Shown here: positions 1 to 64,000 of the stretch, piece after piece
Position numbering within the stretch: the stretch's first letter is position 1
Layout of the letters: each line of letters opens with the position of its first letter
The notes under the pieces: generated by a model
The model's input: the letters and a program-made list of their open reading frames with translations, nothing else
Database searches by the model: none
What the model was told of the DNA's origin: nothing
Origin: Candidatus Latescibacterota bacterium
GTDB lineage: Bacteria > Latescibacterota > UBA2968 > SICM01
Length of the DNA: 64,000 bases
Direction of reading: 5' to 3'
Assembly (NCBI GenBank): GCA_965217865.1
Contig: CBDCJO010000001.1
Span: 552,972 to 616,971, forward strand
Program-made: the position numbers and the translations under genes

Positions 1-1499
1 ATGTGACAGTCCTGGCAGATTCGCTTGTTCGATGGAAGATAGAAGGTTCGCGAAGCGTTGCGCGCCACTCCGCTGTCGTGCCAGTTGTCGAACTCATCCT
101 GCCCTCGCACCCAGCGGTAGCCGTTCAGTCTGACATCTAGGCTTACTTTGTGGCAGGTTGCGCAGAACTCAGGGGACCGGAAGAACGGCTTGAGCATCTG
201 GCCCTTGTGGACAGTGGGTTTTGCTTTGAGGGCTGCGTCATGGATTGCCTGACCCAGGGTGTTCTTCGAATCCGCGAAGAGATAGGGATCCTCCTGTTCA
301 TCCGCGATATTGTAACCCCCGTTTCCTGTCCGGTTGTGGATCTTATCGATGGCGTGACAACCCAGGCAGGTGAGACCGGCCTGAGCCTGTGCGCTTCGTC
401 GGTCGATCGGTTCGGTCATCTTTCCGGCCAGCATCAACGCCGGGTCGTGACAGCCGGAACACCACTTGGACTTCACAGAGGCCTCCCGTCCTTTGAGTTC
501 CTCGTAGTGGACGAGGTGGGCTTGAACTTCCGGATTGGAAGATCTCGAATTTTCACGCATGTCGTTGATCGTGGCCTCATAAAACGGATTGTTGAACGAA
601 GCGAAGCGGTGGGCGGACCGGGACCACTGTTCCACGATGTCGGCGTGGCAGCGCGCGCAGGTCGCTGCGCCAATCTCTTCATTCACCACAAAGCCATATC
701 GATCTAAGTCCGGGGAGAGCCGATCCGGCCGCGAGATGTCCCCTCGTGTGATGATCCGCGACGGCAGGAAGTCTCCCGTGGTCGTGGTCGCGGCTGACGG
801 AAAGAACGGGCTGTCGGTCGGCACATAGTTTGCAGGGAGAAACCCGTCCCGAACGTAGGCGGTAAGGTCCCGGGCCCGGGCCCCGGGGCCCCTGTCTTTC
901 CCCGCGGAAGCCGCAATCCGCGCTTCTTCGGTCAGGACCATCCCTCGGGGACTCATGCCGTGGCCGATGATCGCCAGGAAGGCAACTGCCAGGACAGCGG
1001 CGATCCCGTTCCGGATCGTGGTGCGTGACGGTGCTGAGATCGATACCAGGCGGTGGTAGAGATAAACGGAAGGGACCAGACCCGCACAGACCACGTGAAC
1101 CCAGAATGCCCACCGATTGTCACGGCTGTTGGCCGCGGTGAGGATAAACAGGCCGGTGACTGCAAGGACAAGGCCGCCGATGACCAGGGTTACCCCGGAG
1201 TTAATCGAGGTTGGGTGCCGCCTTCTCCACACACCCGGCAGATGCCAGATGAGAAACACGACCGCGACCAGGACCATGGCCAGTCCCGCCCCGGTGTGCA
1301 GGAGAACCATCCCCTGAAAGAGCCTGGGGAGAGCCAGTTCCGTGAGGGCGAAATATCCGATGCCCGCCGCTCCGGCGACGCGATTCGCCAGGAGATAGAG
1401 CGTGTTTCCGAAGACGAAGACCCCAAGGGCAACGAGCAAAAGGAGGAGTCGTCGCTTTCCCCCTTTCAAACCGAATTGTTCATCTCGATCGTTCGGCAC
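1..1499 (-). CDS. membrane-anchored multihaem c-type cytochrome; 3' end runs off the left window edge
   Basis: Absent from the ORF track because it has no stop in the window. Manual translation of the minus frame (codon low coordinate = 0 mod 3) found no stop in the stretches checked codon by codon (about 661-1562) or at the motif sites below that; the rest down to base 1 was not checked codon by codon. Upstream stop at 1563-1565. Five CxxCH motifs: CARCH 645-659, CSGCH 447-461, CLGCH 354-368, CATCH 150-164, CQDCH 3-17. Region 956-1499 is strongly hydrophobic (several TM-like stretches). Start uncertain (GTG ~1499 or ATG 954-956). Confidence 0.7.
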   Translation of the reverse strand, partial: MPNDRDEQFGLKGGKRRLLLLLVALGVFVFGNTLYLLANRVAGAAGIGYFALTELALPRLFQGMVLLHTGAGLAMVLVAVVFLIWHLPGVWRRRHPTSINSGVTLVIGGLVLAVTGLFILTAANSRDNRWAFWVHVVCAGLVPSVYLYHRLVSISAPSRTTIRNGIAAVLAVAFLAIIGHGMSPRGMVLTEEARIAASAGKDRGPGARARDLTAYVRDGFLPANYVPTDSPFFPSAATTTTGDFLPSRIITRGDISRPDRLSPDLDRYGFVVNEEIGAATCARCHADIVEQWSRSAHRFASFNNPFYEATINDMRENSRSSNPEVQAHLVHYEELKGREASVKSKWCSGCHDPALMLAGKMTEPIDRRSAQAQAGLTCLGCHAIDKIHNRTGNGGYNIADEQEDPYLFADSKNTLGQAIHDAALKAKPTVHKGQMLKPFFRSPEFCATCHKVSLDVRLNGYRWVRGQDEFDNWHDSGVARNASRTFYLPSNKRICQDCH

Positions 1500-1725
1500 T
1501 GCAGGCTCTCCGATACCCGATGATTGGCGATACGAGGTTTTGTGATATGACCCAAAAATAAACTACCAGAATCATATTGACCTGTCAAGCTTCCCCCGAT
1601 CGGATATAAACGGTCCCCCGTGAATAATCGCTCCTCAACGGAAAGCGTTACCTATGATTCCCCTTGTCCTGTAACTGAGCGTTTATATATTTCAACGACA
1701 ACATTTCAACGGCAACCGAGGCAAT

Positions 1726-2336
1726 AGTAAACCACCCCGCCCAAAGGGCGGGGCATTAACCACTCCCATCCCCAAACAGATCCAACTGTAGGGGCCCTTT
1801 CTGCTCTTGACGATGATACCGAATATATTGCTCAATCACTTCAGAAGTCACCTTGTCGCCTACGGTGCGGGCAAAATAACCATCTTCCCAGAATTCTCCA
1901 CCCCATAACTCCCGTTTCACCTCTGGATGTTCTCGGAAGACCCCGCTGCCCGAAATACTCTTCAAAATGCCCACTACCTTAGAAATCGAATACCGGGGAG
2001 GAAACGACAAGAAAATATGCACATGATCTTCGGCCACTTCCATCTCTTGGATGTCAAAACCAAAATCCTCTGCTATCCGATGAAACAGCTTGCCCACATA
2101 CTCTCGAAGGTCACCTCGCAAAATCCATTTCCGATACTTCGGTGCCCATACCAGATGATACTGGCTATCATAGACTGCGTGACTGGTCCGTCGGAGTCCC
2201 ATCGTATGCCTCCTGAGTCGATATGAGTCTCAGTGGTCTGCACACGATAAGACAGCCTTTTAGCTTGCCTTCGGCAAGCTAAACTTTTCCTCCCCTTCCA
2301 AAGGAAGGGGTATCCAAGTCCAAATACTTTCATGAA
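1726..2336 (-). mobile_element. IS200/IS605-family insertion sequence, full copy (~611 bp)
   Basis: Contains the tnpA ORF. Subterminal hairpins: CCCCGCCC-aaa-GGGCGGGG (1735-1753), AGCTTGCC-ttcg-GGCAAGCT and CCCCTTCC-aaa-GGAAGGGG (2260-2310). Ends defined by alignment with the second, deleted copy at 24434-24756. Confidence 0.85.
1756..2202 (-). CDS. tnpA: IS200/IS605 family Y1 (HUH) transposase TnpA
   Basis: 148 aa. Has YHLVWAPKYRK, the HUH motif in DHVHIFL, and a C-terminal Tyr region (EQYIRYH) typical of IS200 TnpA. Confidence 0.9.
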   Translation of the reverse strand: MGLRRTSHAVYDSQYHLVWAPKYRKWILRGDLREYVGKLFHRIAEDFGFDIQEMEVAEDHVHIFLSFPPRYSISKVVGILKSISGSGVFREHPEVKRELWGGEFWEDGYFARTVGDKVTSEVIEQYIRYHRQEQKGPLQLDLFGDGSG

Positions 2337-3951
2337 AGAACCGATAAAAAATCAATCATGGATTCTTCTTCTGGCTCTCTTCATCTGCGCAGACCAGGGC
2401 AATTCCGATGATCCAATGCCCGATGATCCATCCCGGGCCATCCTTTTTTTCGGGAACAGCCTCACCGCGGGTTACGGCCTCGATAAAAAGGCGGCTTTCC
2501 CCGCCCTGATCCAGGAAAAAATAGACCGTATGAGCTGGCCTTATATTGTTGTGAATGCGGGACTGAGCGGGGAAACATCCGCGGGGGGCCTCCGGCGAAT
2601 CGATTGGATGCTCAAAAAACAGTTCGAACTTATTGTGATCGAACTCGGGGGAAACGACGGCCTCCGGGGCGTCCCGCTGGAGGAGACCCGAAAAAACCTC
2701 AACGCCATCGTTGACCGAATTATCGAACGGGGCCCGCAGGTAAAAATCGTCATCGCAGGGATGCAACTCCCCCCCAACCTGGGTTCCGATTATACAGGTG
2801 CATTCAAGTCCATATATCCGAACCTTGCGAAAAAATACAATACGCCTTTAATCCCCTTCCTGTTAAAAGGAGTTGGGGGGGACCCGAATCTCAACCTGCC
2901 TGACGGGATCCATCCCAACGCCAAAGGGCACAAAATCGTCGCGGAGACCGTATGGGCGACCCTCAAACCGATTTTGCAATCGATTCAAGAGGCACAAGCC
3001 GAGCCCCCGCCGGAAGGAATAAAGGCTGCGGTCGAACGCGTGGCCTTTGGTTCCTGCCTCCGCCAGGACAGGCCGCAGCCTGTCTGGAAGTCGGTCCTGG
3101 AAACCGCCCCTGATGTTTTTGTCTTCCTCGGGGATAATATCTATGCCAACACGACGGACCCGGAGGTGATGCGACGAAAATATGGGTTGTTGAACGGACA
3201 AGCGGGATTCAGGACCCTCAGGAATCGCTGTCGAATTCTCGCCACCTGGGACGATAACGATTACGGATCGAACGACGGCGGTGCAAACTATCCGATGAGA
3301 GGCCTTTCGCAACGGATATTCCTGGATTTCTGGAGATGGTCCGAGGGATGGTCACATCCGGGCGTCTATCAGTCCAGGATCCTCGGTCCGCCGGGTCAGG
3401 AAGTGCAGTTCATCCTTCTTGACACACGATATTTCAGGTCAAACCTAGTAGGGGAATCCGGCCTATATCGTCCCAACGCCGAACCAGATGCGACCGTCCT
3501 TGGCGACCTTCAGTGGAAATGGCTCGAAGAGGAATTGCGCAAACCCGCCGAAGTACGGATAATCGCCTCGAGTATTCAGGTCATACCCACAGAGCACAGA
3601 TGGGAAAAATGGGCCAATTTTCCCAGAGAACGGGAAAGGCTTTTCGGGCTTATCGCATCAACGGGAGCCAACGGAGTCGTCTTTTTAAGCGGGGACAGGC
3701 ACCTTGCGGAAATCTCCCGGCTGACGACGGGTGTTCCTTACACACTGTATGAAGTGACTTCAAGCCCGTTGAACCAGAAAGGAGGGGGAAGCAGCGCGGA
3801 GCCGAACCGCTTCAGGATAAGCCAGAGCAATTATCGAGAGGGGAATTTCGGCTTGATCACCATCGACTGGGATCGTCGGGTTCTCAAGTTGGCCATCCTT
3901 AATGAAGGTGGAGCGGAAGTGTTTTCGCAGCGTGTGCCCCTGATACATTGA
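2332..3951 (+). CDS. fusion protein: SGNH/GDSL hydrolase (TesA-like) + PhoD-like metallophosphatase
   Basis: 539 aa. Signal/lipobox-like N-terminus (LLLALFICA). SGNH blocks FFGNSLTAGYG, ELGGNDG, DGIHPN in aa ~35-215. Metallophosphatase/PhoD-like motifs GDNIYAN, WDDNDYG, LSGDRH in aa ~235-539. The ATG lies inside the IS200 terminal sequence. Confidence 0.8.
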   Translation: MKEPIKNQSWILLLALFICADQGNSDDPMPDDPSRAILFFGNSLTAGYGLDKKAAFPALIQEKIDRMSWPYIVVNAGLSGETSAGGLRRIDWMLKKQFELIVIELGGNDGLRGVPLEETRKNLNAIVDRIIERGPQVKIVIAGMQLPPNLGSDYTGAFKSIYPNLAKKYNTPLIPFLLKGVGGDPNLNLPDGIHPNAKGHKIVAETVWATLKPILQSIQEAQAEPPPEGIKAAVERVAFGSCLRQDRPQPVWKSVLETAPDVFVFLGDNIYANTTDPEVMRRKYGLLNGQAGFRTLRNRCRILATWDDNDYGSNDGGANYPMRGLSQRIFLDFWRWSEGWSHPGVYQSRILGPPGQEVQFILLDTRYFRSNLVGESGLYRPNAEPDATVLGDLQWKWLEEELRKPAEVRIIASSIQVIPTEHRWEKWANFPRERERLFGLIASTGANGVVFLSGDRHLAEISRLTTGVPYTLYEVTSSPLNQKGGGSSAEPNRFRISQSNYREGNFGLITIDWDRRVLKLAILNEGGAEVFSQRVPLIH

Positions 3952-4046
3952 ATATTGAAGATCGGAGAATTGAATATTTTAAAAACTCAGGACTTTCATG
4001 TGCCCTTTTGAATCTCGCATTTCAATATTCTTCAATCTTCAATTTC
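3948..4046. repeat. AT-rich imperfect inverted-repeat element (TTGAATATTGAA family), copy 1
   Basis: TTGAATATTGAAGATCGGAGAATTGAATATT ... TTCAATATTCTTCAATCTTCAATTT sits between convergent genes. A similar ~105-bp element lies at 57979-58084. Confidence 0.5.
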
Positions 4047-4055
4047 CCCTGACCC

Positions 4056-6605
4056 TCATTCTACATTCCTCAGAACCTCCAGGGGCGGACGACTTATCAC
4101 CCCATGGATATTGAGCATCCCGAGCAGGATCGTCAACCCGATCACAAGCGTAAAAATCAGAGCAAGGGGGACGAACGGGATCGCAAATGCGATATCAAAC
4201 ACAAACCTCGCCAGAATCCATCCCCCCGTAAGAGCCAGTCCCATCCCGGTCAATGTCGCAAGACCACCCAGTAAAAGATACTCGAGCAGTTGAATCTGGA
4301 CGATCTGACGTTGGGAGGCCCCCAGAGTGCGGAGGAGGACCGCTTCGTGAATACGCTGATAGCGGTTCGCGATCACGCACGACGCAAGAATGATGAACCC
4401 CGTAAGCGTGCTGAACAGCGCCATAAACCGAATCACGGATCCCACCCTGGATAGGATCTCGTCCGCCGTCTTCAGAATCAAACCGAGGTCCAGTGAGGAG
4501 ACATTGGAGAATCTCTGAACGAGCCTCCGTTGCAGCTTTGCGGATTCTGCCTGTGAACGCACCCGCGTGGTCAACACCGAAAATTGGGGGGCCGACTCCA
4601 GGACCCCCGCCGGAAATACCACAAAAAAATTGGGCTGCACCCGCTGCCATTCGACGTTCCGGATGCTTCCCAAAGTCGTGACGATCGGGACCCCTTGAAC
4701 GTCAAAGGTCACGGTGTCCCCCAGTGTCACCCCCAGCCTCTGTGCGGTTCTTTCCTCCATCGAGATCGGCACCGGCCCGCCCCCACCGGTCACAGACCCT
4801 GTCCACTCCCCTGCGACGATCTCCTCAGACTCAAAAAGATGATCCCGGTAGGTCGACCGGTATTCCCGCCTTAAAGCCCATCTGGATACCCTCGAAGACT
4901 TTCGCAGTGAATCCGCGCTCTCTCCTTTCACCGAGGCGACCCGCATCGTCACCACCGGGGACCGGTGCAGAATCGGTAGATCGTAAGATCGAACAAGGTC
5001 CACCGTCTCATCAACCTGATCGGTCTGGATATCGAACAGGACCAGGTTAGGCCGGCCTTCACCCCCGGCGAGGGAAATCTGTCGAATCAATGAAAACTGT
5101 GAAATATAGAGTATGGCGATCAAGGAGGTCCCCAATCCCAGGGAAAGCATCATAACCAGGGTCTGGTTGTTCGGCCGGTAGAGGTTTGCCAGGGCTTGCC
5201 GCCACACGTATCTCCACGATCTGGGGAAGAATCGCCTCACGAGCTTCATCAAGAGATAGGCGACCCCCGCAAGCAGCCCAAATGCCCCCCCAAGCCCGGC
5301 GATAAGCCCCAAACCCGCTTTCCAGTGACCCGTCTGAACAGCCCCTAAAAGACCGACAAGGAGAATGATCATCAGAAGAATTCCGATTCGGAGGGGATCT
5401 CTCGCTTTACCGGACCCTTCATAGGCCGTCCGCAAGGCGGCCAGGGGTGAGGTTCTGCGGATCGAAACCAGGGGATGCATGGCAATCATGAGGCTCAACC
5501 CAAGGCCGATCGACAATCCCTGCAAAACGGCTTTCAACGAAGGATTTACGGAAACCTCCACGGAGGGGAAGAACCCGCCCAGAACATTCGGAAGGAGTTG
5601 TTGGACAAAAAGACCCATCAAGCCCCCTCCGAGAGAACCGATCAAACCCATGGACGCCGCCTGGATCAGATAGATCGTAAAGGCCTGACGGTTCCGGGCC
5701 CCAAGGCACTTAAGGACCGAGATCGTCACCAGTTTTCCGCGGATATAAACGTGAATACTTGCCCCAATCCCCACACATCCCAGGAGCAGCGCGACGAACC
5801 CGGTCAGACTCAGGAAATGGTCAAGGTTATCGAGCATACGGCCCCATCTCCTTTTGCGCCGGTCTACGGTTTCGTATCTTAAATCCTGTTCGGCCAGCTG
5901 TGGCTCAATCCTCTTTAAGAGCCCCGTCAGCATCTCATCCTCAACCTTAAACAACACGCGGTAAGTTGCCCGGCTCCCGTGTTGGATGAGATCCGTCCGA
6001 TCGAGGAGGGAGAGCGGGATAAAGACAACCGGGGCGACCATCATGCCGGCCGGTCCCTCGTCCGGGACCCGGTTCAACCGCCCTGCAATCCGGAAGGTCA
6101 GGTCCCCTAAACGCGCGGAGTCCCCCACCGCAACGCCGTACTGGAGCATCAACCCTTCGTCCAGAAGGGTCTCCCCTTTCCCTTGATATCGCTCCGCGGC
6201 TTCCCGAGGTTCTGTCAGGAGCCTTCCGTAATAAGGAAACGCATCCCCCACGGCCCGTACCTGAACCAGGCGCGTCCCCCCGCCTTTGGGGAAATAGATC
6301 ATCGAAACAAACCGAACTTCTCGAGATTGAAGGCCGCCGATCGAATCGATCAGGGCTTCGGTCTTCGGATTAAACGGCCGCGATTGACTCAGGACCAGGT
6401 CCGCTCCGAGAAGGGTCTTGGACTGGGCGTTCACGGCATCCTCAAGGTTCTCCTTAAATGAACGTATCGCAACAAGAGCGGCAACACCCAGAAGGATTGA
6501 CGATACGAAAAGAAGCAGCCGTCCCCGATGGGATCTGCTGTCCCGCCAAGCCATTTTCCAGACCCAAGGGTCAAAAAGAGGAGCCATGGATTTAATCGAA
6601 GTCAT
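4056..6605 (-). CDS. ABC transporter permease, FtsX family (YbbP-like, duplicated 4-TM modules)
   Basis: 849 aa. The N-terminus (WRDSRSHRGRLLLFVSSILLGVAALV) and two FtsX-type TM bundles with large loops fit this family. It lies directly downstream of its ATPase partner. Confidence 0.85.
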   Translation of the reverse strand: MTSIKSMAPLFDPWVWKMAWRDSRSHRGRLLLFVSSILLGVAALVAIRSFKENLEDAVNAQSKTLLGADLVLSQSRPFNPKTEALIDSIGGLQSREVRFVSMIYFPKGGGTRLVQVRAVGDAFPYYGRLLTEPREAAERYQGKGETLLDEGLMLQYGVAVGDSARLGDLTFRIAGRLNRVPDEGPAGMMVAPVVFIPLSLLDRTDLIQHGSRATYRVLFKVEDEMLTGLLKRIEPQLAEQDLRYETVDRRKRRWGRMLDNLDHFLSLTGFVALLLGCVGIGASIHVYIRGKLVTISVLKCLGARNRQAFTIYLIQAASMGLIGSLGGGLMGLFVQQLLPNVLGGFFPSVEVSVNPSLKAVLQGLSIGLGLSLMIAMHPLVSIRRTSPLAALRTAYEGSGKARDPLRIGILLMIILLVGLLGAVQTGHWKAGLGLIAGLGGAFGLLAGVAYLLMKLVRRFFPRSWRYVWRQALANLYRPNNQTLVMMLSLGLGTSLIAILYISQFSLIRQISLAGGEGRPNLVLFDIQTDQVDETVDLVRSYDLPILHRSPVVTMRVASVKGESADSLRKSSRVSRWALRREYRSTYRDHLFESEEIVAGEWTGSVTGGGGPVPISMEERTAQRLGVTLGDTVTFDVQGVPIVTTLGSIRNVEWQRVQPNFFVVFPAGVLESAPQFSVLTTRVRSQAESAKLQRRLVQRFSNVSSLDLGLILKTADEILSRVGSVIRFMALFSTLTGFIILASCVIANRYQRIHEAVLLRTLGASQRQIVQIQLLEYLLLGGLATLTGMGLALTGGWILARFVFDIAFAIPFVPLALIFTLVIGLTILLGMLNIHGVISRPPLEVLRNVE

Positions 6606-6671
6606 TGATCGGCAAACCTGTTTCGGGAGAAGGACGGGAAATTGTGAAGTGGAGGGGTTAAAGGATCGGGC

Positions 6672-7364
6672 TTACCAAGATGCGGGATCCCCATGGCCAT
6701 CGGACAGGACCGCGCCTCCCTTCAGTTTGATAACCCGCTGGCTGCGACCTGCAAGCTCCAGGTTGTGGGTGGCCATGATCAGGGTGGTTCGGGCTTCGCG
6801 GTTCAATTCAAACAACAGATCCACGACCCTCTGACTCGTATCGGCATCCAGATTACCCGTCGGCTCGTCGGCGAACAAGATCTTTGGCCGGTTGACAAAC
6901 GCCCGAGCGATGGCCACCCGCTGCTGTTCTCCCCCGGAGAGTTGGGCGGGATAATGCTCCAGACGCTCCCCGATGCCCACTCGTTCCAGGAGGTTCTCGG
7001 CCACGGCCCTTGAATCGCTCTTCCCGCGAAGCTCCAATGGGACCAGGACATTCTCAAGAGTCGTCAGGGTTGGAATGAGGTTGAAATTCTGAAAAACGAA
7101 GCCTACGTATAGGTTTCGTAATCTTGCCCGCTCATCCTCATTCAGTCGATCCAGACACACCCCTTGAAGGGTCACCGAGCCGGAACTGGGGCGATCGAGC
7201 CCTGCGCACAAACCCAGAAGGGTTGTCTTGCCGCTTCCAGAGGGACCCACAATCGCACAGGATTCGCCTTCAGAGAGTGAAAGGGACACATCCCTCAGGA
7301 CCGTCAGCGCATGGCTCCCGCTGAAATAGGACTTTGTCAATCCGTCAACTTGAAGGGCGTGCAT
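6672..7364 (-). CDS. ABC transporter ATP-binding protein (YbbA/LolD-like)
   Basis: 230 aa. Walker [10 protein letters not shown], signature [14 protein letters not shown], Walker [13 protein letters not shown]. Confidence 0.9.
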
Positions 7365-7409
7365 GGGCTATAGTTTCCAATTAATTGACATCCGATGTTG
7401 GATAACCAC

Positions 7410-8291
7410 CTATCTCCCCAGTTGCGTCAACAACCTGTCCGGATAGTCCGTTAACATTCCATCAACCCCAAGATTCATCATGCGTCGTATATCGTCCAGG
7501 TCATTCATCGTCCACACGTAAACCTTCACCTTATGTCGGTGGGAACTGCGAATAAAGTCCGGCGTGATCACGTGCAGTGGGCCGAGATACTCGGGGACCA
7601 GCATGGCTTCTGCGGGAGGCCGGTAAACAGCGCCCAGGTACAACCGGTTCAGGATGTAAAAGGTCAGTGCTTCAGTGAAACTGGCTGCTGAGGCTGTTTC
7701 TGGGCAGAGGCGCCTGAACTCGCTAATTATCCCTGCATCCCCCGAAGCGACGATCACACCATCCGTCATACCGAAGCGGTGGATCGTCTGGCATAGCGAT
7801 GGGCCGATAGCGGGGTCGGAGGATTTGATCTCAATGTTAACGTGAACTTCCGGGAATGCCGAAAAGACTTCCGCAAGCGTGGGAACCCGAATCCCCCGAC
7901 CTCGGTACGGAAAGCTTCTCCCCCCGTCATCGCTCCATCGGTAGCCCGCATCCAGTTTCTTGAGTTCCGCCAGGGTAAATTCCTCAACCCTTCCTGTTCC
8001 GTCCGTGGTTCGATCCACCGTCCGATCGTGAAGGATGACAAGGGCCCCATCCGCGGTGCTTCGCAAATCCATATCGAGGACATCCACACCCCGATCCAGG
8101 GATCTTTTAAAGGCAAAAAGCGTGTTTTCCGGCCAGGCGCCAAGGCCGCCGCGATGCGCAAAAGTGAGGACCCTCTGGTTGGAGTGAAAAGGATGGGAAG
8201 GAACAGGCTGGACGAGGTTCCCACGAATGCCGAAGACCAGCCCCAATGACACGATAATTCCGGCAGTGACTATAAAAATAAGCTTTCGCAC
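7410..8291 (-). CDS. glycerophosphodiester phosphodiesterase (GDPD/GlpQ-UgpQ family)
   Basis: 293 aa. N-terminal TM/signal segment. GDPD motifs FAHRGG..WPENT and DMDLRSTADGALVILHD. Confidence 0.85.
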   Translation of the reverse strand: MRKLIFIVTAGIIVSLGLVFGIRGNLVQPVPSHPFHSNQRVLTFAHRGGLGAWPENTLFAFKRSLDRGVDVLDMDLRSTADGALVILHDRTVDRTTDGTGRVEEFTLAELKKLDAGYRWSDDGGRSFPYRGRGIRVPTLAEVFSAFPEVHVNIEIKSSDPAIGPSLCQTIHRFGMTDGVIVASGDAGIISEFRRLCPETASAASFTEALTFYILNRLYLGAVYRPPAEAMLVPEYLGPLHVITPDFIRSSHRHKVKVYVWTMNDLDDIRRMMNLGVDGMLTDYPDRLLTQLGR

Positions 8292-8587
8292 AGCACCGAC
8301 ATCGTGAAGATTAAACCCGAGATGATTGGTTCCTCTGGATGTGTGCAGATTTTATCGTCCTATCGCAGACCTCGCTTCGCTCGCGCGAACCCAGCTCGCT
8401 TATCGGGGGGAGGACGGAGGAACCTGTCAAGGGAAGGAAGGCACCTTGTTTCTTCCAGAAGGGAGAAATTTACCCTTGCGAGAGTTAAAAAACCGGGCTA
8501 CATTCTCAACATCCTGGAAACACAGGTGATCCGGTTGATCGGTTCTCATCGCAATAACCTGCTTTGCAAGTTTGCGGAGGTCTGCCA

Positions 8588-8845
8588 TTGAAGGTCGAAG
8601 TCCGCATGTTCGCTTACTTCGACAAATACCTGCCCCCCCATGCCGATGGGCGAAAAGCCACGGTGGAACTCCCCGAATCCGCCAACGTGGAAACCCTCGT
8701 TTCGCATCTCGGAATCGCAGAGGATGAGATGGAGGGGGATTACATGCCCTACGTCGTCATCATCAACGGCGAACACACGGCATGCGATGCCCCCCTGAAT
8801 GACGGCGATCAAGTCAGCCTTTTCCCCCCCTTACCCGGGGGTTGA
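8588..8845 (+). CDS. MoaD/ThiS-family beta-grasp sulfur-carrier-like protein
   Basis: TTG 8588 is preceded by GGAGG (8576-8580). Sequence MKVEVRMFAYF... ends ...PPLPGG, with the C-terminal Gly-Gly typical of MoaD/ThiS. Confidence 0.7.
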   Translation: MKVEVRMFAYFDKYLPPHADGRKATVELPESANVETLVSHLGIAEDEMEGDYMPYVVIINGEHTACDAPLNDGDQVSLFPPLPGG

Positions 8846-8931
8846 ATCCCTTGACACCCGGCCTGCGATCCGATAAATTTTGAATTCCTCAATTCGCAGC
8901 TCGCATGAACCTGTTGGAAAAGGAGCGCACC

Positions 8932-9846
8932 ATGCAAGACTCGATTTATCGACACGCAAAGGTGGGACTCGTTCATTTCATGGCCTATAAACAGACCATG
9001 GGCGGTGAGGGTCCTATCATAGAGACCCTCTCGGGATTGGCGACAGACCCTTATTTCGAAGTCGTCGAGATAACCACGATCGCGGACGAAGCCGTCCGCA
9101 CGCAAGCGAGGGATCTGCTTGAATCAGCCCACGTTGAGGTTGCCTTCGGGGGGCAGCCGATCCTCCTGAGAAATAAGCTCAATCTCAACGACGAAGACGC
9201 CGTGGGCCGAAAAGCCGCTGTAGACGCGATGATTGCCGCACTGGAGGAAGCTGAGTTTATCGGAGCACCCGGAATCGGACTTTTGAGCGGAGTCGATCCC
9301 GGGGAGTCCGGACGGGAAAAGGGTGTAGACCTTCTGGTGGACTCCCTTGGACAGATCTGCGCGGATGCATCGGGCCGAAATATGCGGGTGGTGTTGGAGA
9401 CGTTCGATCGCCTCCCTTACGGAAAGAACTGCCTTGTCGGACCCAATTCGCTGGCCGTAGAGGTATCGGAGCGAGTCCGGGCGGACCATCCGAACTTCGG
9501 TTTGATGCTGGACCTGAGCCACCTCCCGCTGCAGGGGGAGACTCCGAGGGATGCCCTGCCCCTGGCCAAAGACCATCTCGTCCACGCGCACATCGGAAAC
9601 TGCGTAATGCGGAACCCGGACCACCCTGCCTATGGAGACAATCATCCGAGGTTCGGTTGCCGGGACGGCGAAAACGACATCCCTGAACTCGTGGAATTCT
9701 TAAGAATCCTTAAGGACATCGGCTATCTGAATCCTGACGACAGGAAAATCCTGAGCTTCGAAGTGGCCCCCATGGATGGCGAAAGCTCAGAAGTCGTCAT
9801 CGCCAACTCCAAACGGACCTTGAACGCGGCATGGGCCCGGGTGTAG
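8932..9846 (+). CDS. xylose-isomerase-like TIM-barrel protein (sugar phosphate isomerase/epimerase family)
   Basis: ATG 8932 has AAGGAG 6 nt upstream. ~305 aa with general resemblance to AP-endonuclease-2/xylose isomerase-like TIM barrels. Family-level call only. Confidence 0.65.
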   Translation: MQDSIYRHAKVGLVHFMAYKQTMGGEGPIIETLSGLATDPYFEVVEITTIADEAVRTQARDLLESAHVEVAFGGQPILLRNKLNLNDEDAVGRKAAVDAMIAALEEAEFIGAPGIGLLSGVDPGESGREKGVDLLVDSLGQICADASGRNMRVVLETFDRLPYGKNCLVGPNSLAVEVSERVRADHPNFGLMLDLSHLPLQGETPRDALPLAKDHLVHAHIGNCVMRNPDHPAYGDNHPRFGCRDGENDIPELVEFLRILKDIGYLNPDDRKILSFEVAPMDGESSEVVIANSKRTLNAAWARV

Positions 9847-9937
9847 GACAGAATAAGACGGATTGAAAAGTTTGGGATAGGAGAAGGAGGAAAGTGAGGG
9901 GGAAGTAGGGAGGTCGGTGGAACTTGGCATTAGTCGA

Positions 9938-9970
9938 ATCCGGGCACCAGCCGTGCCCGGATTTTTATTT
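9938..9970 (+). terminator. Rho-independent terminator
   Basis: ATCCGGGCAC-cagcc-GTGCCCGGAT followed by TTTTATTT. Confidence 0.65.
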
Positions 9971-10007
9971 ACCTTGAGGATATTCAGCTTCAACCTGGCG
10001 ATCATGC

Positions 10008-11558
10008 CTAATCCGCATTCACGACGGCTTTCTCCGTTTGCGAATGTAAAAAGGCATTGTGATCGTAATCGAGGGCTCCTTTCGGGAGCCACTCCCAGAA
10101 AGGCCCCAAGTCCACCCGAATCTTATCCAGGAAAAACCGAGGGAGTTGGGTTGTTTCCTGTTCGAAAAAGTCTCGGAACGGCTTATCGACATCCAGCCGG
10201 CGACGGATTTCAGAATAATATTTGATCCGGCCGACACCCTGGTTGGATCTCGCTCGTAAAACGTTCATCCATCTCCAATTTGTGGGTTGCATTCCTTTGT
10301 ATCGACGTACGATCGATCGCCACGAAAAAGTGTACTTGTTTATATCAATCATGTGTTCAAAGAACTGTGACCAGGTATAGTTCTTGGGCTTGACGTTCAT
10401 CGCCTCCTGCGTGTTCAGAAAATGAAACGGAAAGGGGAGAACCCGATTTTCCCGTTGATATTCGAGGTTAAGCGGGGCGGACTCCCCGAAAGCGGAAAGT
10501 AAACAAAAGGCAGGATAGGCCCCGGGTGCAAGGTCTACGAATAGCTTGGTTGCTTCAAACGGTTCCGGTCCGTCGTCGACATCCAGCCCGTGGACAAAGT
10601 TCGCTTGAAGATACGGGATGTAGCTCATCACCATATTGATATGATCCGAGACCAGACGTACTTTTTCCATCCCGACCCTTTTTCCGGTCTTCGATTTATT
10701 CCCCATGTCAAACCAGGACTCGATCCCCGGCATCATGACTTTGAAGCCGATTTTCTTGAGCCGCTTCAAACGGGCCTCTGAAAGCAGGGAGAGGCTGCTT
10801 TCCCCGTAATAATCGATGCTGCCCGGAGGAACGGCTTCCTCGATCGCGTCGATGCATTCATCGAACCGGACGCCGAAGTTTGGATCGTGCCAGCTAACGC
10901 GTGGGTGTTCGAACTTTGTCAAAAGAAAGCGCAGATCCTCTTTGATCACGTCGAATTCGAGCTGCTGGTAGGGAATGACCGAATCCGTACAGAAGCTGCA
11001 GGTATAGGGACAACCCAAGCTGCCGATCATCGGGACCATCTTAAGCATGGGCGCTTTTTTCAAAGTCGGTTCGATAAAATTCCAGCGCTCTTTTACGCCC
11101 GGAAGCTCGAGGGGCTGCTTCTCCGCAGATACTTGGAGCCCGAACGGCCGGTGTGGAGAACAATCCTCCAGGACATCCCGGATAACGGTTTTATCGGTGA
11201 ATCCGAAGACATAGTCGAAATATTTTGAGGCATCACCCGGAAAACCCCGGGCGTGGGGGCCGCCGATTGCCGTAACCGCACCTCGCGATTGGAACAGATT
11301 GCTCAGGGCATAGGCCAGCTGCGCCGTATGGGAATACGCGCCGATAAAGACAAGATCGACGTCGTCAGGAATTTCATTGATCAGGTCCTCAAACCCCGTA
11401 AAACACACAAACCTGACATCGTGGCCATCTTGTTCGCACCACGCGCCGATTACCTGGGGCATGATGCTCGTGAGGTTTGGATGCATGACCCGAGCCCACA
11501 ATGTGGTGGCGGGGGCTTTCGTAACCAGGTCGATAATTCCGACACGCAGCTTTTTCAT
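10008..11558 (-). CDS. B12-binding domain radical SAM protein
   Basis: 516 aa. N-terminal Rossmann-like B12-binding segment and CPYTCSFC (CxxxCxxC) cluster motif. Confidence 0.85.
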   Translation of the reverse strand: MKKLRVGIIDLVTKAPATTLWARVMHPNLTSIMPQVIGAWCEQDGHDVRFVCFTGFEDLINEIPDDVDLVFIGAYSHTAQLAYALSNLFQSRGAVTAIGGPHARGFPGDASKYFDYVFGFTDKTVIRDVLEDCSPHRPFGLQVSAEKQPLELPGVKERWNFIEPTLKKAPMLKMVPMIGSLGCPYTCSFCTDSVIPYQQLEFDVIKEDLRFLLTKFEHPRVSWHDPNFGVRFDECIDAIEEAVPPGSIDYYGESSLSLLSEARLKRLKKIGFKVMMPGIESWFDMGNKSKTGKRVGMEKVRLVSDHINMVMSYIPYLQANFVHGLDVDDGPEPFEATKLFVDLAPGAYPAFCLLSAFGESAPLNLEYQRENRVLPFPFHFLNTQEAMNVKPKNYTWSQFFEHMIDINKYTFSWRSIVRRYKGMQPTNWRWMNVLRARSNQGVGRIKYYSEIRRRLDVDKPFRDFFEQETTQLPRFFLDKIRVDLGPFWEWLPKGALDYDHNAFLHSQTEKAVVNAD

Positions 11559-12029
11559 TCTACCTCACACGATAAAGTGTTAGCTTACACCCCCGTCTCG
11601 ATCTGGAAAGACCGTTTACTGAGGTCGATCTCCTCAGAACAGATGTTGCAGGATTATTTAATCAGGATCGGGCCTCTTTGGCGGAAGTTTCTGGCAGGGA
11701 ATATGGCTTCCGACAACGGAGAGTTCTCTGAATGCTGAGCATAGGATATGCAAACAGCAGAGAAAAACTCCGGGGGGGACAATCCACCGGAGTCACGCGA
11801 GGGGTGTGCTATGCGGCGGGAAGGTGAGATCTAAATACGTTGCGTTATCCTGTGGTGCTTGAGGGTTAACGCCAACCAATGGGAGCGCCCCCACGACAAA
11901 CGCGCTTGAATAGCCTAACACCACTCCCTCCCGCGAACGAACGCTTTGATTAATCCAGTAAGGTCTGATCAGAAAAGTCGCATCTCAGGTTAGACCACGC
12001 AAACCTTTACCGTTTTTCTCTCTCGAGAA

Positions 12030-12230
12030 TTACTTCTGAAATCGCTGAGATTTCTGCCGCCTGCGTGTAGAGCGCTGTTGTTTCATCTTGCGGACTTCGG
12101 CCTGAGTCATGAAATAGCGTTTGCGCTTCATCTCCGTGAGAAGGCCGGACCTTTTTACCTTCGTACTGAACCTTCTCAGAACCTTCTCGATGGGTTCTTC
12201 GCTTCGCATTTTGATTCCAATATGTCCCAC
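12030..12230 (-). CDS. rpsU: 30S ribosomal protein S21
   Basis: 66 aa, very basic. Has ...EEPIEKVLRRFSTKVKRSGLL..., the S21 pattern. GTG start with GAGGAGGGG just upstream. Confidence 0.85.
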   Translation of the reverse strand: MGHIGIKMRSEEPIEKVLRRFSTKVKRSGLLTEMKRKRYFMTQAEVRKMKQQRSTRRRQKSQRFQK

Positions 12231-12252
12231 AATCCCCTCCTCGCCATTAGGA

Positions 12253-14007
12253 TTACTCTGTAATGATATCTTTGAACGTCTTCCCCGACGGAATCATGGG
12301 CAGGACGTGTTCCTGATGGGGAACGATCACATCCAAAACATAGGCCGTCTTGGACGAGAGCATCTCCCCTATCCCGTCGGCAAGTTCCTCTTTTTTGACC
12401 ATCCTGCGGGCCGGGATGCGAAATCCCTCACAGATCGAAACCAGATCGGGATAGATGCCCTCCCTCGACGGATCACCGATGAAGGTGTGGCCCCTGTTGC
12501 TCGCGTAAAACCGGTCCTCCCACTGTACGACCATTCCGAGGTGCTGGTTGTTGATGACACACACCTTCACGGGGATGTCGTCCGCGTAGGCCGAGGCCAG
12601 TTCCTGTACGTTCATGATGAAACTTCCGTCGCCGTCGATGTCGATCACCTCGCGATCCGGACACGCCAATTTCGCCCCGATGGCCGACGGAAGTCCAAAG
12701 CCCATCGCCCCGAGTCCGCCTGAGGTGATCCACCGTCTGGGGTCTACAAACTTGTAGTACTGCGCAGCCCACATCTGATGCTGCCCGACGCCCGTGGTAA
12801 TAATCGCCTCCCCGTCCGTCATCTCGTAGAGCAACTGAATCGCATACTGAGGCATGATCGCTCCGTCGATCTCCTTGTAACTGAAAGGATACCGCTCCCG
12901 CTGTTCATCAAGCTCCGCGTGCCAGGCGCTGTAATCTCCACCCTCAACAATCTGGTTGAGGATTTCGAGCGCGGGCTTCAGGTCCCCCAGTATCGGGATG
13001 TGAGCGGGTTTATTCTTGTTCAGTTCCGAGGCATCGATATCGATATGCACGATCTTCGCATTTTTCGCGAATTCGGACAGCAACCCCGTTACGCGGTCAT
13101 CAAACCTCACCCCCAAGGCTAGGAGAAGATCTGCACGGTCGAGCGCATAATTGGCGTAGACCGAACCGTGCATTCCGACCATCTGCAGGGAGAGGGGATG
13201 GGTCTCGGGAAAAACACCCAGACCCATCAGGGTGGTCGTAATCGGAATGTTCGTCTTCGTGGCGAGTTCGGTTATCTCGCGATGCGCGTCCGAGGCGACG
13301 ACTCCCCCGCCGGCGTAGATGACCGGTTTTTTCGCCTCTTTGATGGCCTCCGCGACCATCTCGATCTGCTCGCGGTTCGCCCTCACGTGCGGATTGTACC
13401 CGCGGAAGCTTATCTCGTCCGGGTAGTCCGGTACGATTTCACTCTGCTGAATGTCCTTCGGGATATCCACAAGCACCGGCCCGGGACGACCTGTGCGTGC
13501 GATGTAGAACGCCTCTTTCACGACGCGTGGGATATCCTCCACTTTATCGACCAGGTAGTTGTGTTTTGTGATCTGCCGGGTGATCTCGACCGTCGGGGTT
13601 TCCTGGAAAGCGTCCTTCCCGATCACCTTTGTACCCACCTGACCCGTGATGCACACGATCGGGACGGAATCCATCTTCGCATCCGCGATCCCCGTCACCA
13701 GATTGGTCGCACCGGGGCCGGATGTGGCGACACACACGCCGACCTTTCCGGATGCCTTGGCATAACCCTCAGCGGAAAACACCTCCCCCTGCTCGTGTCG
13801 GGCAAGGATGACCCGGATATTCGAACGGGTTAGGGCTTGGTGGATCTCCATGCTGGCCCCGCCCGGGTATCCGAAAATGACCTCGACCCCTTCCCGGACC
13901 AGCGCTCCGACCAGGATATCGGCCCCGCGTTGCTTCTTCTGGGATTTTGGTTGTCCTTCACTCAGAAGGCCAGGGTCAGGTTGTCGGGCCGTTTTCGCCG
14001 TGGGCAT
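12253..14007 (-). CDS. ilvB: acetolactate synthase (acetohydroxyacid synthase) large subunit
   Basis: 584 aa. ThDP-enzyme pattern [23 protein letters not shown]..., [13 protein letters not shown], and C-terminal [15 protein letters not shown]. Confidence 0.9.
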
Positions 14008-14303
14008 CCTTCATCGTCTCCTTGTGGTAAAAAGAAGGATTTTTTTAAGCATCTATTAATATTACGGTTTTATCCACTTGAAGTCAACGACTATTTCGAA
14101 CAAAAACGGGCCCCCGGTTCAGGCCTTCTCCCCCGCGGAAAAAGGAATTCAATGCCCTTCATCATCTTGACATTCCCATACAAATCGCTTATTATTAAGC
14201 GGTTCCGCTTATACCTAAAACCCCGCCTTTCCTCTTCGCCCAGGCATGATCTCTTTCCCTGCTCCCCTCTCTGATTACACGCGTGAATACTGAAGACCGC
14301 ATC

Positions 14304-16466
14304 ATGAATTCTGAAGACCACACGGAAAGGCTCCAAGGCGTCATAGAGCGGATCACCTACCGGGTCGAGGACACGGGCTACACCGTTGCCCGATTCCGCC
14401 CGAAAGGAAAAGGGGGGGGTATCGTCACAATCGTAGGTAACCTGGCCTCGGTAAACCCCGGCGAGAGCCTGATCCTGGATGGGGAGTGGTCCAAACACGC
14501 CCAGTACGGTCGGCAGTTCAAAGTCGTCACCAGTCGGACAGTCTATCCCACGACGCTGGAAGGGATCCGAAAGTACCTGGGGTCCGGCCTGATCAAAGGT
14601 GTGGGACCGGTCACCGCGGGCAGAATCGTCGATTACTTCGGAGAAGAAACCCTGGAAATCATCGAGAAGACACCTTCGCGGCTGACCAAGGTGGAAGGGC
14701 TTGGTCGCAAACGCGTCGAGATAATCCAGAGGGCATGGGAAGCCCAGCGGGAAATCAAAGAAGTCATGCTTTTCCTCCAGTCCCACGAGGTGAGCACGGG
14801 CCACGCGACGAAGATCTGGAAACACTACGGCAATTCCGCCATCTCCCTGGTGCGGGAGAACCCCTACCGCCTCGCAGACGATATATGGGGCTTCGGGTTC
14901 CTGACGGCGGACCGTATCGCACAGAAACTAGGCGTGGAGGCGCGCTCCGAGAAACGGATCCGGGCTGGGATTCGGTACGTGTTGGGCATGGCTGCGGATA
15001 ACGATGGGCACGTCTTTCTCCCCCTTGTGGAACTCACACGCAGGTGTTCCGAGGACCTCGATGTGGATGCCGACCTGGTTTCCCCCTGCCTTGAGACCCT
15101 CGAAGCCGAGGACGGGGTGATCGTCGAAGAGGATCGCATCTACATCCCCCCTCTTCGCCACGCGGAGCAGGGGGTGGCCACGCGCGTCCATCAGCTCACA
15201 TCCATCGCCAGGATCGAGACCGGTGATCTGAATGCCGAGATCGCAGCGGTTGAACGGAAGACCTCCATATCTTTCGCCGCGGGTCAGAAGGATGCTCTGA
15301 AGAAGTCCCTTTCCCACGGACTGCTGGTCATCACCGGTGGTCCTGGCACGGGCAAGACCACGACGATCATCGGAATACTCTCCCTTTTCGAGCGAAGGAA
15401 CAAACGGACCGCACTGGCCGCACCCACGGGTCGCGCCGCCCGGCGAATGACCGAAGCCACAGGCCGCGAAGCGAGAACGATCCATCGGCTTCTGAAATTC
15501 AACCCCCAGAGGATGTCTTTCGAACACGACGCCCACCATCCGCTCGAGGTAGACGCCCTGATCGTCGACGAGGTGTCGATGATCGATGTCGTACTTCTGA
15601 ACAGCCTCCTTCGCGCGGTACCGCTGACAGCGACCGTCGTCCTAGTGGGAGATGTGGACCAGCTCCCTTCTGTCGGTCCGGGAAACTGTCTCCGGGACCT
15701 GATCGGATCAGAGAGCGTCCCGGTCGTCGTCCTGAACGAGATCTTCAGGCAGGCTCAACAGAGCCGGATCGTCACGAATGCGCATAGGATCAACATCGGG
15801 GAGCTCCCTGAGATGCAACCCCAGAAAGACGCCGATTTCTTCTTCATCGAAGAGGAGGATCCCGCTCGCATCGCCGAGACGATCAAGGGCCTTTGCACGG
15901 TCCGCCTTCCCAAGACATACGGTCTGGATCCGATCCAGGATATCCAGGTACTCTCCCCGATGTACCGCGGGGAAACCGGGGCCACACATCTTAACGCCCT
16001 TCTCCAGGGATCCCTCAATCCCTTCGGTCCTTCCGTTCAGCGAGGGGATACCGCATTCCGGGTCGGGGACAAAGTGATGCAGGTCCGTAACGACTACACC
16101 CAGGATGTGTTCAACGGAGATCTCGGCGTGGTCTCAAAAATCGACCTCGAAGAAGGGTCACTCGAGGCCGCGTTTCCGCACCGCATCGAATACGACGTGT
16201 CGGACCTGGATAAGCTGGTGCTTGCGTATGCCATCAGCTGTCACAAAAGCCAGGGGTCCGAATACAAGGCGGTGGTGATGCCCATAACAACACAGCACTA
16301 TACCATGCTACAACGCAACCTCCTGTACACCGCCGTTACCCGCGCCCGGATGCTCGTGGTCCTGGTCGGCACACGGAAGGCCCTGGCCATCGCGGTCAAA
16401 AACAACAGCGTCGACGCACGCTACACATCATTGGTCGAAAAAATCCGGGAGAGGAACCCCGAATAG
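14304..16466 (+). CDS. recD2: SF1B RecD2-type ATP-dependent DNA helicase
   Basis: ~720 aa. N-terminal OB-like ERITYRVEDTGYTVARF, Walker A GGPGTGKTT, LIVDEVSM, VGDVDQLPSVGPG, and C-terminal YAISCHKSQGSE. Confidence 0.9.
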   Translation: MNSEDHTERLQGVIERITYRVEDTGYTVARFRPKGKGGGIVTIVGNLASVNPGESLILDGEWSKHAQYGRQFKVVTSRTVYPTTLEGIRKYLGSGLIKGVGPVTAGRIVDYFGEETLEIIEKTPSRLTKVEGLGRKRVEIIQRAWEAQREIKEVMLFLQSHEVSTGHATKIWKHYGNSAISLVRENPYRLADDIWGFGFLTADRIAQKLGVEARSEKRIRAGIRYVLGMAADNDGHVFLPLVELTRRCSEDLDVDADLVSPCLETLEAEDGVIVEEDRIYIPPLRHAEQGVATRVHQLTSIARIETGDLNAEIAAVERKTSISFAAGQKDALKKSLSHGLLVITGGPGTGKTTTIIGILSLFERRNKRTALAAPTGRAARRMTEATGREARTIHRLLKFNPQRMSFEHDAHHPLEVDALIVDEVSMIDVVLLNSLLRAVPLTATVVLVGDVDQLPSVGPGNCLRDLIGSESVPVVVLNEIFRQAQQSRIVTNAHRINIGELPEMQPQKDADFFFIEEEDPARIAETIKGLCTVRLPKTYGLDPIQDIQVLSPMYRGETGATHLNALLQGSLNPFGPSVQRGDTAFRVGDKVMQVRNDYTQDVFNGDLGVVSKIDLEEGSLEAAFPHRIEYDVSDLDKLVLAYAISCHKSQGSEYKAVVMPITTQHYTMLQRNLLYTAVTRARMLVVLVGTRKALAIAVKNNSVDARYTSLVEKIRERNPE

Positions 16467-16536
16467 GTGAACGTTCCCCCTTGCTTCCCTGCAGGTAGAT
16501 GGAAAACGAAATTCCTCTCCGATGACACCATCCCCG

Positions 16537-16564
16537 AATAAAAAAGGGCGGCCTATGGCCGCCC
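16537..16564 (-). terminator. Rho-independent terminator for the radical SAM gene
   Basis: On the minus strand, GGGCGGCC-ata-GGCCGCCC is followed by TTTTTTATT. Confidence 0.6.
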
Positions 16565-16594
16565 TTGAACGTGTTGATCGCCGGGGTGATCCGG

Positions 16595-18451
16595 CTATGG
16601 GGCTCTCTGCGGAAGGACACCATCATCCGGGACATAGGAATCGAGGATCCCCTGGATTTCCCCCTGGAATTTTTCCAGGGACCCCTGGACTTGATGGCGG
16701 AACTCCTCCCGGACCGTATGATAATATTCCTGCGCGGCCATCCGGAGGACCTCTGCGTTGTGATGCAGCGTCCTCCTGCGATCGTCCTGAAAATCCTCGA
16801 ACCGGGCGTGTATGGCCTGCATGAAACGGCTGGCGTACGCCCCCACGTTTCGTTGAAAGGCCTCGCGGGTGCCCTCGCGAAAACGCTCCAGGTGCTCCAG
16901 CGCCTCGGAGAAAAACGACTTCATCTCGTCCACGTGAAGCGCCTGTTGGGTGGTCAGGATCAGATGATGGCCCTGAACGGCGAGGCGTATCGCATCCGGA
17001 AAACTCTTCGGATGACTCCGAAGGGTCCGGAACATGAACTTCCAGTACTCCAATCGGTAATGTCCGGCGAGGCCCTGCCGCCAGAGCGACCTGAACAAGG
17101 CCTTGATCTCCGTCCCGGTGATCGGCATCTTGCTGATCGGGAACCGCGTCCGATTATCGAAAAAGGTCGAACAGCGTTCAAAAAAGATTTTGGGACTGTT
17201 CAGGGTCTCGACAGCGGTTCGGTGTCGATCCAGAAGCTCTTTTGGATCCATAACCGGCACATAGCTCAACTCCCGGTTGAAAATCCCGGAATCGCCCGTA
17301 TATTTGGCCCCCTGGACCAGACGCCCAGCACGGCCGAAACGCTTATAATCCGGCGTGTCGCGCAGGACGCCCAGGATCCCCACCATAGCAACCGGAATCC
17401 CGGCCTCCCGAATAAACGCGATCGTTCGATCGGCGATGTCGTCCGGGTCCGTATCGAGTCCCATGATGAACCCGGCCTGGACTTCAAACCCCGTCCGTTG
17501 CAAAATCCGGACCTTGTCCAGGAGCGGAGCCCCCCCCTGCAGGTTCTTCTGCGCCCCCATAAACTTCAAACTCTCCTCCACCGGGGATTCGATGCCGGCG
17601 AACACCTTGTCGAACCCCGCCTGGTACATCGCCTCCAGGAGATCGGGATCATCGCTCAACCGGATGCTGGCCTGCGTGTGAAACTGAAACGGGTAGTCCC
17701 GCTCCCTCTGCCAGGGAATGACCTCCTCCTCCATTGCCGCGCGAATCTTATCCCGGTTTCCGACAAAGTTGTCGTCCACGGCCATGACCGCCCCGCGCCA
17801 ACCCTCGTGGTAGAGGGCATCCAGCTCCTCAATGATCCTGCTCTTTCCCTTGACCCGGGTATCCTTCCCGTATAGGGATGGAATATTGCAAAATGTGCAA
17901 CTTTCCGGACAGCCCCGGGTCATCTGGATGACCATGTTGCTGTAGTCGTGCAGGTCGATCAGATCCCATCGGGGTAAAGGCGTCAGGGCTAGATCTCGAA
18001 ACTTTCCCCTTCGATCAATAGTTTCCCGCTCCGTCGAACCCGGATCGGAAATCATCCGCTCCACGACATCCAGGAACCCGTTCTCCGCCTCACCCAGATA
18101 GAATACCCCGTTGCCCTCAATCTCATCGTAATACTGGGTGGGCAGGGGTCCCCCGTTAAGTACAGGCACGCCGTAAGCGTTGCATCTCGCCATGATCTCT
18201 TCGAGGGATTGCCAGTGAATGATCATCGACGAAGTGATCACGATATCTGCCCATTCGAGATCCTCGTCCCGAAGCGGGGTCACATTGATATCCACCAATC
18301 GGAGCGTGTAGCTTTCAGGGGGCATCATGCCCGCGATCGTCAGCAAACCCAGAGGCGGAAAGGCAGACTTCTTACTGACCATTTTAAGGGCTTCGTCGAA
18401 ACTCCAGAATGTAATTGGGTTTTTCGGACAGGTCAGCAGGGCATTTGGCAT
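16595..18451 (-). CDS. B12-binding domain radical SAM protein with long C-terminal extension (DUF4070-like)
   Basis: 618 aa. B12-binding N-domain, radical SAM motif GCPESCTFC, helical C-terminal ~200 aa. Confidence 0.85.
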   Translation of the reverse strand: MPNALLTCPKNPITFWSFDEALKMVSKKSAFPPLGLLTIAGMMPPESYTLRLVDINVTPLRDEDLEWADIVITSSMIIHWQSLEEIMARCNAYGVPVLNGGPLPTQYYDEIEGNGVFYLGEAENGFLDVVERMISDPGSTERETIDRRGKFRDLALTPLPRWDLIDLHDYSNMVIQMTRGCPESCTFCNIPSLYGKDTRVKGKSRIIEELDALYHEGWRGAVMAVDDNFVGNRDKIRAAMEEEVIPWQRERDYPFQFHTQASIRLSDDPDLLEAMYQAGFDKVFAGIESPVEESLKFMGAQKNLQGGAPLLDKVRILQRTGFEVQAGFIMGLDTDPDDIADRTIAFIREAGIPVAMVGILGVLRDTPDYKRFGRAGRLVQGAKYTGDSGIFNRELSYVPVMDPKELLDRHRTAVETLNSPKIFFERCSTFFDNRTRFPISKMPITGTEIKALFRSLWRQGLAGHYRLEYWKFMFRTLRSHPKSFPDAIRLAVQGHHLILTTQQALHVDEMKSFFSEALEHLERFREGTREAFQRNVGAYASRFMQAIHARFEDFQDDRRRTLHHNAEVLRMAAQEYYHTVREEFRHQVQGSLEKFQGEIQGILDSYVPDDGVLPQRAP

Positions 18452-18632
18452 GTCATTCTCCCGTTACCGGCTTGAACTTCGACATTCCGGAGGCCTTCTG
18501 AAACGCCGGAATGAAAAGGAGAAAGGCGCGTTGGGAAAGAGGATGGAAAGATGGTTCACACAGACGCGTGCAAATGTAGCATAAGCATAACCAGAACGGG
18601 AACTTGAGTCAAGGAAATTTCGAAAAGGTTCA

Positions 18633-20357
18633 TTAAAACAGGTGGTTCATGCGGATATGAACCATACCCCCACCCAGACCCTCGTCCTGTCCGAACCCGA
18701 CATCCACCCCAACGACCCCCGCCCGGGAATCCGTGCGCAGGCCTGCGCCGTAACCCGTACGGTAGAGCGTCATCCCCCTGACCTCCGGGCCGAACGCCAA
18801 CCGGTCTGAAATCACCCCCGAATCCAGAAAGAGAAACACCCGAGATCGCCTCCCGATCAGGAATCGGTGTTCAACCCCGCCCCACAGAGCCCTGACCCCA
18901 GCGAACTGCTCCTCCCGATAGCCCCTCAGGGAAGACGCACCGCCGAGCCGCAGTTTTTCACTCAGGGGAGCAACGGCTTCTCCGGTGTGGATCCCCCGAA
19001 AATGAGCCATCACCGCGATGGTCTGACCCTTGAAAATCGGGAAAAATCGCTCCGCGTCCCCCTCAAGGCTCCAGCGGTTGACCCTCCTGTTTGTCCCCGG
19101 GAACGATGCGCGGCCGAAAGACCCGGCGGCTTTGATGAAGCTCCCTTTCCTAGGGTTGTTGGGGTGGTCCCGGGTCTCATACGAAAGCCCCATCATGCTC
19201 CGCCACGTCCGACTCCGGGGAGCAAGCCCCAGACCCAAAGAGTCGGGGGAGACCTGATCCCATCCGGATTCAACCTCCAGCCCAAACGCACCTGTCAGCG
19301 GAATACGGACGCCGAATCCGACCCCGGCCGAGACATAGCCCGGCCGCTGAAGCAACTCAAACCGGAACCTTCCCGCAAGGGGCGTCGAACCGATCCAAGG
19401 CTCATCGTAATGAAAGATCAGGTCGGATGCCGAGGGCCCCCTCCGGTCCCATCGGATTGAAGCGCGACGACCCGTCCCCGCCAGGTTTCGAAATGACAGG
19501 TCCACCCGGCCCGCCATGTAGCCTCCCCCGCTTTCCGCGCCCGGCACGTACCCGACGACCCCATCGATCTGGTTGGCTCTCCCCTCCTCGACCTCGAGGG
19601 ACAGGTGGACCGAATCGTTTTCAGGTTTGTGCATCAGCTTCACATCGCCGACCCGATCGAAGAGGCCGGACCGGATCAATCGACTCCGTCCGCGATCGAC
19701 CCGGCTCTGGTCATAGAGCTCCCCGACACTGAGGCCCATCATTCGCCAAAGAACATCCGACCGCGTGGACCTGGCTCCGGACACCTTCAACCCGCCGACT
19801 TGAACGGACGGACCCTGTTCGATCCTCAGCGAGAGATCGACCACCCCGTTCGAATCGGGGACCCCGATTGTCGGGTAAACGGCACAGAAAGGATAACCTC
19901 TGTTCTCGTAGCTGCGGAGGATATTTTCGATATCCGCTTCAAACCGGTCCGGCCGGAACACCGCTCCCAACTTCGTTTCAAACCCGTCAAGGACATCGGG
20001 AGACACCGACGCCGCAAGATGGATGCGGCGGACTCGAATCCGGGGTCCCTCCCGAAGCGGAAAGACCACCTCGCAGCGACCATTTCCTTGAGTGACTACG
20101 GGAAAATCCACCTCTGCGAGGTACCGTCCGGCCCTCCGGCAATGGTCCAAAATCCGTTCCACATCCCGATGAAGGAAGAGACTATCCAGGACCGCTCCCG
20201 GCCTGGTTTCCAGGCTGTTTTGGAGATCGGTAACCGAAAGATCCCGTCCCCCCTCGATCCGAACCGAAGTGATCACTGGAGACTCTGCGAATACCGGGGG
20301 TACTGCGTGAAAAAGCAGAAGGGGCCAGAAAGTCAAGCATATATGGAATGGTCTCAT
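18633..20357 (-). CDS. BamA/TamA-family outer-membrane protein (POTRA + Omp85 barrel)
   Basis: The track ORF (to 20720) has a non-secretory N-terminus. The internal Met at 20357 gives the signal peptide MRPFHICLTFWPLLLFHAVPPVFA, followed by POTRA-like repeats and a beta-barrel ending in ...NHLF. Confidence 0.8.
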   Translation of the reverse strand: MRPFHICLTFWPLLLFHAVPPVFAESPVITSVRIEGGRDLSVTDLQNSLETRPGAVLDSLFLHRDVERILDHCRRAGRYLAEVDFPVVTQGNGRCEVVFPLREGPRIRVRRIHLAASVSPDVLDGFETKLGAVFRPDRFEADIENILRSYENRGYPFCAVYPTIGVPDSNGVVDLSLRIEQGPSVQVGGLKVSGARSTRSDVLWRMMGLSVGELYDQSRVDRGRSRLIRSGLFDRVGDVKLMHKPENDSVHLSLEVEEGRANQIDGVVGYVPGAESGGGYMAGRVDLSFRNLAGTGRRASIRWDRRGPSASDLIFHYDEPWIGSTPLAGRFRFELLQRPGYVSAGVGFGVRIPLTGAFGLEVESGWDQVSPDSLGLGLAPRSRTWRSMMGLSYETRDHPNNPRKGSFIKAAGSFGRASFPGTNRRVNRWSLEGDAERFFPIFKGQTIAVMAHFRGIHTGEAVAPLSEKLRLGGASSLRGYREEQFAGVRALWGGVEHRFLIGRRSRVFLFLDSGVISDRLAFGPEVRGMTLYRTGYGAGLRTDSRAGVVGVDVGFGQDEGLGGGMVHIRMNHLF

Positions 20358-20432
20358 AGAGCAGAGTATAGCCGAACCCCGGGTTATTCGCAAATTTTTT
20401 TCACAATAACTCTCTCTCACAGGAGGCTCAGG

Positions 20433-20920
20433 ATGGGAAGATATTCGAAACAGGCCTGGAAAGGCAAGCATCTTTTTATGGGTATCGATCTTCATCGCAA
20501 AAGTTGGCACGTGACAATTCGTTCCGAAGACGGTTTGGTCCTTTTTTCCAACAACATTGGTGGCCGTTGGGAGGACCTGGAGCGATTGTTGTCCCGGTTC
20601 TCCGACGCGGGACAGATCTCGGTCGTCTACGAGGCAGGGTATTTTGGGTTTTGGGTATATGATCGTCTGATCGACTATGGGGTAGATGCGCGGGTTACGC
20701 CGCCTCATATGATTTCTCAACGCTCTGGTAGTCGGGTGAAAAATGATCGTCTGGATAGCGGGAAGTTAGCCGGGTTCCTACAGTCTGGCCATTTGGAGGC
20801 CGTATATGTTCCGACTTTGGAAGAGCGAGCGCACCGGCAAGTGTCCAGACGTCGTCGTCAGTCCATCGGCAATCGGGTTCGGGTTCAAAACCGGATCAAA
20901 GCAGAGCTTCGGGTGAATGG
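20433..20920 (+). pseudogene. IS110-family transposase, N-terminal fragment
   Basis: AGGAGG RBS then MGRYSKQAWKGKHLFMGIDLHRKSWHV...VVYEAGYFGFW...VKNDRLDS (DEDD-type IS110 N-domain). It breaks off at ~20920, where an unrelated minus-strand ORF abuts. Confidence 0.8.
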
Positions 20921-21354
20921 AACGACACGATGGTGTCCGCCGCCTGGGCGGCGAGGGTGGCCTGCCGGAGGTCGAGCCGGGCGGAGAAGCTGTCGCGCCC
21001 GTGGGAGGCCATGCCATACCTGTTGCGGAGTTCGCACAAGCCCTGGATGGTCTGGAGCAGACCCCGGATCGTCTTTTCCACCGATTCGCGCGCCTTCGCC
21101 GGGTCGGGATGGTTACGCGGCAACAGGGCCAGGCGGTTGGTCGTCTCCTTCAAGAGCTTCGGTGCATCCCAGTTGGGGTCCGCCGGCTGGCCGATATCGG
21201 CGAGCACCGTCTTGCAGACGGATTCGACCAGCGTCTTGGAAAGATCGAAGGCGAAGTCCGGCACGCTCTCCAACGCACTCTCGATGGCATGGATCTGCTG
21301 ATCGATAGCCTCGGCGAGCGGACCGTCGAGTACCGCCGCGCGAGCGCCGACCAT
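20896..21354 (-). CDS. Abi_C-like (abortive-infection C-terminal domain) protein, probably truncated at both ends
   Basis: ...LCELRNRYGMASHGRD... resembles the Abi_C signature. The last 6 codons and stop are antisense IS110 sequence. The upstream end abuts the IS256 fragment. Confidence 0.5.
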   Translation of the reverse strand: MVGARAAVLDGPLAEAIDQQIHAIESALESVPDFAFDLSKTLVESVCKTVLADIGQPADPNWDAPKLLKETTNRLALLPRNHPDPAKARESVEKTIRGLLQTIQGLCELRNRYGMASHGRDSFSARLDLRQATLAAQAADTIVSFHSPEALL

Positions 21355-21414
21355 CTGAAAGCGAGCGCGAGCTGAACGGGATCTCGACCGGCGTGGTTTA
21401 CCGGCACCCCTGTT

Positions 21415-21980
21415 CGTCACGACCGACGGAGCCGGTGGGCTTATCCAGACCATCGACCAGATGTGGCCGAAGAGTCTGCGCGGGACGCTGCTGGGTGCAT
21501 CGGATGCGCAACTTTGCAGCCAAGGTGCCCGATGCGCGCTGGCATGAGATCAAGCCGTATCTGGTGATGATTCGTGACGCCCCGGATCTTCAGGCCGGCC
21601 AAAGTGCGGTGCGAGAGTTTCTGGAGAAGTTCAGCAAGGAGTTCCCCGGTCTGTGCAAGTGTCTCACGGAGGACCTCGAAGCTCTCCTCGCACACCTCCA
21701 GCTTCCCTGGCGACTCCGGAAGTTCGCCCGCACCACCAACCTGATCGAACGCAGCTTTGTCGAGGAACGCCGCCGAACCAAAACATTGCCGCGATTCTTC
21801 TCCGAAAAGAGTTGCCTGAAGCTCGTCTATGCTGTTCTCATCCGTGCCGCTGCCAGGTGGCAGAATATCAACATCACGTCCACCGAACTGCTCCAGCTCC
21901 AGCTGCTCTATGAGGAACGACAGATCGCACCACCGGCTGAAATGGTAGCCGTTGCGGAACCTCACTGGACCTCCAGTTGA
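21415..21980 (+). pseudogene. IS256-family (Mutator-type) transposase, C-terminal fragment with frameshift
   Basis: VTTDGAGGLIQTIDQMWPKSLR in one frame, then RCWVHRMRNFAAKVP...TTNLIERSFVEERRRTK in another (shift near 21480). The N-terminal half is missing. Confidence 0.8.
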
Positions 21981-22002
21981 AGGTTTGCATTTTGCAGGAC
22001 GC

Positions 22003-23538
22003 TTAAGACTTGACCCAATCCTGTCCAGACGTTGAACACTTTTCATAGAATTGGATAGCCTTTTCGTATATTTCTTCGCGGTGCTTTGCCAAACTGTGTG
22101 TATCGTCGCCAAAGACGATTAGCGTACAGTTGCCGCCAGAGTCATTAATGAGTTTCTCGACGTGCTGCATTTCGCTTGTGGTCGCGACGGTATCAAGCGC
22201 GCCATGAAACAGCAGGATTGGCCTCTTTATATGGGTAGCATGTGTCAATACGGATCGCTCAACTAATGCTTTCTCGCGTTCCCTTGGACTGCTTGGAAGG
22301 ATTCTATCATGATGGAGGCGCAAGACTCGAAGACTTGTGCAAGTACACGTGGAGATCCCACCTACGAATGGTGAAGATGCATCTGCCAGGGCAAGGAGAC
22401 TTAGAAACCCGCCATAGCTATTACCGAACAGAGCGATTCTCCTGCCTGTACTAAAGTGTTGCTGCCAGTAGATTCCACAGTCTAATACATCCTGAACGTC
22501 TGCGACCCCGGCGACCCCGGTGTTCGCTCGATCGAGGTCCTCGCCGAAGCCGGTAGAGCCCCTATAAGCCACGCGCACAATCTCGAATCCCTGGCGAAGC
22601 AGCCCTAAAGCCCATGAGTCATTTCTATCGAGACTGCCTCCAGGCCCACCATGCACATACAGAACAGCGAGCTCTCGTGGAGACGGCGGAACCAACCGCT
22701 GTACTGGAAGAGCTAAACCATCCGAAGCAGGAACCGTAAATTCCTCAAGCCTAAAACTCGGTACGGGTTCGGTATGCTCAGCTACGACAGTGCATCCTTC
22801 AGATTCTTTCCAGCGGTAGACCTTATGGTCTGTTCCAAGAAAACAGACGGTATCGTTGTCGGCTCTGAAGGCGATTTGATACCAAGTCAGGTTCTTCGCC
22901 ACGCTAACCCCGGAATCCAATCTGATGCGTGAATCTACGCGGCCTACGGGAAACTGCACCCAAACAAGCTCATCGGGTTTGACGCAGAGAAGCCTGTTCG
23001 TCGAGTTTGAAAATGCACCTTCTTTCACAGGCCCATCTTCATAGATCCACCCGGAACCTCGGCCCGTAAGATCTACAACGTGAACGGTCCCTTCTTTCTC
23101 GTCGGACACGTGAAGTGCAAACCAGCTTTCGTCACGTGACCAGGGGAATCGACCAAATCGGTGACCATTTGACTCGGGCAGGAGCGAGGATATTCTTTGA
23201 CGTTGAAGATCAAATAAATGCACTTTCTTAGGCTTGTTAAGCTCCTCCAGGTTTTGCCGATGAAATGCAATCAGGTCACCGGATGGGGACCAATTTGGAA
23301 ACCTGTCCACACTGTCCTTCGATGCGGTCAATCTATCAAGTTTGCCGCTATCCAATGTGAGGTGAAAAATGTCAGGTGGCCGTTTATTCAATTGCTCGGT
23401 ACTGTGCTTTTCGTAGGCAGAAAACACGAGGCTTGTGCCGTTTGGCGACCACTGGCTGAACCCCGCAGGCGTCCGGTCGGGACGACGAAACCGGCTCGCT
23501 CGATGTCGATCAGGAGGTTCCGGAAGAACTGCTTTCAC
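22003..23538 (-). CDS. S9-family serine peptidase (prolyl oligopeptidase/DPP type), N-terminus probably lost
   Basis: GNSYGG nucleophile elbow, alpha/beta-hydrolase C-domain, N-terminal propeller-like WSPNG/WSPSG repeats. The first ~25 codons are antisense to the DUF4011 fragment. Visibly AT-richer than the flanks. Confidence 0.7.
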   Translation of the reverse strand: MKAVLPEPPDRHRASRFRRPDRTPAGFSQWSPNGTSLVFSAYEKHSTEQLNKRPPDIFHLTLDSGKLDRLTASKDSVDRFPNWSPSGDLIAFHRQNLEELNKPKKVHLFDLQRQRISSLLPESNGHRFGRFPWSRDESWFALHVSDEKEGTVHVVDLTGRGSGWIYEDGPVKEGAFSNSTNRLLCVKPDELVWVQFPVGRVDSRIRLDSGVSVAKNLTWYQIAFRADNDTVCFLGTDHKVYRWKESEGCTVVAEHTEPVPSFRLEEFTVPASDGLALPVQRLVPPSPRELAVLYVHGGPGGSLDRNDSWALGLLRQGFEIVRVAYRGSTGFGEDLDRANTGVAGVADVQDVLDCGIYWQQHFSTGRRIALFGNSYGGFLSLLALADASSPFVGGISTCTCTSLRVLRLHHDRILPSSPREREKALVERSVLTHATHIKRPILLFHGALDTVATTSEMQHVEKLINDSGGNCTLIVFGDDTHSLAKHREEIYEKAIQFYEKCSTSGQDWVKS

Positions 23539-23860
23539 TCATGGCTGAGGCCGAGGACGATCCCGACTGGTTGGCGAAGCGTCACCTCGACAACAAGCTC
23601 CAAACGCCATACGACACGAGCCGCCTCGACATCCTCCTCAGGAACACCTACCGCCACGCCCACCTCTCTCTTGAAGAACAGGGCGTCAACATCCTCTACC
23701 TGGCCCTGGGAACGCTCAACTGGTATGAATCGAAGTCGAGCGACATCCAGCTGATGGCGCCCCTGGTTATGGTCCCGGTAGAGCTGTCGCGGGAAAGCGC
23801 ACGGGCTCGCTTCAAGGTGCGTTGGACGGGCGAGGAGATCGACGGGAACTCGGATACGGT
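23490..23860 (+). pseudogene. DUF4011-type helicase N-terminal fragment
   Basis: ...EEQGVNILYLALGTLNWYE...APLVMVPVELSRES..RFKV matches the DUF4011 pattern found at the N-terminus of large SF1 helicases. No helicase core follows. Confidence 0.55.
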
Positions 23861-23867
23861 CAACCGC

Positions 23868-24416
23868 CTACGGTATCGGCGAAGAATGCGTCTCGCCATC
23901 CCGGCCTCTTATCTCTCCTAATTGTTCGAGTGCATCCCGGTGCAGCTTTCGCAAGTTCGAGGCTATCTCCGCGATTTTCCCCGTCGTCACGTGCACCTCA
24001 ACGACGATGCTGTCCCTTCTGGGTGTCTGCTGCACCATCTCCCACGCTTCCCATCGGCCTCCATTTGTTAGCACTGCGTAACGGGCGCCGATTTCCGTTG
24101 CGTATCCAGACGCCTGCCTTCGATCCGTGTCCTTCGGCCCTGAATCTGGAGGCTTGGCCTCCACAACGGCAAGGAATGCACCTGTCGACGACACGAGAAC
24201 GTAGTCCACCTTGTTCCCGTTGGCACGATGCTCTAGCCGGACCCGCGCCGGGTCTTTGACGTCCCAACCCAATGCGTTCAACACCCCGTCGATAACCAGC
24301 GCCCTCGTCGCCGTCTCATTCCCGTGGAGGTACTCGTAATGCTCGGTCAGAACCTTCCGAGCTTCCTTGATGCTCTCCTCAAGCAGGGTCCCCTTGCCAT
24401 CCTCCAGCTCAGCCAA
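23868..24416 (-). CDS. HsdR_N-like (PD-(D/E)xK restriction-endonuclease fold) protein
   Basis: 182 aa. Pattern VDYVLVSSTGAFLAVVEAKPP...YAVLTNGGRWE, as in type I restriction enzyme R N-terminal domains. Confidence 0.55.
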   Translation of the reverse strand: MAELEDGKGTLLEESIKEARKVLTEHYEYLHGNETATRALVIDGVLNALGWDVKDPARVRLEHRANGNKVDYVLVSSTGAFLAVVEAKPPDSGPKDTDRRQASGYATEIGARYAVLTNGGRWEAWEMVQQTPRRDSIVVEVHVTTGKIAEIASNLRKLHRDALEQLGEIRGRDGETHSSPIP

Positions 24417-24433
24417 TGCTCACTCCCTAACCC

Positions 24434-24756
24434 TTCATGAAAGTATTTGAACTTGGATACCCCTTCCTTTGGAAGGGGAGAAGAAGTTTAGCTTGCCGAA
24501 GGCAAGCTAAAAGGGTGTCTTATCGTGTTCAGACCACTGAGACACAAATCGACTCAGGAGGCATACGATGGGACTCCGACGGACCAGTCACGCAGTCTAT
24601 GATAGCCAGTATCCTCTGGTATGGGCACCGAAGTACCGGAAATGGATTCTGCGAGGTGACCTTCGAGCGTATGTGGGCAAGCTGTTTCATCGGATAGCAG
24701 AAGATTTTGGGGGTGGGAGTGGTTAATGCCCCGCCCTTTGGGCGGGGTGGTTTACT
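24434..24756 (+). mobile_element. IS200/IS605 internal-deletion derivative (MITE-like, 323 bp)
   Basis: Collinear with both ends of the 1726-2336 copy in inverted orientation. Keeps all terminal hairpins and the first ~48 tnpA codons, joined directly to the last 4 codons. The junction lies in a shared TTTGG. Confidence 0.85.
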
Positions 24757-24787
24757 CGCACGCGCGTCCCTGTAGTCGCCCGACGGT

Positions 24788-25225
24788 CTACTTGCCACGA
24801 CGTTCCCATGCCCGGCCCAAGGCCCGAATACTTTCCCAGATCGATCTCCATGAGCTAGGCTGGGTGTCTCTCCTGGGCACTTCGCCTGTTTCCGTTTGGT
24901 AGTAGCTGTTGCGTCTGGTCCAGGCCTTTTGCCGCACCAGCGCGATTTCAGCTTCCGAAAAGCCGCGCGCCCACCGGACGATTCCTTCATCGATCCAGTA
25001 GTGTGACCTGCACGAAAAACTCCAGTTCCCGATGGACGGCTCCAGGGAGATCGTTCTCCCGTCATAGGTGAGCCTCCACTCGACGGGGCCAAGAGGGGTC
25101 ACCACCTCCTCCCCGCACCCGCACGCACACCGGTGGACCACCGTGCCGAAACGCATCGACACATACAGAACACCGTCATCCAGCTGTTCCGGTATGTGAT
25201 CCACGAATTCGTTGCGCAATCTCAT
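24788..25225 (-). CDS. Cys/His-rich small protein, DUF6527-like (putative Zn-binding)
   Basis: 145 aa. HRCACGCGEEVVTPL ... LEPSIGNWSFSCRSHYWI. Start overlaps the upstream stop (ATGA 25222-25225). Confidence 0.6.
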   Translation of the reverse strand: MRLRNEFVDHIPEQLDDGVLYVSMRFGTVVHRCACGCGEEVVTPLGPVEWRLTYDGRTISLEPSIGNWSFSCRSHYWIDEGIVRWARGFSEAEIALVRQKAWTRRNSYYQTETGEVPRRDTQPSSWRSIWESIRALGRAWERRGK

Positions 25226-26412
25226 TGGCTATCGTCAGCCTGCCCCAGCATCCTGTTGCTCATGTGATTTCCGTCGATCGTGTAAGTGCTCCTGTCCTCT
25301 TTGCCAAGGTCCATGTAAAACCCCCGGTGCTTCTTCCACCGGATTACCGCGAGGGCCGCATTCAGCGCGTTCAGTTCCACGATCTGCACGTTCCTCTCGT
25401 ACTCGCCGACGTCCCGCAATCCGCCCTCACCGCGTCGTACCGCCGAGCTCTTCGGCGTCTCACAGAAGCTCGTTCTCACGACCCCTACCAGCTTGTCGTC
25501 CGTCTTCTCGATGCCCATTCCCACGTCGACGAACGGCACTCCCATCCGGTCCAGTGTCGGCAGCAGCCACTGCCTAGTTTCGTTGTCGTCGACGGCGACA
25601 AACACGAAATCGAGGTCGCCAAGCACATTGACGTTATCGGCCTCCACATCGAATTCGTGCGCGACGACGCCGCTCCTTATCTTCGCGTACCGTTCGCTGT
25701 ACAGTTGAGCCTTGGTCGGTCTCTTCTCGAGCTCCTCGGCTGTCGTCGGACCGGGCGCGCGGAACGCGTTGTGCTGCTCGAACCGGTCGCCGTCGAACAG
25801 ATGGATCTCCGCGACGCGTGTCTTGCTGACGTAATCCAGAATGTACGATCCCGTACCTCCGAGCCCGATTATGCCGATCCTGTCTCCGGACAGTCTCTCG
25901 TTCAACCGGGTTATCCCAGCGCGGCTCGACGCAGTTTCCATGAACACGAAAGGGTCGTTCGGGTCTGCCGACAGCACCAGTTTCCCCGCGCAGGCTATCG
26001 CTCCGGGGTCTATTCGTTTTGCACACCGTCCAATCACCTGCGCGTAGTGCGTCAGCTTGTGATGGTAATCCTCGTACTTCCCCGCCACCGGCCTTGCCGA
26101 GAAGTAATGGTCGACCCATAGGCCTTCGGCGAGCTCTTGGCGTTGGCTGCTGTTCCGCAGAGCCTCGATCGGCGCACCGCGGTCGTCGCAGGGGTACTCG
26201 CCCGCAAAGTACATCGTGTGATCTGGCGGCGGCCCCGTTTCCGAACCGTCGACGGCTAGGGGACAGACGAGCTGACCGTACTTCACGGTTCGCTCGCTTG
26301 TAACGTACGGGACGCGATGCAGCACCAAATGCCCGGAGCGGACCTCTATCTCGTAGCCGTCCTCGACGAGTCGCTTAAGGTCCTCCCTACGACTGATCAG
26401 TTCTTGTGACAT
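25222..26412 (-). CDS. ThiF/MoeB/E1-like adenylyltransferase with ~165-aa N-terminal extension (possible E2-like module)
   Basis: 396 aa. GIIGLGGTGSY (GxGxxG), LFDGDRFEQHNAFR and FVAVDDNETR are typical of E1 adenylation domains. The N-terminal part carries Cys in the contexts GQLVCPL and GEYPCDDRG. Confidence 0.85.
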   Translation of the reverse strand: MSQELISRREDLKRLVEDGYEIEVRSGHLVLHRVPYVTSERTVKYGQLVCPLAVDGSETGPPPDHTMYFAGEYPCDDRGAPIEALRNSSQRQELAEGLWVDHYFSARPVAGKYEDYHHKLTHYAQVIGRCAKRIDPGAIACAGKLVLSADPNDPFVFMETASSRAGITRLNERLSGDRIGIIGLGGTGSYILDYVSKTRVAEIHLFDGDRFEQHNAFRAPGPTTAEELEKRPTKAQLYSERYAKIRSGVVAHEFDVEADNVNVLGDLDFVFVAVDDNETRQWLLPTLDRMGVPFVDVGMGIEKTDDKLVGVVRTSFCETPKSSAVRRGEGGLRDVGEYERNVQIVELNALNAALAVIRWKKHRGFYMDLGKEDRSTYTIDGNHMSNRMLGQADDSQ

Positions 26413-26659
26413 TGATAATCGTTCCGTCCCGCACCTTCAGCCTTTGCCCCTCGTCTAGCTCTCCTTCGGGTATTCGGCTGCCGGCCTCCCGGAACGTGAT
26501 CGTGAACACGATCTGCGGGCCCCTGGCCGGATCGTCGAATGCAAGGTCCACTAGCTCGTCGAACGACAGTTCGTCACGCTCGACCTGCCTTTGCCGCCCA
26601 TTGACCGTTATCAAGAACGTCTTGTCGTCCAATCGGTCTAGTTGGTTTTCCTTACTCAC
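26387..26659 (-). CDS. multiubiquitin-like single beta-grasp (Ubl) protein
   Basis: 90 aa. FLITVNGRQRQVERDELSFDELVDLAF...GQRLKVRDGTIINVTRTDQS matches my memory of the Multi_ubiq family consensus. It lies immediately upstream of the E1-like gene. Confidence 0.65.
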   Translation of the reverse strand: MSKENQLDRLDDKTFLITVNGRQRQVERDELSFDELVDLAFDDPARGPQIVFTITFREAGSRIPEGELDEGQRLKVRDGTIINVTRTDQS

Positions 26660-26859
26660 GAGATTCTCCTCCTATGCTCAGTCGTGTCCTTAGAGATAGT
26701 TTGAAAACGTTCGATGCCTGGCTTCATAAAACTCACGACCTCGTCCGGCTCGACAAATTTTGTTTCTCCGCCACAGAATTTCTGGAAGAGTTTGTGTGTG
26801 TCCGGGGTCTTTCCCACCAGCGCGAGAATCTTGATACCCGGAAGATCTGGCTTAGACAC
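26656..26859 (-). CDS. hypothetical 67-aa protein (GTG start)
   Basis: ORF overlaps the Ubl start by 4 nt (ATGA) and the upstream 40-codon ORF by 8 nt. No recognisable motif. Confidence 0.4.
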   Translation of the reverse strand: MSKPDLPGIKILALVGKTPDTHKLFQKFCGGETKFVEPDEVVSFMKPGIERFQTISKDTTEHRRRIS

Positions 26860-26974
26860 GCGTTTTCGCTATCGGTCGATGCCGGATAATGTAGATGTCC
26901 GAGGGCGGCTTCTCGACAGCAGGATTCTCTTTGGCGAATGCCCCAACGCCGAGTTCTTCGATGTTCGGTTCCAT
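26852..26974 (-). CDS. hypothetical 40-aa leader ORF of the Ubl operon
   Basis: ATG 26972-26974 lies 8 nt downstream of a strong GGAGGAGG RBS (26983-26990). Sequence MEPNIEELGVGAFAKENPAVEKPPSDIYIIRHRPIAKTRV. May be the 5' part of a frameshifted ~107-aa gene together with 26656-26859. Confidence 0.35.
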   Translation of the reverse strand: MEPNIEELGVGAFAKENPAVEKPPSDIYIIRHRPIAKTRV

Positions 26975-27056
26975 TAGATTAACCTCCTCCTAGTTGCCCA
27001 GGATCACAACTTAAGAGGGTGGCGTCCGACAGACCAGAACACGAAGCCTTGGTCAG

Positions 27057-27086
27057 GTAGTACAGATTTCTGAGAATCTGAATCAA
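27057..27086 (-). promoter_or_regulatory. putative promoter with operator palindrome for the Ubl operon
   Basis: On the minus strand, TTGATT (27081-27086) - 18 nt - TACTAC (27057-27062). The 18-nt spacer is exactly the inverted repeat CAGATT-N6-AATCTG (27063-27080). Confidence 0.4.
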
Positions 27087-27232
27087 ACATCGTACATCTC
27101 CTTTGAGAAAGGGCTGAAAGTTTGCGCTTTGTTTCCGAGACATTAACCCTTATATTATAACCTACCGAATTATGGAGAAGAGCCCTAATAATATAACCCA
27201 ATTAATTATATTGTCAAGGGGAAAAATTGGCC

Positions 27233-27562
27233 ATGTCAGAATTTGGAGAGAGGCTGAGGAGAGCAAGGCAGAATAAGGGGATGCTGCAGGAAGACTTAGC
27301 ACAGGCAATGGGGCTAACTCAGGCATCGATTTCCCAGTTCGAGAAGGGACAAAGGACACCCACCCCGGAAAATATCCGTAAATTAGCTCAAATACTGGGG
27401 GTGAAGGAGGAGGACCTAGCAGGCAAAGATAAGGGGAATTTCGAAAGGGCATTGTTAATGCGAAATATGCGAGATTTGTCCCCTGGATCTCTCAGTAGGA
27501 TCAACGAGTATGTGGAGCTGATAAAGGAGAGTGAAAGAGCAAGAAGACGGAGAAAGAGATGA
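27233..27562 (+). CDS. XRE-family helix-turn-helix transcriptional regulator
   Basis: RLRRARQNKGMLQEDLAQAMGLTQASISQFEKGQRTPT is a canonical Cro/C1 HTH. A ~45-aa C-terminal tail follows. Confidence 0.9.
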   Translation: MSEFGERLRRARQNKGMLQEDLAQAMGLTQASISQFEKGQRTPTPENIRKLAQILGVKEEDLAGKDKGNFERALLMRNMRDLSPGSLSRINEYVELIKESERARRRRKR

Positions 27563-28434
27563 TTTTGAGACGTACAATAGCGGCCTACGCCTCTCAGCTA
27601 CGTGAAAACATGGGAATCGGTGAAAACGCCGCCATTGGACACCTCGTTCATCATATCAAAGAAGCGGGATATGAGTATCTTGAGGAATCCTTTGGTGATG
27701 AATTTTCAGGATTTTCGCAATCCCTTGGTGGAGGCAAGTATCTTATAGGATTCAATCGTGAGCACCTCTGGAGCATCAAATTTCAAAGATTCACTTTGTC
27801 TCACGAATTAGGGCACCTTACTATCCCGGAGCACCGCAGGATATTGGACAACACAGGCTTGCATCGGTCCAAGAGTGAGTTTCAATCCCAAGATCCGATT
27901 GAGCGGGAGGCGGATTACTTCGCCATATGCTTTCTGACTCCGAGGAAGTCCTTTCAAGATGCTATGAAACACAAGGAATACACAAAAGACACCATCTTTG
28001 GGCTCTCCGAAAAGTTTGGGATATCGGCCTATGCTACTATCCTTCGGTTCATAGAACTGACAGACCAGTCTTGCACTTTGATCGTGAGTAACAGCACTGG
28101 AATGATTGAATACGAAAGACGGTCCAACCGGATGAAGGAATCCTGCCAACAGAACTTTTTGGCTGGAAAGAAAATTAAGGAGACAACTCTTACTTTTGAC
28201 TATATCAAGGGCCGGAAAGGGGAGAACAGCTGTACCGTCTCTCTTCGGGAATGGTTTGAGGATCTGCCTGAAGAGATTGAAATCGATGCGACCGAATCTG
28301 TAATCGACCTGGGATATAACAACAAGTATCTGACCTTGTTGACTCCACATGTTACGGATGTGGACGAATATAGTAGGGACTGGGAATCACCAAGATCATT
28401 CCCAAAACACGGAGGTCGACCTAGTACCTATTGA
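27559..28434 (+). CDS. ImmA/IrrE-family zinc metallopeptidase (DUF955) with C-terminal domain
   Basis: 291 aa. HEXXH in SHELGHLTIPEH. ATGA overlap with the XRE gene. AT-rich relative to the neighbouring operon. Confidence 0.85.
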   Translation: MILRRTIAAYASQLRENMGIGENAAIGHLVHHIKEAGYEYLEESFGDEFSGFSQSLGGGKYLIGFNREHLWSIKFQRFTLSHELGHLTIPEHRRILDNTGLHRSKSEFQSQDPIEREADYFAICFLTPRKSFQDAMKHKEYTKDTIFGLSEKFGISAYATILRFIELTDQSCTLIVSNSTGMIEYERRSNRMKESCQQNFLAGKKIKETTLTFDYIKGRKGENSCTVSLREWFEDLPEEIEIDATESVIDLGYNNKYLTLLTPHVTDVDEYSRDWESPRSFPKHGGRPSTY

Positions 28435-28444
28435 CATTTAAAAC

Positions 28445-29725
28445 GAGCGTGCCGAATGTTTGTTATCTCCCCGATCCGTTCGCTGTGGGAGGAGGATCGG
28501 CATGCCCAACAGGAAGTACATCGTCCGTCCAAGTTGCGATGAGCGGAAGCACTTGCAGGATCTGGTAAGCAAAGGCCGGACACAGGCCTACCGGATCCGA
28601 CACGCACACATTCTGATGAAGGCCGACGCGGATGGCCCTTGCTGGGGCGACGAAGCCATCGCCCAAGCGTTTTCGTGCCACAGACGCACCGCGGAAGGCA
28701 TTCGCAAGCGCTTTGTGGTCCAAGGGCTCGACGCAGCCCTTGAGCGGAAGAAGCGGGAACGACCGCCCATCGAACCGATTCTGGACGGCGAAAAGGAAGC
28801 TCGCTTGATCGCCCTGGCCTGCAGCCAGCCGCCGAAAGGTCGTAGCCGCTGGACGCTGGAGTTGCTCGCTGACAAGCTGGTTGAACTCAACATCGTCGAG
28901 AGCATCTCCTATCGGACCGTGCAACGGGCGCTCAAAAAAACGAACTCAAGCCCCATCTGAAAACGTGCTGGGTGATTCCGCCCAGGGAAAACGCCGCATT
29001 CGTAGCTTGCATGGAGAATCTTCTGGATCTGTATCACCGGCCCTATGATCCGGAAAGGCCGCTTTTGGCCATGGACGAACACCCCGTGCAGTTGACCGGA
29101 GAGACACGCATCCCGGTCCCGGAAAAACCGGGGCATCCCCGACGTCACGACTATGAGTATGAGCGTAACGGCACAGCCGCGAATTTCTTGTTCCTCGAGC
29201 CCCTGACCGGACGTCGGAAGGTCCACGTCCGGGAACGCAGGACCGCCGTAGACTGGGCTTACGAGATCCAGGAACTGCTTGAGGTGGACTACCCGGATGC
29301 GCAAGTCGTGGTGCTGGTCTGCGACAACCTCAGCACTCACACCATCGCATCTCTCTACAAGGCCTTCCCACCCGAAAAGGCCCGTTCTCTAGCCAAACGC
29401 CTCGAATTGCACTACACGCCCAAGCACGGTAGCTGGCTCAATATCGCCGAGATCGAACTGAGCGTCCTTGCCAGACAATGCCTGCACAGCCGCATTCCTG
29501 ACCTGCAGACCCTCACCAACGAAGTGGAGGCCTGGAAATGTGATCGAAACGAGAAACACAGAACCCTTGATTGGCAGTTCACGACCACCGACGCCCGCAT
29601 CAAACTGAAGAAGCTATATCCCAAGTTTTAGGTGTCATGGTGTACTAGGTAGAGGGAGGAACCCCGGACAGGCGATTTCACAAAGTCAGTCACTAAACAC
29701 TTTCGGATTAGCAGATAAGGGCTTG
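28445..29725 (+). mobile_element. IS630-family insertion sequence
   Basis: Two-frame transposase plus imperfect terminal inverted repeats (..GCCGAATGTTTGTTA.. near 28455-28475, reverse complement ..TCCGAAAGTGTTTAGT.. near 29700-29722). Ends are approximate. Confidence 0.75.
28502..29631 (+). CDS. IS630-family transposase (OrfA-OrfB via -1 frameshift)
   Basis: OrfA spans 28502-28960 (HTH). The OrfB frame runs to 29631 (DDE: DEHPVQ, CDNLSTH, SWLNIAE). A -1 slip on the A7 run 28934-28940 yields ...RALKKNELKPHLKTCWVIPP..., the usual IS630 junction. Confidence 0.85.
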
Positions 29726-29812
29726 AAGGTATGGGGGGTGTCGTTGGAAACCCGGCAATGATTGAGGTTTCAGAACACAGAGCACTTATAGAGGGGAGAG
29801 GTCATCGCGTAC

Positions 29813-30040
29813 TTGTTGCCTGATGTCATCAATTCCGCAGGTCTGGCTCTTGATATTGTCGCCGTTATCCTTTTGTTTTTCTATGGCTTGCCGGCGGAAG
29901 TTAGGAAGGAACAGATGATGACCTGGGGCGAGGATGCTGAGCAGGTGAGGAAGTGGAACCGCAACAAGAAAATTTCCCGCTTGGCACTCGCTCTTCTTGT
30001 TTTCGGCTTTTTGCTTCAACTCGTTAGTAACTGGATGTGA
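29813..30040 (+). CDS. hypothetical small membrane protein (2 predicted TM helices)
   Basis: 75 aa with two hydrophobic stretches (LALDIVAVILLFFYGL; LALALLVFGFLLQLV). No family recognised. Confidence 0.4.
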   Translation: MLPDVINSAGLALDIVAVILLFFYGLPAEVRKEQMMTWGEDAEQVRKWNRNKKISRLALALLVFGFLLQLVSNWM

Positions 30041-30082
30041 GACTTATGGGAATTGTATACATAAGTTAACCTCAATTCGCAA

Positions 30083-30724
30083 TTATTTTTCCTTTCGGTA
30101 AGGCCGCGTCCCACCGTTGGGAGAGCAAAGCGTTCTTATCACGATCTTCCAGACAATACGCATACGCTGCCGGGAGTACATCCGTACGTCATTCGCCAAC
30201 CGTTCCGGCGACGACCGTGCGCGTTCCCAAACGTCCCGGATGTAAGCCAGCGCTTGGTTGCCCGTAGTCGTGTCCGGGAACTCGCGAGGAAAATCGGAGC
30301 GTTCCAACTCCGTCCGAAGCGATTCATTGATGCAATCCAGCGGCACGATCCAACCGCCGAGGGAGCCTCGAAGACGCCCCCCGACCCGCTGGACGATCCG
30401 ATCGAGCGGGACACGTCCGCTGTCGCTCGACTGCACGGTGAGATTCTGTATTGCCTGTTCAAAATAATACCGGTCCTCGTCCGTTATTATCTGTTCGCGG
30501 CACTCGCGAAGAAGCTGTGCAAGATCCTCCGCATCGAGCCGGGAGCCCGACGCCAAGAGTCTACGGAGCGGAGTGGCTTCTGGAATCGCCGAGCCGAGAA
30601 CCATCCCTTCCTGCTCAAGCACGGACAGGAGGTTAGATGACAGTTGCGCCACGGGCTCCGGGGACCGCTGTTCGAGAATGCGGTCGTGGTGGAGGTCCTC
30701 AAGCGTCGTTTCAATCGGGAGCAC
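30083..30724 (-). CDS. hypothetical protein (213 aa)
   Basis: Long ORF divergent from the helicase fragment. No motif recognised. Confidence 0.4.
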   Translation of the reverse strand: MLPIETTLEDLHHDRILEQRSPEPVAQLSSNLLSVLEQEGMVLGSAIPEATPLRRLLASGSRLDAEDLAQLLRECREQIITDEDRYYFEQAIQNLTVQSSDSGRVPLDRIVQRVGGRLRGSLGGWIVPLDCINESLRTELERSDFPREFPDTTTGNQALAYIRDVWERARSSPERLANDVRMYSRQRMRIVWKIVIRTLCSPNGGTRPYRKEK

Positions 30725-30810
30725 CGATCCAATCTGTCCTTTTTTCGCGACACCCGGGGGTTGGAGTGTGACCTCCTGTATGCGAACGGCGAGCGAGGGG
30801 AGGGTGCCTG

Positions 30811-31290
30811 ATGGACGTCTTCGCTTTCCGAGAAGAGCTTGTATCCGAATACGAACGCTTTTCTCGAAGCTTCACCAGAATCCGCGCGGCAGACATCCTC
30901 CAGGCCGTCGACGAGGCTTACGCGGGCGGCCGTTTTTGGCCCGCCCCGCTCATCCAGTTGAACCCGAACTTCGTGCCGGGAGGGTCCATCGACGACCTTG
31001 TGTCACACGGCACCCTCGACCCGGAATGCGGAAAGATCTTCCGGATCAAGAAACCAACCGACACCTTCGGCAAACAACTCGTACTGCACCAGCATCAGAC
31101 CGAAGCCATCGACATCGCGCGGCGAGGCGAGAGCCATGTGCTGACGACGGGTACAGGTTCCGGCAAGTCGCTCAGTTATTTCATCCCCATCATCGACGAC
31201 GTGTTGCGGCGCAAGAAGTCCGGTGACCCCTGTCCGGGCATCTCTGCAATCGTCGTGTATCCAATGAACCCTCTGTGCAACAGCCAACTC
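30811..31290 (+). pseudogene. DEAD/DEAH-box (DUF1998-associated type) helicase, N-terminal fragment
   Basis: ...WPAPLIQLNPNF..., LHQHQTEAI, Walker A TTGTGSGKS, VVYPMNPLCNSQ. Reading stops after ~160 aa, before motif II. Confidence 0.75.
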
Positions 31291-31329
31291 GACAGATCCA
31301 CTCGAAACCCTTGATCGAGCGCTGCTATC

Positions 31330-31930
31330 GCGAGTTCCTGCTCTGCACCGCGGCGCGCGCCAACTCGAGGCTTTCGCGGAGGTGCTCTCCGTGGTCGACG
31401 TCGACCAGTTCTACGGCATTGAGCTTGGTGAGTTCCCCACCCGCATCGCGGAAACAGCGATGTGGATGATGGACCACATCATGAACAACAGGCTCAGCCT
31501 GGAGTTCGGTCAGACCTATGCGCGCATCTCTCTGGAGAAGTCACCTCATATCGTCCATGGCGATGCGCTGGATACCGACTGGTCGGACTTGCTGCCGCCG
31601 GAGAAGTGTTCCTTCGTGTTTGGCAATCCACCCTTTCGTTGGCGCGAAATATCAGTTGGCTGAACAACGCGCACAAGTGCGCCGCATCGCAGCATTGGGG
31701 AAGTCTGGCGGCACGCTGGACTATGTGACCGCGTGGTTCATCAAGGCAGGTGGGTATCTCCGGAAAGGCCGCACGCGTATCGGTTTCGTCGCCACCAATT
31801 CGATCACTCAAGGCGAACAGGTTGGGCAACTCTGGCCGATCCTGTTCGACCGTTGCAAGTTGGAGATCGCCTTCGCGCACCGCACCTTTGCCTGGGGATC
31901 GGACGCACGTGGCAAGGCACACGTGCATGT
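31330..31930 (+). pseudogene. N6-adenine DNA methyltransferase (MmeI/YeeA-like class) internal fragment, frameshifted
   Basis: FYGIELGEFPTRIAETAMWMM...FGNPPF (NPPF motif IV). After a shift near 31636 comes LDYVTAWFIKAG...FVATNSITQGEQV...FAHRTFAWGSDARGKAHVHVV. The SAM motif I region is absent, and the fragment is cut at 31930 by the repeat module. Confidence 0.75.
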
Positions 31931-32680
31931 CGTGAAATGCCGGGTCAGCAAATTCTTATAGGCCGGCTCGACTTTCTCGCTGTTCTGAAATTCATGCCAC
32001 TCCGCTACGACCTTGCCTTCCGGAAAGTCCATGAATCCAGGGGCTACACCCATCAGTATCTCCCAGGGCTACTTCTTCGGGTGTCGATCGAAGAACGGCA
32101 GGCAGTTCGCTTGGGGGGACATAAGGACGTCGGGCGTTGTCAGAGGCTGCGATGCTCGAACACCAAGCCGGCATTAAATAAATCACGGTAAAGCATAATA
32201 GAAACCGGAAGATACCTGGGAGATTCCCGGCATTCATCATCGGACTACGGCCTCCTTCCTCAGAACGGAACCGCTTGGCTGAGACACTAAAAAGATCCAC
32301 GTGCCAACCCTCAGAGGAGGATAAAACTCTAATAAGATGCGATTATTCAGGTATCTCTCTGTTCCGGGACAGATAGTTCCACCGCTATCTCTTCCCCATA
32401 CGCTCACTTTGTACCCGACCAGATCAATTCTCGTCGTGTCAATATGAGAAAACAACCTACATCCAGAGCCAGCCCAGCCATGAAATCGTACGCGCATGGT
32501 ATCGGAGACCCTCAAGGGAGATGCAACCGTCAGGCTGTCAACATGGATTTGATAAAACCGACCATCAGGGTCCGGTTTATCCGAGTTAAAAGGGTTAAGG
32601 CCGCAGGACACCATCAGAAAGGTCAATGAGACAAGGACCAGGATTTTTCGTCGCATTACCGATGCTCCTTTCTCCCTCCC
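31931..32680 (-). repeat. duplicated lipoprotein module, copy 1 (paralogous to 48127-48950)
   Basis: Collinear, diverged similarity to 48127-48950, with the same left boundary sequence ATGCCGGGTCAGCAAATTCTTATAGG. Confidence 0.8.
32237..32656 (-). CDS. hypothetical lipoprotein
   Basis: AAGGAG RBS, then MRRKILVLVSLTFLMVSCG (lipobox LMVSC). Paralogue at 48429-48926. Confidence 0.6.
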   Translation of the reverse strand: MRRKILVLVSLTFLMVSCGLNPFNSDKPDPDGRFYQIHVDSLTVASPLRVSDTMRVRFHGWAGSGCRLFSHIDTTRIDLVGYKVSVWGRDSGGTICPGTERYLNNRILLEFYPPLRVGTWIFLVSQPSGSVLRKEAVVR

Positions 32681-32843
32681 TCGGGATGGGTGGGGAGATG
32701 CGGTGGTCCTCGACCAAGCGGACCTGCTAGACGAGTTCCAACCCGCTCCCCTCACCGAAGCAAGGGGAGATCCGGGAATAAGGGTCGAAACCTTTGAAAT
32801 GTTACTGTTTCAATCCGCTCCCCTCACCGAAGCAAGGGCCGCT
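32663..32843 (-). CRISPR. CRISPR remnant, repeat type X (37 nt), left block
   Basis: Degenerate repeat at 32663-32699, full repeat at 32735-32771, and a repeat at 32807-32843 whose last 5 nt are replaced. Spacers are 35 nt each. On the minus strand the repeat reads ATCTCCCCTTGCTTCGGTGAGGGGAGCGGATTGAAAC (7-bp stem, ATTGAAAC 3' end). Confidence 0.6.
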
Positions 32844-32845
32844 TT

Positions 32846-33838
32846 CTAGTGCTCAACGCCTTGCGGCATCTGATAGGTAATCACCCGGCTCCAGGGCGCT
32901 CTCGATATCGGCCTGGGGAAGTGCTCAACGCCTTGCGGCATCTGATAGGTAATCACGGTTTTCTTTGCGGCCTTTCGAGCGCGTTGCGTGGGGTCAAGCG
33001 CCGTCAACCCGGTAGGCGCATCGAGTGGGTCAGTCGTACCAGCATCGCGATCCAGACAATGGACCTCAAGGACCGCCATTGGCCACGCGGCGGCCAGTGC
33101 AAACGCGAGGTAGTACGGCTCATTGAGGCGAACGACAAGCACGAACCCGAATCCGGTTGAATGCTGCTCGACTGGGTGGCCACTCGCTTCCTGCAAGGCT
33201 GCTGCAAGATGAGCAAGCGTCCTTTCCCGCGTTGTACTGTCAACATCTTGAGCGGAATTAAGAGCCGGTATCGAATCATCGGTTCCGATCCGGACTCGTT
33301 GCATAGGGACCTTCTCCCACGCGAAGAGTTCTTGGTCAGGTAACACTCTGCTCGCAAGGAGCGCTTGCCGGATAGGGCTTAATCCTGGAAGGATCTTAAC
33401 CTGTAGTGGAAAAGGGCCGCTGTCTTCGCTTGAAAGGTCATAGATCCACGGGTGGATTCGGATGAGCGATTCGCCATGGCTATCTTCGAGGGTGACGATT
33501 ATCTCGGACATCGCGGGAAACTGATTGCGGTCCGCAATGCTGACGATTCGCCGTTTGTCTCCACCGCTCGGCGAAGCCAACCCCAAGCGATGGTGAGAAT
33601 GCCAGTCACCGAAATAGCGCAGTCCCCAATCGGCTGCAAGCCTTTCACTGAGCCCTCTCAGATATTCAACGTCAAGCCGAAAGTGTGCGTGATCACGTTG
33701 CGCCTTCGGTCCAGCCTTCGTCGCAAGGTAGATTGTTGGCAGATCGTGCCACCGACCGAATAGATCCCCTCCCGTCTCGACACTCGACAGACCAAGCCGA
33801 AGCTTCAGATGCGATTGCGCACAGTTCAGATTCCCACG
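32846..33838 (-). pseudogene. JAB/MPN (JAMM-like) metalloprotease with ~170-aa C-terminal domain; 5' end missing, 3' end runs into repeat Y
   Basis: Open frame of 330 codons: ...SSVETGGDLFG... (JAMM Glu) and GDWHSHHRLGLASPSGGD (HxH...S..D). There is no ATG/GTG/TTG upstream of the catalytic residues; the first is the TTG at 33586 used by the track. Confidence 0.65.
32849..32956 (-). CRISPR. mini-array of a second repeat type Y (36 nt x2, one 36-nt spacer)
   Basis: Identical GTGCTCAACGCCTTGCGGCATCTGATAGGTAATCAC at 32849-32884 and 32921-32956. On the minus strand it reads GTGATTACC...GGCGTTGAGCAC. It also lies in-frame at the 3' end of the JAB ORF, so a coding repeat is an alternative. Confidence 0.45.
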
Positions 33839-33899
33839 TCACAAGGAAGCCTCGCGGGGTCTGGGGTTGTGAGCGCCGCTTTATCAGCCGGGTCAGGCG

Positions 33900-33991
33900 C
33901 CGGAGCAAGGGGAGATTTCGGATGGCCATATCTGATAGGGTTGAGTATTTGAAAGTTTCAATCCGCTCCCCTCACCGAAGCAAGGGGAGAT
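33900..33991 (-). CRISPR. CRISPR remnant, repeat type X, right block
   Basis: A 17-nt 3' repeat fragment at 33900-33916 (1 mismatch), a 38-nt spacer, and a full repeat at 33955-33991. Confidence 0.6.
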
Positions 33992-34093
33992 TTCATCAGC
34001 CCCCAGCTGATCTGGGCGCACGTCCGGGACACCGTCGCCGTCAGGGTCCCCAAGCTCCTCACCGTTGGTGGCCCCGTCTCCGTCGGAGTCCAG
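33992..34093 (-). pseudogene. secreted thrombospondin-type-3-repeat protein, downstream part (interrupted by IS3 copy 1)
   Basis: The minus frame reads DSDGDGATNGEELGDPDGDGVPDV.... It joins in-frame to 35659-35902 once the IS and one CCAG duplication are removed. The 3' end abuts CRISPR repeat X. Confidence 0.6.
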
Positions 34094-35658
34094 TATCTTT
34101 TGTCTGAGATCGCCCGAAAAAACGGGGGCAAGGTCGAAGCAAGATCCTGGTTGCCTGTAGGGTTGAGAAGGGATACATATTTTGGGATATCCCTGACCTC
34201 ACAGGAGGAGTAAAGATGGAGCAACTGTCCTCAAACAGTGACCCGGTCAAGAAGCGCAGGAGCTTGTCCCCGGAACAGAAGTATGAGATTTTCCTTGAAG
34301 CCAGCCGGGGAGATGTTCCCATTGCACAGGTGCTGCGGAAATGGGGCATTCATTCCTCGGATCTAAAGCGTATTCGTGAGTCGGTCAAGTCCGGGGCCCT
34401 CAAGGAGTTCAAGGGTCGCCGGAGCCGCAAGCCGATGGTATCGGCTGAGGAGGTGGAGCAGCTGCGCAAAGAGCGGGCACGCCTGGAGCAAACGATCATT
34501 GAGCAATCTGTGGAACTTTCCCTGCTAAAAAAAAGTGTGAATGGGATCTGACAGGCCCGATCAAGGGCCACCGGGTGCAAGCTGAGGTCAAACGCGAGAT
34601 CCTCTTAATGGTCCATCGGGCCAAGGAGAAAGGGGTGAAACTCACCCGTTCTTGCGAGATCCTACAGCTTCCCCTCCAGCGGTATTGTGCCTGGAGCCGG
34701 CGAGATCGAGAAGAGAAGCTGGATGGGGTGTCGGACCCGCTTTTGGATGGGAAGCCCGGGCCCGCCCCTGATGAGGCCCCACACGGATTGCTGAGGGAGG
34801 AGAAAGAGCAAATCCCGGCCCTCTTAAGGGATGAGACCTATGCCGATCTGCCTCCCCATCAGCTGGCGGTGGTAGCCTCAGAGAAGGGGGTAGTGCAGGC
34901 CTCGGCCTCCAGCTTCTACCGACAGGCCAGGAAAGAACGTCTGGCACGCAGGAAACAGGTGAGGACGCCGGTCAAGCAGAGCAAGCCCCAGGTCAAACCT
35001 GAAGGTCCTAATCAGGTCTGGAGCTGGGACCTGACCTACATCCCATTTTTCGGTTTGTTCCTGTATTTTACCGCCATTCTCGACGTGTATTCCAGGAAGA
35101 TCGTAGGATGGAAGCTCTCCTTCAACGCGACCGTGGAGCAGGTCAAACAGGCCTGGGATCAAGCCCTTGCCAACGAAGGACTGCTGGACCTGGACACTGG
35201 GCCCATAAGCTTGACAGCCCTCTCAGATCACGGATCTCAGATGAAGGCCAAATCGATGGCCCAATTCTTCAAGGACCTGGGCATCTCGCAGCTGTTTGCC
35301 CGATATCAAACACCCACGGACAACGCCTGGATCGAAGCCTTTTTCCGGACATTCAAATACGACTGGCTGCGCTTCCAGGACATCTTCACATTCCATCAAC
35401 TGGAAGGCCTGATTGATTCCTTCATTCACAGCTACAACGCCGAACGCTATCACGGGGCAATACAGTATGTCACGCCTCTTCAGAGGCATAAAGGCCAGCA
35501 TCAAAAGATTCTTCACCACCGACAAGGTCGAAAGGAGGAGGCTCGGCAGCGCCGCATAGAAATCAATCGGCAAAGAACATCCCAGACCATCCACAAGGCT
35601 GCCTGAATCTTGCTTGGACCTTTATCTGCTTTTCTCTTGTTATCTCAGAATAGATACA
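34094..35658 (+). mobile_element. IS3-family insertion sequence, copy 1 (1565 bp)
   Basis: OrfA/OrfB pair. Imperfect terminal inverted repeats (TATCTTTTGTCTGAGAT / reverse complement TGTATCTATTCTGAGAT). Flanking CCAG direct repeat (34090-34093, 35659-35662). Near-identical inverted copy at 45523-47087. Confidence 0.9.
34216..35606 (+). CDS. IS3-family transposase OrfAB (-1 programmed frameshift)
   Basis: OrfA 34216-34551 (HTH and leucine-zipper-like). A8 slippery run at 34527-34534. The -1 frame continues ...KKKCEWDLTGPIKGHRVQAEVKREI... into the rve/DDE domain (WSWDLTYI, SDHGSQ, DNAWIEAFF) and ends at 35606. Confidence 0.9.
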
Positions 35659-35902
35659 CCAGGGCGGCCAGACCGGCGTTCCAGTTGACCGTGGCCGACG
35701 CCCCCATGCCGTTCAGAAAACCGCTTTCGACCACCGATCCGAAGATGTTGCGGGCTCCACCTCCGGCCGGGTTGACGTGGTAGTTGGCACAGCTGGAAAC
35801 GCTGCCGTTCGGGATCTGAGAAGGACGGCCGGGCCTGGAAAAAGCGTCGGACGTGAGTGCCATGAACAGCAGCGCAAATGAAATTGGAACCAGACGTTTC
35901 AT
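35659..35902 (-). pseudogene. secreted thrombospondin-type-3-repeat protein, N-terminal part
   Basis: MKRLVPISFALLFMALTSDAF signal peptide, then ...GSVSSCANYHVNPAGGGARNIFG... (CxxCH-like site reading CANYH). Interrupted at 35658 by IS3. Confidence 0.6.
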
Positions 35903-36711
35903 TTTGAACTCCCCGAAGTTACTTGTCACGAGTAGGCGGGATCGATGGGCTGCGTACGGGCTGTCGCGAACGCATTTCGATCTCTGTCCGTTGTACCGGA
36001 GTGGATTTGGCGTGTGCGTCTGTTGGAAATCCGTATTCGATCAAGGCCGCTTCCCCGGTTCGAACTTGGGCGGGAGATGACGCGATACCGGCCCGGCCTT
36101 CTTCAGCAGCCGTCTTCGACCAATCTCTCTTCAAGGGAAACCAGACAAACACGATAAACCATATATGAGAATTGGCGTATCCGGTCAACTCTTGAATCCC
36201 GTGTAGCCAATGAATCCGTTTCAAAGTCCGCTATGTGTTTCTGGGGCCGGTGCCCGGACCCATCGGGTCCGGCTTCCAGTGTGAATACGTACCGAAGAAC
36301 GTTCCGAAACATCGATGCCTCTGGCCAAGGGTATGAAGAGCATATAACAAATCAGGGGAAAGGTCAAGTCCTAAGCGCCTGATCTTCGCCGACGACTTTG
36401 GAAAAAAGCCTTCCTTAAAGGAGATTCAACCAATGGACCGCGAAATGCCTACTCTAACCTGTTCCGAAGTTCCCAACAATTTCGTCCAGGTCATAGGCTG
36501 TCACCTATCGACCTCTCGAGGATCGAAGGGGCCAACCAAGACATGGACGCCTGGAGGGTGCGGGAATCAGTCGACTTTTTGTCACTGGCCTCAGGTCGGC
36601 GTGACGGCGAAGCCGGGGCGATTTCTGGAGTTTTTGGAGATCCTGAAAAGGCCGGGGCGAAGCTCAATGTCTCGAATCTGGCCGTCATCCAACGGGCCGC
36701 GACCGCTTCTG

Positions 36712-36766
36712 ATCGCTTGGATCTGAAGCTTCCCTGGTTGACAGCTTCCGGCCAAACGGCTATATT
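36712..36766 (+). promoter_or_regulatory. repeated sigma70-like promoter block, copy A
   Basis: TTGACA (36738-36743) - 17 nt - TATATT (36761-36766), followed by GGAGGAGGGGG and an ATG at 36841. About 55 bp are shared with 39899-39953. Confidence 0.4.
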
Positions 36767-36890
36767 ACTGTATTCTGGAGGAGGGGGAGAGGGGATTCGA
36801 TCGAAATTTGAGGAACAACCCCAGCAAAGTAGATTGCCCATGCACCGGAGCCCACGATGCGGTGCCAGGACGAGAAGCGGGATGCCGTGC

Positions 36891-36993
36891 GCAAGCTACG
36901 AATGCGGCGTTTTCCTTGGGCGGAATCACCCAGCACGTTTTCAGATGGGGCTTGAGTTCGTTTTTTTGAGCGCCCGTTGCACGGTCCGATAGG
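36891..36993 (-). mobile_element. 103-bp IS630 fragment
   Basis: Reverse complement of about 28908-29010 of the IS630 copy, with one mismatch seen. Includes the A7/T7 slippery run. Confidence 0.75.
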
Positions 36994-37025
36994 CGCAGAC
37001 CCCGGCCAGCCGAGCAACATCCTTC

Positions 37026-37695
37026 TCAATGGTTTCGATTGTAGTAAATTATGGCCCCTTCGATCTCCTCGCGACCTACGGAAGGCCAATAGGGATCGAC
37101 AATACAAAAGTCAGCATATGCCGATTGCCATAGTAGAAAGTTGCTTATTCGATTGTCACCACCTGTTCGGATCACCAAATCCACATCGGGCAATCCCGCG
37201 GTGTACAGGTTTTCTGCAATCGTGTCCTCGGTAATCTGTTCTGGTGGAAATCCCTGGGCGGTTAGCTTCCTGACTACATCCAGAAGCTCGGCCTTACTCC
37301 CATAGTTGAAGACGAAATTCAAAATATTCGGGCCCGTTATCTTGGGTCAGTTTGACTGCATTATCGAGGACACGAAGGGTTGCGTTTGACAGATTTTGCC
37401 TGCTCCCACTGTGCACGATTCGGACGTTTTTTGAGTGCAGTTCCTCGGCGAATTTGGGTCCCAGGGTCCTGATGAAAAACATCAGTTTATCGACTTCATT
37501 CTCGGGTCGACTCCAATTCTCGCTTGACCATCCGTAAACTGATACGACTTCAACACCAAGATCATAGCAAATATCGAGGACTTCCCGAATGTGTTCGAGG
37601 CCGGCTCTGTGTCCGTCACTTCGGGATAATCCGCGTTCAGCGGCCCAACGGCCATTTCCGTCCATGATGAAACCGATGTGCTTTGGAGTTACCAC
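37026..37695 (-). pseudogene. uppS: isoprenyl transferase (undecaprenyl-diphosphate synthase) with frameshift
   Basis: HIGFIMDGNGRWA...HRAG... in ORF 37294-37695, then NFVFNYGSKAEL...DLVIRTGGDNRISNFLLWQSAYA in ORF 37026-37322. Frames switch near 37310-37325. AT-rich region. Confidence 0.75.
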
Positions 37696-37750
37696 TTCAG
37701 ACTCACTCAGTTGGAGGGGTCCAATGTCGGCAGACGAAACAAGGCGGGGC

Positions 37751-38248
37751 TCAGAGTGTGCGGAAATAATCGACGCCAGGAAGACTAATATTGAAACCTA
37801 CTCTCTCATACGCTTTTCGAGCAGGCAGGTGCGAAGGATCTCCTCCTGTGCAGACTTTGACGTATTTTATCCCTTCGGTTCGCAAGCGTTGGAACACTTC
37901 CTCGTACATCATTTGAGCGATCCCTTGCCTTTGAAAATCAGGATGGACCGCGTTGTTTCCAATCTCCGCCATGCCTGGATGGGGTGCGTTAGGGTAGAAA
38001 CTGACAAATCCTGCAATAACAGCACCGCTCTGTGCCACAAGGATAGTGCCTGGGGTATCTGGCTGGCAGGCCCTCAGAATCTGATCAGTCTTCCCTTTTT
38101 GCCAATCGGGATGCATTAAGGCAAACAACTCTTCGCCTAGGATCTGCTTAAACGATGCGAAGATGGGTGCCCATGCCGAAAGAGCGATATCTACGAGGCG
38201 GTCACTGTCTTCTGAATGCAGTTCACGAATCACTATATTCGGTTTCAT
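37751..38248 (-). CDS. GNAT-family N-acetyltransferase
   Basis: 165 aa. AVHPDFQRQGIAQMMY (Q/RxxGxA acetyl-CoA motif) and ARKAYERVGF. Confidence 0.85.
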   Translation of the reverse strand: MKPNIVIRELHSEDSDRLVDIALSAWAPIFASFKQILGEELFALMHPDWQKGKTDQILRACQPDTPGTILVAQSGAVIAGFVSFYPNAPHPGMAEIGNNAVHPDFQRQGIAQMMYEEVFQRLRTEGIKYVKVCTGGDPSHLPARKAYERVGFNISLPGVDYFRTL

Positions 38249-38269
38249 CTTCTAAAACCAGACTTGCTA

Positions 38270-38758
38270 TTACGAGGCTGAATTCGCCTCTTGCTTTTTA
38301 TAAGCCGTAATACCGTAGAGCAGGCCAAACATCAAACCTGCAATGAGTCCCGCGCTTGTACCATAAAACAGCATCTTTGTACTGTAAGAAAAGAAAATCG
38401 AACTCAACAGCGTCCCAGCGACCGCTCCCCAGGTTGACTTCTCAATCCAGAAATCTGCTCTGCTGAATTGAATCGTATTCTGAGTAATCGTCCTTGCATA
38501 CCGCGATAAAGAAACTAGAACCAAGCCTGAGACGAGAAGCTTGAGAAAGTGACTCCAATATAAGCTATTCCATTCTCCTGTCGTGTTGGTCCACTCAGGT
38601 AGTGACGTCGGCAAAGTGATATCAATATGATCAAATGCGCTCTGGCTTACGTAACTGTAATGGATATCGTGCATCATCGCGAAGTCTCCGATCGTCAAAA
38701 CTAAGAACAAAAAGCAACTCAACAGTGCCACTTTTATCAGAATGCTGGGGTTACTCAT
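38270..38758 (-). CDS. hypothetical integral membrane protein (about 4 TM)
   Basis: Start taken at MSNPSILIKVALLSCFLFLVL. Hydrophobic segments run throughout. No family recognised. Confidence 0.45.
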   Translation of the reverse strand: MSNPSILIKVALLSCFLFLVLTIGDFAMMHDIHYSYVSQSAFDHIDITLPTSLPEWTNTTGEWNSLYWSHFLKLLVSGLVLVSLSRYARTITQNTIQFSRADFWIEKSTWGAVAGTLLSSIFFSYSTKMLFYGTSAGLIAGLMFGLLYGITAYKKQEANSAS

Positions 38759-38801
38759 ATCGACATCTCCTTGTTGATGGTGTCCCTGAAGTAGAGGCAG
38801 C

Positions 38802-39731
38802 TCAGTTCCATGCGAGCTCATCTAATAGGACTTTTACTCTTTCTTCGCTTCCATGAATGAACAGGGGCCCTATAATTCCTCTCCCGTGCAATGCATATAT
38901 GAGGGTGTCGATCTCAATCATCTGGTGTTCGGGAGTCTTGCACATTGGCCACTTCTCAAGAAATTCCTTAACTGGATCTGGGCTTCCAGTAAAAATATTC
39001 TGATTTTGGTACAACTGTCGCCATCTTTGCCAGGTGAATTCATGGTTACATTCGGTGCATCTAAGCCTTTCAATCCTTCTTTTAAGACGTTTGGTGTAGA
39101 TAGACCATTTTTTCTCATAACCGCAATAAGGGCACCTGAACAAACCCGATATGTGGTTGCCCTGGTTTTTGCAGCTTGGGCACTGAAGTTCCCCGGAGGT
39201 TTGTGAAGCACTTTCCTGAGACCTGCTTACGGTTTGTTTGGCAGTGGGGAGACGGTGGATTATTTTGCTACAGTGAGGGCAAGGTAGTCTGATGCGATTC
39301 TTTATTGAATGCCTGTATCGCTGCCAGGACCATGTTTTGGTGCATTCCTGGCAGGAAAGAATACCCTGTTCGTGAGTCCAAACCAGGTGTGCGACGCATT
39401 CAAAGCACCTGGGCACCCTCCTCAGAGCTTCTCTGCACTCAAACCAGGATATGGGTAGGTTACACTCGGGGCATGCGAAAGTGGAGGGGCGTTCACTCTT
39501 TTGTTTTTGCTTCAGATTCCGATAAAACTGGGCTCGGTAGACAATCTCACCGCATTTGGGGCAAGGAACCTCGCCTGACACCGCGCGCACGACAGTCAGG
39601 ACATCCTGACAGCGTGTATACAACCCCCAGCCGACTTCAAGCAAAAGCTCGTCGTCGTACACCCCTAACTTTGAAAGATTGTAGAGGCGACGAATCCGCC
39701 ACCGTCTTACTCGAGGTGTCCATTCTTCCAT
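38802..39731 (-). CDS. hypothetical multi-zinc-ribbon protein
   Basis: 309 aa with about six CxxC pairs (CPKCG, CPECN, CFEC, CQEC, CPHC, CPSC, CPYCG, CTEC) spaced like tandem zinc ribbons. Non-Cys C-terminal ~70 aa. Confidence 0.5.
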   Translation of the reverse strand: MEEWTPRVRRWRIRRLYNLSKLGVYDDELLLEVGWGLYTRCQDVLTVVRAVSGEVPCPKCGEIVYRAQFYRNLKQKQKSERPSTFACPECNLPISWFECREALRRVPRCFECVAHLVWTHEQGILSCQECTKTWSWQRYRHSIKNRIRLPCPHCSKIIHRLPTAKQTVSRSQESASQTSGELQCPSCKNQGNHISGLFRCPYCGYEKKWSIYTKRLKRRIERLRCTECNHEFTWQRWRQLYQNQNIFTGSPDPVKEFLEKWPMCKTPEHQMIEIDTLIYALHGRGIIGPLFIHGSEERVKVLLDELAWN

Positions 39732-39898
39732 AAAAAAGCAACTCGTCAGGAAATCTTGATGAGGTTTTTACACGGAAAAAAGTGGGGTGGGAGGATATAA
39801 TCTGGGCCAATTTCGGCTTATCAAACGACAATTTCCCCATTGGAAACGACCACCTGATTGTCCGCGAGCAGAGTTGCATGTGGAATTATGTAGTCCAC

Positions 39899-39953
39899 GT
39901 CGCTCGGATCTGAAGCCTCCCTGGTTGACGGCTTCCGGCCAAACGGCTATATT
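39899..39953 (+). promoter_or_regulatory. repeated sigma70-like promoter block, copy B
   Basis: TTGACG (39925-39930) - 17 nt - TATATT (39948-39953). Fused directly to a 5'-truncated VapC frame. Confidence 0.35.
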
Positions 39954-39965
39954 CTTCCAGGGCGT

Positions 39966-40260
39966 TACTGGAGTCGCTCACGGTCGAACGTCCAGGCTAC
40001 GTCTGCCGCGAGGTTACCGTTGAACTCGCATGGGTTCTGGAACGCGCCTACGGCTACTCCCGTGACCAGATCGCGACAATATTGGAAGAACTGGCGGCGA
40101 CCGAGGGTCTCGTAGTCGAGGCAGCCGACGATGTGGCCCGTGCGGCCTTCCGCTACCGCGCGGGCGGCGCAGGGTTTTTCGACCTGATGATCCTGGCCGC
40201 TGCCGAACGATCGGGAGCCTACCCCCTGTACACCTTCGACGGTCCCGGTGCGGCAGGATG
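39966..40260 (+). pseudogene. VapC-type PIN-domain toxin, C-terminal two-thirds
   Basis: ...VTVELAWVLERAYGYSRDQIATILEEL...GAGFFDLMILAAAERSGAYPLYTFD. The first ~40 aa, including the N-terminal acidic residue, are missing. Confidence 0.6.
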
Positions 40261-40362
40261 TGATCGTGAAGAAGCTGCCCGATCCTCCGGTAGGTTCGCA
40301 GGGTCTCCTGCTCAACGGCCCGTTTTGCCCGGTCCATACCTTCCTGAAGCAGATGCAGGACC

Positions 40363-40866
40363 TCATTCCGCAGGTGGGCCGGGATGCTCCGTCTCGATTT
40401 CGCCGTAGGCTTCCTTCTCTGTCTTGGCTTTTTCCAACGCCTGGAGCTGATCTTCGGTCAGGATCAAATGCTCCTGGGCGGCTTGGGCTTCCAGGGCTTT
40501 GAGGCGTTTCTGAAACGTCTCCAGGTCATGGCGTAACCATACACTCCGTACGCCGCCGGGTGAGATGAAGAGGCCTTCTTTCTTCAGCTCATTCGAAGTG
40601 CGCAGTTGCCCATAGGCTGGTTTGGCCAGGGCAAAGGCCACGACCGCTTCTTCGGTCTGCGGCTCCACGCGATTCTTGACCAGGGGCTTTTTACGACTCA
40701 TCTCCTGCAGAGCCATCTCGCCGCCCTGGTCATACAGCTCTTTAAATCGATAAAAGCTGTCGCGGGAGTAGCCCATGACTTTGCAGGCCTGCGAGACGTT
40801 GCCCAACAACTCGGCCAGCTCCAGCAAACCCACTTTGTTTTTGATGATCTTTTCGTCCGTCGTCAT
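40363..40866 (-). pseudogene. IS481-family transposase, N-terminal (HTH) fragment
   Basis: ...[33 protein letters not shown]...[23 protein letters not shown]...GEIETEHPG, then terminated. The integrase core is absent. Confidence 0.8.
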
Positions 40867-41157
40867 CTGACATCTCTCCTCATTAAAAGATACTACGTTG
40901 AAGATAAGTGTCAGATCAAATCTTGACTATTTCAAAATGGGCCACTTTTAGGGTCCCGGTCACAGCGGTACTGAAGACAACAGACCCAGCCTGATATTGC
41001 TCGCGAGACTCCGGCTGATCTCGAACGCTATTCAAGATAAGAGCACGTTCACCTTTGTCCTCGGATTTCATGAATGCTAAGTCAGCGAGGAATAATGAAC
41101 CGCGGTCAGTAGAATCAACAGACACTACATCTATCTCTTCTGTGTGTGAAAGAATCG

Positions 41158-41691
41158 CTAAAAGGATGCTGTTTCAATTTCTTCCATAGAAAAAAGCGCA
41201 CACAGCTCTATTCCAGACTGAATTAGTTTCTCTCTACCCCCAGATTGTCGATCAATCACACATAACGCATGAATAACTTCAATCCCATCAAGTCTAAGTT
41301 TATTCACAGCATCTAGAATTGCGCCTCCGCTAGACACAACATCTTCAACTAATACCACCCTGCGATCGTTGAGATCCGGTCCTTCTGCATATTTGCAGGT
41401 ACCGTACTTCTTGGCTTTCTTTCGAATAAACGCTGCTGGAAGGCTCGTAACATGACTCAGTGCTGTGACTATGGGTATTCCACCCATTTCTAGACCCGCA
41501 AGTATTTCAGACCCATCCGGAATAAAGCTCGCCATTTCTACTGCGATCGACTCTAAGATTACCGGGTCAGACTCGAACAAATATTTGTCAAAGTAGGTGT
41601 CGGATATCGCGCCAGACCTTAGCTCAAATCTTCCAGTTAATTTGGAGACCTGCCTTATTCTTGACGCTAGTTTTGCTTTTTCCCCAATCAT
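41158..41691 (-). CDS. orotate-phosphoribosyltransferase-like type I PRTase
   Basis: 177 aa. GRFELRSGAISDTYFDKY, GLEMGGIP, and the PRPP loop VVLVEDVVSSGGA. Strongly AT-rich cassette. Confidence 0.8.
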   Translation of the reverse strand: MIGEKAKLASRIRQVSKLTGRFELRSGAISDTYFDKYLFESDPVILESIAVEMASFIPDGSEILAGLEMGGIPIVTALSHVTSLPAAFIRKKAKKYGTCKYAEGPDLNDRRVVLVEDVVSSGGAILDAVNKLRLDGIEVIHALCVIDRQSGGREKLIQSGIELCALFSMEEIETASF

Positions 41692-41748
41692 TATACAGCC
41701 TCCCAGTTAGTATCACTACCACTCAACGAAAGCTTAGATTGCAGTTCA

Positions 41749-42507
41749 TTACACAAAATTAACTTCTTGAGTCAACGAGTTGTAAACGAACAGGCTTTTT
41801 GTGTTTACGCACTGGTTGTTGAAATACTCCTCTGAACAACCTACGGTGAACAGCTCCAACTGATCCAAACTCAGCCCAACCTCACTAGCAAACTTCATAA
41901 TCGTAGAGCCGGTACCTGTATAATCATCAACAAACAATACGGTTTTGCTCCACAACATCGCGGGCTCAATGTCGTCGACCTCTTTATCCAAAACTAGCAC
42001 GTTACGCAATTGTTCTTTCCCTATTGCAACAGCGAGAGAAACCCCACCCATTGCACGTGTTGCAATGTAATCGAAGTCTCTCTTTTGCACCATCTGAACA
42101 ATCTGAAGAAGAGAACGTATGTGCGTAACACTCGGTACTACATCTATATAACTAGGCCCCTCGCCTCCTCCCGAGTACTTATATACCCCTTTGTTAACTA
42201 CAAGAAGCTGACCAAAATGCTTAAATTCTTGATCATCAACTTTCGTGTATTCAGGATGACTTGCCTCATAGTTGCTGATCAATTCCTGAGTGAAATCAGC
42301 ACAAGCATACCCTTCCGCCTTTGCCTTCAATCCGTGCATTTTTGGATGGTCCCGCAAGAACCCGATGTGTTTGTGTTCTTTGAGGCCTTGAAGAACGGCA
42401 TGAATGAAGCCGACCACACCTTTATCTGAGGAAATACAGCCCACATTCCCAGGGTATGATTCATCTGTACGAACCAAATAAACTCCCTTTGCTAGCACAT
42501 CCACCAT
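41749..42507 (-). CDS. hypothetical protein with C-terminal PRTase-like domain
   Basis: ~252 aa from ATG 42507 (GGGGAG 7 nt upstream). PRPP-loop-like VLFVDDYTGTGST and RAMGGVSLAVAIG. The N-terminal ~135 aa are unrecognised. Confidence 0.55.
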   Translation of the reverse strand: MVDVLAKGVYLVRTDESYPGNVGCISSDKGVVGFIHAVLQGLKEHKHIGFLRDHPKMHGLKAKAEGYACADFTQELISNYEASHPEYTKVDDQEFKHFGQLLVVNKGVYKYSGGGEGPSYIDVVPSVTHIRSLLQIVQMVQKRDFDYIATRAMGGVSLAVAIGKEQLRNVLVLDKEVDDIEPAMLWSKTVLFVDDYTGTGSTIMKFASEVGLSLDQLELFTVGCSEEYFNNQCVNTKSLFVYNSLTQEVNFV

Positions 42508-42689
42508 TGAGCAACTCCCCAAGCACCATCAGATTTTTAGCATGATCTGCGGTCCATTGAAGTTCAATAAACCTTTCGGAGCCTTGAGTACTCATAATTT
42601 TCTCAAGTATTGCTGTGATTATTTCAAGGTCTACACGATACTCGACCCCCCACTTTGCGGGTGCGATCAAATTCGACAGCAGCCGTACT

Positions 42690-43121
42690 ATTGCACTAGT
42701 CCTAAAATAAGCGAATAGGCTTGTTGAGCGGTGTGTTATACAAGATTTCGGAGCATTTCAGACTTGTGACTTGGTGGAGATGATGTCTGGGCTGTTTTTG
42801 TGATTGTTTCGGCATGCGATTGTCTAATTAACTGAGTTTGCGGACGTGTTTTAGCCGGGGTGGACGGACTTGTCCCTGTGATGTTACGACGACAGGTGCT
42901 GACATGGCAGTCAGGCCGGTTTGAGCCATCTGATTCTGTTCCAGGCCGGGAAGAAGTCAGTCATCCACCGGTTGTAGCCCAAGACACGATAGATGATCTG
43001 TCTTCCCCGGGTCACGATCTGGCAAGGGATCCAGATCAGATTCTGGAGGAAGGCGCGAAACTCCATTCTCAGAAGTTGATCGCGACGCTCACGCTTTCGG
43101 ATCATCAACGCGAACCAGGCT
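42690..43121 (-). mobile_element. IS1380-family 3'-terminal fragment (~430 bp)
   Basis: Matches the last ~430 bp of the full copy 51535-53388 (transposase tail AWFALMIRKRERRDQLL...RIRWLKPA plus the terminal ...GGACTAGTGCAAT), in inverted orientation. Confidence 0.85.
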
Positions 43122-43146
43122 CTTGCCCGATGGGCTTTCTTCAGAC

Positions 43147-43332
43147 TCATCTCCGCTGCTGTTTTGCACCCACCTCGTCCATTTCCGACAGCCTGAAGCG
43201 CAACAACCGTCCCACCCGGCGAGCTGGAAAGCCTTTCGCGTCGACCCAGCGGTAAATGGACTCCTTGGTCACCTGTAGATGCGCGGCGACCTCAGCGATA
43301 CTGACCCAGCCTTCTTCAGTTGCCATCTTCAC
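43147..43332 (-). CDS. excisionase/AlpA-like helix-turn-helix (HTH_17) protein
   Basis: 61 aa. WVSIAEVAAHLQVTKESIYRWVDAKGFPARRVGRLLRF. Confidence 0.6.
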   Translation of the reverse strand: MKMATEEGWVSIAEVAAHLQVTKESIYRWVDAKGFPARRVGRLLRFRLSEMDEVGAKQQRR

Positions 43333-43460
43333 CGGACTCCTGCTTGAAGAAAGCCCATTAGAGATAATAAAAATATATGAAAATTAGCTTCCGTAGGTCA
43401 ATCGAAAACCTTGCCATGACCAGGATGAGCCGCTGCGGTGATGGAGGGGGGTGTTGGCCG

Positions 43461-43700
43461 CTACTCCGGCCAGCAGCCGGACACGATCCGGCGCCGTTTG
43501 ATGTGAATCACCTCGACCGTGTAGACCCAGGCGAGCTCGCGGGCGCCGTTCACCGTGGCGGGCACCAGCACCCGCCGGTAGAGGCTGGAACCGCCCGGGC
43601 GGAAGCCCTCCAGGCGGTCGATGGCGAGCATGCGGGATTCGGGGGTCGTCGAAGGAGAGCAGCTCCCCGTACACGGCGCCCCAAGCGCCCACTGTGGGCG
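43461..43700 (-). pseudogene. gamma-glutamylcyclotransferase/AIG2-like fragment
   Basis: ...AVYGELL.. / ..RMLAIDRLEGFRPGGSSLYRRVLVPATVNGARELAWVYTV split over two frames. Confidence 0.45.
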
Positions 43701-43739
43701 TTTCACGCGCGGGTCCGGAGGGCCCCCCCCCCATGGGCG

Positions 43740-44200
43740 GACAGACGCGCCTGTGTGGCCACGTCGGCGAGCGGGTCGGTAGGCGTGTAGTAGAAGTGGA
43801 CGTTTGGGTGTTTCGGCAACCAGCGGTCGATCTTGGGCTTGTGGGTGTTCAGGTTGTCCAGGATGACGTGAATTTCCTGATCCGGGTAAGTCCGCGATGA
43901 GTTCGTTCATAAAGCTCAGAAACTGCCGTCGTCTGCGTCGCTTGAAGTGACCGGTTTTGACCAGATCGGTCGCCACGTTCAGGGCGGCGAACAAGGTGGT
44001 CGTACCGTTGCGTTTATACTCGTGGTTGAAGCCCGTCAGGGCTTTGCCATTAGGGCAGTTTGAGCCATCCCTAGGCGCGTTCCAGCGCCTGGATTGCGGG
44101 CTTCTCGTCTACGCAGACAACGACGGCGTTCTCGGGCGGATCCAGATACAGGCCCACGATTGGCGGCGGCCTTTGGGACGAACTCGGGGTCCGTGCTGAT
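43740..44200 (-). pseudogene. second IS630-type DDE transposase remnant (in-frame stop and frameshifts)
   Basis: LYLDPPENAVVVCVDEKPAIQALERA*GW..., NHEYKRNGTTTLFAALNVATDLV, IHVILDNLNTHKPKIDRWLPKHPNVHFYYTPT, read across several frames. Confidence 0.7.
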
Positions 44201-44635
44201 ACAAAAGCTCCGGCGTCTGGCCAGAGAGTCCAGAGCGCTGCACACTGCGGTCATGGCTCCTGGATAGTCGTTTTGGCCGTGCCGTTCGTAGGCAGTACGC
44301 AGCGACTGCCTGACTTCCTCGCCGAAATCATCGGATGCCTCCTCGACCTGAAACTCAGATGGTCGCAGTTGTCCATCCAGGACGGTCCAGCCAAACCGTT
44401 GTGCGCATTCCAATACCTTGTCGCCGAGGTCTGGATTCATTTCCAAAAGGGCAGCGATGAGTTTCCGAATCGCCTCAGTGGGTTCGTTCGCCTTCTCGAT
44501 CAGGTCGCCAACGGCATCGAGTAGTTCGCCCTTGGAAGCTCCCCCCCTCTCATGGATAGACCGCTGCTGCAGATGGGAAAGCTTCTCTACTGGGAGCCCG
44601 GACGTTGCGACAAGACCCTTGACAGCTCTTGGATG

Positions 44636-45522
44636 TCAACTCATTTTCAAGGCTTTCAACTGACGTGCAAGAAGACCTTTGCCACCAGGTTTCTGGAGAA
44701 CGAGTAAATACAGATGAAAACCACCGTCGATGGTCTCTCCTTCTTCGCAGACCCTTCGGTGCAACCCCAGCAGCTTGTCCGAGAAACGCTCAACAGAGAA
44801 ATCGGGGATCTCCCATGGGATACACTTCAGATAGTATACAAGTGCGCCGACATCGGTGTACTGTGTGACCGGATAGACTTCGGCTGCATGTACTACTCCG
44901 AACCCCGCTTTCTCAGAGGCTGACCGCGCACCACTTAGATTGCCAAGCTCATTTGGCTGCGGCAGCGGTACTCCAAGCAATTGATGGATCTCCAAGTTTG
45001 TCTTATTTCCCACCTGCTCCGTGATGAGCGCTCCACCAGGCTTCAGAACTCTATATTCCTCTACGAACGTGCACATCCCGTGACGGTTCAAGAGAAGATC
45101 GAACCTCTCATTTTCGAAAGGCAATTCACCTGGATCTGACACCTCGTAGACTTCAACTCCGAGTGGTTCCAGGCGCTTCCGAGCCACAGGGATATTAGGT
45201 GGATAGCCCTCCGTCGCACATGCGTGTCCTTCGAACGCGCAGTTCTCCAGAATCTTTCCAAAACGCTCCCCGCCTCCTGTTTCCTGATCCAAAACGACAC
45301 GACTTGCTCGCAGCGCGTCTGCTGCAATTGAGGCATAGTTCCAGAAGTCAAAACCAATGTTTAACCTTCGTCCTTTTATATAAGAAAAATCCCATCCCTC
45401 AAACGGCTGCTCGTATTCACTACGAAGCCAAGCCAGGATCTCCTCGTCCCTTCTTTCTTCGGCTTTATTCACTTTCACCTTTCCAATCGGTGCCAACGGC
45501 TCGAAATGTGGCTCTTGCTGAT
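44636..45522 (-). pseudogene. class I SAM-dependent methyltransferase, separated from its first 5 codons by IS3 copy 2
   Basis: RVLKPGGALI and ERFDLLLNRH. Removing the IS and one CTGAT copy rejoins ATG GTT TGT GAT CAG (47088-47102) in-frame to CAA GAG CCA... (MVCDQQEPHFEPL...). Confidence 0.75.
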
Positions 45523-47087
45523 TGTATCTATTCTGAGATAACAAGAGAAAAGTAGATAAAGGTCCAAGCAAGATTCAGGCAGCCTTGTGGATGGTCTGGG
45601 ATGTTCTTTGCCGATTGATTTCTATGCGGCGCTGCCGAGCCTCCTCCTTTCGACCTTGTCGGTGGTGAAGAATCTTTTGATGCTGGCCTTTATGCCTCTG
45701 AAGAGGCGTGACATACTGTATTGCCCCGTGATAGCGTTCGGCGTTGTAGCTGTGAATGAAGGAATCAATCAGGCCTTCCAGTTGATGGAATGTGAAGATG
45801 TCCTGGAAGCGCAGCCAGTCGTATTTGAATGTCCGGAAAAAGGCTTCGATCCAGGCGTTGTCCGTGGGTGTTTGATATCGGGCAAACAGCTGCGAGATGC
45901 CCAGGTCCTTGAAGAATTGGGCCATCGATTTGGCCTTCATCTGAGATCCGTGATCTGAGAGGGCTGTCAAGCTTATGGGCCCAGTGTCCAGGTCCAGCAG
46001 TCCTTCGTTGGCAAGGGCTTGATCCCAGGCCTGTTTGACCTGCTCCACGGTCGCGTTGAAGGAGAGCTTCCATCCTACGATCTTCCTGGAATACACGTCG
46101 AGAATGGCGGTAAAATACAGGAACAAACCGAAAAATGGGATGTAGGTCAGGTCCCAGCTCCAGACCTGATTAGGACCTTCAGGTTTGACCTGGGGCTTGC
46201 TCTGCTTGACCGGCGTCCTCACCTGTTTCCTGCGTGCCAGACGTTCTTTCCTGGCCTGTCGGTAGAAGCTGGAGGCCGAGGCCTGCACTACCCCCTTCTC
46301 TGAGGCTACCACCGCCAGCTGATGGGGAGGCAGATCGGCATAGGTCTCATCCCTTAAGAGGGCCGGGATTTGCTCTTTCTCCTCCCTCAGCAATCCGTGT
46401 GGGGCCTCATCAGGAGCGGGCCCGGGCTTCCCATCCAAAAGCGGGTCCGACACCCCATCCAGCTTCTCTTCTCGATCTCGCCGGCTCCAGGCACAATACC
46501 GCTGGAGGGGAAGCTGTAGGATCTCGCAAGAACGGGTGAGTTTCACCCCTTTCTCCTTGGCCCGATGGACCATTAAGAGGATCTCGCGTTTGACCTCAGC
46601 TTGCACCCGGTGGCCCTTGATCGGGCCTGTCAGATCCCATTCACACTTTTTTTTAGCAGGGAAAGTTCCACAGATTGCTCAATGATCGTTTGCTCCAGGC
46701 GTGCCCGCTCTTTGCGCAGCTGCTCCACCTCCTCAGCCGATACCATCGGCTTGCGGCTCCGGCGACCCTTGAACTCCTTGAGGGCCCCGGACTTGACCGA
46801 CTCACGAATACGCTTTAGATCCGAGGAATGAATGCCCCATTTCCGCAGCACCTGTGCAATGGGAACATCTCCCCGGCTGGCTTCAAGGAAAATCTCATAC
46901 TTCTGTTCCGGGGACAAGCTCCTGCGCTTCTTGACCGGGTCACTGTTTGAGGACAGTTGCTCCATCTTTACTCCTCCTGTGAGGTCAGGGATATCCCAAA
47001 ATATGTATCCCTTCTCAACCCTACAGGCAACCAGGATCTTGCTTCGACCTTGCCCCCGTTTTTTCGGGCGATCTCAGACAAAAGATA
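45523..47087 (-). mobile_element. IS3-family insertion sequence, copy 2 (1565 bp, inverted relative to copy 1)
   Basis: Near-identical to 34094-35658 (two substitutions noticed). Flanked by a CTGAT direct repeat (45518-45522, 47088-47092). Confidence 0.9.
45575..46965 (-). CDS. IS3-family transposase OrfAB (-1 frameshift), copy 2
   Basis: OrfA 46630-46965 and OrfB 45575-46606 are identical in protein to copy 1. Slippery T8 (A8 on the coding strand) at 46647-46654. Confidence 0.9.
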
Positions 47088-47188
47088 CTGATCACAAACC
47101 ATGAGGCGAAGGTTATAACGGCCTCAATTCATTCAAGTGCTTGTTGCACAGCCCTCCGTACGACTCTCCTCTTGTCGTTAGCAACAGT

Positions 47189-47610
47189 CTATACTGCCGC
47201 CAGGGCGTCGGGGGTGCCGATTTTACCCAAGGCATACACCGCCTGAGCGCGCGGGCCCTTTCGGTCATCCTTCAGACTGGACGCAAGGAAAGGCACTGCT
47301 CTTTCCTCACGAAAAGCTGCAAAGGCGTGAGTGGCGATGGCGGAGAGAGACCGGTAGCGGCGTCCCTCGAACGCGAAGCCGTCATCGAGCACCTGGACCA
47401 CGAGGTCGCGGCCCTGGAAGGCGCGCACCAGAAGCGTCCCCGGCAGGGGCAGCCACCGGTCCCGCGAGGGCGACAGGCGATCCGCTTGCGCAGGAACGCC
47501 TTGTGGTACGAGCGGGTCTCCTCCCCGAAGACCTTGATGTACTTCTCTCCAAGGGGATGCTTGCCGGAGGAATTTCCGAAACGTCGAAACCGGCCGTCCG
47601 GATGCAACCA
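47189..47610 (-). pseudogene. mosaic of DUF2924-like fragment and HEAT-repeat fragment
   Basis: KYIKVFGEETRSYHKAFLRKRIA / LPLPGTLLVRAFQGRDLVVQVLDDGFAFEGRRYRSLSAIA (DUF2924 pattern, frameshifted), fused to AVPFLASSLKDDRKGPRAQAVYALGKIGTPDALAAV (HEAT/PBS-lyase-type repeat). Confidence 0.45.
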
Positions 47611-48126
47611 AGCTGTTAAATAAGGCCGACTGAAAAAACAGAGAATCAGAGAATCCGGAGGAGGTATCTCTGCTCAGCGGGCGCACCCCCCACGGTTGCG
47701 CTCGAACATCTGAGGGAGCGCTTCGAAACAGAGAACCGGCAGCGAGGGGAGGAGGTGGCCCAAGTGTTTGTGAATACGGCAGAAACGACAAGACCCCGAA
47801 GGGTTGCCCCACGGGGTCTTGCGTTAACGGACGACCGCCGAAGTTGGCGGATGGGAATATGGCTCCCCATATGATCCTCTCCCCGGAACCATTCTCTGTT
47901 CATCAGTCGTAACTTGCTGTATTGAAAGGAGCTATCGCAATTACGCCCGCGCCGCAGACGCGGAAGACAGCGTCAAGACGACTTCCGCCCTTCAGGTCAA
48001 AACAGCCACTTCTCCGACATGGGATCAGGATATCCGGGTCGTCGTTACCCACGCTGTTCAGAGGGAGAGGGGATTCGATCGAAAACAGGGTTAAAGTTCG
48101 GGAATGACTTGCTCAGGCGTTCGGGG

Positions 48127-48950
48127 GAATGCCGGGTCAGCAAATTCTTATAGGCCGGCTCGACTTTCTCGCTGTTCTGAAATTCATGCCACTCCGCTAG
48201 GATCTTGCCTTCTGGAAAGTCCTTGAATCCAGGGGCTACACCCATCAGTATCTCCCTGGGCTACTTCTTCGGGTGTCGATTGAAGAACGGCAGGCACTTC
48301 GCTCGGGGGGACATAGGGACGTCGGGCGTTGTCAGAGGCAGCGATGTCCGAACACCATGCCAGCATGGAATAAAGCACGGCAAAGCATAATAGAAACCGG
48401 AAGACAACTGGGAGATTCCCGGCATTCATCATCGGACTACGGCCTCCTTTCTCAGAACAGAACCGTCTGGCTGAGACACTAAAAAGATCCACGTACCAAC
48501 CCTCAGAGGTGGATAAAACTCTAAGATGTGGTCCCGATTCCATTCAGGATTCAGGTATCTCACTATTCCGGGACATGGTCCTGCATGGAGATTGTGTTTT
48601 CCCCATAGGCTCACTTTGTACCCGACCAGATCAATTCTCGTCGTGTCAATATGAGAAAACATCCCACATCCAGAGCCCTCCCCGCCATAAAATCGTACGT
48701 GCATGGTATCAGAGACCGCCAACGGGGATGTAGTTTTCACCAGTAAGGTTCGGAATGTACCTCGTAGGGGATCAAAGACCCTCAAGGGGGATCCAACCGA
48801 CACGCTGTCAACATGGATTTGATAAATCCGATAAGCAGGGTCCGGTTTATCCGAGTTAAAAGGGTTAAGGCCGCAGGACACCATCAGAAAGGTCAATGAG
48901 ACAAGGACCGGGATTTTTCGTCGCATGACCGATGCTCCTTTCCCCTCCCT
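48127..48950 (-). repeat. duplicated lipoprotein module, copy 2
   Basis: Paralogous to 31931-32680. Has an extra ~75-bp segment inside the lipoprotein gene. Confidence 0.8.
48429..48926 (-). CDS. hypothetical lipoprotein (paralogue of 32237-32656)
   Basis: MRRKIPVLVSLTFLMVSCG lipobox. Collinear with copy 1. Confidence 0.6.
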   Translation of the reverse strand: MRRKIPVLVSLTFLMVSCGLNPFNSDKPDPAYRIYQIHVDSVSVGSPLRVFDPLRGTFRTLLVKTTSPLAVSDTMHVRFYGGEGSGCGMFSHIDTTRIDLVGYKVSLWGKHNLHAGPCPGIVRYLNPEWNRDHILEFYPPLRVGTWIFLVSQPDGSVLRKEAVVR

Positions 48951-49079
48951 TTCATGGATATCTGAACCATCCAAAACGCCGCCACGCCGGAAACACCCCT
49001 CTGCTGATTTTCTTAACGGCGGGCCGATTCAAGGCTAACTCTAACATCTGCCGCTTGAACTCTGGCGGATACGGCGGAT

Positions 49080-50030
49080 GTGTCCTCGGCATCGTGGCAT
49101 CCTCCTTTCTGCCAAGTAATAAGGTATCCACGAAACCGGGTCAAGTCCAATCCAAAAAAAAGCCTCCGAGCTCCTGGGGATCCCCCTGAGCCAGCTCGAC
49201 GAAGACGACAGCGGTTGATACAGGCCGCAGAGGAGCTCTCCCGCAAAGTTGGGGTGGCGCCTGCCTGTGATACGCTGTCGGTGTCTCGGGCAAGTCTGTA
49301 TCGTTGGCGGCAGGCCCCCACCACACGGGTAAAGCGCAGGTCGCATCGGGCCCTGGCCCCTCCCGAACAGCAGGCTGTCTTGGATCTGTTGCACTGCGAA
49401 CGGTTTATGGATAAAGCCCCTCCTCAGGTCTGGGCCGAGTTGCTGGATGAAGGCCTGTATTTCTGCTCACTCAGCACGATGTATCGCATCCTGAAGGCAC
49501 ACGAGGAAGTCCGGGAACGCCGAAACCAGCTCGGACATCCGAACCATCCAGCGCCTCGCCTGGTGGCAACGGCGCCTAACCAGGTGTGGTCTTGGGATAT
49601 CACGAAGCTGCTGGGGCCTGTCAAGTGGACGTTCTACTATCTCTACGTGCTCCTGGACATCTACAGCCGCTATGTCGTCGGCTGGATGGTCGCGCGCCTG
49701 GAAAAAGAGGCGCTGGCCAGGCGCCTCATCGAGGAGAGTTGTAAAAAACAAGACGTTGTGCCGGGCCAATTGACCCTACACGCTGACCGGGGCGCTTCGA
49801 TGACCAGCAAACCCGTGGCACTCCTGCTGGCCGATCTGGGGCTGACCAAATCGCACTCACGACCGCACGTGTCGAACGACAACCCCTACTCCGAGGCGCA
49901 GTTCAAGACCTTGAAGTATCGCCCGGACTTCCCGGAACGCTTCGGGGGGCTTGCACACGCCCGTTCATTTTGCCATGAGTTCTTCACCTGTTACAACACA
50001 GGGCATCGCCACTTTCTGGTCTCTTTGATG
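49080..50030 (+). pseudogene. rve-type (IS3-like) transposase, 3'-truncated
   Basis: LSVSRASLYRWRQ (HTH), NQVWSWDITKL, LHADRGASMTSK, SRPHVSNDNPYSEAQFKTLKY...YNTGHRH, then divergence into unrelated sequence. Confidence 0.75.
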
Positions 50031-50774
50031 ATGGGATCCGGCGTCACCATGCTCGAAGCTTCGGTGTAGTCCCGCAGGTTGCGTGGTACCGCGGTCCGTT
50101 CATGCCGCTGTTTCAGACCGACTTCCGCAACGGCGTCGCAGCGCTCAACCGCTTGCTCAACCATGCCGCGCGCATCCGTGTGCGCACCCTGGCACGTCTC
50201 GGTCCGATGCACTTACCTCTCGAAGACGACGCTGTTGGTTCATACCAGGCCGAACTTGAGATTTCTGGCGCGCGCCAAATCTACGTCGGCGATGACCACG
50301 TGTGGCTTTGGTACCGCGGAACAGGAGTCGGGCCATACCCATGCTTCAGTGCACTACAGGCGCTGGAGCGAGTGTGCGACCAACTGATCAAGAGCGACCT
50401 ACCGTGGTTTCGATACTACTCAATGGCTGCGAGAGCCTCGCGATGGTCGGCCTCGTCGTCGGACTCCTCGTCCGGCATCTTGAGAGCGCAGGCCATCTAC
50501 TGGACCCCTACCTAACTGAACCGGTGATCTGGCACCAAGAGTTCGGGCGAGTCGTAAAAGAAAGCGGCGGATTCGCGGCGGGCTCCGAAGAACTCGTGGC
50601 GCCAGAGCGCCGAAACTGGTCTCTACGCGAGGCAGCTAGGTTCATGGCCGTACGAGCCAATGCCGAACGCGCCGTGGAGCTACGCGCGCTCGGTGAGAAC
50701 CTCGTTGCAAACGCGCGTCGCCACATCGAGTCGACACGCGACGACGAACCACAGGAAGCGGAGGCGACACTGCG

Positions 50775-51380
50775 GTCGAGCATGCGTGCGATCAAAGTCC
50801 GGGTTTTCCCGGTGCCGGGGCCCGCCTCTATCAGATGCGGACCAGACTCCGCTTCGGCTGCGACCCTTTGCGACGCATCCGGCGCAGGCACCTCGAGAGA
50901 CGGCGTGGTGTAGACTTGCAATTCGGGTACGAGAAGCGCCCGCGCAAGTTGCTGGTGCACCAATCCGATCTGAACACCAAGACGCTTCGCGATATCCGCC
51001 GCAGAGATTCCTTCTTCGGAAAACAATCGCCGTGCTTCACTGCTTGGCAGAAGGAACTCTCGCGCAAAGACATTGGCCTGGCATTCCCTGCGTTCGCGCG
51101 GCCCATAACCCTCTACTCGTTGAATGCCCAGCGGGATCCGTTCCTCGGGCATCGTAACGTCGATGTCGGATACGCTACAGGCGCCCGTTGTGCTGTCCAG
51201 AAAGTGATGACCGAACTCGTGCGCCTGGTAGAAGGCCGCTTCTTCCGCGCTGACGCCTTTCTTGTAGAAAATCCCAGACACCAATGAGTCGAGGACAGCT
51301 TCGGCTTCGCTCAAGACCGGATCGTCATCTGGAACGGGTTGACGCACGATGCCTGTTATTGCGGTCGCCCCGTCAAGCAA
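50775..51380 (-). pseudogene. ImmA-like metallopeptidase fused to UvrD-type helicase, N-terminal fragment
   Basis: HEFGHH (HEXXH) ... LIEAGPGTGKTRTLIARM (UvrD/Rep Walker A), then unrelated sequence. Confidence 0.6.
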
Positions 51381-51534
51381 CTCACGTGATCGGATTTGGA
51401 GATACTGTCAAGTTAAGTGTAATTGGGTGATAATCCCCGGATGACTAGTACTTAGCTGCGCAAGTTTATGCGTGCAAATCCGCCCTTAACATCCTGTTTT
51501 TGCAAGGAAATCAGATTACGAGAATTTCCGCAGG

Positions 51535-53388
51535 TTGGTACTAGTCCCTATACAAGCGTGAATTTTTCTTGGTTTTAGTAGAAAAAAGTTGAAAATGCCC
51601 CAGTTTTCAGGCCTATAGTTGTAGTGTGAAAGACAAAAAGAGGCCATCAAAAGGGGCATTTCAGATGAGAGAATATAGGAAGATTCTTCGGAACAGGGAA
51701 GCACGAATTGTCCGTCGTTTGCGTCGGAAGCAGTGGTGCAGTCAGGTCAAGCCTATGATGTCTGGGGGAAACATCCACTACGAGATAAGTGGGAAGGCCG
51801 AGGCGATCACGTGTGGGGGGATCGGCGCGTTTCACCACATGGTCCGCAGGGTTGGGCTGGTGAAAGAGATTGACCGTCATCTTCATCTTTTGAAAGTGCA
51901 TTTGCCCTGTCACGAATCAGACCACGTTCTGAACATCGCCTACAATGCGCTGGTTGGTGGTCAACGCCTTGAAGACATTGAGCTGCGCCGGCAGGATGCC
52001 ACGTTCCTGAACGCTTTGGGCGCTCAGCGTCTCCCGGATCCGGCCACAGCAGGCGACTTTACACGTCGTTTCCGGCCATCGGATATCGAGACGTTGATGG
52101 ATTGCATCAACCGGGTGCGCACCCGGATCTGGAAAAAGCGCGCCAGGGGCGAACTCAAAGAAGCCCTCATCGACATCGACGGCACCCTGGCCACCACCCT
52201 CGGAGAACGCAAGCAGGGCATGGCCCTGTCATACAACGGTATCTGGGGATACCATCCTCTCGTGGTCTCTCTGGCGAACACCAGGGAGGTGTTGTTTCTT
52301 GTGAATCGACCCGGCAATGTGCCCAGCCACGACGGTGCCGTAAAGTGGATCGATCGCGCCATCGCGCTGGTCGCCCCTTTCGCCAAACGCATCTGCCTGC
52401 GCGGAGACACCGGCTTCTCACTCACCCGGCACTTCGATCGTTGGTCGGAAAAGGTCGACTTCGTCTTCGGCATGGATGCTTACCGGGGATTGGTCAAGAT
52501 CGCCAAATCCCTGTCACAGAGCGATTGGGAGCCCTTTGAACGACAACCCAAATACCAGGTCAAAACCTCCCAGAGACAGAAACGCGAGAACGTGAAAGCC
52601 CGGATCATCCGGGAGCGCGGCTTCAAAAACATCCGACTTGCCAGTGAACGTGTTGCCGGGGTTTCGTATCGTCCTGCTCGATGCAGGAAGACCTGTCGAC
52701 TCGTGATCCTCGAAAAGAACCTGAGCGTCGAACGCGGCGAAAACGCCCTGTTCGATGACAAGCGCTGTTTCTTCTACATTACCACCCGAAAAGATCTTAC
52801 GGCCGCGGAAATCGTGAGGCTGGCCAATCGACGGTGCGATCAGGAAAACGTGATTGAACAACTCAAGAACGGGGTCAACGCCATGCGGATGCCCGTCGAC
52901 AACCTGATGAGCAACTGGGCTTACATGGTCATGACCGCCCTGGCGTGGAACCTCAAAGCCTGGTTCGCGTTGATGATCCGAAAGCGTGAGCGTCGCGATC
53001 AACTTCTGAGAATGGAGTTTCGCGCCTTCCTCCAGAATCTGATCTGGATCCCTTGCCAGATCGTGACCCGGGGAAGACAGATCATCTATCGTGTCTTGGG
53101 CTACAACCGGTGGATGACTGACTTCTTCCCGGCCTGGAACAGAATCAGATGGCTCAAACCGGCCTGACTGCCATGTCAGCACCTGTCGTCGTAACATCAC
53201 AGGGACAAGTCCGTCCACCCCGGCTAAAACACGTCCGCAAACTCAGTTAATTAGACAATCGCATGCCGAAACAATCACAAAAACAGCCCAGACATCATCT
53301 CCACCAAGTCACAAGTCTGAAATGCTCCGAAATCTTGTATAACACACCGCTCAACAAGCCTATTCGCTTATTTTAGGACTAGTGCAAT
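51535..53388 (+). mobile_element. IS1380-family insertion sequence, full copy
   Basis: 513-aa DDE transposase. Terminal inverted repeats TTGGTACTAGTCC... (left) and ...GGACTAGTGCAAT (right). The left end is good to about 3 bp. Confidence 0.8.
51626..53167 (+). CDS. IS1380-family DDE transposase
   Basis: 513 aa. GGIGAFHHM..., LIDIDGT, LRGDTGF and NRRCDQENVIEQLKNG are typical of the IS1380 / DDE_Tnp_1-like group. Start may be the ATG at 51665. Confidence 0.8.
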   Translation: MKDKKRPSKGAFQMREYRKILRNREARIVRRLRRKQWCSQVKPMMSGGNIHYEISGKAEAITCGGIGAFHHMVRRVGLVKEIDRHLHLLKVHLPCHESDHVLNIAYNALVGGQRLEDIELRRQDATFLNALGAQRLPDPATAGDFTRRFRPSDIETLMDCINRVRTRIWKKRARGELKEALIDIDGTLATTLGERKQGMALSYNGIWGYHPLVVSLANTREVLFLVNRPGNVPSHDGAVKWIDRAIALVAPFAKRICLRGDTGFSLTRHFDRWSEKVDFVFGMDAYRGLVKIAKSLSQSDWEPFERQPKYQVKTSQRQKRENVKARIIRERGFKNIRLASERVAGVSYRPARCRKTCRLVILEKNLSVERGENALFDDKRCFFYITTRKDLTAAEIVRLANRRCDQENVIEQLKNGVNAMRMPVDNLMSNWAYMVMTALAWNLKAWFALMIRKRERRDQLLRMEFRAFLQNLIWIPCQIVTRGRQIIYRVLGYNRWMTDFFPAWNRIRWLKPA

Positions 53389-53685
53389 TTTTCCCCTTGT
53401 ATGAAAAAGGTTGTCCCGGTCGCCTTTTCGATTCCCGAGTCACGATCCACGGATTTTTGAGGCCGCGGGCCCTCCCAAAACGGGTCGATTCCGGACTGAG
53501 TCGAAGGTCATCGTTTCGCCCAAAAGCAATGGTTCAGAACCTGATAATGACCTTTGACAATCCAATGTGTCAAGAATACACGCCTTCAAAAATTAAACAT
53601 TGCATAAGTTGAGTATTAATATTACATTGAAATCTCCACAAGATTCGACCTTAAACTTAAATACCTATTATTAAAGGAGTTGTCG

Positions 53686-54414
53686 ATGTCCAACGACCTG
53701 ATTGGCCTAAAAAAACGAATCCACGCAGGCGAGAAGATCTACGGCGTGGGCATGCCCGCGAACATCAAACGGGACCGGTTCGATGCCATCCTGGATAAGG
53801 GTCCCTACGACTTTGTCAACGTCGACAGCCAGCATTCGCCTTTCAACGAGGAACGACTGGTCGAGTTCTGTGCTATGGCGGAAGAGCGCGACGTCTTCGT
53901 CCAGTTTCGGATCAAACATACCCGGCACGCGTACCTGATCGGCAACAACCTGGACCTGGGACCTTGCGGAATCGAAGTCCCCCAGACCGAGCTCGAATCG
54001 ACCGCCGAGGAGGCGGTCCAGGCCTTCTATTATCCGCCCGAAGGCGGTAGAAGCCTCGGGGGAGCGGCGCGTCGGGGAGCGAAAGAACGTCAAGACTGGT
54101 TCGAGTATATCGAGTGGTGGAACCGGTTTGGCGTGCTCTGGTTGCAAATCGAATCGATCGAATCCGCGACCCACGTGCGACAGCTCGCGAAGCAGGGAGT
54201 GGACTGCTTCTCATTCGGACCGGCCGACCTGTCCATAAACATGAGATCCCATCCCCAGCATCCATTTAAGAGCCTGGACGACTGCGTCAGTTACGTGGTC
54301 AGGGCCCTGGAGGGAACGACCGTGGCCGTCTGCTTCAGAAACTATAACCCGGACCTACGCGAGAAGTACGCCGACATGGGCGTAAGGGTTTTTCTTGAAC
54401 TTCCTCAAGTCTGA
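53686..54414 (+). CDS. HpcH/HpaI-family aldolase (citrate-lyase beta-like fold)
   Basis: AAAGGAG RBS. VNVDSQHSPF, GIEVPQTE, WLQIESIES and FGPADLS are family motifs. Confidence 0.8.
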   Translation: MSNDLIGLKKRIHAGEKIYGVGMPANIKRDRFDAILDKGPYDFVNVDSQHSPFNEERLVEFCAMAEERDVFVQFRIKHTRHAYLIGNNLDLGPCGIEVPQTELESTAEEAVQAFYYPPEGGRSLGGAARRGAKERQDWFEYIEWWNRFGVLWLQIESIESATHVRQLAKQGVDCFSFGPADLSINMRSHPQHPFKSLDDCVSYVVRALEGTTVAVCFRNYNPDLREKYADMGVRVFLELPQV

Positions 54415-54442
54415 AAGGAAAGGATGGGGTGTGTAAGAGTTG

Positions 54443-55341
54443 CGACCCAGGGCGATGCCCTGGGTTAAGGGACAACGCTCCGTTGCGCTGAAAGAAGGCC
54501 ATGACTTTAGTCTCGGCTTTTCGATATGGAGATCTTCCTGGTTTTTTTGTGAAACCGAAGTTCTGTGAGACGATGCATCAGCGGGCCAACGGTCCGCGAT
54601 CCGGATCAATACCACACATACCGTAGATGAATCAGGATGGTGGACAGGGATTGGGGGATGTGAAATTATCGCGGCCCTTCAGGCCGCATGACGCTATTTC
54701 TTCGCAGGACCCAGGGCGATGCCCTGGGTTGAGGAATAACGCGCTGTTGGCGCTGAAAGAAGGCCCTGACATTAATCTCAGCTTTTCGATATGGAGATTT
54801 TCCTGGTTTTTTTGTGAAACCGAAGTTCTGTGAGACGACGCATCAGCGGGCCAACGGTCCGCGATCCGGATCAATACCACACATACCGTTCATCGTAGGC
54901 CACTCGATACTGTCCCAAGAATGAATCAGGATGCGGGACAGGGATTAGGCGATGTGAAATTATCGCGGCCCTTCAGGCCGCATGACGCTATTTCTTCGCA
55001 GGACCCAGGGCGATGCCCTGGGTTGAGGAATAACGCGCCGTTGGCGCTGAAAGAAGATCCTGACTTTAATCTCGACTTTTCGATATGGAGATCTTCCTGG
55101 TTTTTGTGAAACCGAAGTTCTGTGATGCGACGCATCAGCGGGCCAACGGTCCGCGATCCGGATCAATACCACACATACCGTAGATGAACCAGGATGTGAG
55201 ACAGAGATTGGGGGATGTGAAATTATCGCGGCCCTTCAGGCCGCACGACGCTATTTCTTCGCAGGACCCAGGGCGATGCCCTGGGTTAAGGGACAACGCG
55301 CCGTTGGCGCTGAAACAAGACCCTGACTTTAGTCTCGGCTT
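54443..55341. repeat. tandem repeat, ~264-bp unit x 3.4, rich in conserved hairpins
   Basis: The marker hairpin ACCCAGGGC-gat-GCCCTGGGT recurs at 54445, 54709, 55003 and 55266 (periods 264, 294, 263). The array fills the whole intergenic space between convergent genes. Confidence 0.85.
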
Positions 55342-56910
55342 TTACTCTTTGAACTTCAGCATCCTCCCCGGCAATTCTTCTCCCAGGTTCTCCACGGCTT
55401 TGCCTTCCGACACGATCACAGTCCCGTTTACCGCGACATACGGAATCCCTTCGGGAAACTGATGGGGGTCCTTGTAAGTCGCCCGGTCCGTCACGGTATC
55501 GGGATCGAACACCACGAGGTCCGCGAAGGCCCCCTCCCGGATCACCCCCCTGTCCTTCAGCCCGAATCGCTCTGCGGGATATCCGCTCAACCGCCTCACA
55601 GCATCCTCCAACGATAACAACTTGCGGTCCCTCACGAGCGGTCCCAGCAGCCGCGGCGCCGAACCGTAGACACGCGGGTGGACGAGGCCGTCCTCGAAAA
55701 AAACACCGTCGGAACCCATCATGAACTTCGGGTGGACGAGCATGGGATCGACGATGCGGTCATCCCCGTGGTGAAAGACCAGTAGCACCCCCAGTCTTTC
55801 GTCGATCAACAGATCGCACAGGGCGTCCGTCCTGTTCTTACCGGAACAATCCACGAACTCCTTCAGCGACATCCCCTGAATTCGGGCGTTCTGTTTGCTT
55901 CCCACCCAGGCGATAATTATCTGATCGTGAGGGGTGTGATGATCCGAAAGAACCTCGGAAACACGGCTCCGAACTCCTGGATCGGCCAGCTTCTTGAACG
56001 CAGCCAGGGGACCCTCGGTCCAGACCTCGTAAGGCATGAGGTAGTTGAGCATCGTCGAACCCGGGAGATAGGGATAGACGTCGAACGAGAAGTCCACCTC
56101 CCGGCATGCCACCCGGTCCACATAAGAGAGGATCTCGTCGGCCTCCTCTAGGGACCTCCCCTTCAGATGCGAGATGTGAACGGGCATCCCCGCCCGGCGT
56201 CCGATCTCCACGGCCTCCTCGAGCGCTTTCATCAATCCCTTCTTGTATCGCATATGTGTGACATACAGTCCATTCCAGGGGGCCATCGCCTCACAGACTT
56301 CGACGATTTCATCCGTCGAAGCGAAACACTGCGCGATATAATCTATCCCGGTCGAAACCCCCACCGCCCCCTCCTCCATTCCCTTTCTAACCTCCTGCCG
56401 CATAACGTTCAACTGCACGTCATCCGGTGGCCCCCCACCCCATCCGTAGGCCAGGGACCGTACATTTGCGTACGGGATATGTGCGATCACATTCTGTACG
56501 TTGTGCCTGTCCAGAAGCGTCAGGTATTCGGAGATACTCCGCCAGCCCGTATAGTCGCTGAGTTGAAGACCATCCAGCGCGAGGAGATAGAGAAACCAGT
56601 GCGGGGCTGTGGCCGGAGACACCGGCGCATACGAAATACCGTCCACCATCAGGACCTCGGTCGTGAATCCCTGGGACGTCTTACAGAGAAGGTTGGGAAT
56701 CTTGAGCAGCCAGCCGTCTGAATGGTTGTGGACATCCACGAACCCCGGGGCAACCACCATTCCCCGGGCATCGATCGTGTTCTTCCCGTCGAGCGAATCG
56801 GAATCGCCCACCAGGACGATTCGTTCACCGCTAACTCCAACATCTGCCCGACGCCTTGGGGCACCTGTCCCGTCGATCACCGTGCCGTTTTTGATAATCA
56901 GATCGTACAA
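55342..56910 (-). CDS. N-acyl-D-amino-acid deacylase (D-aminoacylase) family amidohydrolase
   Basis: 522 aa. MYDLIIKNGTVIDGTG...GFVDVHNHSD and the C-terminal pattern are typical. Confidence 0.8.
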   Translation of the reverse strand: MYDLIIKNGTVIDGTGAPRRRADVGVSGERIVLVGDSDSLDGKNTIDARGMVVAPGFVDVHNHSDGWLLKIPNLLCKTSQGFTTEVLMVDGISYAPVSPATAPHWFLYLLALDGLQLSDYTGWRSISEYLTLLDRHNVQNVIAHIPYANVRSLAYGWGGGPPDDVQLNVMRQEVRKGMEEGAVGVSTGIDYIAQCFASTDEIVEVCEAMAPWNGLYVTHMRYKKGLMKALEEAVEIGRRAGMPVHISHLKGRSLEEADEILSYVDRVACREVDFSFDVYPYLPGSTMLNYLMPYEVWTEGPLAAFKKLADPGVRSRVSEVLSDHHTPHDQIIIAWVGSKQNARIQGMSLKEFVDCSGKNRTDALCDLLIDERLGVLLVFHHGDDRIVDPMLVHPKFMMGSDGVFFEDGLVHPRVYGSAPRLLGPLVRDRKLLSLEDAVRRLSGYPAERFGLKDRGVIREGAFADLVVFDPDTVTDRATYKDPHQFPEGIPYVAVNGTVIVSEGKAVENLGEELPGRMLKFKE

Positions 56911-56967
56911 AAAATCCTCTCTTTGATGGATTTGGACTTATGCGAGATACGCTTCACGGCCTTTAAT

Positions 56968-57954
56968 TCATTCGATCTTCAAAAACGTCCCCCCTTGCCG
57001 CGCGGACTCCTGCGCGATCAGGCAGGCCTTGGATACCGCCAGAACGTCCCCCGTCGATATGAAATTCTCCTCTTCTCTTGAAATCGCCTCGATCATATCC
57101 TGTACGAACAGGTCGTCCCGGGACACGGGCATCTTTGGCTCATAGGTTCCCCGGTCGTCCGTCACGATCAGGAGATGATCCCCTGCATACGCCCGGAGGT
57201 GTGCGGATCCCCTTGTCCCCATGACGATCACCCGGGAATCTCCAAATGAACGGGAGTCCTGAGGGGTCAGCCAGTCCGCCGTCAGCAAGGCCATTGCGCC
57301 GTTGCTCAGTTCGAACGACGCCTGGATGTGGTCAACCAACCGAGGCTCCAGGTGCTTCTTGCAGGTCTCCAGTGCGTGAACGCCAATATATTCCGCTCCC
57401 GTCAGCCATCTCACCTGGTCTACCCCGTGGCACGCCAGGTCGTGGAACGTCCCGGTGTAAGCCCCAGGGTCAAAGTACCAGTCCGGACGCCACGGACCCA
57501 GCTTGTGCGGATGGGTCGAGATCAAACTCACGATCTCGCCGAGCACACCCTCGAGGATCGCGTCGCGCAGCGCCAAAAAAGGCGGATAGCTTCTGGATGT
57601 AAACCACATGGAGATCCGGATGTCCTCAGTCGCCTTCCGGATGCGCTCCCAGTCCTCCAGATTCCGACAGAGGGGCTTGTCGAGAAGCACATGAACCCCG
57701 GCCCTTCCGCACGCCGCCACCAGCGCAGCCTTCTCCCCGTGCGCGATACCCTCGAGGATCAGCTCCGGCCGGCCCTCCTCGAGCAGCTCATCTAGACTCT
57801 TATAGCGTGGGATCTTTCGATCCTTATTGTACTCATCGTATAGCGAATCATCCGCCTCAACGATCCCCACAACCTCCCCATCCTCCGCTTTTAAAGCCGA
57901 CTGGAACATCCCGCCGATATGCCCGTAATGCACGCCAACGACACCTATTCTCAT
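56968..57954 (-). CDS. Gfo/Idh/MocA-family oxidoreductase
   Basis: 328 aa. N-terminal Rossmann MRIGVVGVHYGHIG and EKPL-type motif LLDKPL. Confidence 0.8.
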   Translation of the reverse strand: MRIGVVGVHYGHIGGMFQSALKAEDGEVVGIVEADDSLYDEYNKDRKIPRYKSLDELLEEGRPELILEGIAHGEKAALVAACGRAGVHVLLDKPLCRNLEDWERIRKATEDIRISMWFTSRSYPPFLALRDAILEGVLGEIVSLISTHPHKLGPWRPDWYFDPGAYTGTFHDLACHGVDQVRWLTGAEYIGVHALETCKKHLEPRLVDHIQASFELSNGAMALLTADWLTPQDSRSFGDSRVIVMGTRGSAHLRAYAGDHLLIVTDDRGTYEPKMPVSRDDLFVQDMIEAISREEENFISTGDVLAVSKACLIAQESARQGGTFLKIE

Positions 57955-57978
57955 TGCCCTTCCTCCTCAACCAGTTCA

Positions 57979-58084
57979 TTGAATATTGAATATCGAGAAA
58001 TTGAATATTAGGGACAACTCAGTTGCCTTTCTTGTACCCTTATGGATCACACGCTTCAATATTCAATCTTCGATCTTCAATTTC
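57979..58084. repeat. AT-rich imperfect inverted-repeat element (TTGAATATTGAA family), copy 2
   Basis: TTGAATATTGAATATCGAGAAATTGAATATT ... TTCAATATTCAATCTTCGATCTTCAATTT. The right arm overlaps the 3' end of the next gene. Confidence 0.5.
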
Positions 58085-59244
58085 ACTTTCCCTCTCTTAT
58101 CAATCGCAAAGACGCTGCGCATTTCTTCGAACTCAGGAATGCTCGATTTTCCTTTCAGAGCCATTTCCGCAAGAACCCTTCCCGTCAACGGCCCGAACTT
58201 GAAACCGTGCCCCGAAAACCCCGCGCCGATCGAGATTCTTTGGTTCTCAGGATGCAGGTCGATGATGAAGTCCTCTGTCTCGGTATTCGTGTAAAGACAT
58301 AATTCCGAATCCACGAACCGTTCGACCGGGGGAACGAAGGTGTCCTCCAGGAATCCTCTCAGACGGTCGATCTCTATGGTATCCACCTTATCCCCAACTT
58401 CGTCCGGATCGTCGTCACATTCCTTGATCACGTGTCTGGCGACCTTGATTCCCTCCCTTCCAAACTCCGGAAGGCCGTAATACATCGTATTCCTACCGTA
58501 CCCCAGATCAGCCCATACGGGAAACCGTCCCAACCGATAATCCTCCGGTTCCCCGGCCAGCTTAAAATACCCGACCGTTTGTCGAGCTACCCGGGTCCTC
58601 TGCTTCAGGAAAGGCACCAACCGGGAGGTCCATGCCCCAGCAGTGATCACAAGCCGTTCGGCGTCAAAAGATCCGCGATTCGTCTCCACACGAATGGGAT
58701 CGCTTGCCGGATCCACGGAAAGGACCTGTGTCTCTTCGTGAACCTCTGTTCCGTATTGATGACACAGTCCCTGCAGGGCGGAGATCGTCTCACCCGCCGC
58801 GATCAGTCCCGAAGTACGATCGTGCAACACACCCTCAACGTTCTCGAACCGGAACATGGGGAACCTACGACGGGCTTCGTCCACCTCGAGATATTCGACG
58901 GCCACATCCACCTGGGAAACCGCCCGGGCATATTCTTCAAAAGATCCGTTGGGCGGACCATAAAAGCATCCCGGAGAGGGATGGATCAGCGTCCGGTCCG
59001 CGTCCCGTTCCAGCCTCGGCCATTCCTCGCCCTGGACCACCTTCAAAAGCCGGACATAGCCCGGATCTGGGTAGGCGCTCCTGGTGATCCGTGAGGTACC
59101 GTGCGAGCTGCCCCGGTCGTGTCCGATTCGAAACCGCTCGATGAGACCAATTCGCTTGCAGCCCAGCCGATGGAAGTGATAGACAGCCGACAGCCCGTTG
59201 ATACCCCCCCCGATCACCAGCGCCTCGAAAACCGTTCCTCCCAT
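58063..59244 (-). CDS. FAD-dependent oxidoreductase, monomeric sarcosine oxidase / N-methyltryptophan oxidase (SolA)-like
   Basis: 393 aa. VIGGGINGLS dinucleotide fold, and GSSHGTSRITRSAYPDPGYV as in the MSOX/SolA family. Confidence 0.75.
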   Translation of the reverse strand: MGGTVFEALVIGGGINGLSAVYHFHRLGCKRIGLIERFRIGHDRGSSHGTSRITRSAYPDPGYVRLLKVVQGEEWPRLERDADRTLIHPSPGCFYGPPNGSFEEYARAVSQVDVAVEYLEVDEARRRFPMFRFENVEGVLHDRTSGLIAAGETISALQGLCHQYGTEVHEETQVLSVDPASDPIRVETNRGSFDAERLVITAGAWTSRLVPFLKQRTRVARQTVGYFKLAGEPEDYRLGRFPVWADLGYGRNTMYYGLPEFGREGIKVARHVIKECDDDPDEVGDKVDTIEIDRLRGFLEDTFVPPVERFVDSELCLYTNTETEDFIIDLHPENQRISIGAGFSGHGFKFGPLTGRVLAEMALKGKSSIPEFEEMRSVFAIDKRGKVKLKIED

Positions 59245-59397
59245 CCGCTCCTCCCTTCCAAGACGTCAAACGTGAAACGTCAAACAAAACCTCATCCGGC
59301 TACTGCTACTGCCTTTGCATTTTCGATCCCTAACTTCTGACCCTGACCCTTGACTTTTGCATTCTCGACTTTTGCATCTTTCAATTTGCTATTCCTT

Positions 59398-59526
59398 CTT
59401 GACACCCCTCCCCCGGCCCCTCCCCGAAACGGGGAGGGGTGGGCAATGTGGTTGGAATTTGTCTAAATTACAGGCATTAGCCCCCTTCCCGTTTCGGGAA
59501 GGGGGTTTGGGGGTTAGGTGTGACAA
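59398..59526. repeat. G/C-rich double-hairpin intergenic element, copy A
   Basis: CCCCTCCCC-gaaac-GGGGAGGGG ... CCCCCTTCCC-gtttc-GGGAAGGGGG, framed by GACACCCCTCCCC / GGGGGTTAGGTGTGACA. Confidence 0.6.
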
Positions 59527-59569
59527 CCCATCGAATTTTTTCGTTCGTCAAAACTATCCTTTCACTCAC

Positions 59570-60283
59570 TCATGTCACCATCTCCTCCGTCAGATGGTCC
59601 ACCCGATTCAGAAATCGCATCTCAATCTTTTCCGGCGTGAAGTCCACACGACTGATCGCAGTATTGTTCTGCGTGAATCGTATATAAGGGCCGCCGCGGG
59701 GCAAACCGAAAAGAACATCCATCAGACTGTTTCCGAATCCGCCGTGCGTGACCATGCCGATCCGCTCCTCAGAGTCCGCAAGCCCTTGAAGCTCATCCGC
59801 GACCCGTTGGGAACGAGCATACCAGGCGTCCTCCCCCTCACAGTCGCCGTCCCACCATCCGTTCTCCCGAATCCCGTCCGGAAGGACGAAATTCGGGAAC
59901 CGCTCCTCGATCTCCTTGCGTCCCATACCCGGCAGCCCGACCGGGCCCCGTTCGTCCCCACGGTCCAGCCAAATCCCCCCGTGTTCGTGCACGTCGATCC
60001 AGACGTCGGGGGTGAGTCCCGTGGTGACCCGGATCGCCTCCGCCGTCTCGAACCCCCGAAGCATCGGACTCGCGTAGAGGCGTGTAAGCCGCAGCCCGCG
60101 CTCCCCGTCCCACGATCCGCACCGTGCCCAGTCCAGATCTTCCAACCGGCGGGCAACGAACTCAGCCTGTTGTCTGCCCAGGTCCGTCAGCGGAGGATCG
60201 CACACACGCTCTTTTCCATCTTCGACCGCATTGTTATACGATTGGCCGTGACGGATGATGTAGAGTTCCAATGTTCTATCCAA
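59570..60283 (-). CDS. histidine phosphatase (phosphoglycerate-mutase) family protein
   Basis: 237 aa. LYIIRHGQS (RHG motif) and a downstream VTHGG. Confidence 0.85.
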   Translation of the reverse strand: MDRTLELYIIRHGQSYNNAVEDGKERVCDPPLTDLGRQQAEFVARRLEDLDWARCGSWDGERGLRLTRLYASPMLRGFETAEAIRVTTGLTPDVWIDVHEHGGIWLDRGDERGPVGLPGMGRKEIEERFPNFVLPDGIRENGWWDGDCEGEDAWYARSQRVADELQGLADSEERIGMVTHGGFGNSLMDVLFGLPRGGPYIRFTQNNTAISRVDFTPEKIEMRFLNRVDHLTEEMVT

Positions 60284-61229
60284 ACCTTTCTCGTAGACGC
60301 GCCGCCGCCGTGGCCTCGTTCTTCAACTTTTGGTACGCCTCATCCAGAGGGATCTCCGCCGCGCTTCCGGGGGCGAAACCGCAGTCCGGGTTGAGTGTGA
60401 TGCGCTCCCGCGGGATGTACTTCATCGCCTCCTCGACCCGCCCCGCGATCTCCTCCGGCGTATCCACGTGCTCGCTCCGAACATCCACGCAGCCCACGCC
60501 GATCTCCTTATCCTCGGGCAGTTCCCTCAAGACTTCAAGATCCCCTGTGACCGGGATCGAAAACTCCATCACATACCCGTCCAGTTTTAGCCGTTGGAGA
60601 AACGGAATGATCGGTCCGTACCCCCCCTCCCCGATCCGGTTCAAAAGGTCGACGCATAGCCCGGCTTCCGTTTCCCAATCCTCATACTGGCTCCTCACCC
60701 TTTGATCCACGAAAAGACACAGATGGGGATCGTCAAACTGAACCACGTCCGAACCCGCATCGCGTACGGCGATCAGCTCATCTCGCAGGACCGGAACCAG
60801 GGCCTCCATAAAACTTTCCCGGGTCGGATAGACCCTGCGTGATTGTTCCGGATCCCACATTCGCTGACCAAGAAGGTAGGGTGAGGGCAGGCACACCTTG
60901 ACCTTCCGGTCGGTATTCTGCTTCAGGAACCGCACCTCTTCTGCTATGAAACCCTGATGTCGAACGCTCAGCGGCCTCACGACAGTGTGCCAGGACAGAC
61001 CCTCCTGCAGGCTGCGCTCGAACCCGTCGCATATCTCGGCGATGACCCCGATGTACGATCGCCGCCGCCATTCGCCATCCGAGATAATATCCAGGCCGGC
61101 CGCCTCCTGAAGCCCGATCGCAAACCTGACCGCCGTATCCATCCGTTTCTGGTAGACCTCTTGAGGAAGGGAATCCTGTTCCTCAAGGAGATCCCGGACA
61201 AACTGCGGCCGGGGCAGACTTCCGACCAC
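60276..61229 (-). CDS. cobalamin-independent methionine synthase II (MetE C-terminal-like) family protein
   Basis: 317 aa. MVGSLPRPQFV...DIISDGEWRR...VQFDDP...NPDCGF. Confidence 0.75.
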   Translation of the reverse strand: MVGSLPRPQFVRDLLEEQDSLPQEVYQKRMDTAVRFAIGLQEAAGLDIISDGEWRRRSYIGVIAEICDGFERSLQEGLSWHTVVRPLSVRHQGFIAEEVRFLKQNTDRKVKVCLPSPYLLGQRMWDPEQSRRVYPTRESFMEALVPVLRDELIAVRDAGSDVVQFDDPHLCLFVDQRVRSQYEDWETEAGLCVDLLNRIGEGGYGPIIPFLQRLKLDGYVMEFSIPVTGDLEVLRELPEDKEIGVGCVDVRSEHVDTPEEIAGRVEEAMKYIPRERITLNPDCGFAPGSAAEIPLDEAYQKLKNEATAAARLRERFG

Positions 61230-61308
61230 GGAAGCGGGAAACAGGTGTACCCGTGATTCGTGATCCGTGATCCGTCCATTTTCGCTTTCAATTTTGGAAT
61301 TCCATCTT

Positions 61309-61433
61309 AGGACCCCTCCCTCGGCCCCTCCCCTAAAGGAGAGGGGAGATCATACGTTTGAATTTTTGCGAAAATATAGGCGGCATCCCCCTTCCCTTTA
61401 GGGAAGGGGGCGCAGGGGGCTAGGTCTGACACT
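61309..61433. repeat. G/C-rich double-hairpin intergenic element, copy B
   Basis: CCCCTCCCCT-aaagga-GAGGGGAG ... CCCCCTTCCC-tttag-GGAAGGGGG ... GGGGGCTAGGTCTGACA. Same architecture as 59398-59526. Confidence 0.6.
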
Positions 61434-61483
61434 TGATTGAATTCTGTATGTTCGTCACGAATACTCTAATCCGGATTGCCCTC

Positions 61484-61611
61484 GTAGGGGCACGGCATGC
61501 CGTGCCCCTACACCAATTTATCGGGCCACCGGATTCTCGATTGGGGCGAGGCGATGCCTCGCCCAGTGATTCGTCCATATCCCATTGACGGGCGGACACA
61601 CAGGTCCGCCC
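61484..61611. repeat. cluster of three GC-rich palindromes (REP-like)
   Basis: GTAGGGGCACGGCATGCCGTGCCCCTAC (perfect palindrome), GGGCGAGGC-gat-GCCTCGCCC, GGGCGGAC-acacag-GTCCGCCC-CTAC. Confidence 0.6.
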
Positions 61612-61663
61612 CTACACACGACTTCTGGGCCTCCGACCCCTGACTTTGCCTTTCCTGCTACTG

Positions 61664-62413
61664 CTACTGCCACGATCTCATAGCTATTTCATAATCCTCC
61701 GTCGTATCCACCTCCATATAATCCCCGTGCGTATCCACCTTGTGCACCGGCACACCCTGTTCGATCATCTCCTGGATCATCTGGATGAAAAAAGCCTTCG
61801 CCACGGACTCAGCGCCCTGGAAGGAACGGCCGTCGTTCGCCCCCAGGACTCGTCCATAATGTTCCGTCAGCATCCTGGCACCCGCTGGGCTGAACATTGC
61901 AACGCCGATGAATTCTCCGTGGGCTTCTTCGGATTTGACATCCCTGCTGATGCGGGTCAGTCTATCCCCATCGGCCGTGACCTTCTCCGCATCCCCCTCG
62001 GGGTGCTGTGTGCGGATCTCGTAGCGCCTCCGCCAATCCGTATCCACGGCCAGCGTGACGTCGTGCGGACTGTCGACCAGATCCTGTATGATCCGGGGTC
62101 GAAAAAGGATATCTCCATAGGAGCATACGAACCCTTCTGAAAAATGCGACTCCGCGACAAAAAGAGAGGCAAGAATATTGTTCCGCTCCCATTCGGAATT
62201 GTGACAGAAAACCAGGGAGGGATACTCGGAGCGAACCTTTTCGATCTGATAACCGCCGATGAAAACTACCTCGCGGATACCCGCTGAATCGAATGCCTCC
62301 AGGGCCCAGTCCAGAATCCGCTTCCCTCCGATCTCCGCGAGACACTTCGGGGCATCCGTGGTGAGCGGCATCAGACGCTTCCCCCGTCCCGCACCGATGA
62401 TGATGGCTTTCAA
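61664..62413 (-). CDS. nucleotidyltransferase (LicC/sugar-phosphate or phosphocholine cytidylyltransferase-like)
   Basis: TTG 62413 has AGGAG 8 nt upstream. (M)KAIIIGAGRGKRLMPLT is the NTP-transferase G-loop. Confidence 0.7.
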   Translation of the reverse strand: MKAIIIGAGRGKRLMPLTTDAPKCLAEIGGKRILDWALEAFDSAGIREVVFIGGYQIEKVRSEYPSLVFCHNSEWERNNILASLFVAESHFSEGFVCSYGDILFRPRIIQDLVDSPHDVTLAVDTDWRRRYEIRTQHPEGDAEKVTADGDRLTRISRDVKSEEAHGEFIGVAMFSPAGARMLTEHYGRVLGANDGRSFQGAESVAKAFFIQMIQEMIEQGVPVHKVDTHGDYMEVDTTEDYEIAMRSWQ

Positions 62414-62669
62414 AATCCGGACTCCTGGGCAACTTTTACCTGAAATAACCCACATGCTCCACCGGTACCGCCCCATTTCAAACCGTCGCCCAATTTAAGG
62501 CCGGCCCATTTCTCTGTCAACGCAAATTCGGTCCGAAGGACCTCTTCGGGACCCAATAATGCCCCATCATGAACCCCTTTTCTCCCAAGTTGACAATAAC
62601 CGTACCTGATAGTATATTTTCGATCTCACAAAAAGGATAAATCATCGGAAACCATCAACTGGAGAGACT

Positions 62670-63698
62670 ATGTCAGGCGCAGACCAATTTACCATCGTCG
62701 GCGAAAACATCCACACCACACGGGCTTTGTCTAAAAAAGGAAAGAGAATCAAAATCCTGAAAGACGGCAGAGAGGGCATCCGCTTCAAGAATGCCGAAGG
62801 AAAAACCAGATTTCTCCGGGTTCCCCTGGAATATCGAAAAAAACAGGATTACGAGGAGGGACGGATCAAGCACGTACAGCTTGCGGTTCAGGCCGGGCTC
62901 TGGGGAGAAGGAGATGATCGGGAAAGAGGAATCGAATACATCCACAGTGAAGCCCGGCGTCAGGTGGCGGCCGGGGCGCATTTCCTCGACCTGAACGTGG
63001 ACGAAGTCTCCTTGAAACCAGAAGAGCAGCAGGAGGCGATGCGCTGGCTCGTCCCCATCGTCCGGACCCATTCTCCGATACCTCCATCCATCGATTCTTC
63101 GAACCCGGAGACCATCGAAGTGGGCCTGAAGGCATACGACGGAGGGTCCGGCCGGCCTCTGCTCAACTCAGCAGCTCTGGAGCGGCCGGAGGTCCTCGAT
63201 CTCGTCATGGAATTCGACTCCCGGGTGATCATCACCGCGTCCGGAGAAAGCGGGATGCCCGATGACGAAGAAGAACGGATGTCGAATATCGGGGAGATGA
63301 TGGGAATCGCCGAAACCAAAGGGATACCCAAGCGTGATATCTACATCGACGCCCTGGTCTTCCCGATCGCAGTCGATGCGCGTTTCGGAAATCACTACCT
63401 GGAGGCCGTGCGTCAATCCCGAAAATTTTTTGGGGACGAAGTCCACATCCTGGGAGGCCTGAGCAACGTGTCGTTCGGCATCCCGCAGCGCAAGCTCGTA
63501 AACGAAGTCTTTATCTCCCTTGCCGTGGAGGCCGGTGCGGACGGGGCTATCATGGATCCCCTTCAGAACCGCCTGGAGGAAGTGTTCAACCTCGATAAAA
63601 GCACGGAAGCCTACCGTTTTGCCCACGAGATGTTGACAGGCAAGGACGATTTTTGTGAAAAGTACATCGAAGCCTGGCGGGCGGGGAAATTGGGATAA
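62670..63698 (+). CDS. pterin-binding (DHPS-like) methyltetrahydrofolate:corrinoid-type methyltransferase
   Basis: 342 aa. IVGENIHTT, FLDLNVDE, SIDSSN, NSAALE and GGLSNVSFG fit the MeTr/MetH pterin-binding barrel. Confidence 0.75.
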   Translation: MSGADQFTIVGENIHTTRALSKKGKRIKILKDGREGIRFKNAEGKTRFLRVPLEYRKKQDYEEGRIKHVQLAVQAGLWGEGDDRERGIEYIHSEARRQVAAGAHFLDLNVDEVSLKPEEQQEAMRWLVPIVRTHSPIPPSIDSSNPETIEVGLKAYDGGSGRPLLNSAALERPEVLDLVMEFDSRVIITASGESGMPDDEEERMSNIGEMMGIAETKGIPKRDIYIDALVFPIAVDARFGNHYLEAVRQSRKFFGDEVHILGGLSNVSFGIPQRKLVNEVFISLAVEAGADGAIMDPLQNRLEEVFNLDKSTEAYRFAHEMLTGKDDFCEKYIEAWRAGKLG

Positions 63699-63750
63699 AG
63701 CCGTCGTAGGTTGTTCGTGAATCGTCGCTCGTATTCGCGGAGGGTTCCCA

Positions 63751-64000
63751 ATGGCCAAAGTAAGAATCATGTACTGGAAAGAGATCCCCGCCCAGGTCAA
63801 GGCCGAAGACGATGACCGGGAGATATCGATGCCCCTGCCCGATCGATTTCAGGAAGGCATCGACGAAATATCGATGTTCGACGGGAGCTATGAAGCCGAC
63901 GTATACTTGGAATCCTGGGAATGGGGGCCAGAGATCGAAGTGGAGGGATCCGCGGAGGAGGCCGGACAGGCGACCGTTAAGAGAATCGAGAGTGGATTTC
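63751..64000 (+). CDS. 'virulence factor' (PF13769-like) family protein; 3' end runs off the window
   Basis: Not in the track (no stop). GGAGGG RBS. MAKVRIMYWKEIPAQVKAEDDD... resembles the family often found next to pterin-binding methyltransferases. Confidence 0.55.
   Translation, partial: MAKVRIMYWKEIPAQVKAEDDDREISMPLPDRFQEGIDEISMFDGSYEADVYLESWEWGPEIEVEGSAEEAGQATVKRIESGF

Follow-up and report, generated by a model that had tools for sequence, protein, structure and literature searches.

The question raised by this locus is whether the tightly packed genes at positions 24788–28434 of the window (the whole stretch of 64,000 nucleotides that was analysed) form an undescribed ubiquitin-like conjugation system or belong to a class that is already known. 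The preliminary description, made from the letters alone, listed five minus-strand and two plus-strand ORFs, and all of them are found where it placed them. Its reading of a Ubl/E2-E1/DUF6527 operon with a CapH/CapP-type switch is upheld by the domain calls of profile searches (Pfam, PADLOC, and NCBIfam), and its suspicion of a Bub operon was right. The possibility of an undescribed system, which it had also left standing, is not supported; the class is known as Type II Bub (formerly "6E.2/DUF6527"), defined by Ye, Gong, Chambers, and Corbett (bioRxiv 10.1101/2024.11.21.623953). Judged by the literature definition, the BubA C-terminus, the catalytic residues, and the BubE motifs, the locus is very probably a further example of this class of ubiquitin-like protein tagging, composed of parts that appear to derive from two different Bub operons. 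The Type II features that can be checked by sequence are present, save for a conservative K-to-R change and for the E2-like fold, for which a fold search gave no significant match.

The bubA-bubBD-bubE operon

The bubA gene (26387–26659, minus strand, GTG start) has its own RBS, AGGAGG, at 26673–26668 and encodes a 90-aa protein with a single beta-grasp domain (Ubl_1; Pfam Multi_ubiq E=8e-14), as had been proposed. BubA aligns end to end with the third beta-grasp of the E. coli ZDHYS365 BubA (PDB 9cd2), a Type II Bub protein (6E.2; 10.1101/2024.11.21.623953; Gong et al., 10.1101/2024.11.21.623966) with the C-terminus VTQTDKS. The end of the present protein, ...NVTRTDQS, had been taken for a departure from known layouts. 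It is rather a Type II BubA signature, with TDQS corresponding to the TDKS of E. coli, and the motif NV[TS]xTDxS is kept in 15/15 other Type II loci checked, as is the 26-nt bubA/bubBD overlap (26387–26412). The ATGA shared by bubE and bubBD (25222–25225) and the 8-nt overlap at 26852–26859 were also described correctly, but the sequence at 26656–26659 reads GTGA, not ATGA.

The bubBD gene (25222–26412, minus strand) encodes a 396-aa protein with an E2-like DUF6791 domain (residues 10–160, Pfam E=6e-49) followed, from residue 171 on, by the E1 adenylation domain (ThiF, E=5e-13), the latter as first noted. The protein scores 462 bits against NCBIfam PRK06153.1-4 (cut-off 352), and its best PDB match, by sequence and by fold, is the E1 adenylation domain of Citrobacter BubCD. 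The N-terminal extension, proposed to be E2-like, has a Pfam family of its own, and the E2-E1 fusion reading is kept; a fold search with residues 1–165 gave no significant structural match. Residues S105, H65, R218, and Y338 are 99–100% conserved across 146 diverse BubBD proteins, in which neither domain has a conserved Cys. They are the candidate catalytic residues of the E2 domain (S105 and H65), the adenylation site (R218), and the crossover loop (Y338), and S105/R218/Y338 correspond to S106/R219/Y342 of E. coli ZDHYS365. The cysteines of the extension, earlier considered as catalytic candidates, are rejected: C50 is conserved in 16% and C75 in 66% of the relatives, whereas Ser105, His65, and Tyr338 are invariant, as in an oxyester mechanism. 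Position 107 is Arg, unlike the usual Type II protein, where Lys is found (86% of relatives; 90% or more within the close clade). This position could be the 'invariant lysine' beside the E2 serine, and Arg is likewise present in the closest relative, L002.

The bubE gene (24788–25225, minus strand) encodes the 145-aa Cys/His protein, correctly described as DUF6527-like (Pfam DUF6527 E=6e-26). The C4 zinc site (C33/C35/C37/C72) and the Ser64/His75 dyad, features of Type II BubE, point to a Zn-stabilised Ser/His protease and not to the RING-type fold that had been considered. When BubE proteins of both types are aligned with the present one, the motif S-x6-C-x2-H shows the Type I spacing and matches S92/C99/H102 of Citrobacter.

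The operon resembles Type II Bub of E. coli ZDHYS365 in the order of its genes and in their domains (Ubl, E2-E1 fusion, DUF6527, no JAB). With the Type I Bub (6E.1) of Citrobacter sp. RHBSTW-00271 (BubAB/BubCD/BubE; PDB 9ea4, 9ea5, 9ea8, 9eae, 9eav) it shares the adenylation domain and the BubE motifs, but the window contains no JAB-E1 fusion, Ubl-E2 fusion, or separate E2; the absence of a JAB domain and of a separate E2 gene from the operon had been stated at the outset. The same cassette occurs in MAGs from five phyla at 70–95% nucleotide identity, and a RefSeq plasmid shows a matching layout, CapP-CapH <> small gene-BubA-BubBD-BubE.

Two other conjugation or transfer chemistries were weighed against these data. 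A ThiF-family domain beside a small beta-grasp protein, with weak NCBIfam matches to ThiF, MoeB, and TcdA, could also denote a sulfur-carrier or cofactor-biosynthesis pathway of the ThiS/MoaD type, where the small protein is adenylated by the ThiF-like enzyme for sulfur transfer. This is highly improbable: those matches reach 14–31 bits against cut-offs of 150–650 while the family equivalog PRK06153 is above its own, BubA ends in Ser and not in Gly-Gly, no conserved Cys, rhodanese, or sulfurtransferase domain is present, and the neighbours are DUF6527 and CapH/CapP and not thiamine or molybdopterin genes. A thioester system of the Cap2 (Type II CBASS/Pycsar/MBL) or Bil type deserves equally little credence. 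Type II CBASS Cap2/Cap3 and Type I/II Bil are also bacterial E1/E2-based conjugation systems, often with the same regulators (CBASS operons too can have a CapH/CapP switch), and Cap2 has the same E2-E1 fusion order. However, the PADLOC E1-E2 matches are weak (E of 7e-8 or worse) and span residues of about 160–290 of BubBD only; the likeness is confined to the adenylation fold; the NCBIfam 6A-MBL cap2 model gives 21.5 bits (cut-off 320); and the locus lacks a CD-NTase, a cyclase, a JAB/Cap3 peptidase, an effector gene, catalytic cysteines in either BubBD domain, and the IAD-AAD-CYS E1 architecture. The earlier statement that the operon differs from Bil and Type II CBASS stands, and Type II Bub is retained.

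The regulatory module and the dead Ubl gene

The divergent pair was correctly recognized as a CapH/CapP layout. The capH gene (27227–27562, plus strand) encodes an XRE-family HTH repressor (PADLOC capH E=7e-17; Pfam HTH_3 E=5e-18); translation probably begins at the ATG at 27233, for a product of 109 aa like that of the relatives (CapH of L017 begins MSEFGERL). It overlaps by 4 nt with capP (27559–28434, plus strand), which encodes an ImmA/IrrE (M78) Zn-metallopeptidase (PADLOC capP E=1e-39; Pfam Peptidase_M78 E=1e-11) with a HEXXH motif (H82/E83/H86) invariant across the alignment. PADLOC capH and capP are the best matches of the two regulators. The last ~13 residues of CapP are not common to the relatives, and an IS630-type element begins just past the stop codon. 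The overlap of the HTH gene with the M78 HEXXH peptidase gene, the divergence of the pair from the controlled operon, and the repeated boxes over the promoter are all as in the CapH/CapP switch of Lau et al. (2022), and CapH+CapP are present upstream at 168/544 Bub operons (31%).

The divergent promoter/operator region (27145–27226), between capH and the minus-strand operon, contains a minus-strand sigma70-like promoter with 11/12 matches in the promoter scan (-35 TTGACA at 27217–27212, -10 at about 27195–27188). The repeats D1/I1/I3 are found there, and the repeated boxes overlap the promoter. Two boxes, CTTATAYTATAACC (27149–27162) and TRATAATATAACC (27185–27198), are conserved with L017 and L019 and are candidate CapH operators; conservation with related CapH/CapP modules extends to the promoter as well. 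The segment 27188–28372 has about 70% nucleotide homology (68–70%) to the CapH/CapP modules of L017-L020, and the GC content of the module is about 45% (vs 57–60%). These closest relatives control another operon, Ubl/E2/JAB-E1.

Between the promoter and bubA lie the 40-aa and 67-aa ORFs, previously listed as two tiny unknown ORFs. In the nucleotide alignment with intact homologues they are one broken Type I-like Bub Ubl gene (26677–26974, minus strand), with a +1 frameshift (extra G at 26882/26883), a nonsense codon (GAG->TAG at 26869–26871), and a 3' truncation after ...TTE at 26677, where the terminal Gly codon is lost at the recombination junction 26677/26678. Because the two ORFs are one broken gene, the claim that this is the only module in the island without truncation or frameshift is wrong. 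The intact homologues (107–112 aa, about 70% identity) end in Gly (...DTTEG) and are the first gene of Ubl + Prok-E2_E + JAB-ThiF + BubE operons; in the relatives L012-L016 the Ubl and E2 genes are separate, in contrast to the Citrobacter BubAB fusion. No further Type I Bub genes were found within the window. The strong RBS GGAGGAGG, reported at 26983–26990 and indeed present, belongs to the dead gene. Its position ahead of the 40-aa ORF, the tight ORF overlap, and a weak Multi_ubiq match of the 67-aa ORF (E=9e-5, below the Pfam cut-off) would also suit two real, independent small genes, or programmed frameshifting that yields a second functional Ubl, acting with the operon. We consider this very unlikely: the joined ORFs match one family over 95–100% of its length, an in-frame TAG is present in addition to the frameshift where the relatives have GAG, the bubA leader stands in place of the terminal Gly region, and none of the cassette's close relatives has either ORF. 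To reach bubA from the promoter, transcription has to pass about 530 nt with the dead gene and its strong RBS, and no terminator-like site was found in this interval. Such a gene between promoter and bubA distinguishes the locus from E. coli ZDHYS365.

The fourth gene and the mosaic structure

A further difference from E. coli ZDHYS365 is a clade-specific fourth gene (23868–24416, minus strand), which lies beyond the stretch first described. It encodes a stand-alone 182-aa protein with a PD-(D/E)xK nuclease domain of the HsdR-N type (D71, E86, K88; Pfam HSDR_N_2 30.8 bits, cut-off 25), and its profile matches a type I R subunit (PDB 3h1t, E=6e-4) in the nuclease domain, where D...EAK is in register. 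The gene is intact 3' of bubE in 8/11 close-clade loci, a remnant in one, and absent from two, and it is absent from the distant Type II loci. The available main text of 10.1101/2024.11.21.623953 does not mention a nuclease, effector, or accessory gene. An IS200/IS605-derived miniature insertion (24439–24755; 317 bp, end hairpins, a 52-aa TnpA N-terminal fragment) separates bubE from this gene; it is inserted cleanly after TTCAT and missing in L001, L002, and L003; a longer copy is found at window positions 1727–2331. On the operon strand the insertion has a terminator-like hairpin (24511–24487), and it may uncouple the fourth gene. The bracketing by mobile DNA in the preliminary description is therefore correct as to the existence of the IS200-derived sequence and the IS630-type ORFs, but the former sits inside the four-gene cassette.

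By these comparisons the locus is a mosaic. A promoterless bubA-bubBD-bubE + nuclease-domain gene cassette is joined at 26677/26678 to the decayed Type I-like Ubl gene, which in turn adjoins the lower-GC CapH/CapP module with its closest relatives at a different Ubl/E2/JAB-E1 operon. The native upstream region of approximately 220 nt, common to L002, L003, L005, and L006, is missing.

The surrounding island is rich in IS elements, for which reason the operon could be silent. That a Bub cassette arrived in this degenerate island without its native upstream region and is now a decaying, non-functional remnant, either silent or becoming a pseudogene, is improbable, though less so than the other alternatives. 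The three-lesion pseudogene directly upstream, the insertion within the cassette, the IS630 element abutting capP, the missing upstream region, K107R in BubBD, and the dN/dS of the fourth gene (0.18–0.69, with the higher values of 0.54–0.69 against the closest relatives) speak for decay. Against it, bubA, bubBD, and bubE are all full length and under purifying selection (dN/dS 0.06–0.39 for the three, 0.06–0.28 for bubA, and 0.10–0.21 for bubBD), the near-invariant BubBD residues and the BubE Zn/Ser/His residues are all in place, the bubA RBS, the coupled overlaps, both regulator genes, and the promoter/operator region are intact, and the way from promoter to bubA is free of terminator-like sites.

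The comparisons establish class membership by sequence, conserved catalytic residues, and purifying selection, whereas the chemistry, the regulation, and any biological role are inferred. The mechanism is modelled on the homologous systems of E. coli ZDHYS365 and Citrobacter, for which biochemical work exists. CapH would repress the divergent promoter at about 27188–27217 until, upon DNA damage or phage infection, it is cleaved by CapP and the operon is transcribed through the dead upstream gene. A BubBD dimer would then adenylate the C-terminal carboxylate of BubA (Ser90); BubA would be passed as an oxyester first to Tyr338 on the E1 crossover loop, next to the E2-like domain at Ser105, and in the end to target lysines, and BubE (Zn site and Ser64/His75) would take the Ubl off again. 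Phage protection has so far been demonstrated in the literature for no Bub operon. As a member of its class the locus is mostly ordinary, and its mosaic origin is the point of evolutionary interest.

Operon layout and assignment to Type II Bub

The preliminary description had proposed an operon encoding a ubiquitin-like protein (Ubl), an E1-like protein and a DUF6527-like protein, with a divergent XRE-ImmA switch, at 24788-28434, and each of the seven ORFs it named was found where it had been placed. The minus strand carries bubA (26387-26659, 90 aa), bubBD (25222-26412, 396 aa) and bubE (24788-25225, 145 aa), preceded by two small ORFs of 40 and 67 aa (26677-26974) and followed by a fourth gene (23868-24416), which completes what is referred to here as the cassette. 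The divergent plus-strand genes are capH (27227-27562) and capP (27559-28434). The ATGA overlap of bubE and bubBD (25222-25225), the 26-nt overlap of bubA and bubBD (26387-26412), the 8-nt overlap of the 40-aa and 67-aa ORFs, and the ribosome binding site GGAGGAGG at 26983-26990, 8 nt ahead of the ATG at 26974, were confirmed. The sequence at 26656-26659, read earlier as another ATGA, is GTGA, because bubA begins with GTG. The domain calls were upheld and refined by profile searches (DUF6527, DUF6791 plus ThiF, Multi_ubiq, HTH_3, and Peptidase_M78).

Operons of the "6E/DUF6527" kind were renamed Bub (bacterial ubiquitination-like) in two preprints from the Corbett laboratory (Ye, Gong, Chambers, Corbett, bioRxiv 10.1101/2024.11.21.623953; Gong et al., 10.1101/2024.11.21.623966). 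According to these preprints, Type II Bub (6E.2) consists of BubA (Ubl), BubBD (an E2-E1 fusion) and BubE (DUF6527) and usually lacks a JAB peptidase, and CapH together with CapP is present at 168 of 544 Bub operons (31%); phage protection is reported by the same authors for no Bub operon. The window operon has these Type II features: it encodes BubA, BubBD and BubE, and profile searches gave no JAB match in any of the seven locus proteins. The same layout, CapP-CapH divergent from a small gene, BubA (Ubl_1), BubBD and BubE, is already annotated on a Tritonibacter plasmid. The locus is a further instance of an already described system, Type II Bub. What the preliminary description observed is largely right, and its interpretation is right in kind; the possibility it had kept of an undescribed system falls away. 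The dN/dS values, calculated pairwise against four relatives, are 0.06-0.28 for bubA, 0.10-0.21 for bubBD, and 0.34-0.39 for bubE, and the three genes are therefore under purifying selection.

Other systems with related components do not fit. In the case of Type II CBASS (Cap2/Cap3), the CD-NTase, the effector and the JAB protein (Cap3) are all absent, and BubBD has no conserved cysteine; the PADLOC E1-E2 matches to BubBD are weak and confined to the adenylation domain. For Bil (Type I/II), there is no separate E2 (BilB), no JAB protein (BilC) and no Cys domain, and the IAD-AAD-CYS architecture of its E1 (BilD) differs from that of BubBD. A ThiS/MoaD sulfur carrier was also rejected, as BubA ends in Ser and not in Gly-Gly, and BubBD reaches 14-31 bits with the ThiF/MoeB models, whose cut-offs are 150-650.

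Features of BubA, BubBD and BubE

BubA, the product of the first gene of the cassette, matches Pfam Multi_ubiq with E=8e-14 (52 bits, cut-off 24.5) and aligns through its last residue with the third beta-grasp of E. coli ZDHYS365 BubA (PDB 9cd2, E=3e-7). The two proteins end in VTRTDQS (window) and VTQTDKS (9cd2), and NV[TS]xTDxS followed by a stop is found in 15 of the 15 other Type II loci collected, at BubBD identities of 42-96%. The non-Gly end, flagged as odd in the preliminary description, is therefore a Type II signature. The out-of-frame overlap of 26 nt between bubA and bubBD is likewise invariant in 15/15 other loci, from 42% to 96% BubBD identity, so that the same nucleotides encode the end of BubA (NVTxTDxS) and the start of BubBD (MSxxLIS). 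Both termini are constrained by this overlap, which also implies tight translational coupling of the two genes.

BubBD comprises DUF6791 at residues 10-160 (E=6e-49) and then ThiF at residues 171-298 (Pfam). It also matches the NCBIfam equivalog PRK06153.1-4 over residues 1-386 (462 bits, cut-off 352), and it is far under the cut-offs of the ThiF, MoeB, TcdA, and Cap2 NCBIfam models. The Bub pathway proceeds through oxyesters, and E. coli BubBD requires R219 for adenylation, Y342 on the crossover loop and S106 in the E2 part (Corbett-laboratory preprints). The counterparts in the window protein, numbered a few residues lower, are R218, Y338, and S105. Conservation was calculated for 146 sequences (the window protein and 145 full-length representatives of a 50%-identity library) and reaches 100% for R218 and H65 and 99% for Y338 and S105, all of which are present in the window protein. 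Its five cysteines are conserved at 1-66%; C50 and C75, put forward earlier as possible catalytic residues, are conserved at merely 16% and 66%, and that suggestion is not borne out. According to Ye et al., the invariant E2 serine is accompanied by an invariant His and Lys. No invariant Lys is found in the E2 domain among the 146 sequences; at position 107, 86% of them and at least 90% of the close clade have Lys, and the window protein and its nearest relative, L002, carry Arg. K119, 86% conserved, is present in the window protein.

The best PDB match of BubBD, both by sequence and by fold (AF2 model, Foldseek), is BubCD of the Type I Bub system of Citrobacter. The whole-chain Foldseek search is dominated by the E1 domain and is uninformative on the E2 part. 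Residues 1-165 gave an AF2 model with pLDDT 80 and pTM 0.79, for which Foldseek found nothing in the PDB with E<0.1; the weak top matches include Atg10, UBE2H, UBE2R1, and Cdc34. An hhalign comparison of the BubBD N-terminal profile with the Type I-like 125-aa E2-like proteins of loci L017-L021 (relatives of the CapH/CapP pair) gave E=0.003, yet 10% probability, and comparison with the Prok-E2_E-type E2s of loci L012-L015 (Type I-like Bub) gave no match (E=0.56). The N-terminal domain is a putative E2 by analogy, an assignment that rests on Ye et al.

BubE matches Pfam DUF6527 with E=6e-26. The family is described as a Zn-dependent Ser/His protease removing conjugates, with residues C57/C59/C61/C99, S92 and H102 in Citrobacter (Corbett-laboratory preprints). 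In the window protein C33/C35/C37/C72, H75 and the serine of the "PSI" motif, S64, can be aligned with BubE proteins of both types. Citrobacter is an exact fit to the Type I spacing S-x6-C-x2-H, and the BubE motifs are common to the Type I system and the window locus. A sequence search against the PDB returned no relative of BubE, consistent with the absence of a solved BubE structure.

The sequence of the locus itself shows that it belongs to the family, that its catalytic residues and its repressor/peptidase pair are intact, that the genes overlap in a coupled manner, that the core genes are under purifying selection and that the promoter region is conserved. By analogy with the published systems, CapH would repress the bub promoter, and CapP would cleave CapH upon DNA damage. 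BubBD would then adenylate Ser90 of BubA, which, as in E. coli and Citrobacter, would be relayed in an ATP-dependent manner via oxyesters on Tyr338 and then Ser105 to target lysines. BubE would undo this modification.

Mosaic structure of the locus

BubBD has thousands of homologues, 126 PLSDB plasmids carry one, and none was found in the phage collection; the cassette is carried by eleven genome or metagenome loci. The DNA homology of the window to the cassette relatives L001-L009 (75-95%) is limited to 23853-24438 and 24756-26678. The shared unit begins 19 nt upstream of bubA and takes in the AGGAGG ribosome binding site (26673-26668) and no promoter. L002 has ~150-230 nt more upstream of bubA in common with L003, L005, and L006 (−157 to −227), and this stretch is missing in the window. 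In the window the cassette is split by a 317-bp IS200/IS605 element (24439-24755) that has lost internal sequence and whose clean insertion point follows TTCAT. A second, longer copy is found at 1727-2331, and the ends of the two copies are 96-98% identical; an element of this type has therefore been recently active in this genome.

The two small ORFs upstream of bubA are the remains of a different Ubl gene. The 67-aa ORF has a sub-threshold, N-terminally truncated match to Multi_ubiq, the 40-aa ORF has no Pfam match, and neither occurs in any close relative of the cassette. When joined, they show ~70% identity to Multi_ubiq proteins of 107-112 aa over 95-100% of the length. The intact homologues end in ...DTTEG plus 0-4 residues and head operons of Ubl, Prok-E2_E and JAB-ThiF (with or without DUF6527), a Type I-like Bub arrangement in which Ubl and E2 are not fused. 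In the Type I-like loci collected (L012-L016), the Ubl (~109 aa, ...TTEG plus 0-4 aa) and the Prok-E2_E protein (136 aa) are separate and overlapping, with no BubAB fusion; upstream and co-directional are an HTH protein and a protein of 222-325 aa with weak similarity to CapP (E=0.002).

Nucleotide alignment places three lesions in the pseudogene: an extra G at 26882/26883, a GAG to TAG change at 26869-26871, and the loss of homology right after ...ACT GAG (TTE) at 26677, with the Type II cassette starting at 26678. The terminal Gly of the Type I-like relatives is consequently missing. A Type I Bub system for the pseudogene was rejected, as its Ubl is frameshifted, contains a stop and lacks the Gly, and no leftover Type I E2, JAB-E1 or BubE gene is found in the window; apart from the shared E1 fold, the rest of the window has nothing resembling Type I BubCD. 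With no other Type I Bub gene in the window, the Type II cassette replaced everything downstream of the Type I-like Ubl and was not simply inserted.

At L026 (4171-7856, Chloroflexi MAG GCA_026713245.1), the cassette is flanked on either side by a piece of an aldehyde dehydrogenase gene, and the right junction cuts the fourth gene after ~45 codons (...YLEGNETRTRALVID). A precise mobile-element model for the cassette was rejected, because this right junction falls within the fourth gene and the left junction in the window falls within another gene. Junctions inside genes point to insertion by illegitimate recombination. The window cassette (23853-26678) shares 70-95% nucleotide identity with L001-L009 and L024-L027 (closest dS ~0.11), and the MAGs carrying it belong to five phyla: Acidobacteriota, Pseudomonadota (Alpha- and Gammaproteobacteria), Gemmatimonadota, Bacteroidota, and Chloroflexota. 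Several of these MAGs are named after marine or sponge-associated lineages. Such identity across five phyla implies that the promoterless cassette was recently transferred between phyla.

The products of the plus-strand genes match Pfam HTH_3 and Peptidase_M78, and their best PADLOC models are capH (E=7e-17) and capP (E=1e-39). The two genes overlap by 4 nt and are divergent from the bub operon; the HEXXH residues H82/E83/H86 of CapP are invariant. The GC content is ~45% over capH/capP (27001-28000) and 57-60% over the bub genes (25001-27000), the window average being ~55%, which is consistent with a separate origin of the capH/capP module. The closest relatives of CapH/CapP have 68-70% protein identity (~70% nucleotide identity over 27188-28372) and are divergent from another operon family, which encodes a 76-aa Ubl-like protein, a 125-aa E2-like protein and a 482-486-aa JAB-ThiF protein. 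In three of these loci (L019, L020, and L021, at ~4020-5512), the 76-aa and 125-aa pair is present twice in tandem, diverged, and followed by a single JAB-ThiF. The tandem pairs seem to be one more trace of cassettes exchanged at this type of promoter. A scan of JGI metagenomes with CapP gave 53 pattern matches, of which 0 were confirmed.

Two "ATA-TATAACC" boxes overlapping the promoter, candidate operators for CapH, are conserved between the window, L017, and L019, and so is an 11/12 sigma70-like promoter facing the bub genes (-35 at 27217-27212). None of the collected loci matches the 185-nt stretch between 26959 and 27145, and CapH/CapP may have arrived together with the Type I Ubl or by way of a further junction. 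No terminator-like site is found between the promoter and bubA. At the other end of the module, the last ~13 residues of CapP (...SRDWESPRSFPKHGGRPSTY; window 28373-28445) have no counterpart in the relatives (278 aa), and IS630-type ORFs (HTH_32, DDE_3, split over two frames) follow directly after the capP stop. The IS630 insertion may have altered the 3' end of capP.

The tRNA scan of the window found none, hence no tRNA-linked island boundary is visible, and the Rfam scan of 23700-28600 returned no RNA family. To the left of the locus (12253-23538) lie ordinary chromosomal genes, for a TPP enzyme, a RecD2-type helicase, a B12/radical-SAM enzyme, an Omp85/POTRA protein, and an S9 peptidase, and the right end of the cassette (23853) is near the edge of a variable region. 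The neighborhoods of relatives are defence-island-like (L001, 8039-12078; L017, 102-2755 and 6919-12837), with Mrr_cat, AAA plus Peptidase_S8, DarT/Macro, HigB, type I R-M subunits, an AAA_15 ATPase, and SLFN/AlbA_2.

The fourth gene and the significance of the locus

The product of the fourth gene (23868-24416), a stand-alone nuclease-domain protein of the HsdR-N-type PD-(D/E)xK kind, is over the Pfam HSDR_N_2 threshold. A profile of nine orthologues matches PDB 3h1t, a type I restriction R subunit, in its nuclease domain, where D71, E86, and K88 line up with the D...E-A-K motif. The gene is intact in 8 of 11 close-clade loci, truncated in one and absent from two; it is also absent from the distant Type II loci L010, L011, L022, and L023. 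Its plasmid homologues are HsdR-type or helicase fusions and are not annotated beside Bub genes, so the linkage of the fourth gene to Bub is clade-specific. The C-terminus varies between loci: the window protein has 182 aa, compared to 165 aa in most relatives, the 17 extra codons (23868-23918) being due to the absence of the stop that usually follows ...ALEQ. Measured against the closest relatives, dN/dS is 0.54-0.69, above that of bubBD, which is suggestive at most given the small numbers. The IS-derived insert contains a terminator-like hairpin on the operon strand (24511-24487), and with this predicted hairpin the fourth gene may be uncoupled from the bub genes in the window.

We consider it rather unlikely that the fourth gene is a functional partner of Bub, either as an effector or as a target/sensor under BubA conjugation, and that CapH/CapP promoters serve as docking sites for repeated exchange of Ubl cassettes. 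This reading was raised because the four-gene cassette travels together in five phyla, a dead Type I Ubl is present here, and the 76-aa and 125-aa pairs are duplicated at L019-L021.

In general, Bub represents a recently described ubiquitination-like chemistry with oxyester instead of thioester intermediates. The window locus brings no new chemistry; it is a compact Type II example of the Ubl_1 form, from uncultured bacteria. Three points are modestly new: the junction of Type I-like and Type II Bub, a nuclease-domain gene restricted to one clade, and the occurrence of one cassette in several phyla. At this locus one Bub type has displaced another behind a putatively damage-responsive switch. 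It also offers a candidate accessory nuclease-domain gene, a potential effector or target, which, if functionally linked, would provide a handle on the purpose of Bub conjugation.

Follow-up and report, generated by a model that had tools for sequence, protein, structure and literature searches.

What happened at a CRISPR array whose repeats stand on either side of about 1 kb of other DNA: did an element insert into a repeat, or has the array come apart in some other way? The original prediction described an orphan array that had been split inside a repeat (X) by a ~1.06-kb insert carrying a second repeat (Y) and a JAB gene, with a 12-nt duplication of repeat sequence at the borders. We analysed this locus within its window, that is, the whole 64-kb stretch of DNA (64,000 nt), and arrive at another answer: the locus (32682-33991) is probably the decayed remnant of a type I-C orphan array, together with a scrap of a second array and a piece of a broken CBASS-type regulator gene, and contains no inserted element. 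Its parts and right-hand neighbours are these:

32682..32699, minus strand: degenerate X stump, the trailer-most; only GGGGAGAT (32692-32699) is exact
32700..32734, minus strand: X spacer S1, 35 nt
32735..32771, minus strand: X repeat variant with two substitutions, both in the part that yields the crRNA 5' handle
32772..32806, minus strand: X spacer S2, 35 nt
32807..32838, minus strand: first 32 nt of an X repeat, without the last 5 nt on the plus strand (the first 5 nt in crRNA sense)
32839..32848, no strand: 10-nt linker between X and Y, CCGCTTTCTA
32849..32956, no strand: Y-array scrap (Y at 32849-32884, a 36-nt spacer at 32885-32920, Y at 32921-32956)
32957..32992, no strand: 36 nt without JAB homology, probably a second Y spacer
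32993..33903, minus strand: HTH-JAB pseudogene fragment, codons ~100-401 of 420
33904..33916, minus strand: 13-nt X stump that meets JAB codon 100; its crRNA-sense sequence is ATCTCCCCTTGCT
33917..33954, minus strand: X spacer S3, 38 nt
33955..33991, minus strand: exact X repeat, at the leader-proximal end of the remainder
33992..34023, no strand: 32 nt where a leader would lie, perhaps a fourth spacer cut short; at this stretch, relatives of the neighbouring gene part from the window
34024..34093, minus strand: 3' part of a gene, starting at 35902, for a secreted Temptin_C-domain / Asp-rich-repeat protein
34094..35658, plus strand: IS3-family element with a 4-bp duplication, CCAG

The X repeats are genuine. 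Three near-full copies and two stumps alternate with spacers as in a CRISPR array, and no such matches are expected by chance (0 in 100 shuffles). The copies at 32735-32771 (two mismatches), 32807-32838 (the first 32 nt) and 33955-33991 (exact) stand as originally described, and so do the spacer lengths of 35, 35 and 38 nt; the spacers are unrelated to one another and to the repeats. The degenerate terminal copy, placed at 32663-32699, has to be shortened: its left 19 nt (32663-32681) are the native 5' upstream region of the lipoprotein gene at 32237-32656, shared with a paralogue at 48.9 kb (48870-48951) to which homology stops at about 32681, and only 32682-32699 is possibly derived from X. 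Descent of S3 from a degenerate Y repeat and kinship between S2 and S3 were both rejected, as none of the local alignments over 42 comparisons was significant; a 10-nt word common to S3 and Y has p ~5e-4 taken alone and is not significant after multiple testing. The proposed search of viral and plasmid databases gave no protospacer among phages or plasmids, nor in IMG/VR for the four spacers (S1-S3 and the Y spacer), and the whole region matched nothing in phage and plasmid collections other than the JAB gene, on Bradyrhizobium plasmids.

The likeness of X to type I-C repeats is confirmed by its relatives. Identical copies of the 37-mer build arrays of 13-66 repeats in other MAGs (4 genome-derived MAG records), where cas5c, cas8c, cas7c, cas4 and cas1c adjoin them, and in one such relative, L006, TIGR01863, TIGR01876, TIGR02589 and TIGR03640 all score above cut-off; these signature genes belong to the relatives and not to the window. 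Folded as RNA, the repeat forms a 10-bp stem with a UUCG loop and an 11-nt tail, CGGAUUGAAAC, that ends in ATTGAAAC (minimum free energy -16.8 kcal/mol, z = -3.3). Window X has the identical 37-nt repeat and the stem-loop with its 11-nt tail in common with type I-C (Dvulg) arrays, but its copies are truncated or mutated, and it lacks both the cas operon and the conserved leader hairpin of those arrays. Spacers in bona fide X arrays elsewhere measure 34-37 nt. In the surrounding community this I-C repeat reaches an extremely high abundance; it has no match in IMG/VR, and in Rfam the region has none at gathering scores, only sub-threshold CRISPR-DR matches.

Y had been set apart as a repeat different from X, correctly so, and it is a second genuine CRISPR repeat. 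The window holds two exact 36/37-mers (32848/9-32884 and 32920/1-32956), and Y recurs in arrays with varied spacers in contigs of runs X2 and X3, where more than 10 distinct sequences of 32-38 nt lie between its copies. Against Rfam CRISPR-DR33 it scores 27.6 bits, below the gathering score of 39; IMG/VR gave no match, and JGI metagenome contigs gave no array and only one chance 20-mer. JAB homology begins exactly at the expected start of a third Y repeat, where a GT is shared. The 36 nt beside the second Y copy have no similarity to the JAB 3' end, and their derivation from the JAB gene by spacer-protospacer recombination was rejected.

The JAB gene noted in the block is present only in part: the JAMM motif HSHH...SPSGGD is retained, but the gene is not intact. 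The HTH domain with the start codon (residues 1-99) and the last ~19 codons (residues ~402-420) are absent, a 7-nt insertion near 33785 shifts the frame, with tblastn matches in two frames, and nowhere does the window copy give an intact open reading frame with HTH_XRE domain, JAMM motif and C-terminal region. Two intact genes align with it between 33907 and 32993 at 92-93% identity (for L001, positions 604-1511, the nucleotide identity is 92.7%), and a search with the fragment protein on other contigs returned the window's own contig as its sole match. Intact HTH-JAB relatives occur in CBASS operons and on a prophage contig. Like the Cap3-type JAB and CapH-type HTH proteins of CBASS, they carry a CapH-like HTH and a JAB domain, and they adjoin E1-E2, cyclase and Cap4-SAVED genes; they differ from Cap3 and CapH in that a single protein of ~420 aa combines HTH and JAB and has an additional, uncharacterised C-terminal region. 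What the window retains, unlike Cap3-type proteins, is an internal fragment, a dead pseudogene.

The array is also an orphan, as had been claimed. By tblastn the 64-kb window contains no cas genes, and the conserved X leader (GCTGGTTGCTGTAACCAGC...) is absent from it; the array looks non-functional. A 180-aa, 5'-truncated Cas1c is encoded elsewhere on the same 5,782,071-bp contig; its N-terminus is not an out-of-frame reading of cas1, and the truncated locus is not on record on other contigs. Isolated arrays are well documented as remnants (PMC5294841), and the window resembles those left behind by lost CRISPR-Cas systems (for example, Enterococcus faecalis CRISPR2; PMC5294841) in its genuine repeats, unique spacers and lack of nearby cas genes, and further in its degenerate terminal repeat, the absence of any sign of spacer turnover and its place in a variable region. 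It is much more fragmented than such arrays, however, with two scraps of 2-3 repeats and no leader, and it is joined both to the remains of another repeat family and to part of a pseudogene.

Support for the joints from independent data is uneven. The positions of the JAB-X and Y-JAB joints are established, and both joints are present in independent runs. Contigs of 1,054-1,057 nt span the right border in runs X1, X2 and X3, several public runs, which come from two studies, have contigs covering 32927-33981, and a unitig corresponding to 32743-32833 was found in public runs. None of the public runs could be singled out as an RNA run. Of the two borders originally marked, at 32839 and 33899, the right one is thereby seen in independent run contigs, but the left one is not: depth across the X-Y joint (32839-32848) is zero in each of the 8 public runs in which the locus is otherwise present, and no indexed run has it. 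The stretch 33992-34023 is likewise absent from the contigs of those 8 runs, contigs that show presence and not absence, and no indexed run contains it. The left X-Y joint and the 32 nt to the right of the last repeat come from one long-read assembly alone.

On its right the array abuts a gene fragment, as described, which we identify as part of the Temptin_C gene (34024..34093); the 3' end of this gene is cut off by the array scrap and the gene is split by IS3, and run contigs show loose ends at 34024. An inverted, identical copy of the IS3 element lies at 45523-47087. We rejected the idea that an inversion between the two copies produced the odd right flank, since each has its own matching duplication (CCAG and CTGAT) and an IS-less allele exists in public runs. 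Neighbouring genes are fragments (DEAD helicase, MmeI methyltransferase) or have been struck by IS; the setting is a variable, IS-rich island with many broken defence genes.

Against this background the insertion reading can be judged, in which a single DNA of ~1.06 kb entered one X repeat through a transposition- or integrase-like staggered cut and duplicated 8-12 nt. The two X stumps do overlap (repeat positions 1-32 and 25/26-37) and share an orientation, the spacers on both sides of the 1.06-kb block are of normal length, and a foreign block between partial repeats that overlap by a few nucleotides is what IS and transposon insertions in CRISPR arrays with target-site duplication look like. 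Alignment to intact JAB genes nevertheless led us to reject the model. The right-hand X piece had been placed at 33900-33916, of which 12-13 nt (33904/5-33916) are X, but 33900-33903 (CCGG), like the mismatch, belong to native JAB codons 100-101, which are kept across the family; the crossover falls inside conserved codon I100, with R101 and R102 native, where an imperfect microhomology reads TGnTnCGG. This leaves 7-8 nt, and not 12, of true X overlap, and in place of an exact direct duplication there are 12 nt with one mismatch, a third of which (4 nt, the mismatch included) is JAB coding sequence. Nor is the block a discrete element: it has no inverted repeats at its ends, no transposase or integrase and no open reading frames beyond the JAB pseudogene and a read-through of the Y repeats, and it is itself a mosaic of two truncated, unrelated fragments. 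Two randomly truncated repeat copies would be expected to overlap, instead of leaving a gap, about half the time, and an empty-site allele (S2-X-S3) was found in none of the 8 runs. By contrast, the neighbouring IS3 (34094-35658) is cleanly bounded and flanked by a 4-bp duplication, and public runs show its empty-site allele. Insertion with target duplication is highly improbable, and of the earlier phrase 'insertion or recombination' what stands is recombination in a loose sense, as illegitimate joining at microhomology. A rival explanation is a single repair event, in which end joining closed a double-strand break in an X repeat and, in doing so, took up about 1 kb of a foreign element that had a Y array beside an HTH-JAB gene. 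In its favour, the microhomology at every joint that can be resolved is either interrupted or just 1-3 nt long, damage by type I-C Cas3 is for the most part resolved at microhomologies (10.1101/860999), members of the HTH-JAB family are found on a prophage contig as well as within mobile defence operons, and cas1c, too, is broken in this genome; the self-targeting deletions made by type I-C Cas3 (10.1101/860999) resemble the window both in their short or imperfect microhomologies and in the loss or truncation of CRISPR-Cas in the same genome. That study describes simple deletions and no capture of foreign fragments, however, and, in contrast to that study, no self-targeting spacer was identified in the window. 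Nothing ties the three joints to one event, and no donor with a Y array beside a JAB gene was found, Y being absent from the JGI and IMG/VR collections. We consider such a repair very unlikely; if true, the 7-8-nt overlap of the stumps would be a filled-in stagger, and CRISPR repeats would now and then take in fragments of rival defence systems independently of the Cas1-Cas2 ruler. A break of this kind could have arisen from self-targeting Cas3 damage or from recombination with an invading element.

Two further alternatives concern the reality and the use of the X scraps. The assembly may have collapsed strains, in which case two longer X arrays would end, on the trailer side, in the left and right scraps, and the assembler would have made or selected the joints. 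It is exactly the X-linker-Y (32838/39) and X-33992 joints that have zero depth in run contigs, the remainder matching at 100%, and neither was found in indexed runs; as is usual for trailer ends, the first repeat of each scrap is degenerate or truncated, and window and runs differ at 34061. An assembler, however, does not invent a 10-nt linker or a 32-nt flank, the 5.78-Mb contig was assembled from long reads at 32x, and the missing pieces are short branches of ~14x off a repeat node of 5,000-23,000x, a type removed by k=31 graph cleaning; we regard an artefact as unlikely. The scraps might, on the other hand, be functional satellite mini-arrays, whose transcripts, started for example at the IS3 end or made by read-through, would serve in trans an intact I-C system in another part of the genome: two X repeats are complete or almost complete, an isolated array is able to function with cas loci far away from it (PMC5294841), and the rest of the genome beyond the 64-kb window could harbour such a system. 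Yet the scraps lack a leader, no sigma-70-like promoter is predicted at them, the sole cas1c found on the contig is truncated, S3 has no downstream hairpin, the repeat upstream of S1 has two changes in the handle, and S1-S3 are the spacers for which no protospacers were found. We give this use in trans little credence.

The reading that we prefer, a decayed I-C orphan array among other scraps, would have two short trailer-end pieces of an X array (32682-32838 and 33904-33991) joined to a Y-array scrap and to an internal fragment of an HTH-JAB gene through illegitimate, microhomology-level recombination or deletion. The joints may have formed in end-joining or replication-slippage-type events while the defence loci decayed. 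The apparent 12-nt duplication would consist of the 7-8 nt by which two X copies, truncated independently of each other, overlap, and of 4 nt of JAB coding sequence with a chance resemblance to the repeat; the two stumps need not originate in one and the same repeat. No relative was found that preserves the ancestral arrangement. As it stands, the X array would presumably give no useful crRNA.

The locus is, on this account, an ordinary decayed orphan array that opens no new question. It does carry a caution, in that a gene and a CRISPR repeat were alike over a short stretch and convincingly mimicked a target-site duplication, an appearance that vanishes once the pseudogene is aligned to its intact relatives. 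For the organism, there are hints that this genome has lost I-C immunity, and the locus would be one more case in which CRISPR and CBASS loci have decayed side by side within an IS-rich defence island.

The 37-nt CRISPR repeat X occurs in the window as two array scraps (32682–32838 and 33904–33991), whose truncated copies face a block of 1.06 kb (32839–33903) that contains a second, different repeat, Y, of 36 nt and a fragment of an HTH–JAB gene, a helix-turn-helix (HTH) gene of CBASS or prophage type.

Repeats and gene fragment of the locus (X has its crRNA sense on the minus strand)
X repeat, plus-strand sequence: GTTTCAATCCGCTCCCCTCACCGAAGCAAGGGGAGAT
32735–32771: X copy, two substitutions
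32807–32838: X copy, first 32 nt, then CCGC...
33955–33991: X copy, exact
32849–32884 and 32921–32956: Y repeat, GTGCTCAACGCCTTGCGGCATCTGATAGGTAATCAC, both without mismatch
32993–33903, minus strand: HTH–JAB pseudogene fragment

These X copies lie where the original prediction had placed them; no such matches are expected in shuffled sequence, and no further piece of X or Y of at least 12 nt occurs in the 64-kb window. With multiple testing allowed for, the intervening sequences show no relationship to each other or to the repeats, as expected of spacers. When one genome per species was scanned for exact matches, the X core turned up in seven stretches belonging to four records (by label, three Candidatus Latescibacterota and one Opitutales), in which identical repeats form arrays of 13 to 66 copies with spacers of 34–37 nt. 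In one such locus (L006) the array follows genes for Cas5c, Cas8c/Csd1, Cas7/Csd2, Cas4 and Cas1c, type I-C genes that all score above curated cut-offs, and two others (L007 and L009) have Cas7, Cas3, Cas4 and Cas1 at the corresponding position. In crRNA sense X is predicted to form a hairpin (10-bp stem, UUCG loop) followed by a tail of 11 nt, which is the type I-C pattern; the earlier I-C-like call is correct. As the three cas operons read toward their arrays when the repeat is oriented as ATCTCC...ATTGAAAC, X would be transcribed from the minus strand of the window, with the leader side at high coordinates.

The exact 37-nt X repeat is present in metagenome-assembled genomes labelled Latescibacterota and Opitutales (L004–L010), Cas1c proteins 84–90% identical to the array-side Cas1c of L007 occur in others labelled Caldilineaceae, Acidobacteriia/Terriglobia and Gemmatimonadota, and X k-mers reach depths of 5,000–23,000x in public runs where the genome of the window has ~14x. 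This points to a single type I-C system, highly mobile and highly abundant, that several phyla share in these habitats. A 986-nt Logan contig (runs X2, X3 and X6) holds a second scrambled X relic with non-CRISPR flanks (X positions 13–30, a C, then positions 1–22) and, from its depth, which is similar to that of the window's genome, broken X pieces may lie at more than one site. Y likewise proved to be a genuine CRISPR repeat distinct from X, with copies separated by many different 32–38-nt sequences in contigs of runs X2 and X3; against Rfam it gives only a sub-threshold match to CRISPR-DR33, and neither JGI metagenome contigs nor IMG/VR contain it.

Within the block, the minus strand of 32993–33903 shares 92–93% DNA identity with internal parts of two intact genes (L001, 604–1511; L002, 10122–11008), whose products, of ~420 aa, carry an XRE-type HTH at the N-terminus, a JAB/JAMM domain and an additional C-terminal region. 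The genomic setting of the intact relatives is mobile defence: the L002 gene lies upstream of an E1–E2 gene, a CD-NTase-type cyclase and a Cap4–SAVED nuclease in a type II CBASS operon, the L001 gene lies three genes upstream of a cyclase, and a 59%-identical copy on an IMG/VR contig stands beside large serine recombinase and terminase genes. The family (L001, 309–1571; L002, 10001–11095; L013, 5448–6722; window, 32993–33903) is widespread, having more than 580 relatives, and comprises proteins of ~420 aa with a CapH-like XRE HTH, JAB/JAMM and an uncharacterised C-terminal region of ~170 aa, a fusion that could serve as a regulator within one chain, in analogy to CapH/CapP. The window copy begins at codon ~100, so that it has neither HTH domain nor start codon, is frameshifted by a 7-nt insertion near 33785 and loses homology at codon 401, ~19 codons before the gene end; it is a dead copy.

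The 36 nt between this fragment and the second Y (32957–32992) are not JAB sequence and match the neighbouring Y spacer in length, so that JAB homology begins exactly where a third Y repeat is expected to start; only GT is shared at this joint. The supposed insert of ~1.06 kb is thus a mosaic of a 10-nt linker, Y, spacer, Y, spacer and an internal pseudogene fragment, and inverted termini, transposase and integrase are all absent from the block. By contrast, an IS3-family element 100 nt from the array (34094–35658) has the features of a true insertion, with clean ends, a 4-bp duplication (CCAG) and an empty-site allele in public runs; an identical copy lies 9.9 kb away in inverted orientation (45523–47087) with its own duplication, CTGAT.

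At the other border, the alignment to intact JAB genes runs into what had been read as a partial X repeat, up to 33907.

The JAB–X joint in crRNA sense (slash, joint)
Window: ATCTCCCCTTGCT/CCGGCGCCTGACC
Repeat X: ATCTCCCCTTGCT/TCGGTGAGGGG
Intact JAB gene, L002: ...CACTGAT/CCGGCACCTGACC
Intact JAB gene, L001: ...TACTGAT/CCGCCGTCTGACC

Since C at 33905 is specific to X and C at 33903 to JAB, the crossover falls at 33904, within codon 100. The CGG CGC that follows encodes R101 and R102 (in the family, residue 101 is Q or R and residue 102 is always R), so 33900–33903, together with the single mismatch, are native JAB sequence that resembles the repeat by chance (TGATCCGG versus TGCTTCGG, 6/8). 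The X-derived part of the right stump is only 12–13 nt, and the true overlap of the two stumps is 7–8 nt (repeat positions 25/26–32) instead of the 12-nt duplication first described; since two copies truncated independently have about an even chance of overlapping instead of leaving a gap, this overlap carries no weight. We rejected target duplication on aligning the flanking pseudogene to its intact relatives and, with a mosaic block and such borders, the single insertion into one X repeat proposed in the original prediction is highly improbable.

On the left, the degenerate terminal copy assigned to 32663–32699 is X-derived at 32682–32699 at most, since 32663–32681 is the upstream region of a lipoprotein-like gene (32237–32656) that is duplicated with its surroundings at 48128–48945 (~91% identity), homology stopping at ~32681. 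Within this stump GGGGAGAT is exact and in register, as is usual for a decayed trailer repeat. The segmental duplication spans ~0.8 kb (31936–32675 versus 48128–48945, ~91% identity), and the X scrap begins exactly at its end. On the right, 32 nt (33992–34023) precede the 3′ part of a gene for a secreted protein with a Temptin_C domain and Asp-rich repeats (start at 35902; split by the IS3 element), which is the unrelated fragment noted earlier at this end. Relatives of this gene in the runs cease to match the window precisely at 34024; the 32 nt could therefore represent a fourth spacer in truncated form. At 34061 the window has A, whereas every public run contig that covers this position has G, including the depth fraction apparently bearing the IS3 junction, a hint of a slight difference between the assembled strain and those in the runs.

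Bona fide X arrays have a conserved hairpin-containing leader at the array end (GCTGGTTGCTGTAACCAGCGGAATACC...), variants of which occur as loose ends in public runs. As first reported, the window has neither leader nor cas genes: nothing in it resembles this leader, and Cas5c, Cas8c, Cas7c, Cas4, Cas1c and Cas3 of related loci have no tblastn match there. No sigma-70-like promoter is predicted across 32500–34400, and both X scraps look like trailer ends severed from leader-proximal parts. Elsewhere on the same contig, a 180-aa protein from the Cas1c-relative clusters (P0297) consists of 28 unrelated residues, which are no out-of-frame reading of cas1, followed by the last 152 residues of Cas1c; as the N-terminal part is missing, this genome has at least one truncated gene for I-C adaptation. 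Another assembly has a similar Cas1c fragment of 164 aa (P0299), on a contig of 5.24 Mb.

The array sits in a variable island (~24 kb to 53 kb) with IS3 and other transposases and with housekeeping genes at its borders. Directly left of the array are a broken DEAD helicase and an MmeI-type methyltransferase; these fragments (167 and 93 aa, side by side at 30811–31663) are probably what is left of a broken gene of restriction or BREX-like type. An operon of ubiquitin-like (Multi_ubiq), E1 (DUF6791–ThiF) and BubE genes adjoining an HTH and Peptidase_M78 pair (~24,800–28,450) has the look of a further module of the island, for defence or signalling. Long inverted repeats, of 432 nt (42690–43121 / 52957–53388, 100%), 277 nt (2060–2336 / 24434–24710, 96%) and 103 nt (28908–29010 / 36891–36993, 99%) probably mark further mobile-element copies bounding the island, and four tandem units of ~264–294 nt, 66–98% alike and each starting with the hairpin GACCCAGGGCGATGCCCTGGGTT, lie at 54444–55343.

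The contig of the window (ctg836679_32x_l, 5,782,071 bp, ENA assembly ERZ25067264) could be compared with eight public runs (X1–X8) from three studies that hold parts of the locus and whose contigs show presence, not absence. At 100% identity, 32643–32772 is found in X1, 32743–32833 in X1–X3 and 32855–32956 in X1–X5 (the same 102-nt unit is placed at 32848–32949 in X6 and X7), and 32927–33981 is covered by a single contig of 1,054–1,057 nt in X1–X3 and by shorter pieces in X4–X7. The left trailer, both Y repeats and the Y–JAB and JAB–X joints are therefore real and common to populations in different samples; the identities of the fragments and these two joints are direct observations. Misassembly, raised earlier for both borders, is thus answered on the right, whereas the joint of X, linker and Y (32839–32848) is in contigs of none of the eight runs. 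Nor is 33992–34023 found in the four runs tested, and neither stretch is in any indexed run; for both, the assembly is the sole source. That they are assembly artefacts or specific to one strain is nevertheless unlikely, as both form short branches of ~14x off a repeat node with a word depth of 5,000–23,000x, which graph cleaning is expected to remove, so that their absence is weak evidence.

Taken together, the locus is probably a non-functional relic in which pieces of two arrays (X and Y) and of a CBASS-type regulator gene are joined illegitimately; we infer both the loss of function and the manner of joining. As a defence island decayed, illegitimate recombination or deletion would have brought the scraps together at sites where microhomology was minimal or imperfect. 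Satellite mini-arrays used in trans, or a one-step break repair that captured foreign filler, could be invoked instead, and we regard each as very unlikely. Isolated CRISPR arrays are well documented as remnants (PMC5294841), and as type I-C Cas3 damage is resolved mainly by rearrangement at microhomologies in experiments (10.1101/860999), a self-inflicted origin of such a relic would be conceivable.

The chimera of X, Y and pseudogene adds one more case of a familiar kind, a curiosity and no new system. Its lesson is methodological, in that a chance similarity of repeat and coding sequence gave the appearance of a target duplication, which aligning the flanking pseudogene to intact relatives resolved.
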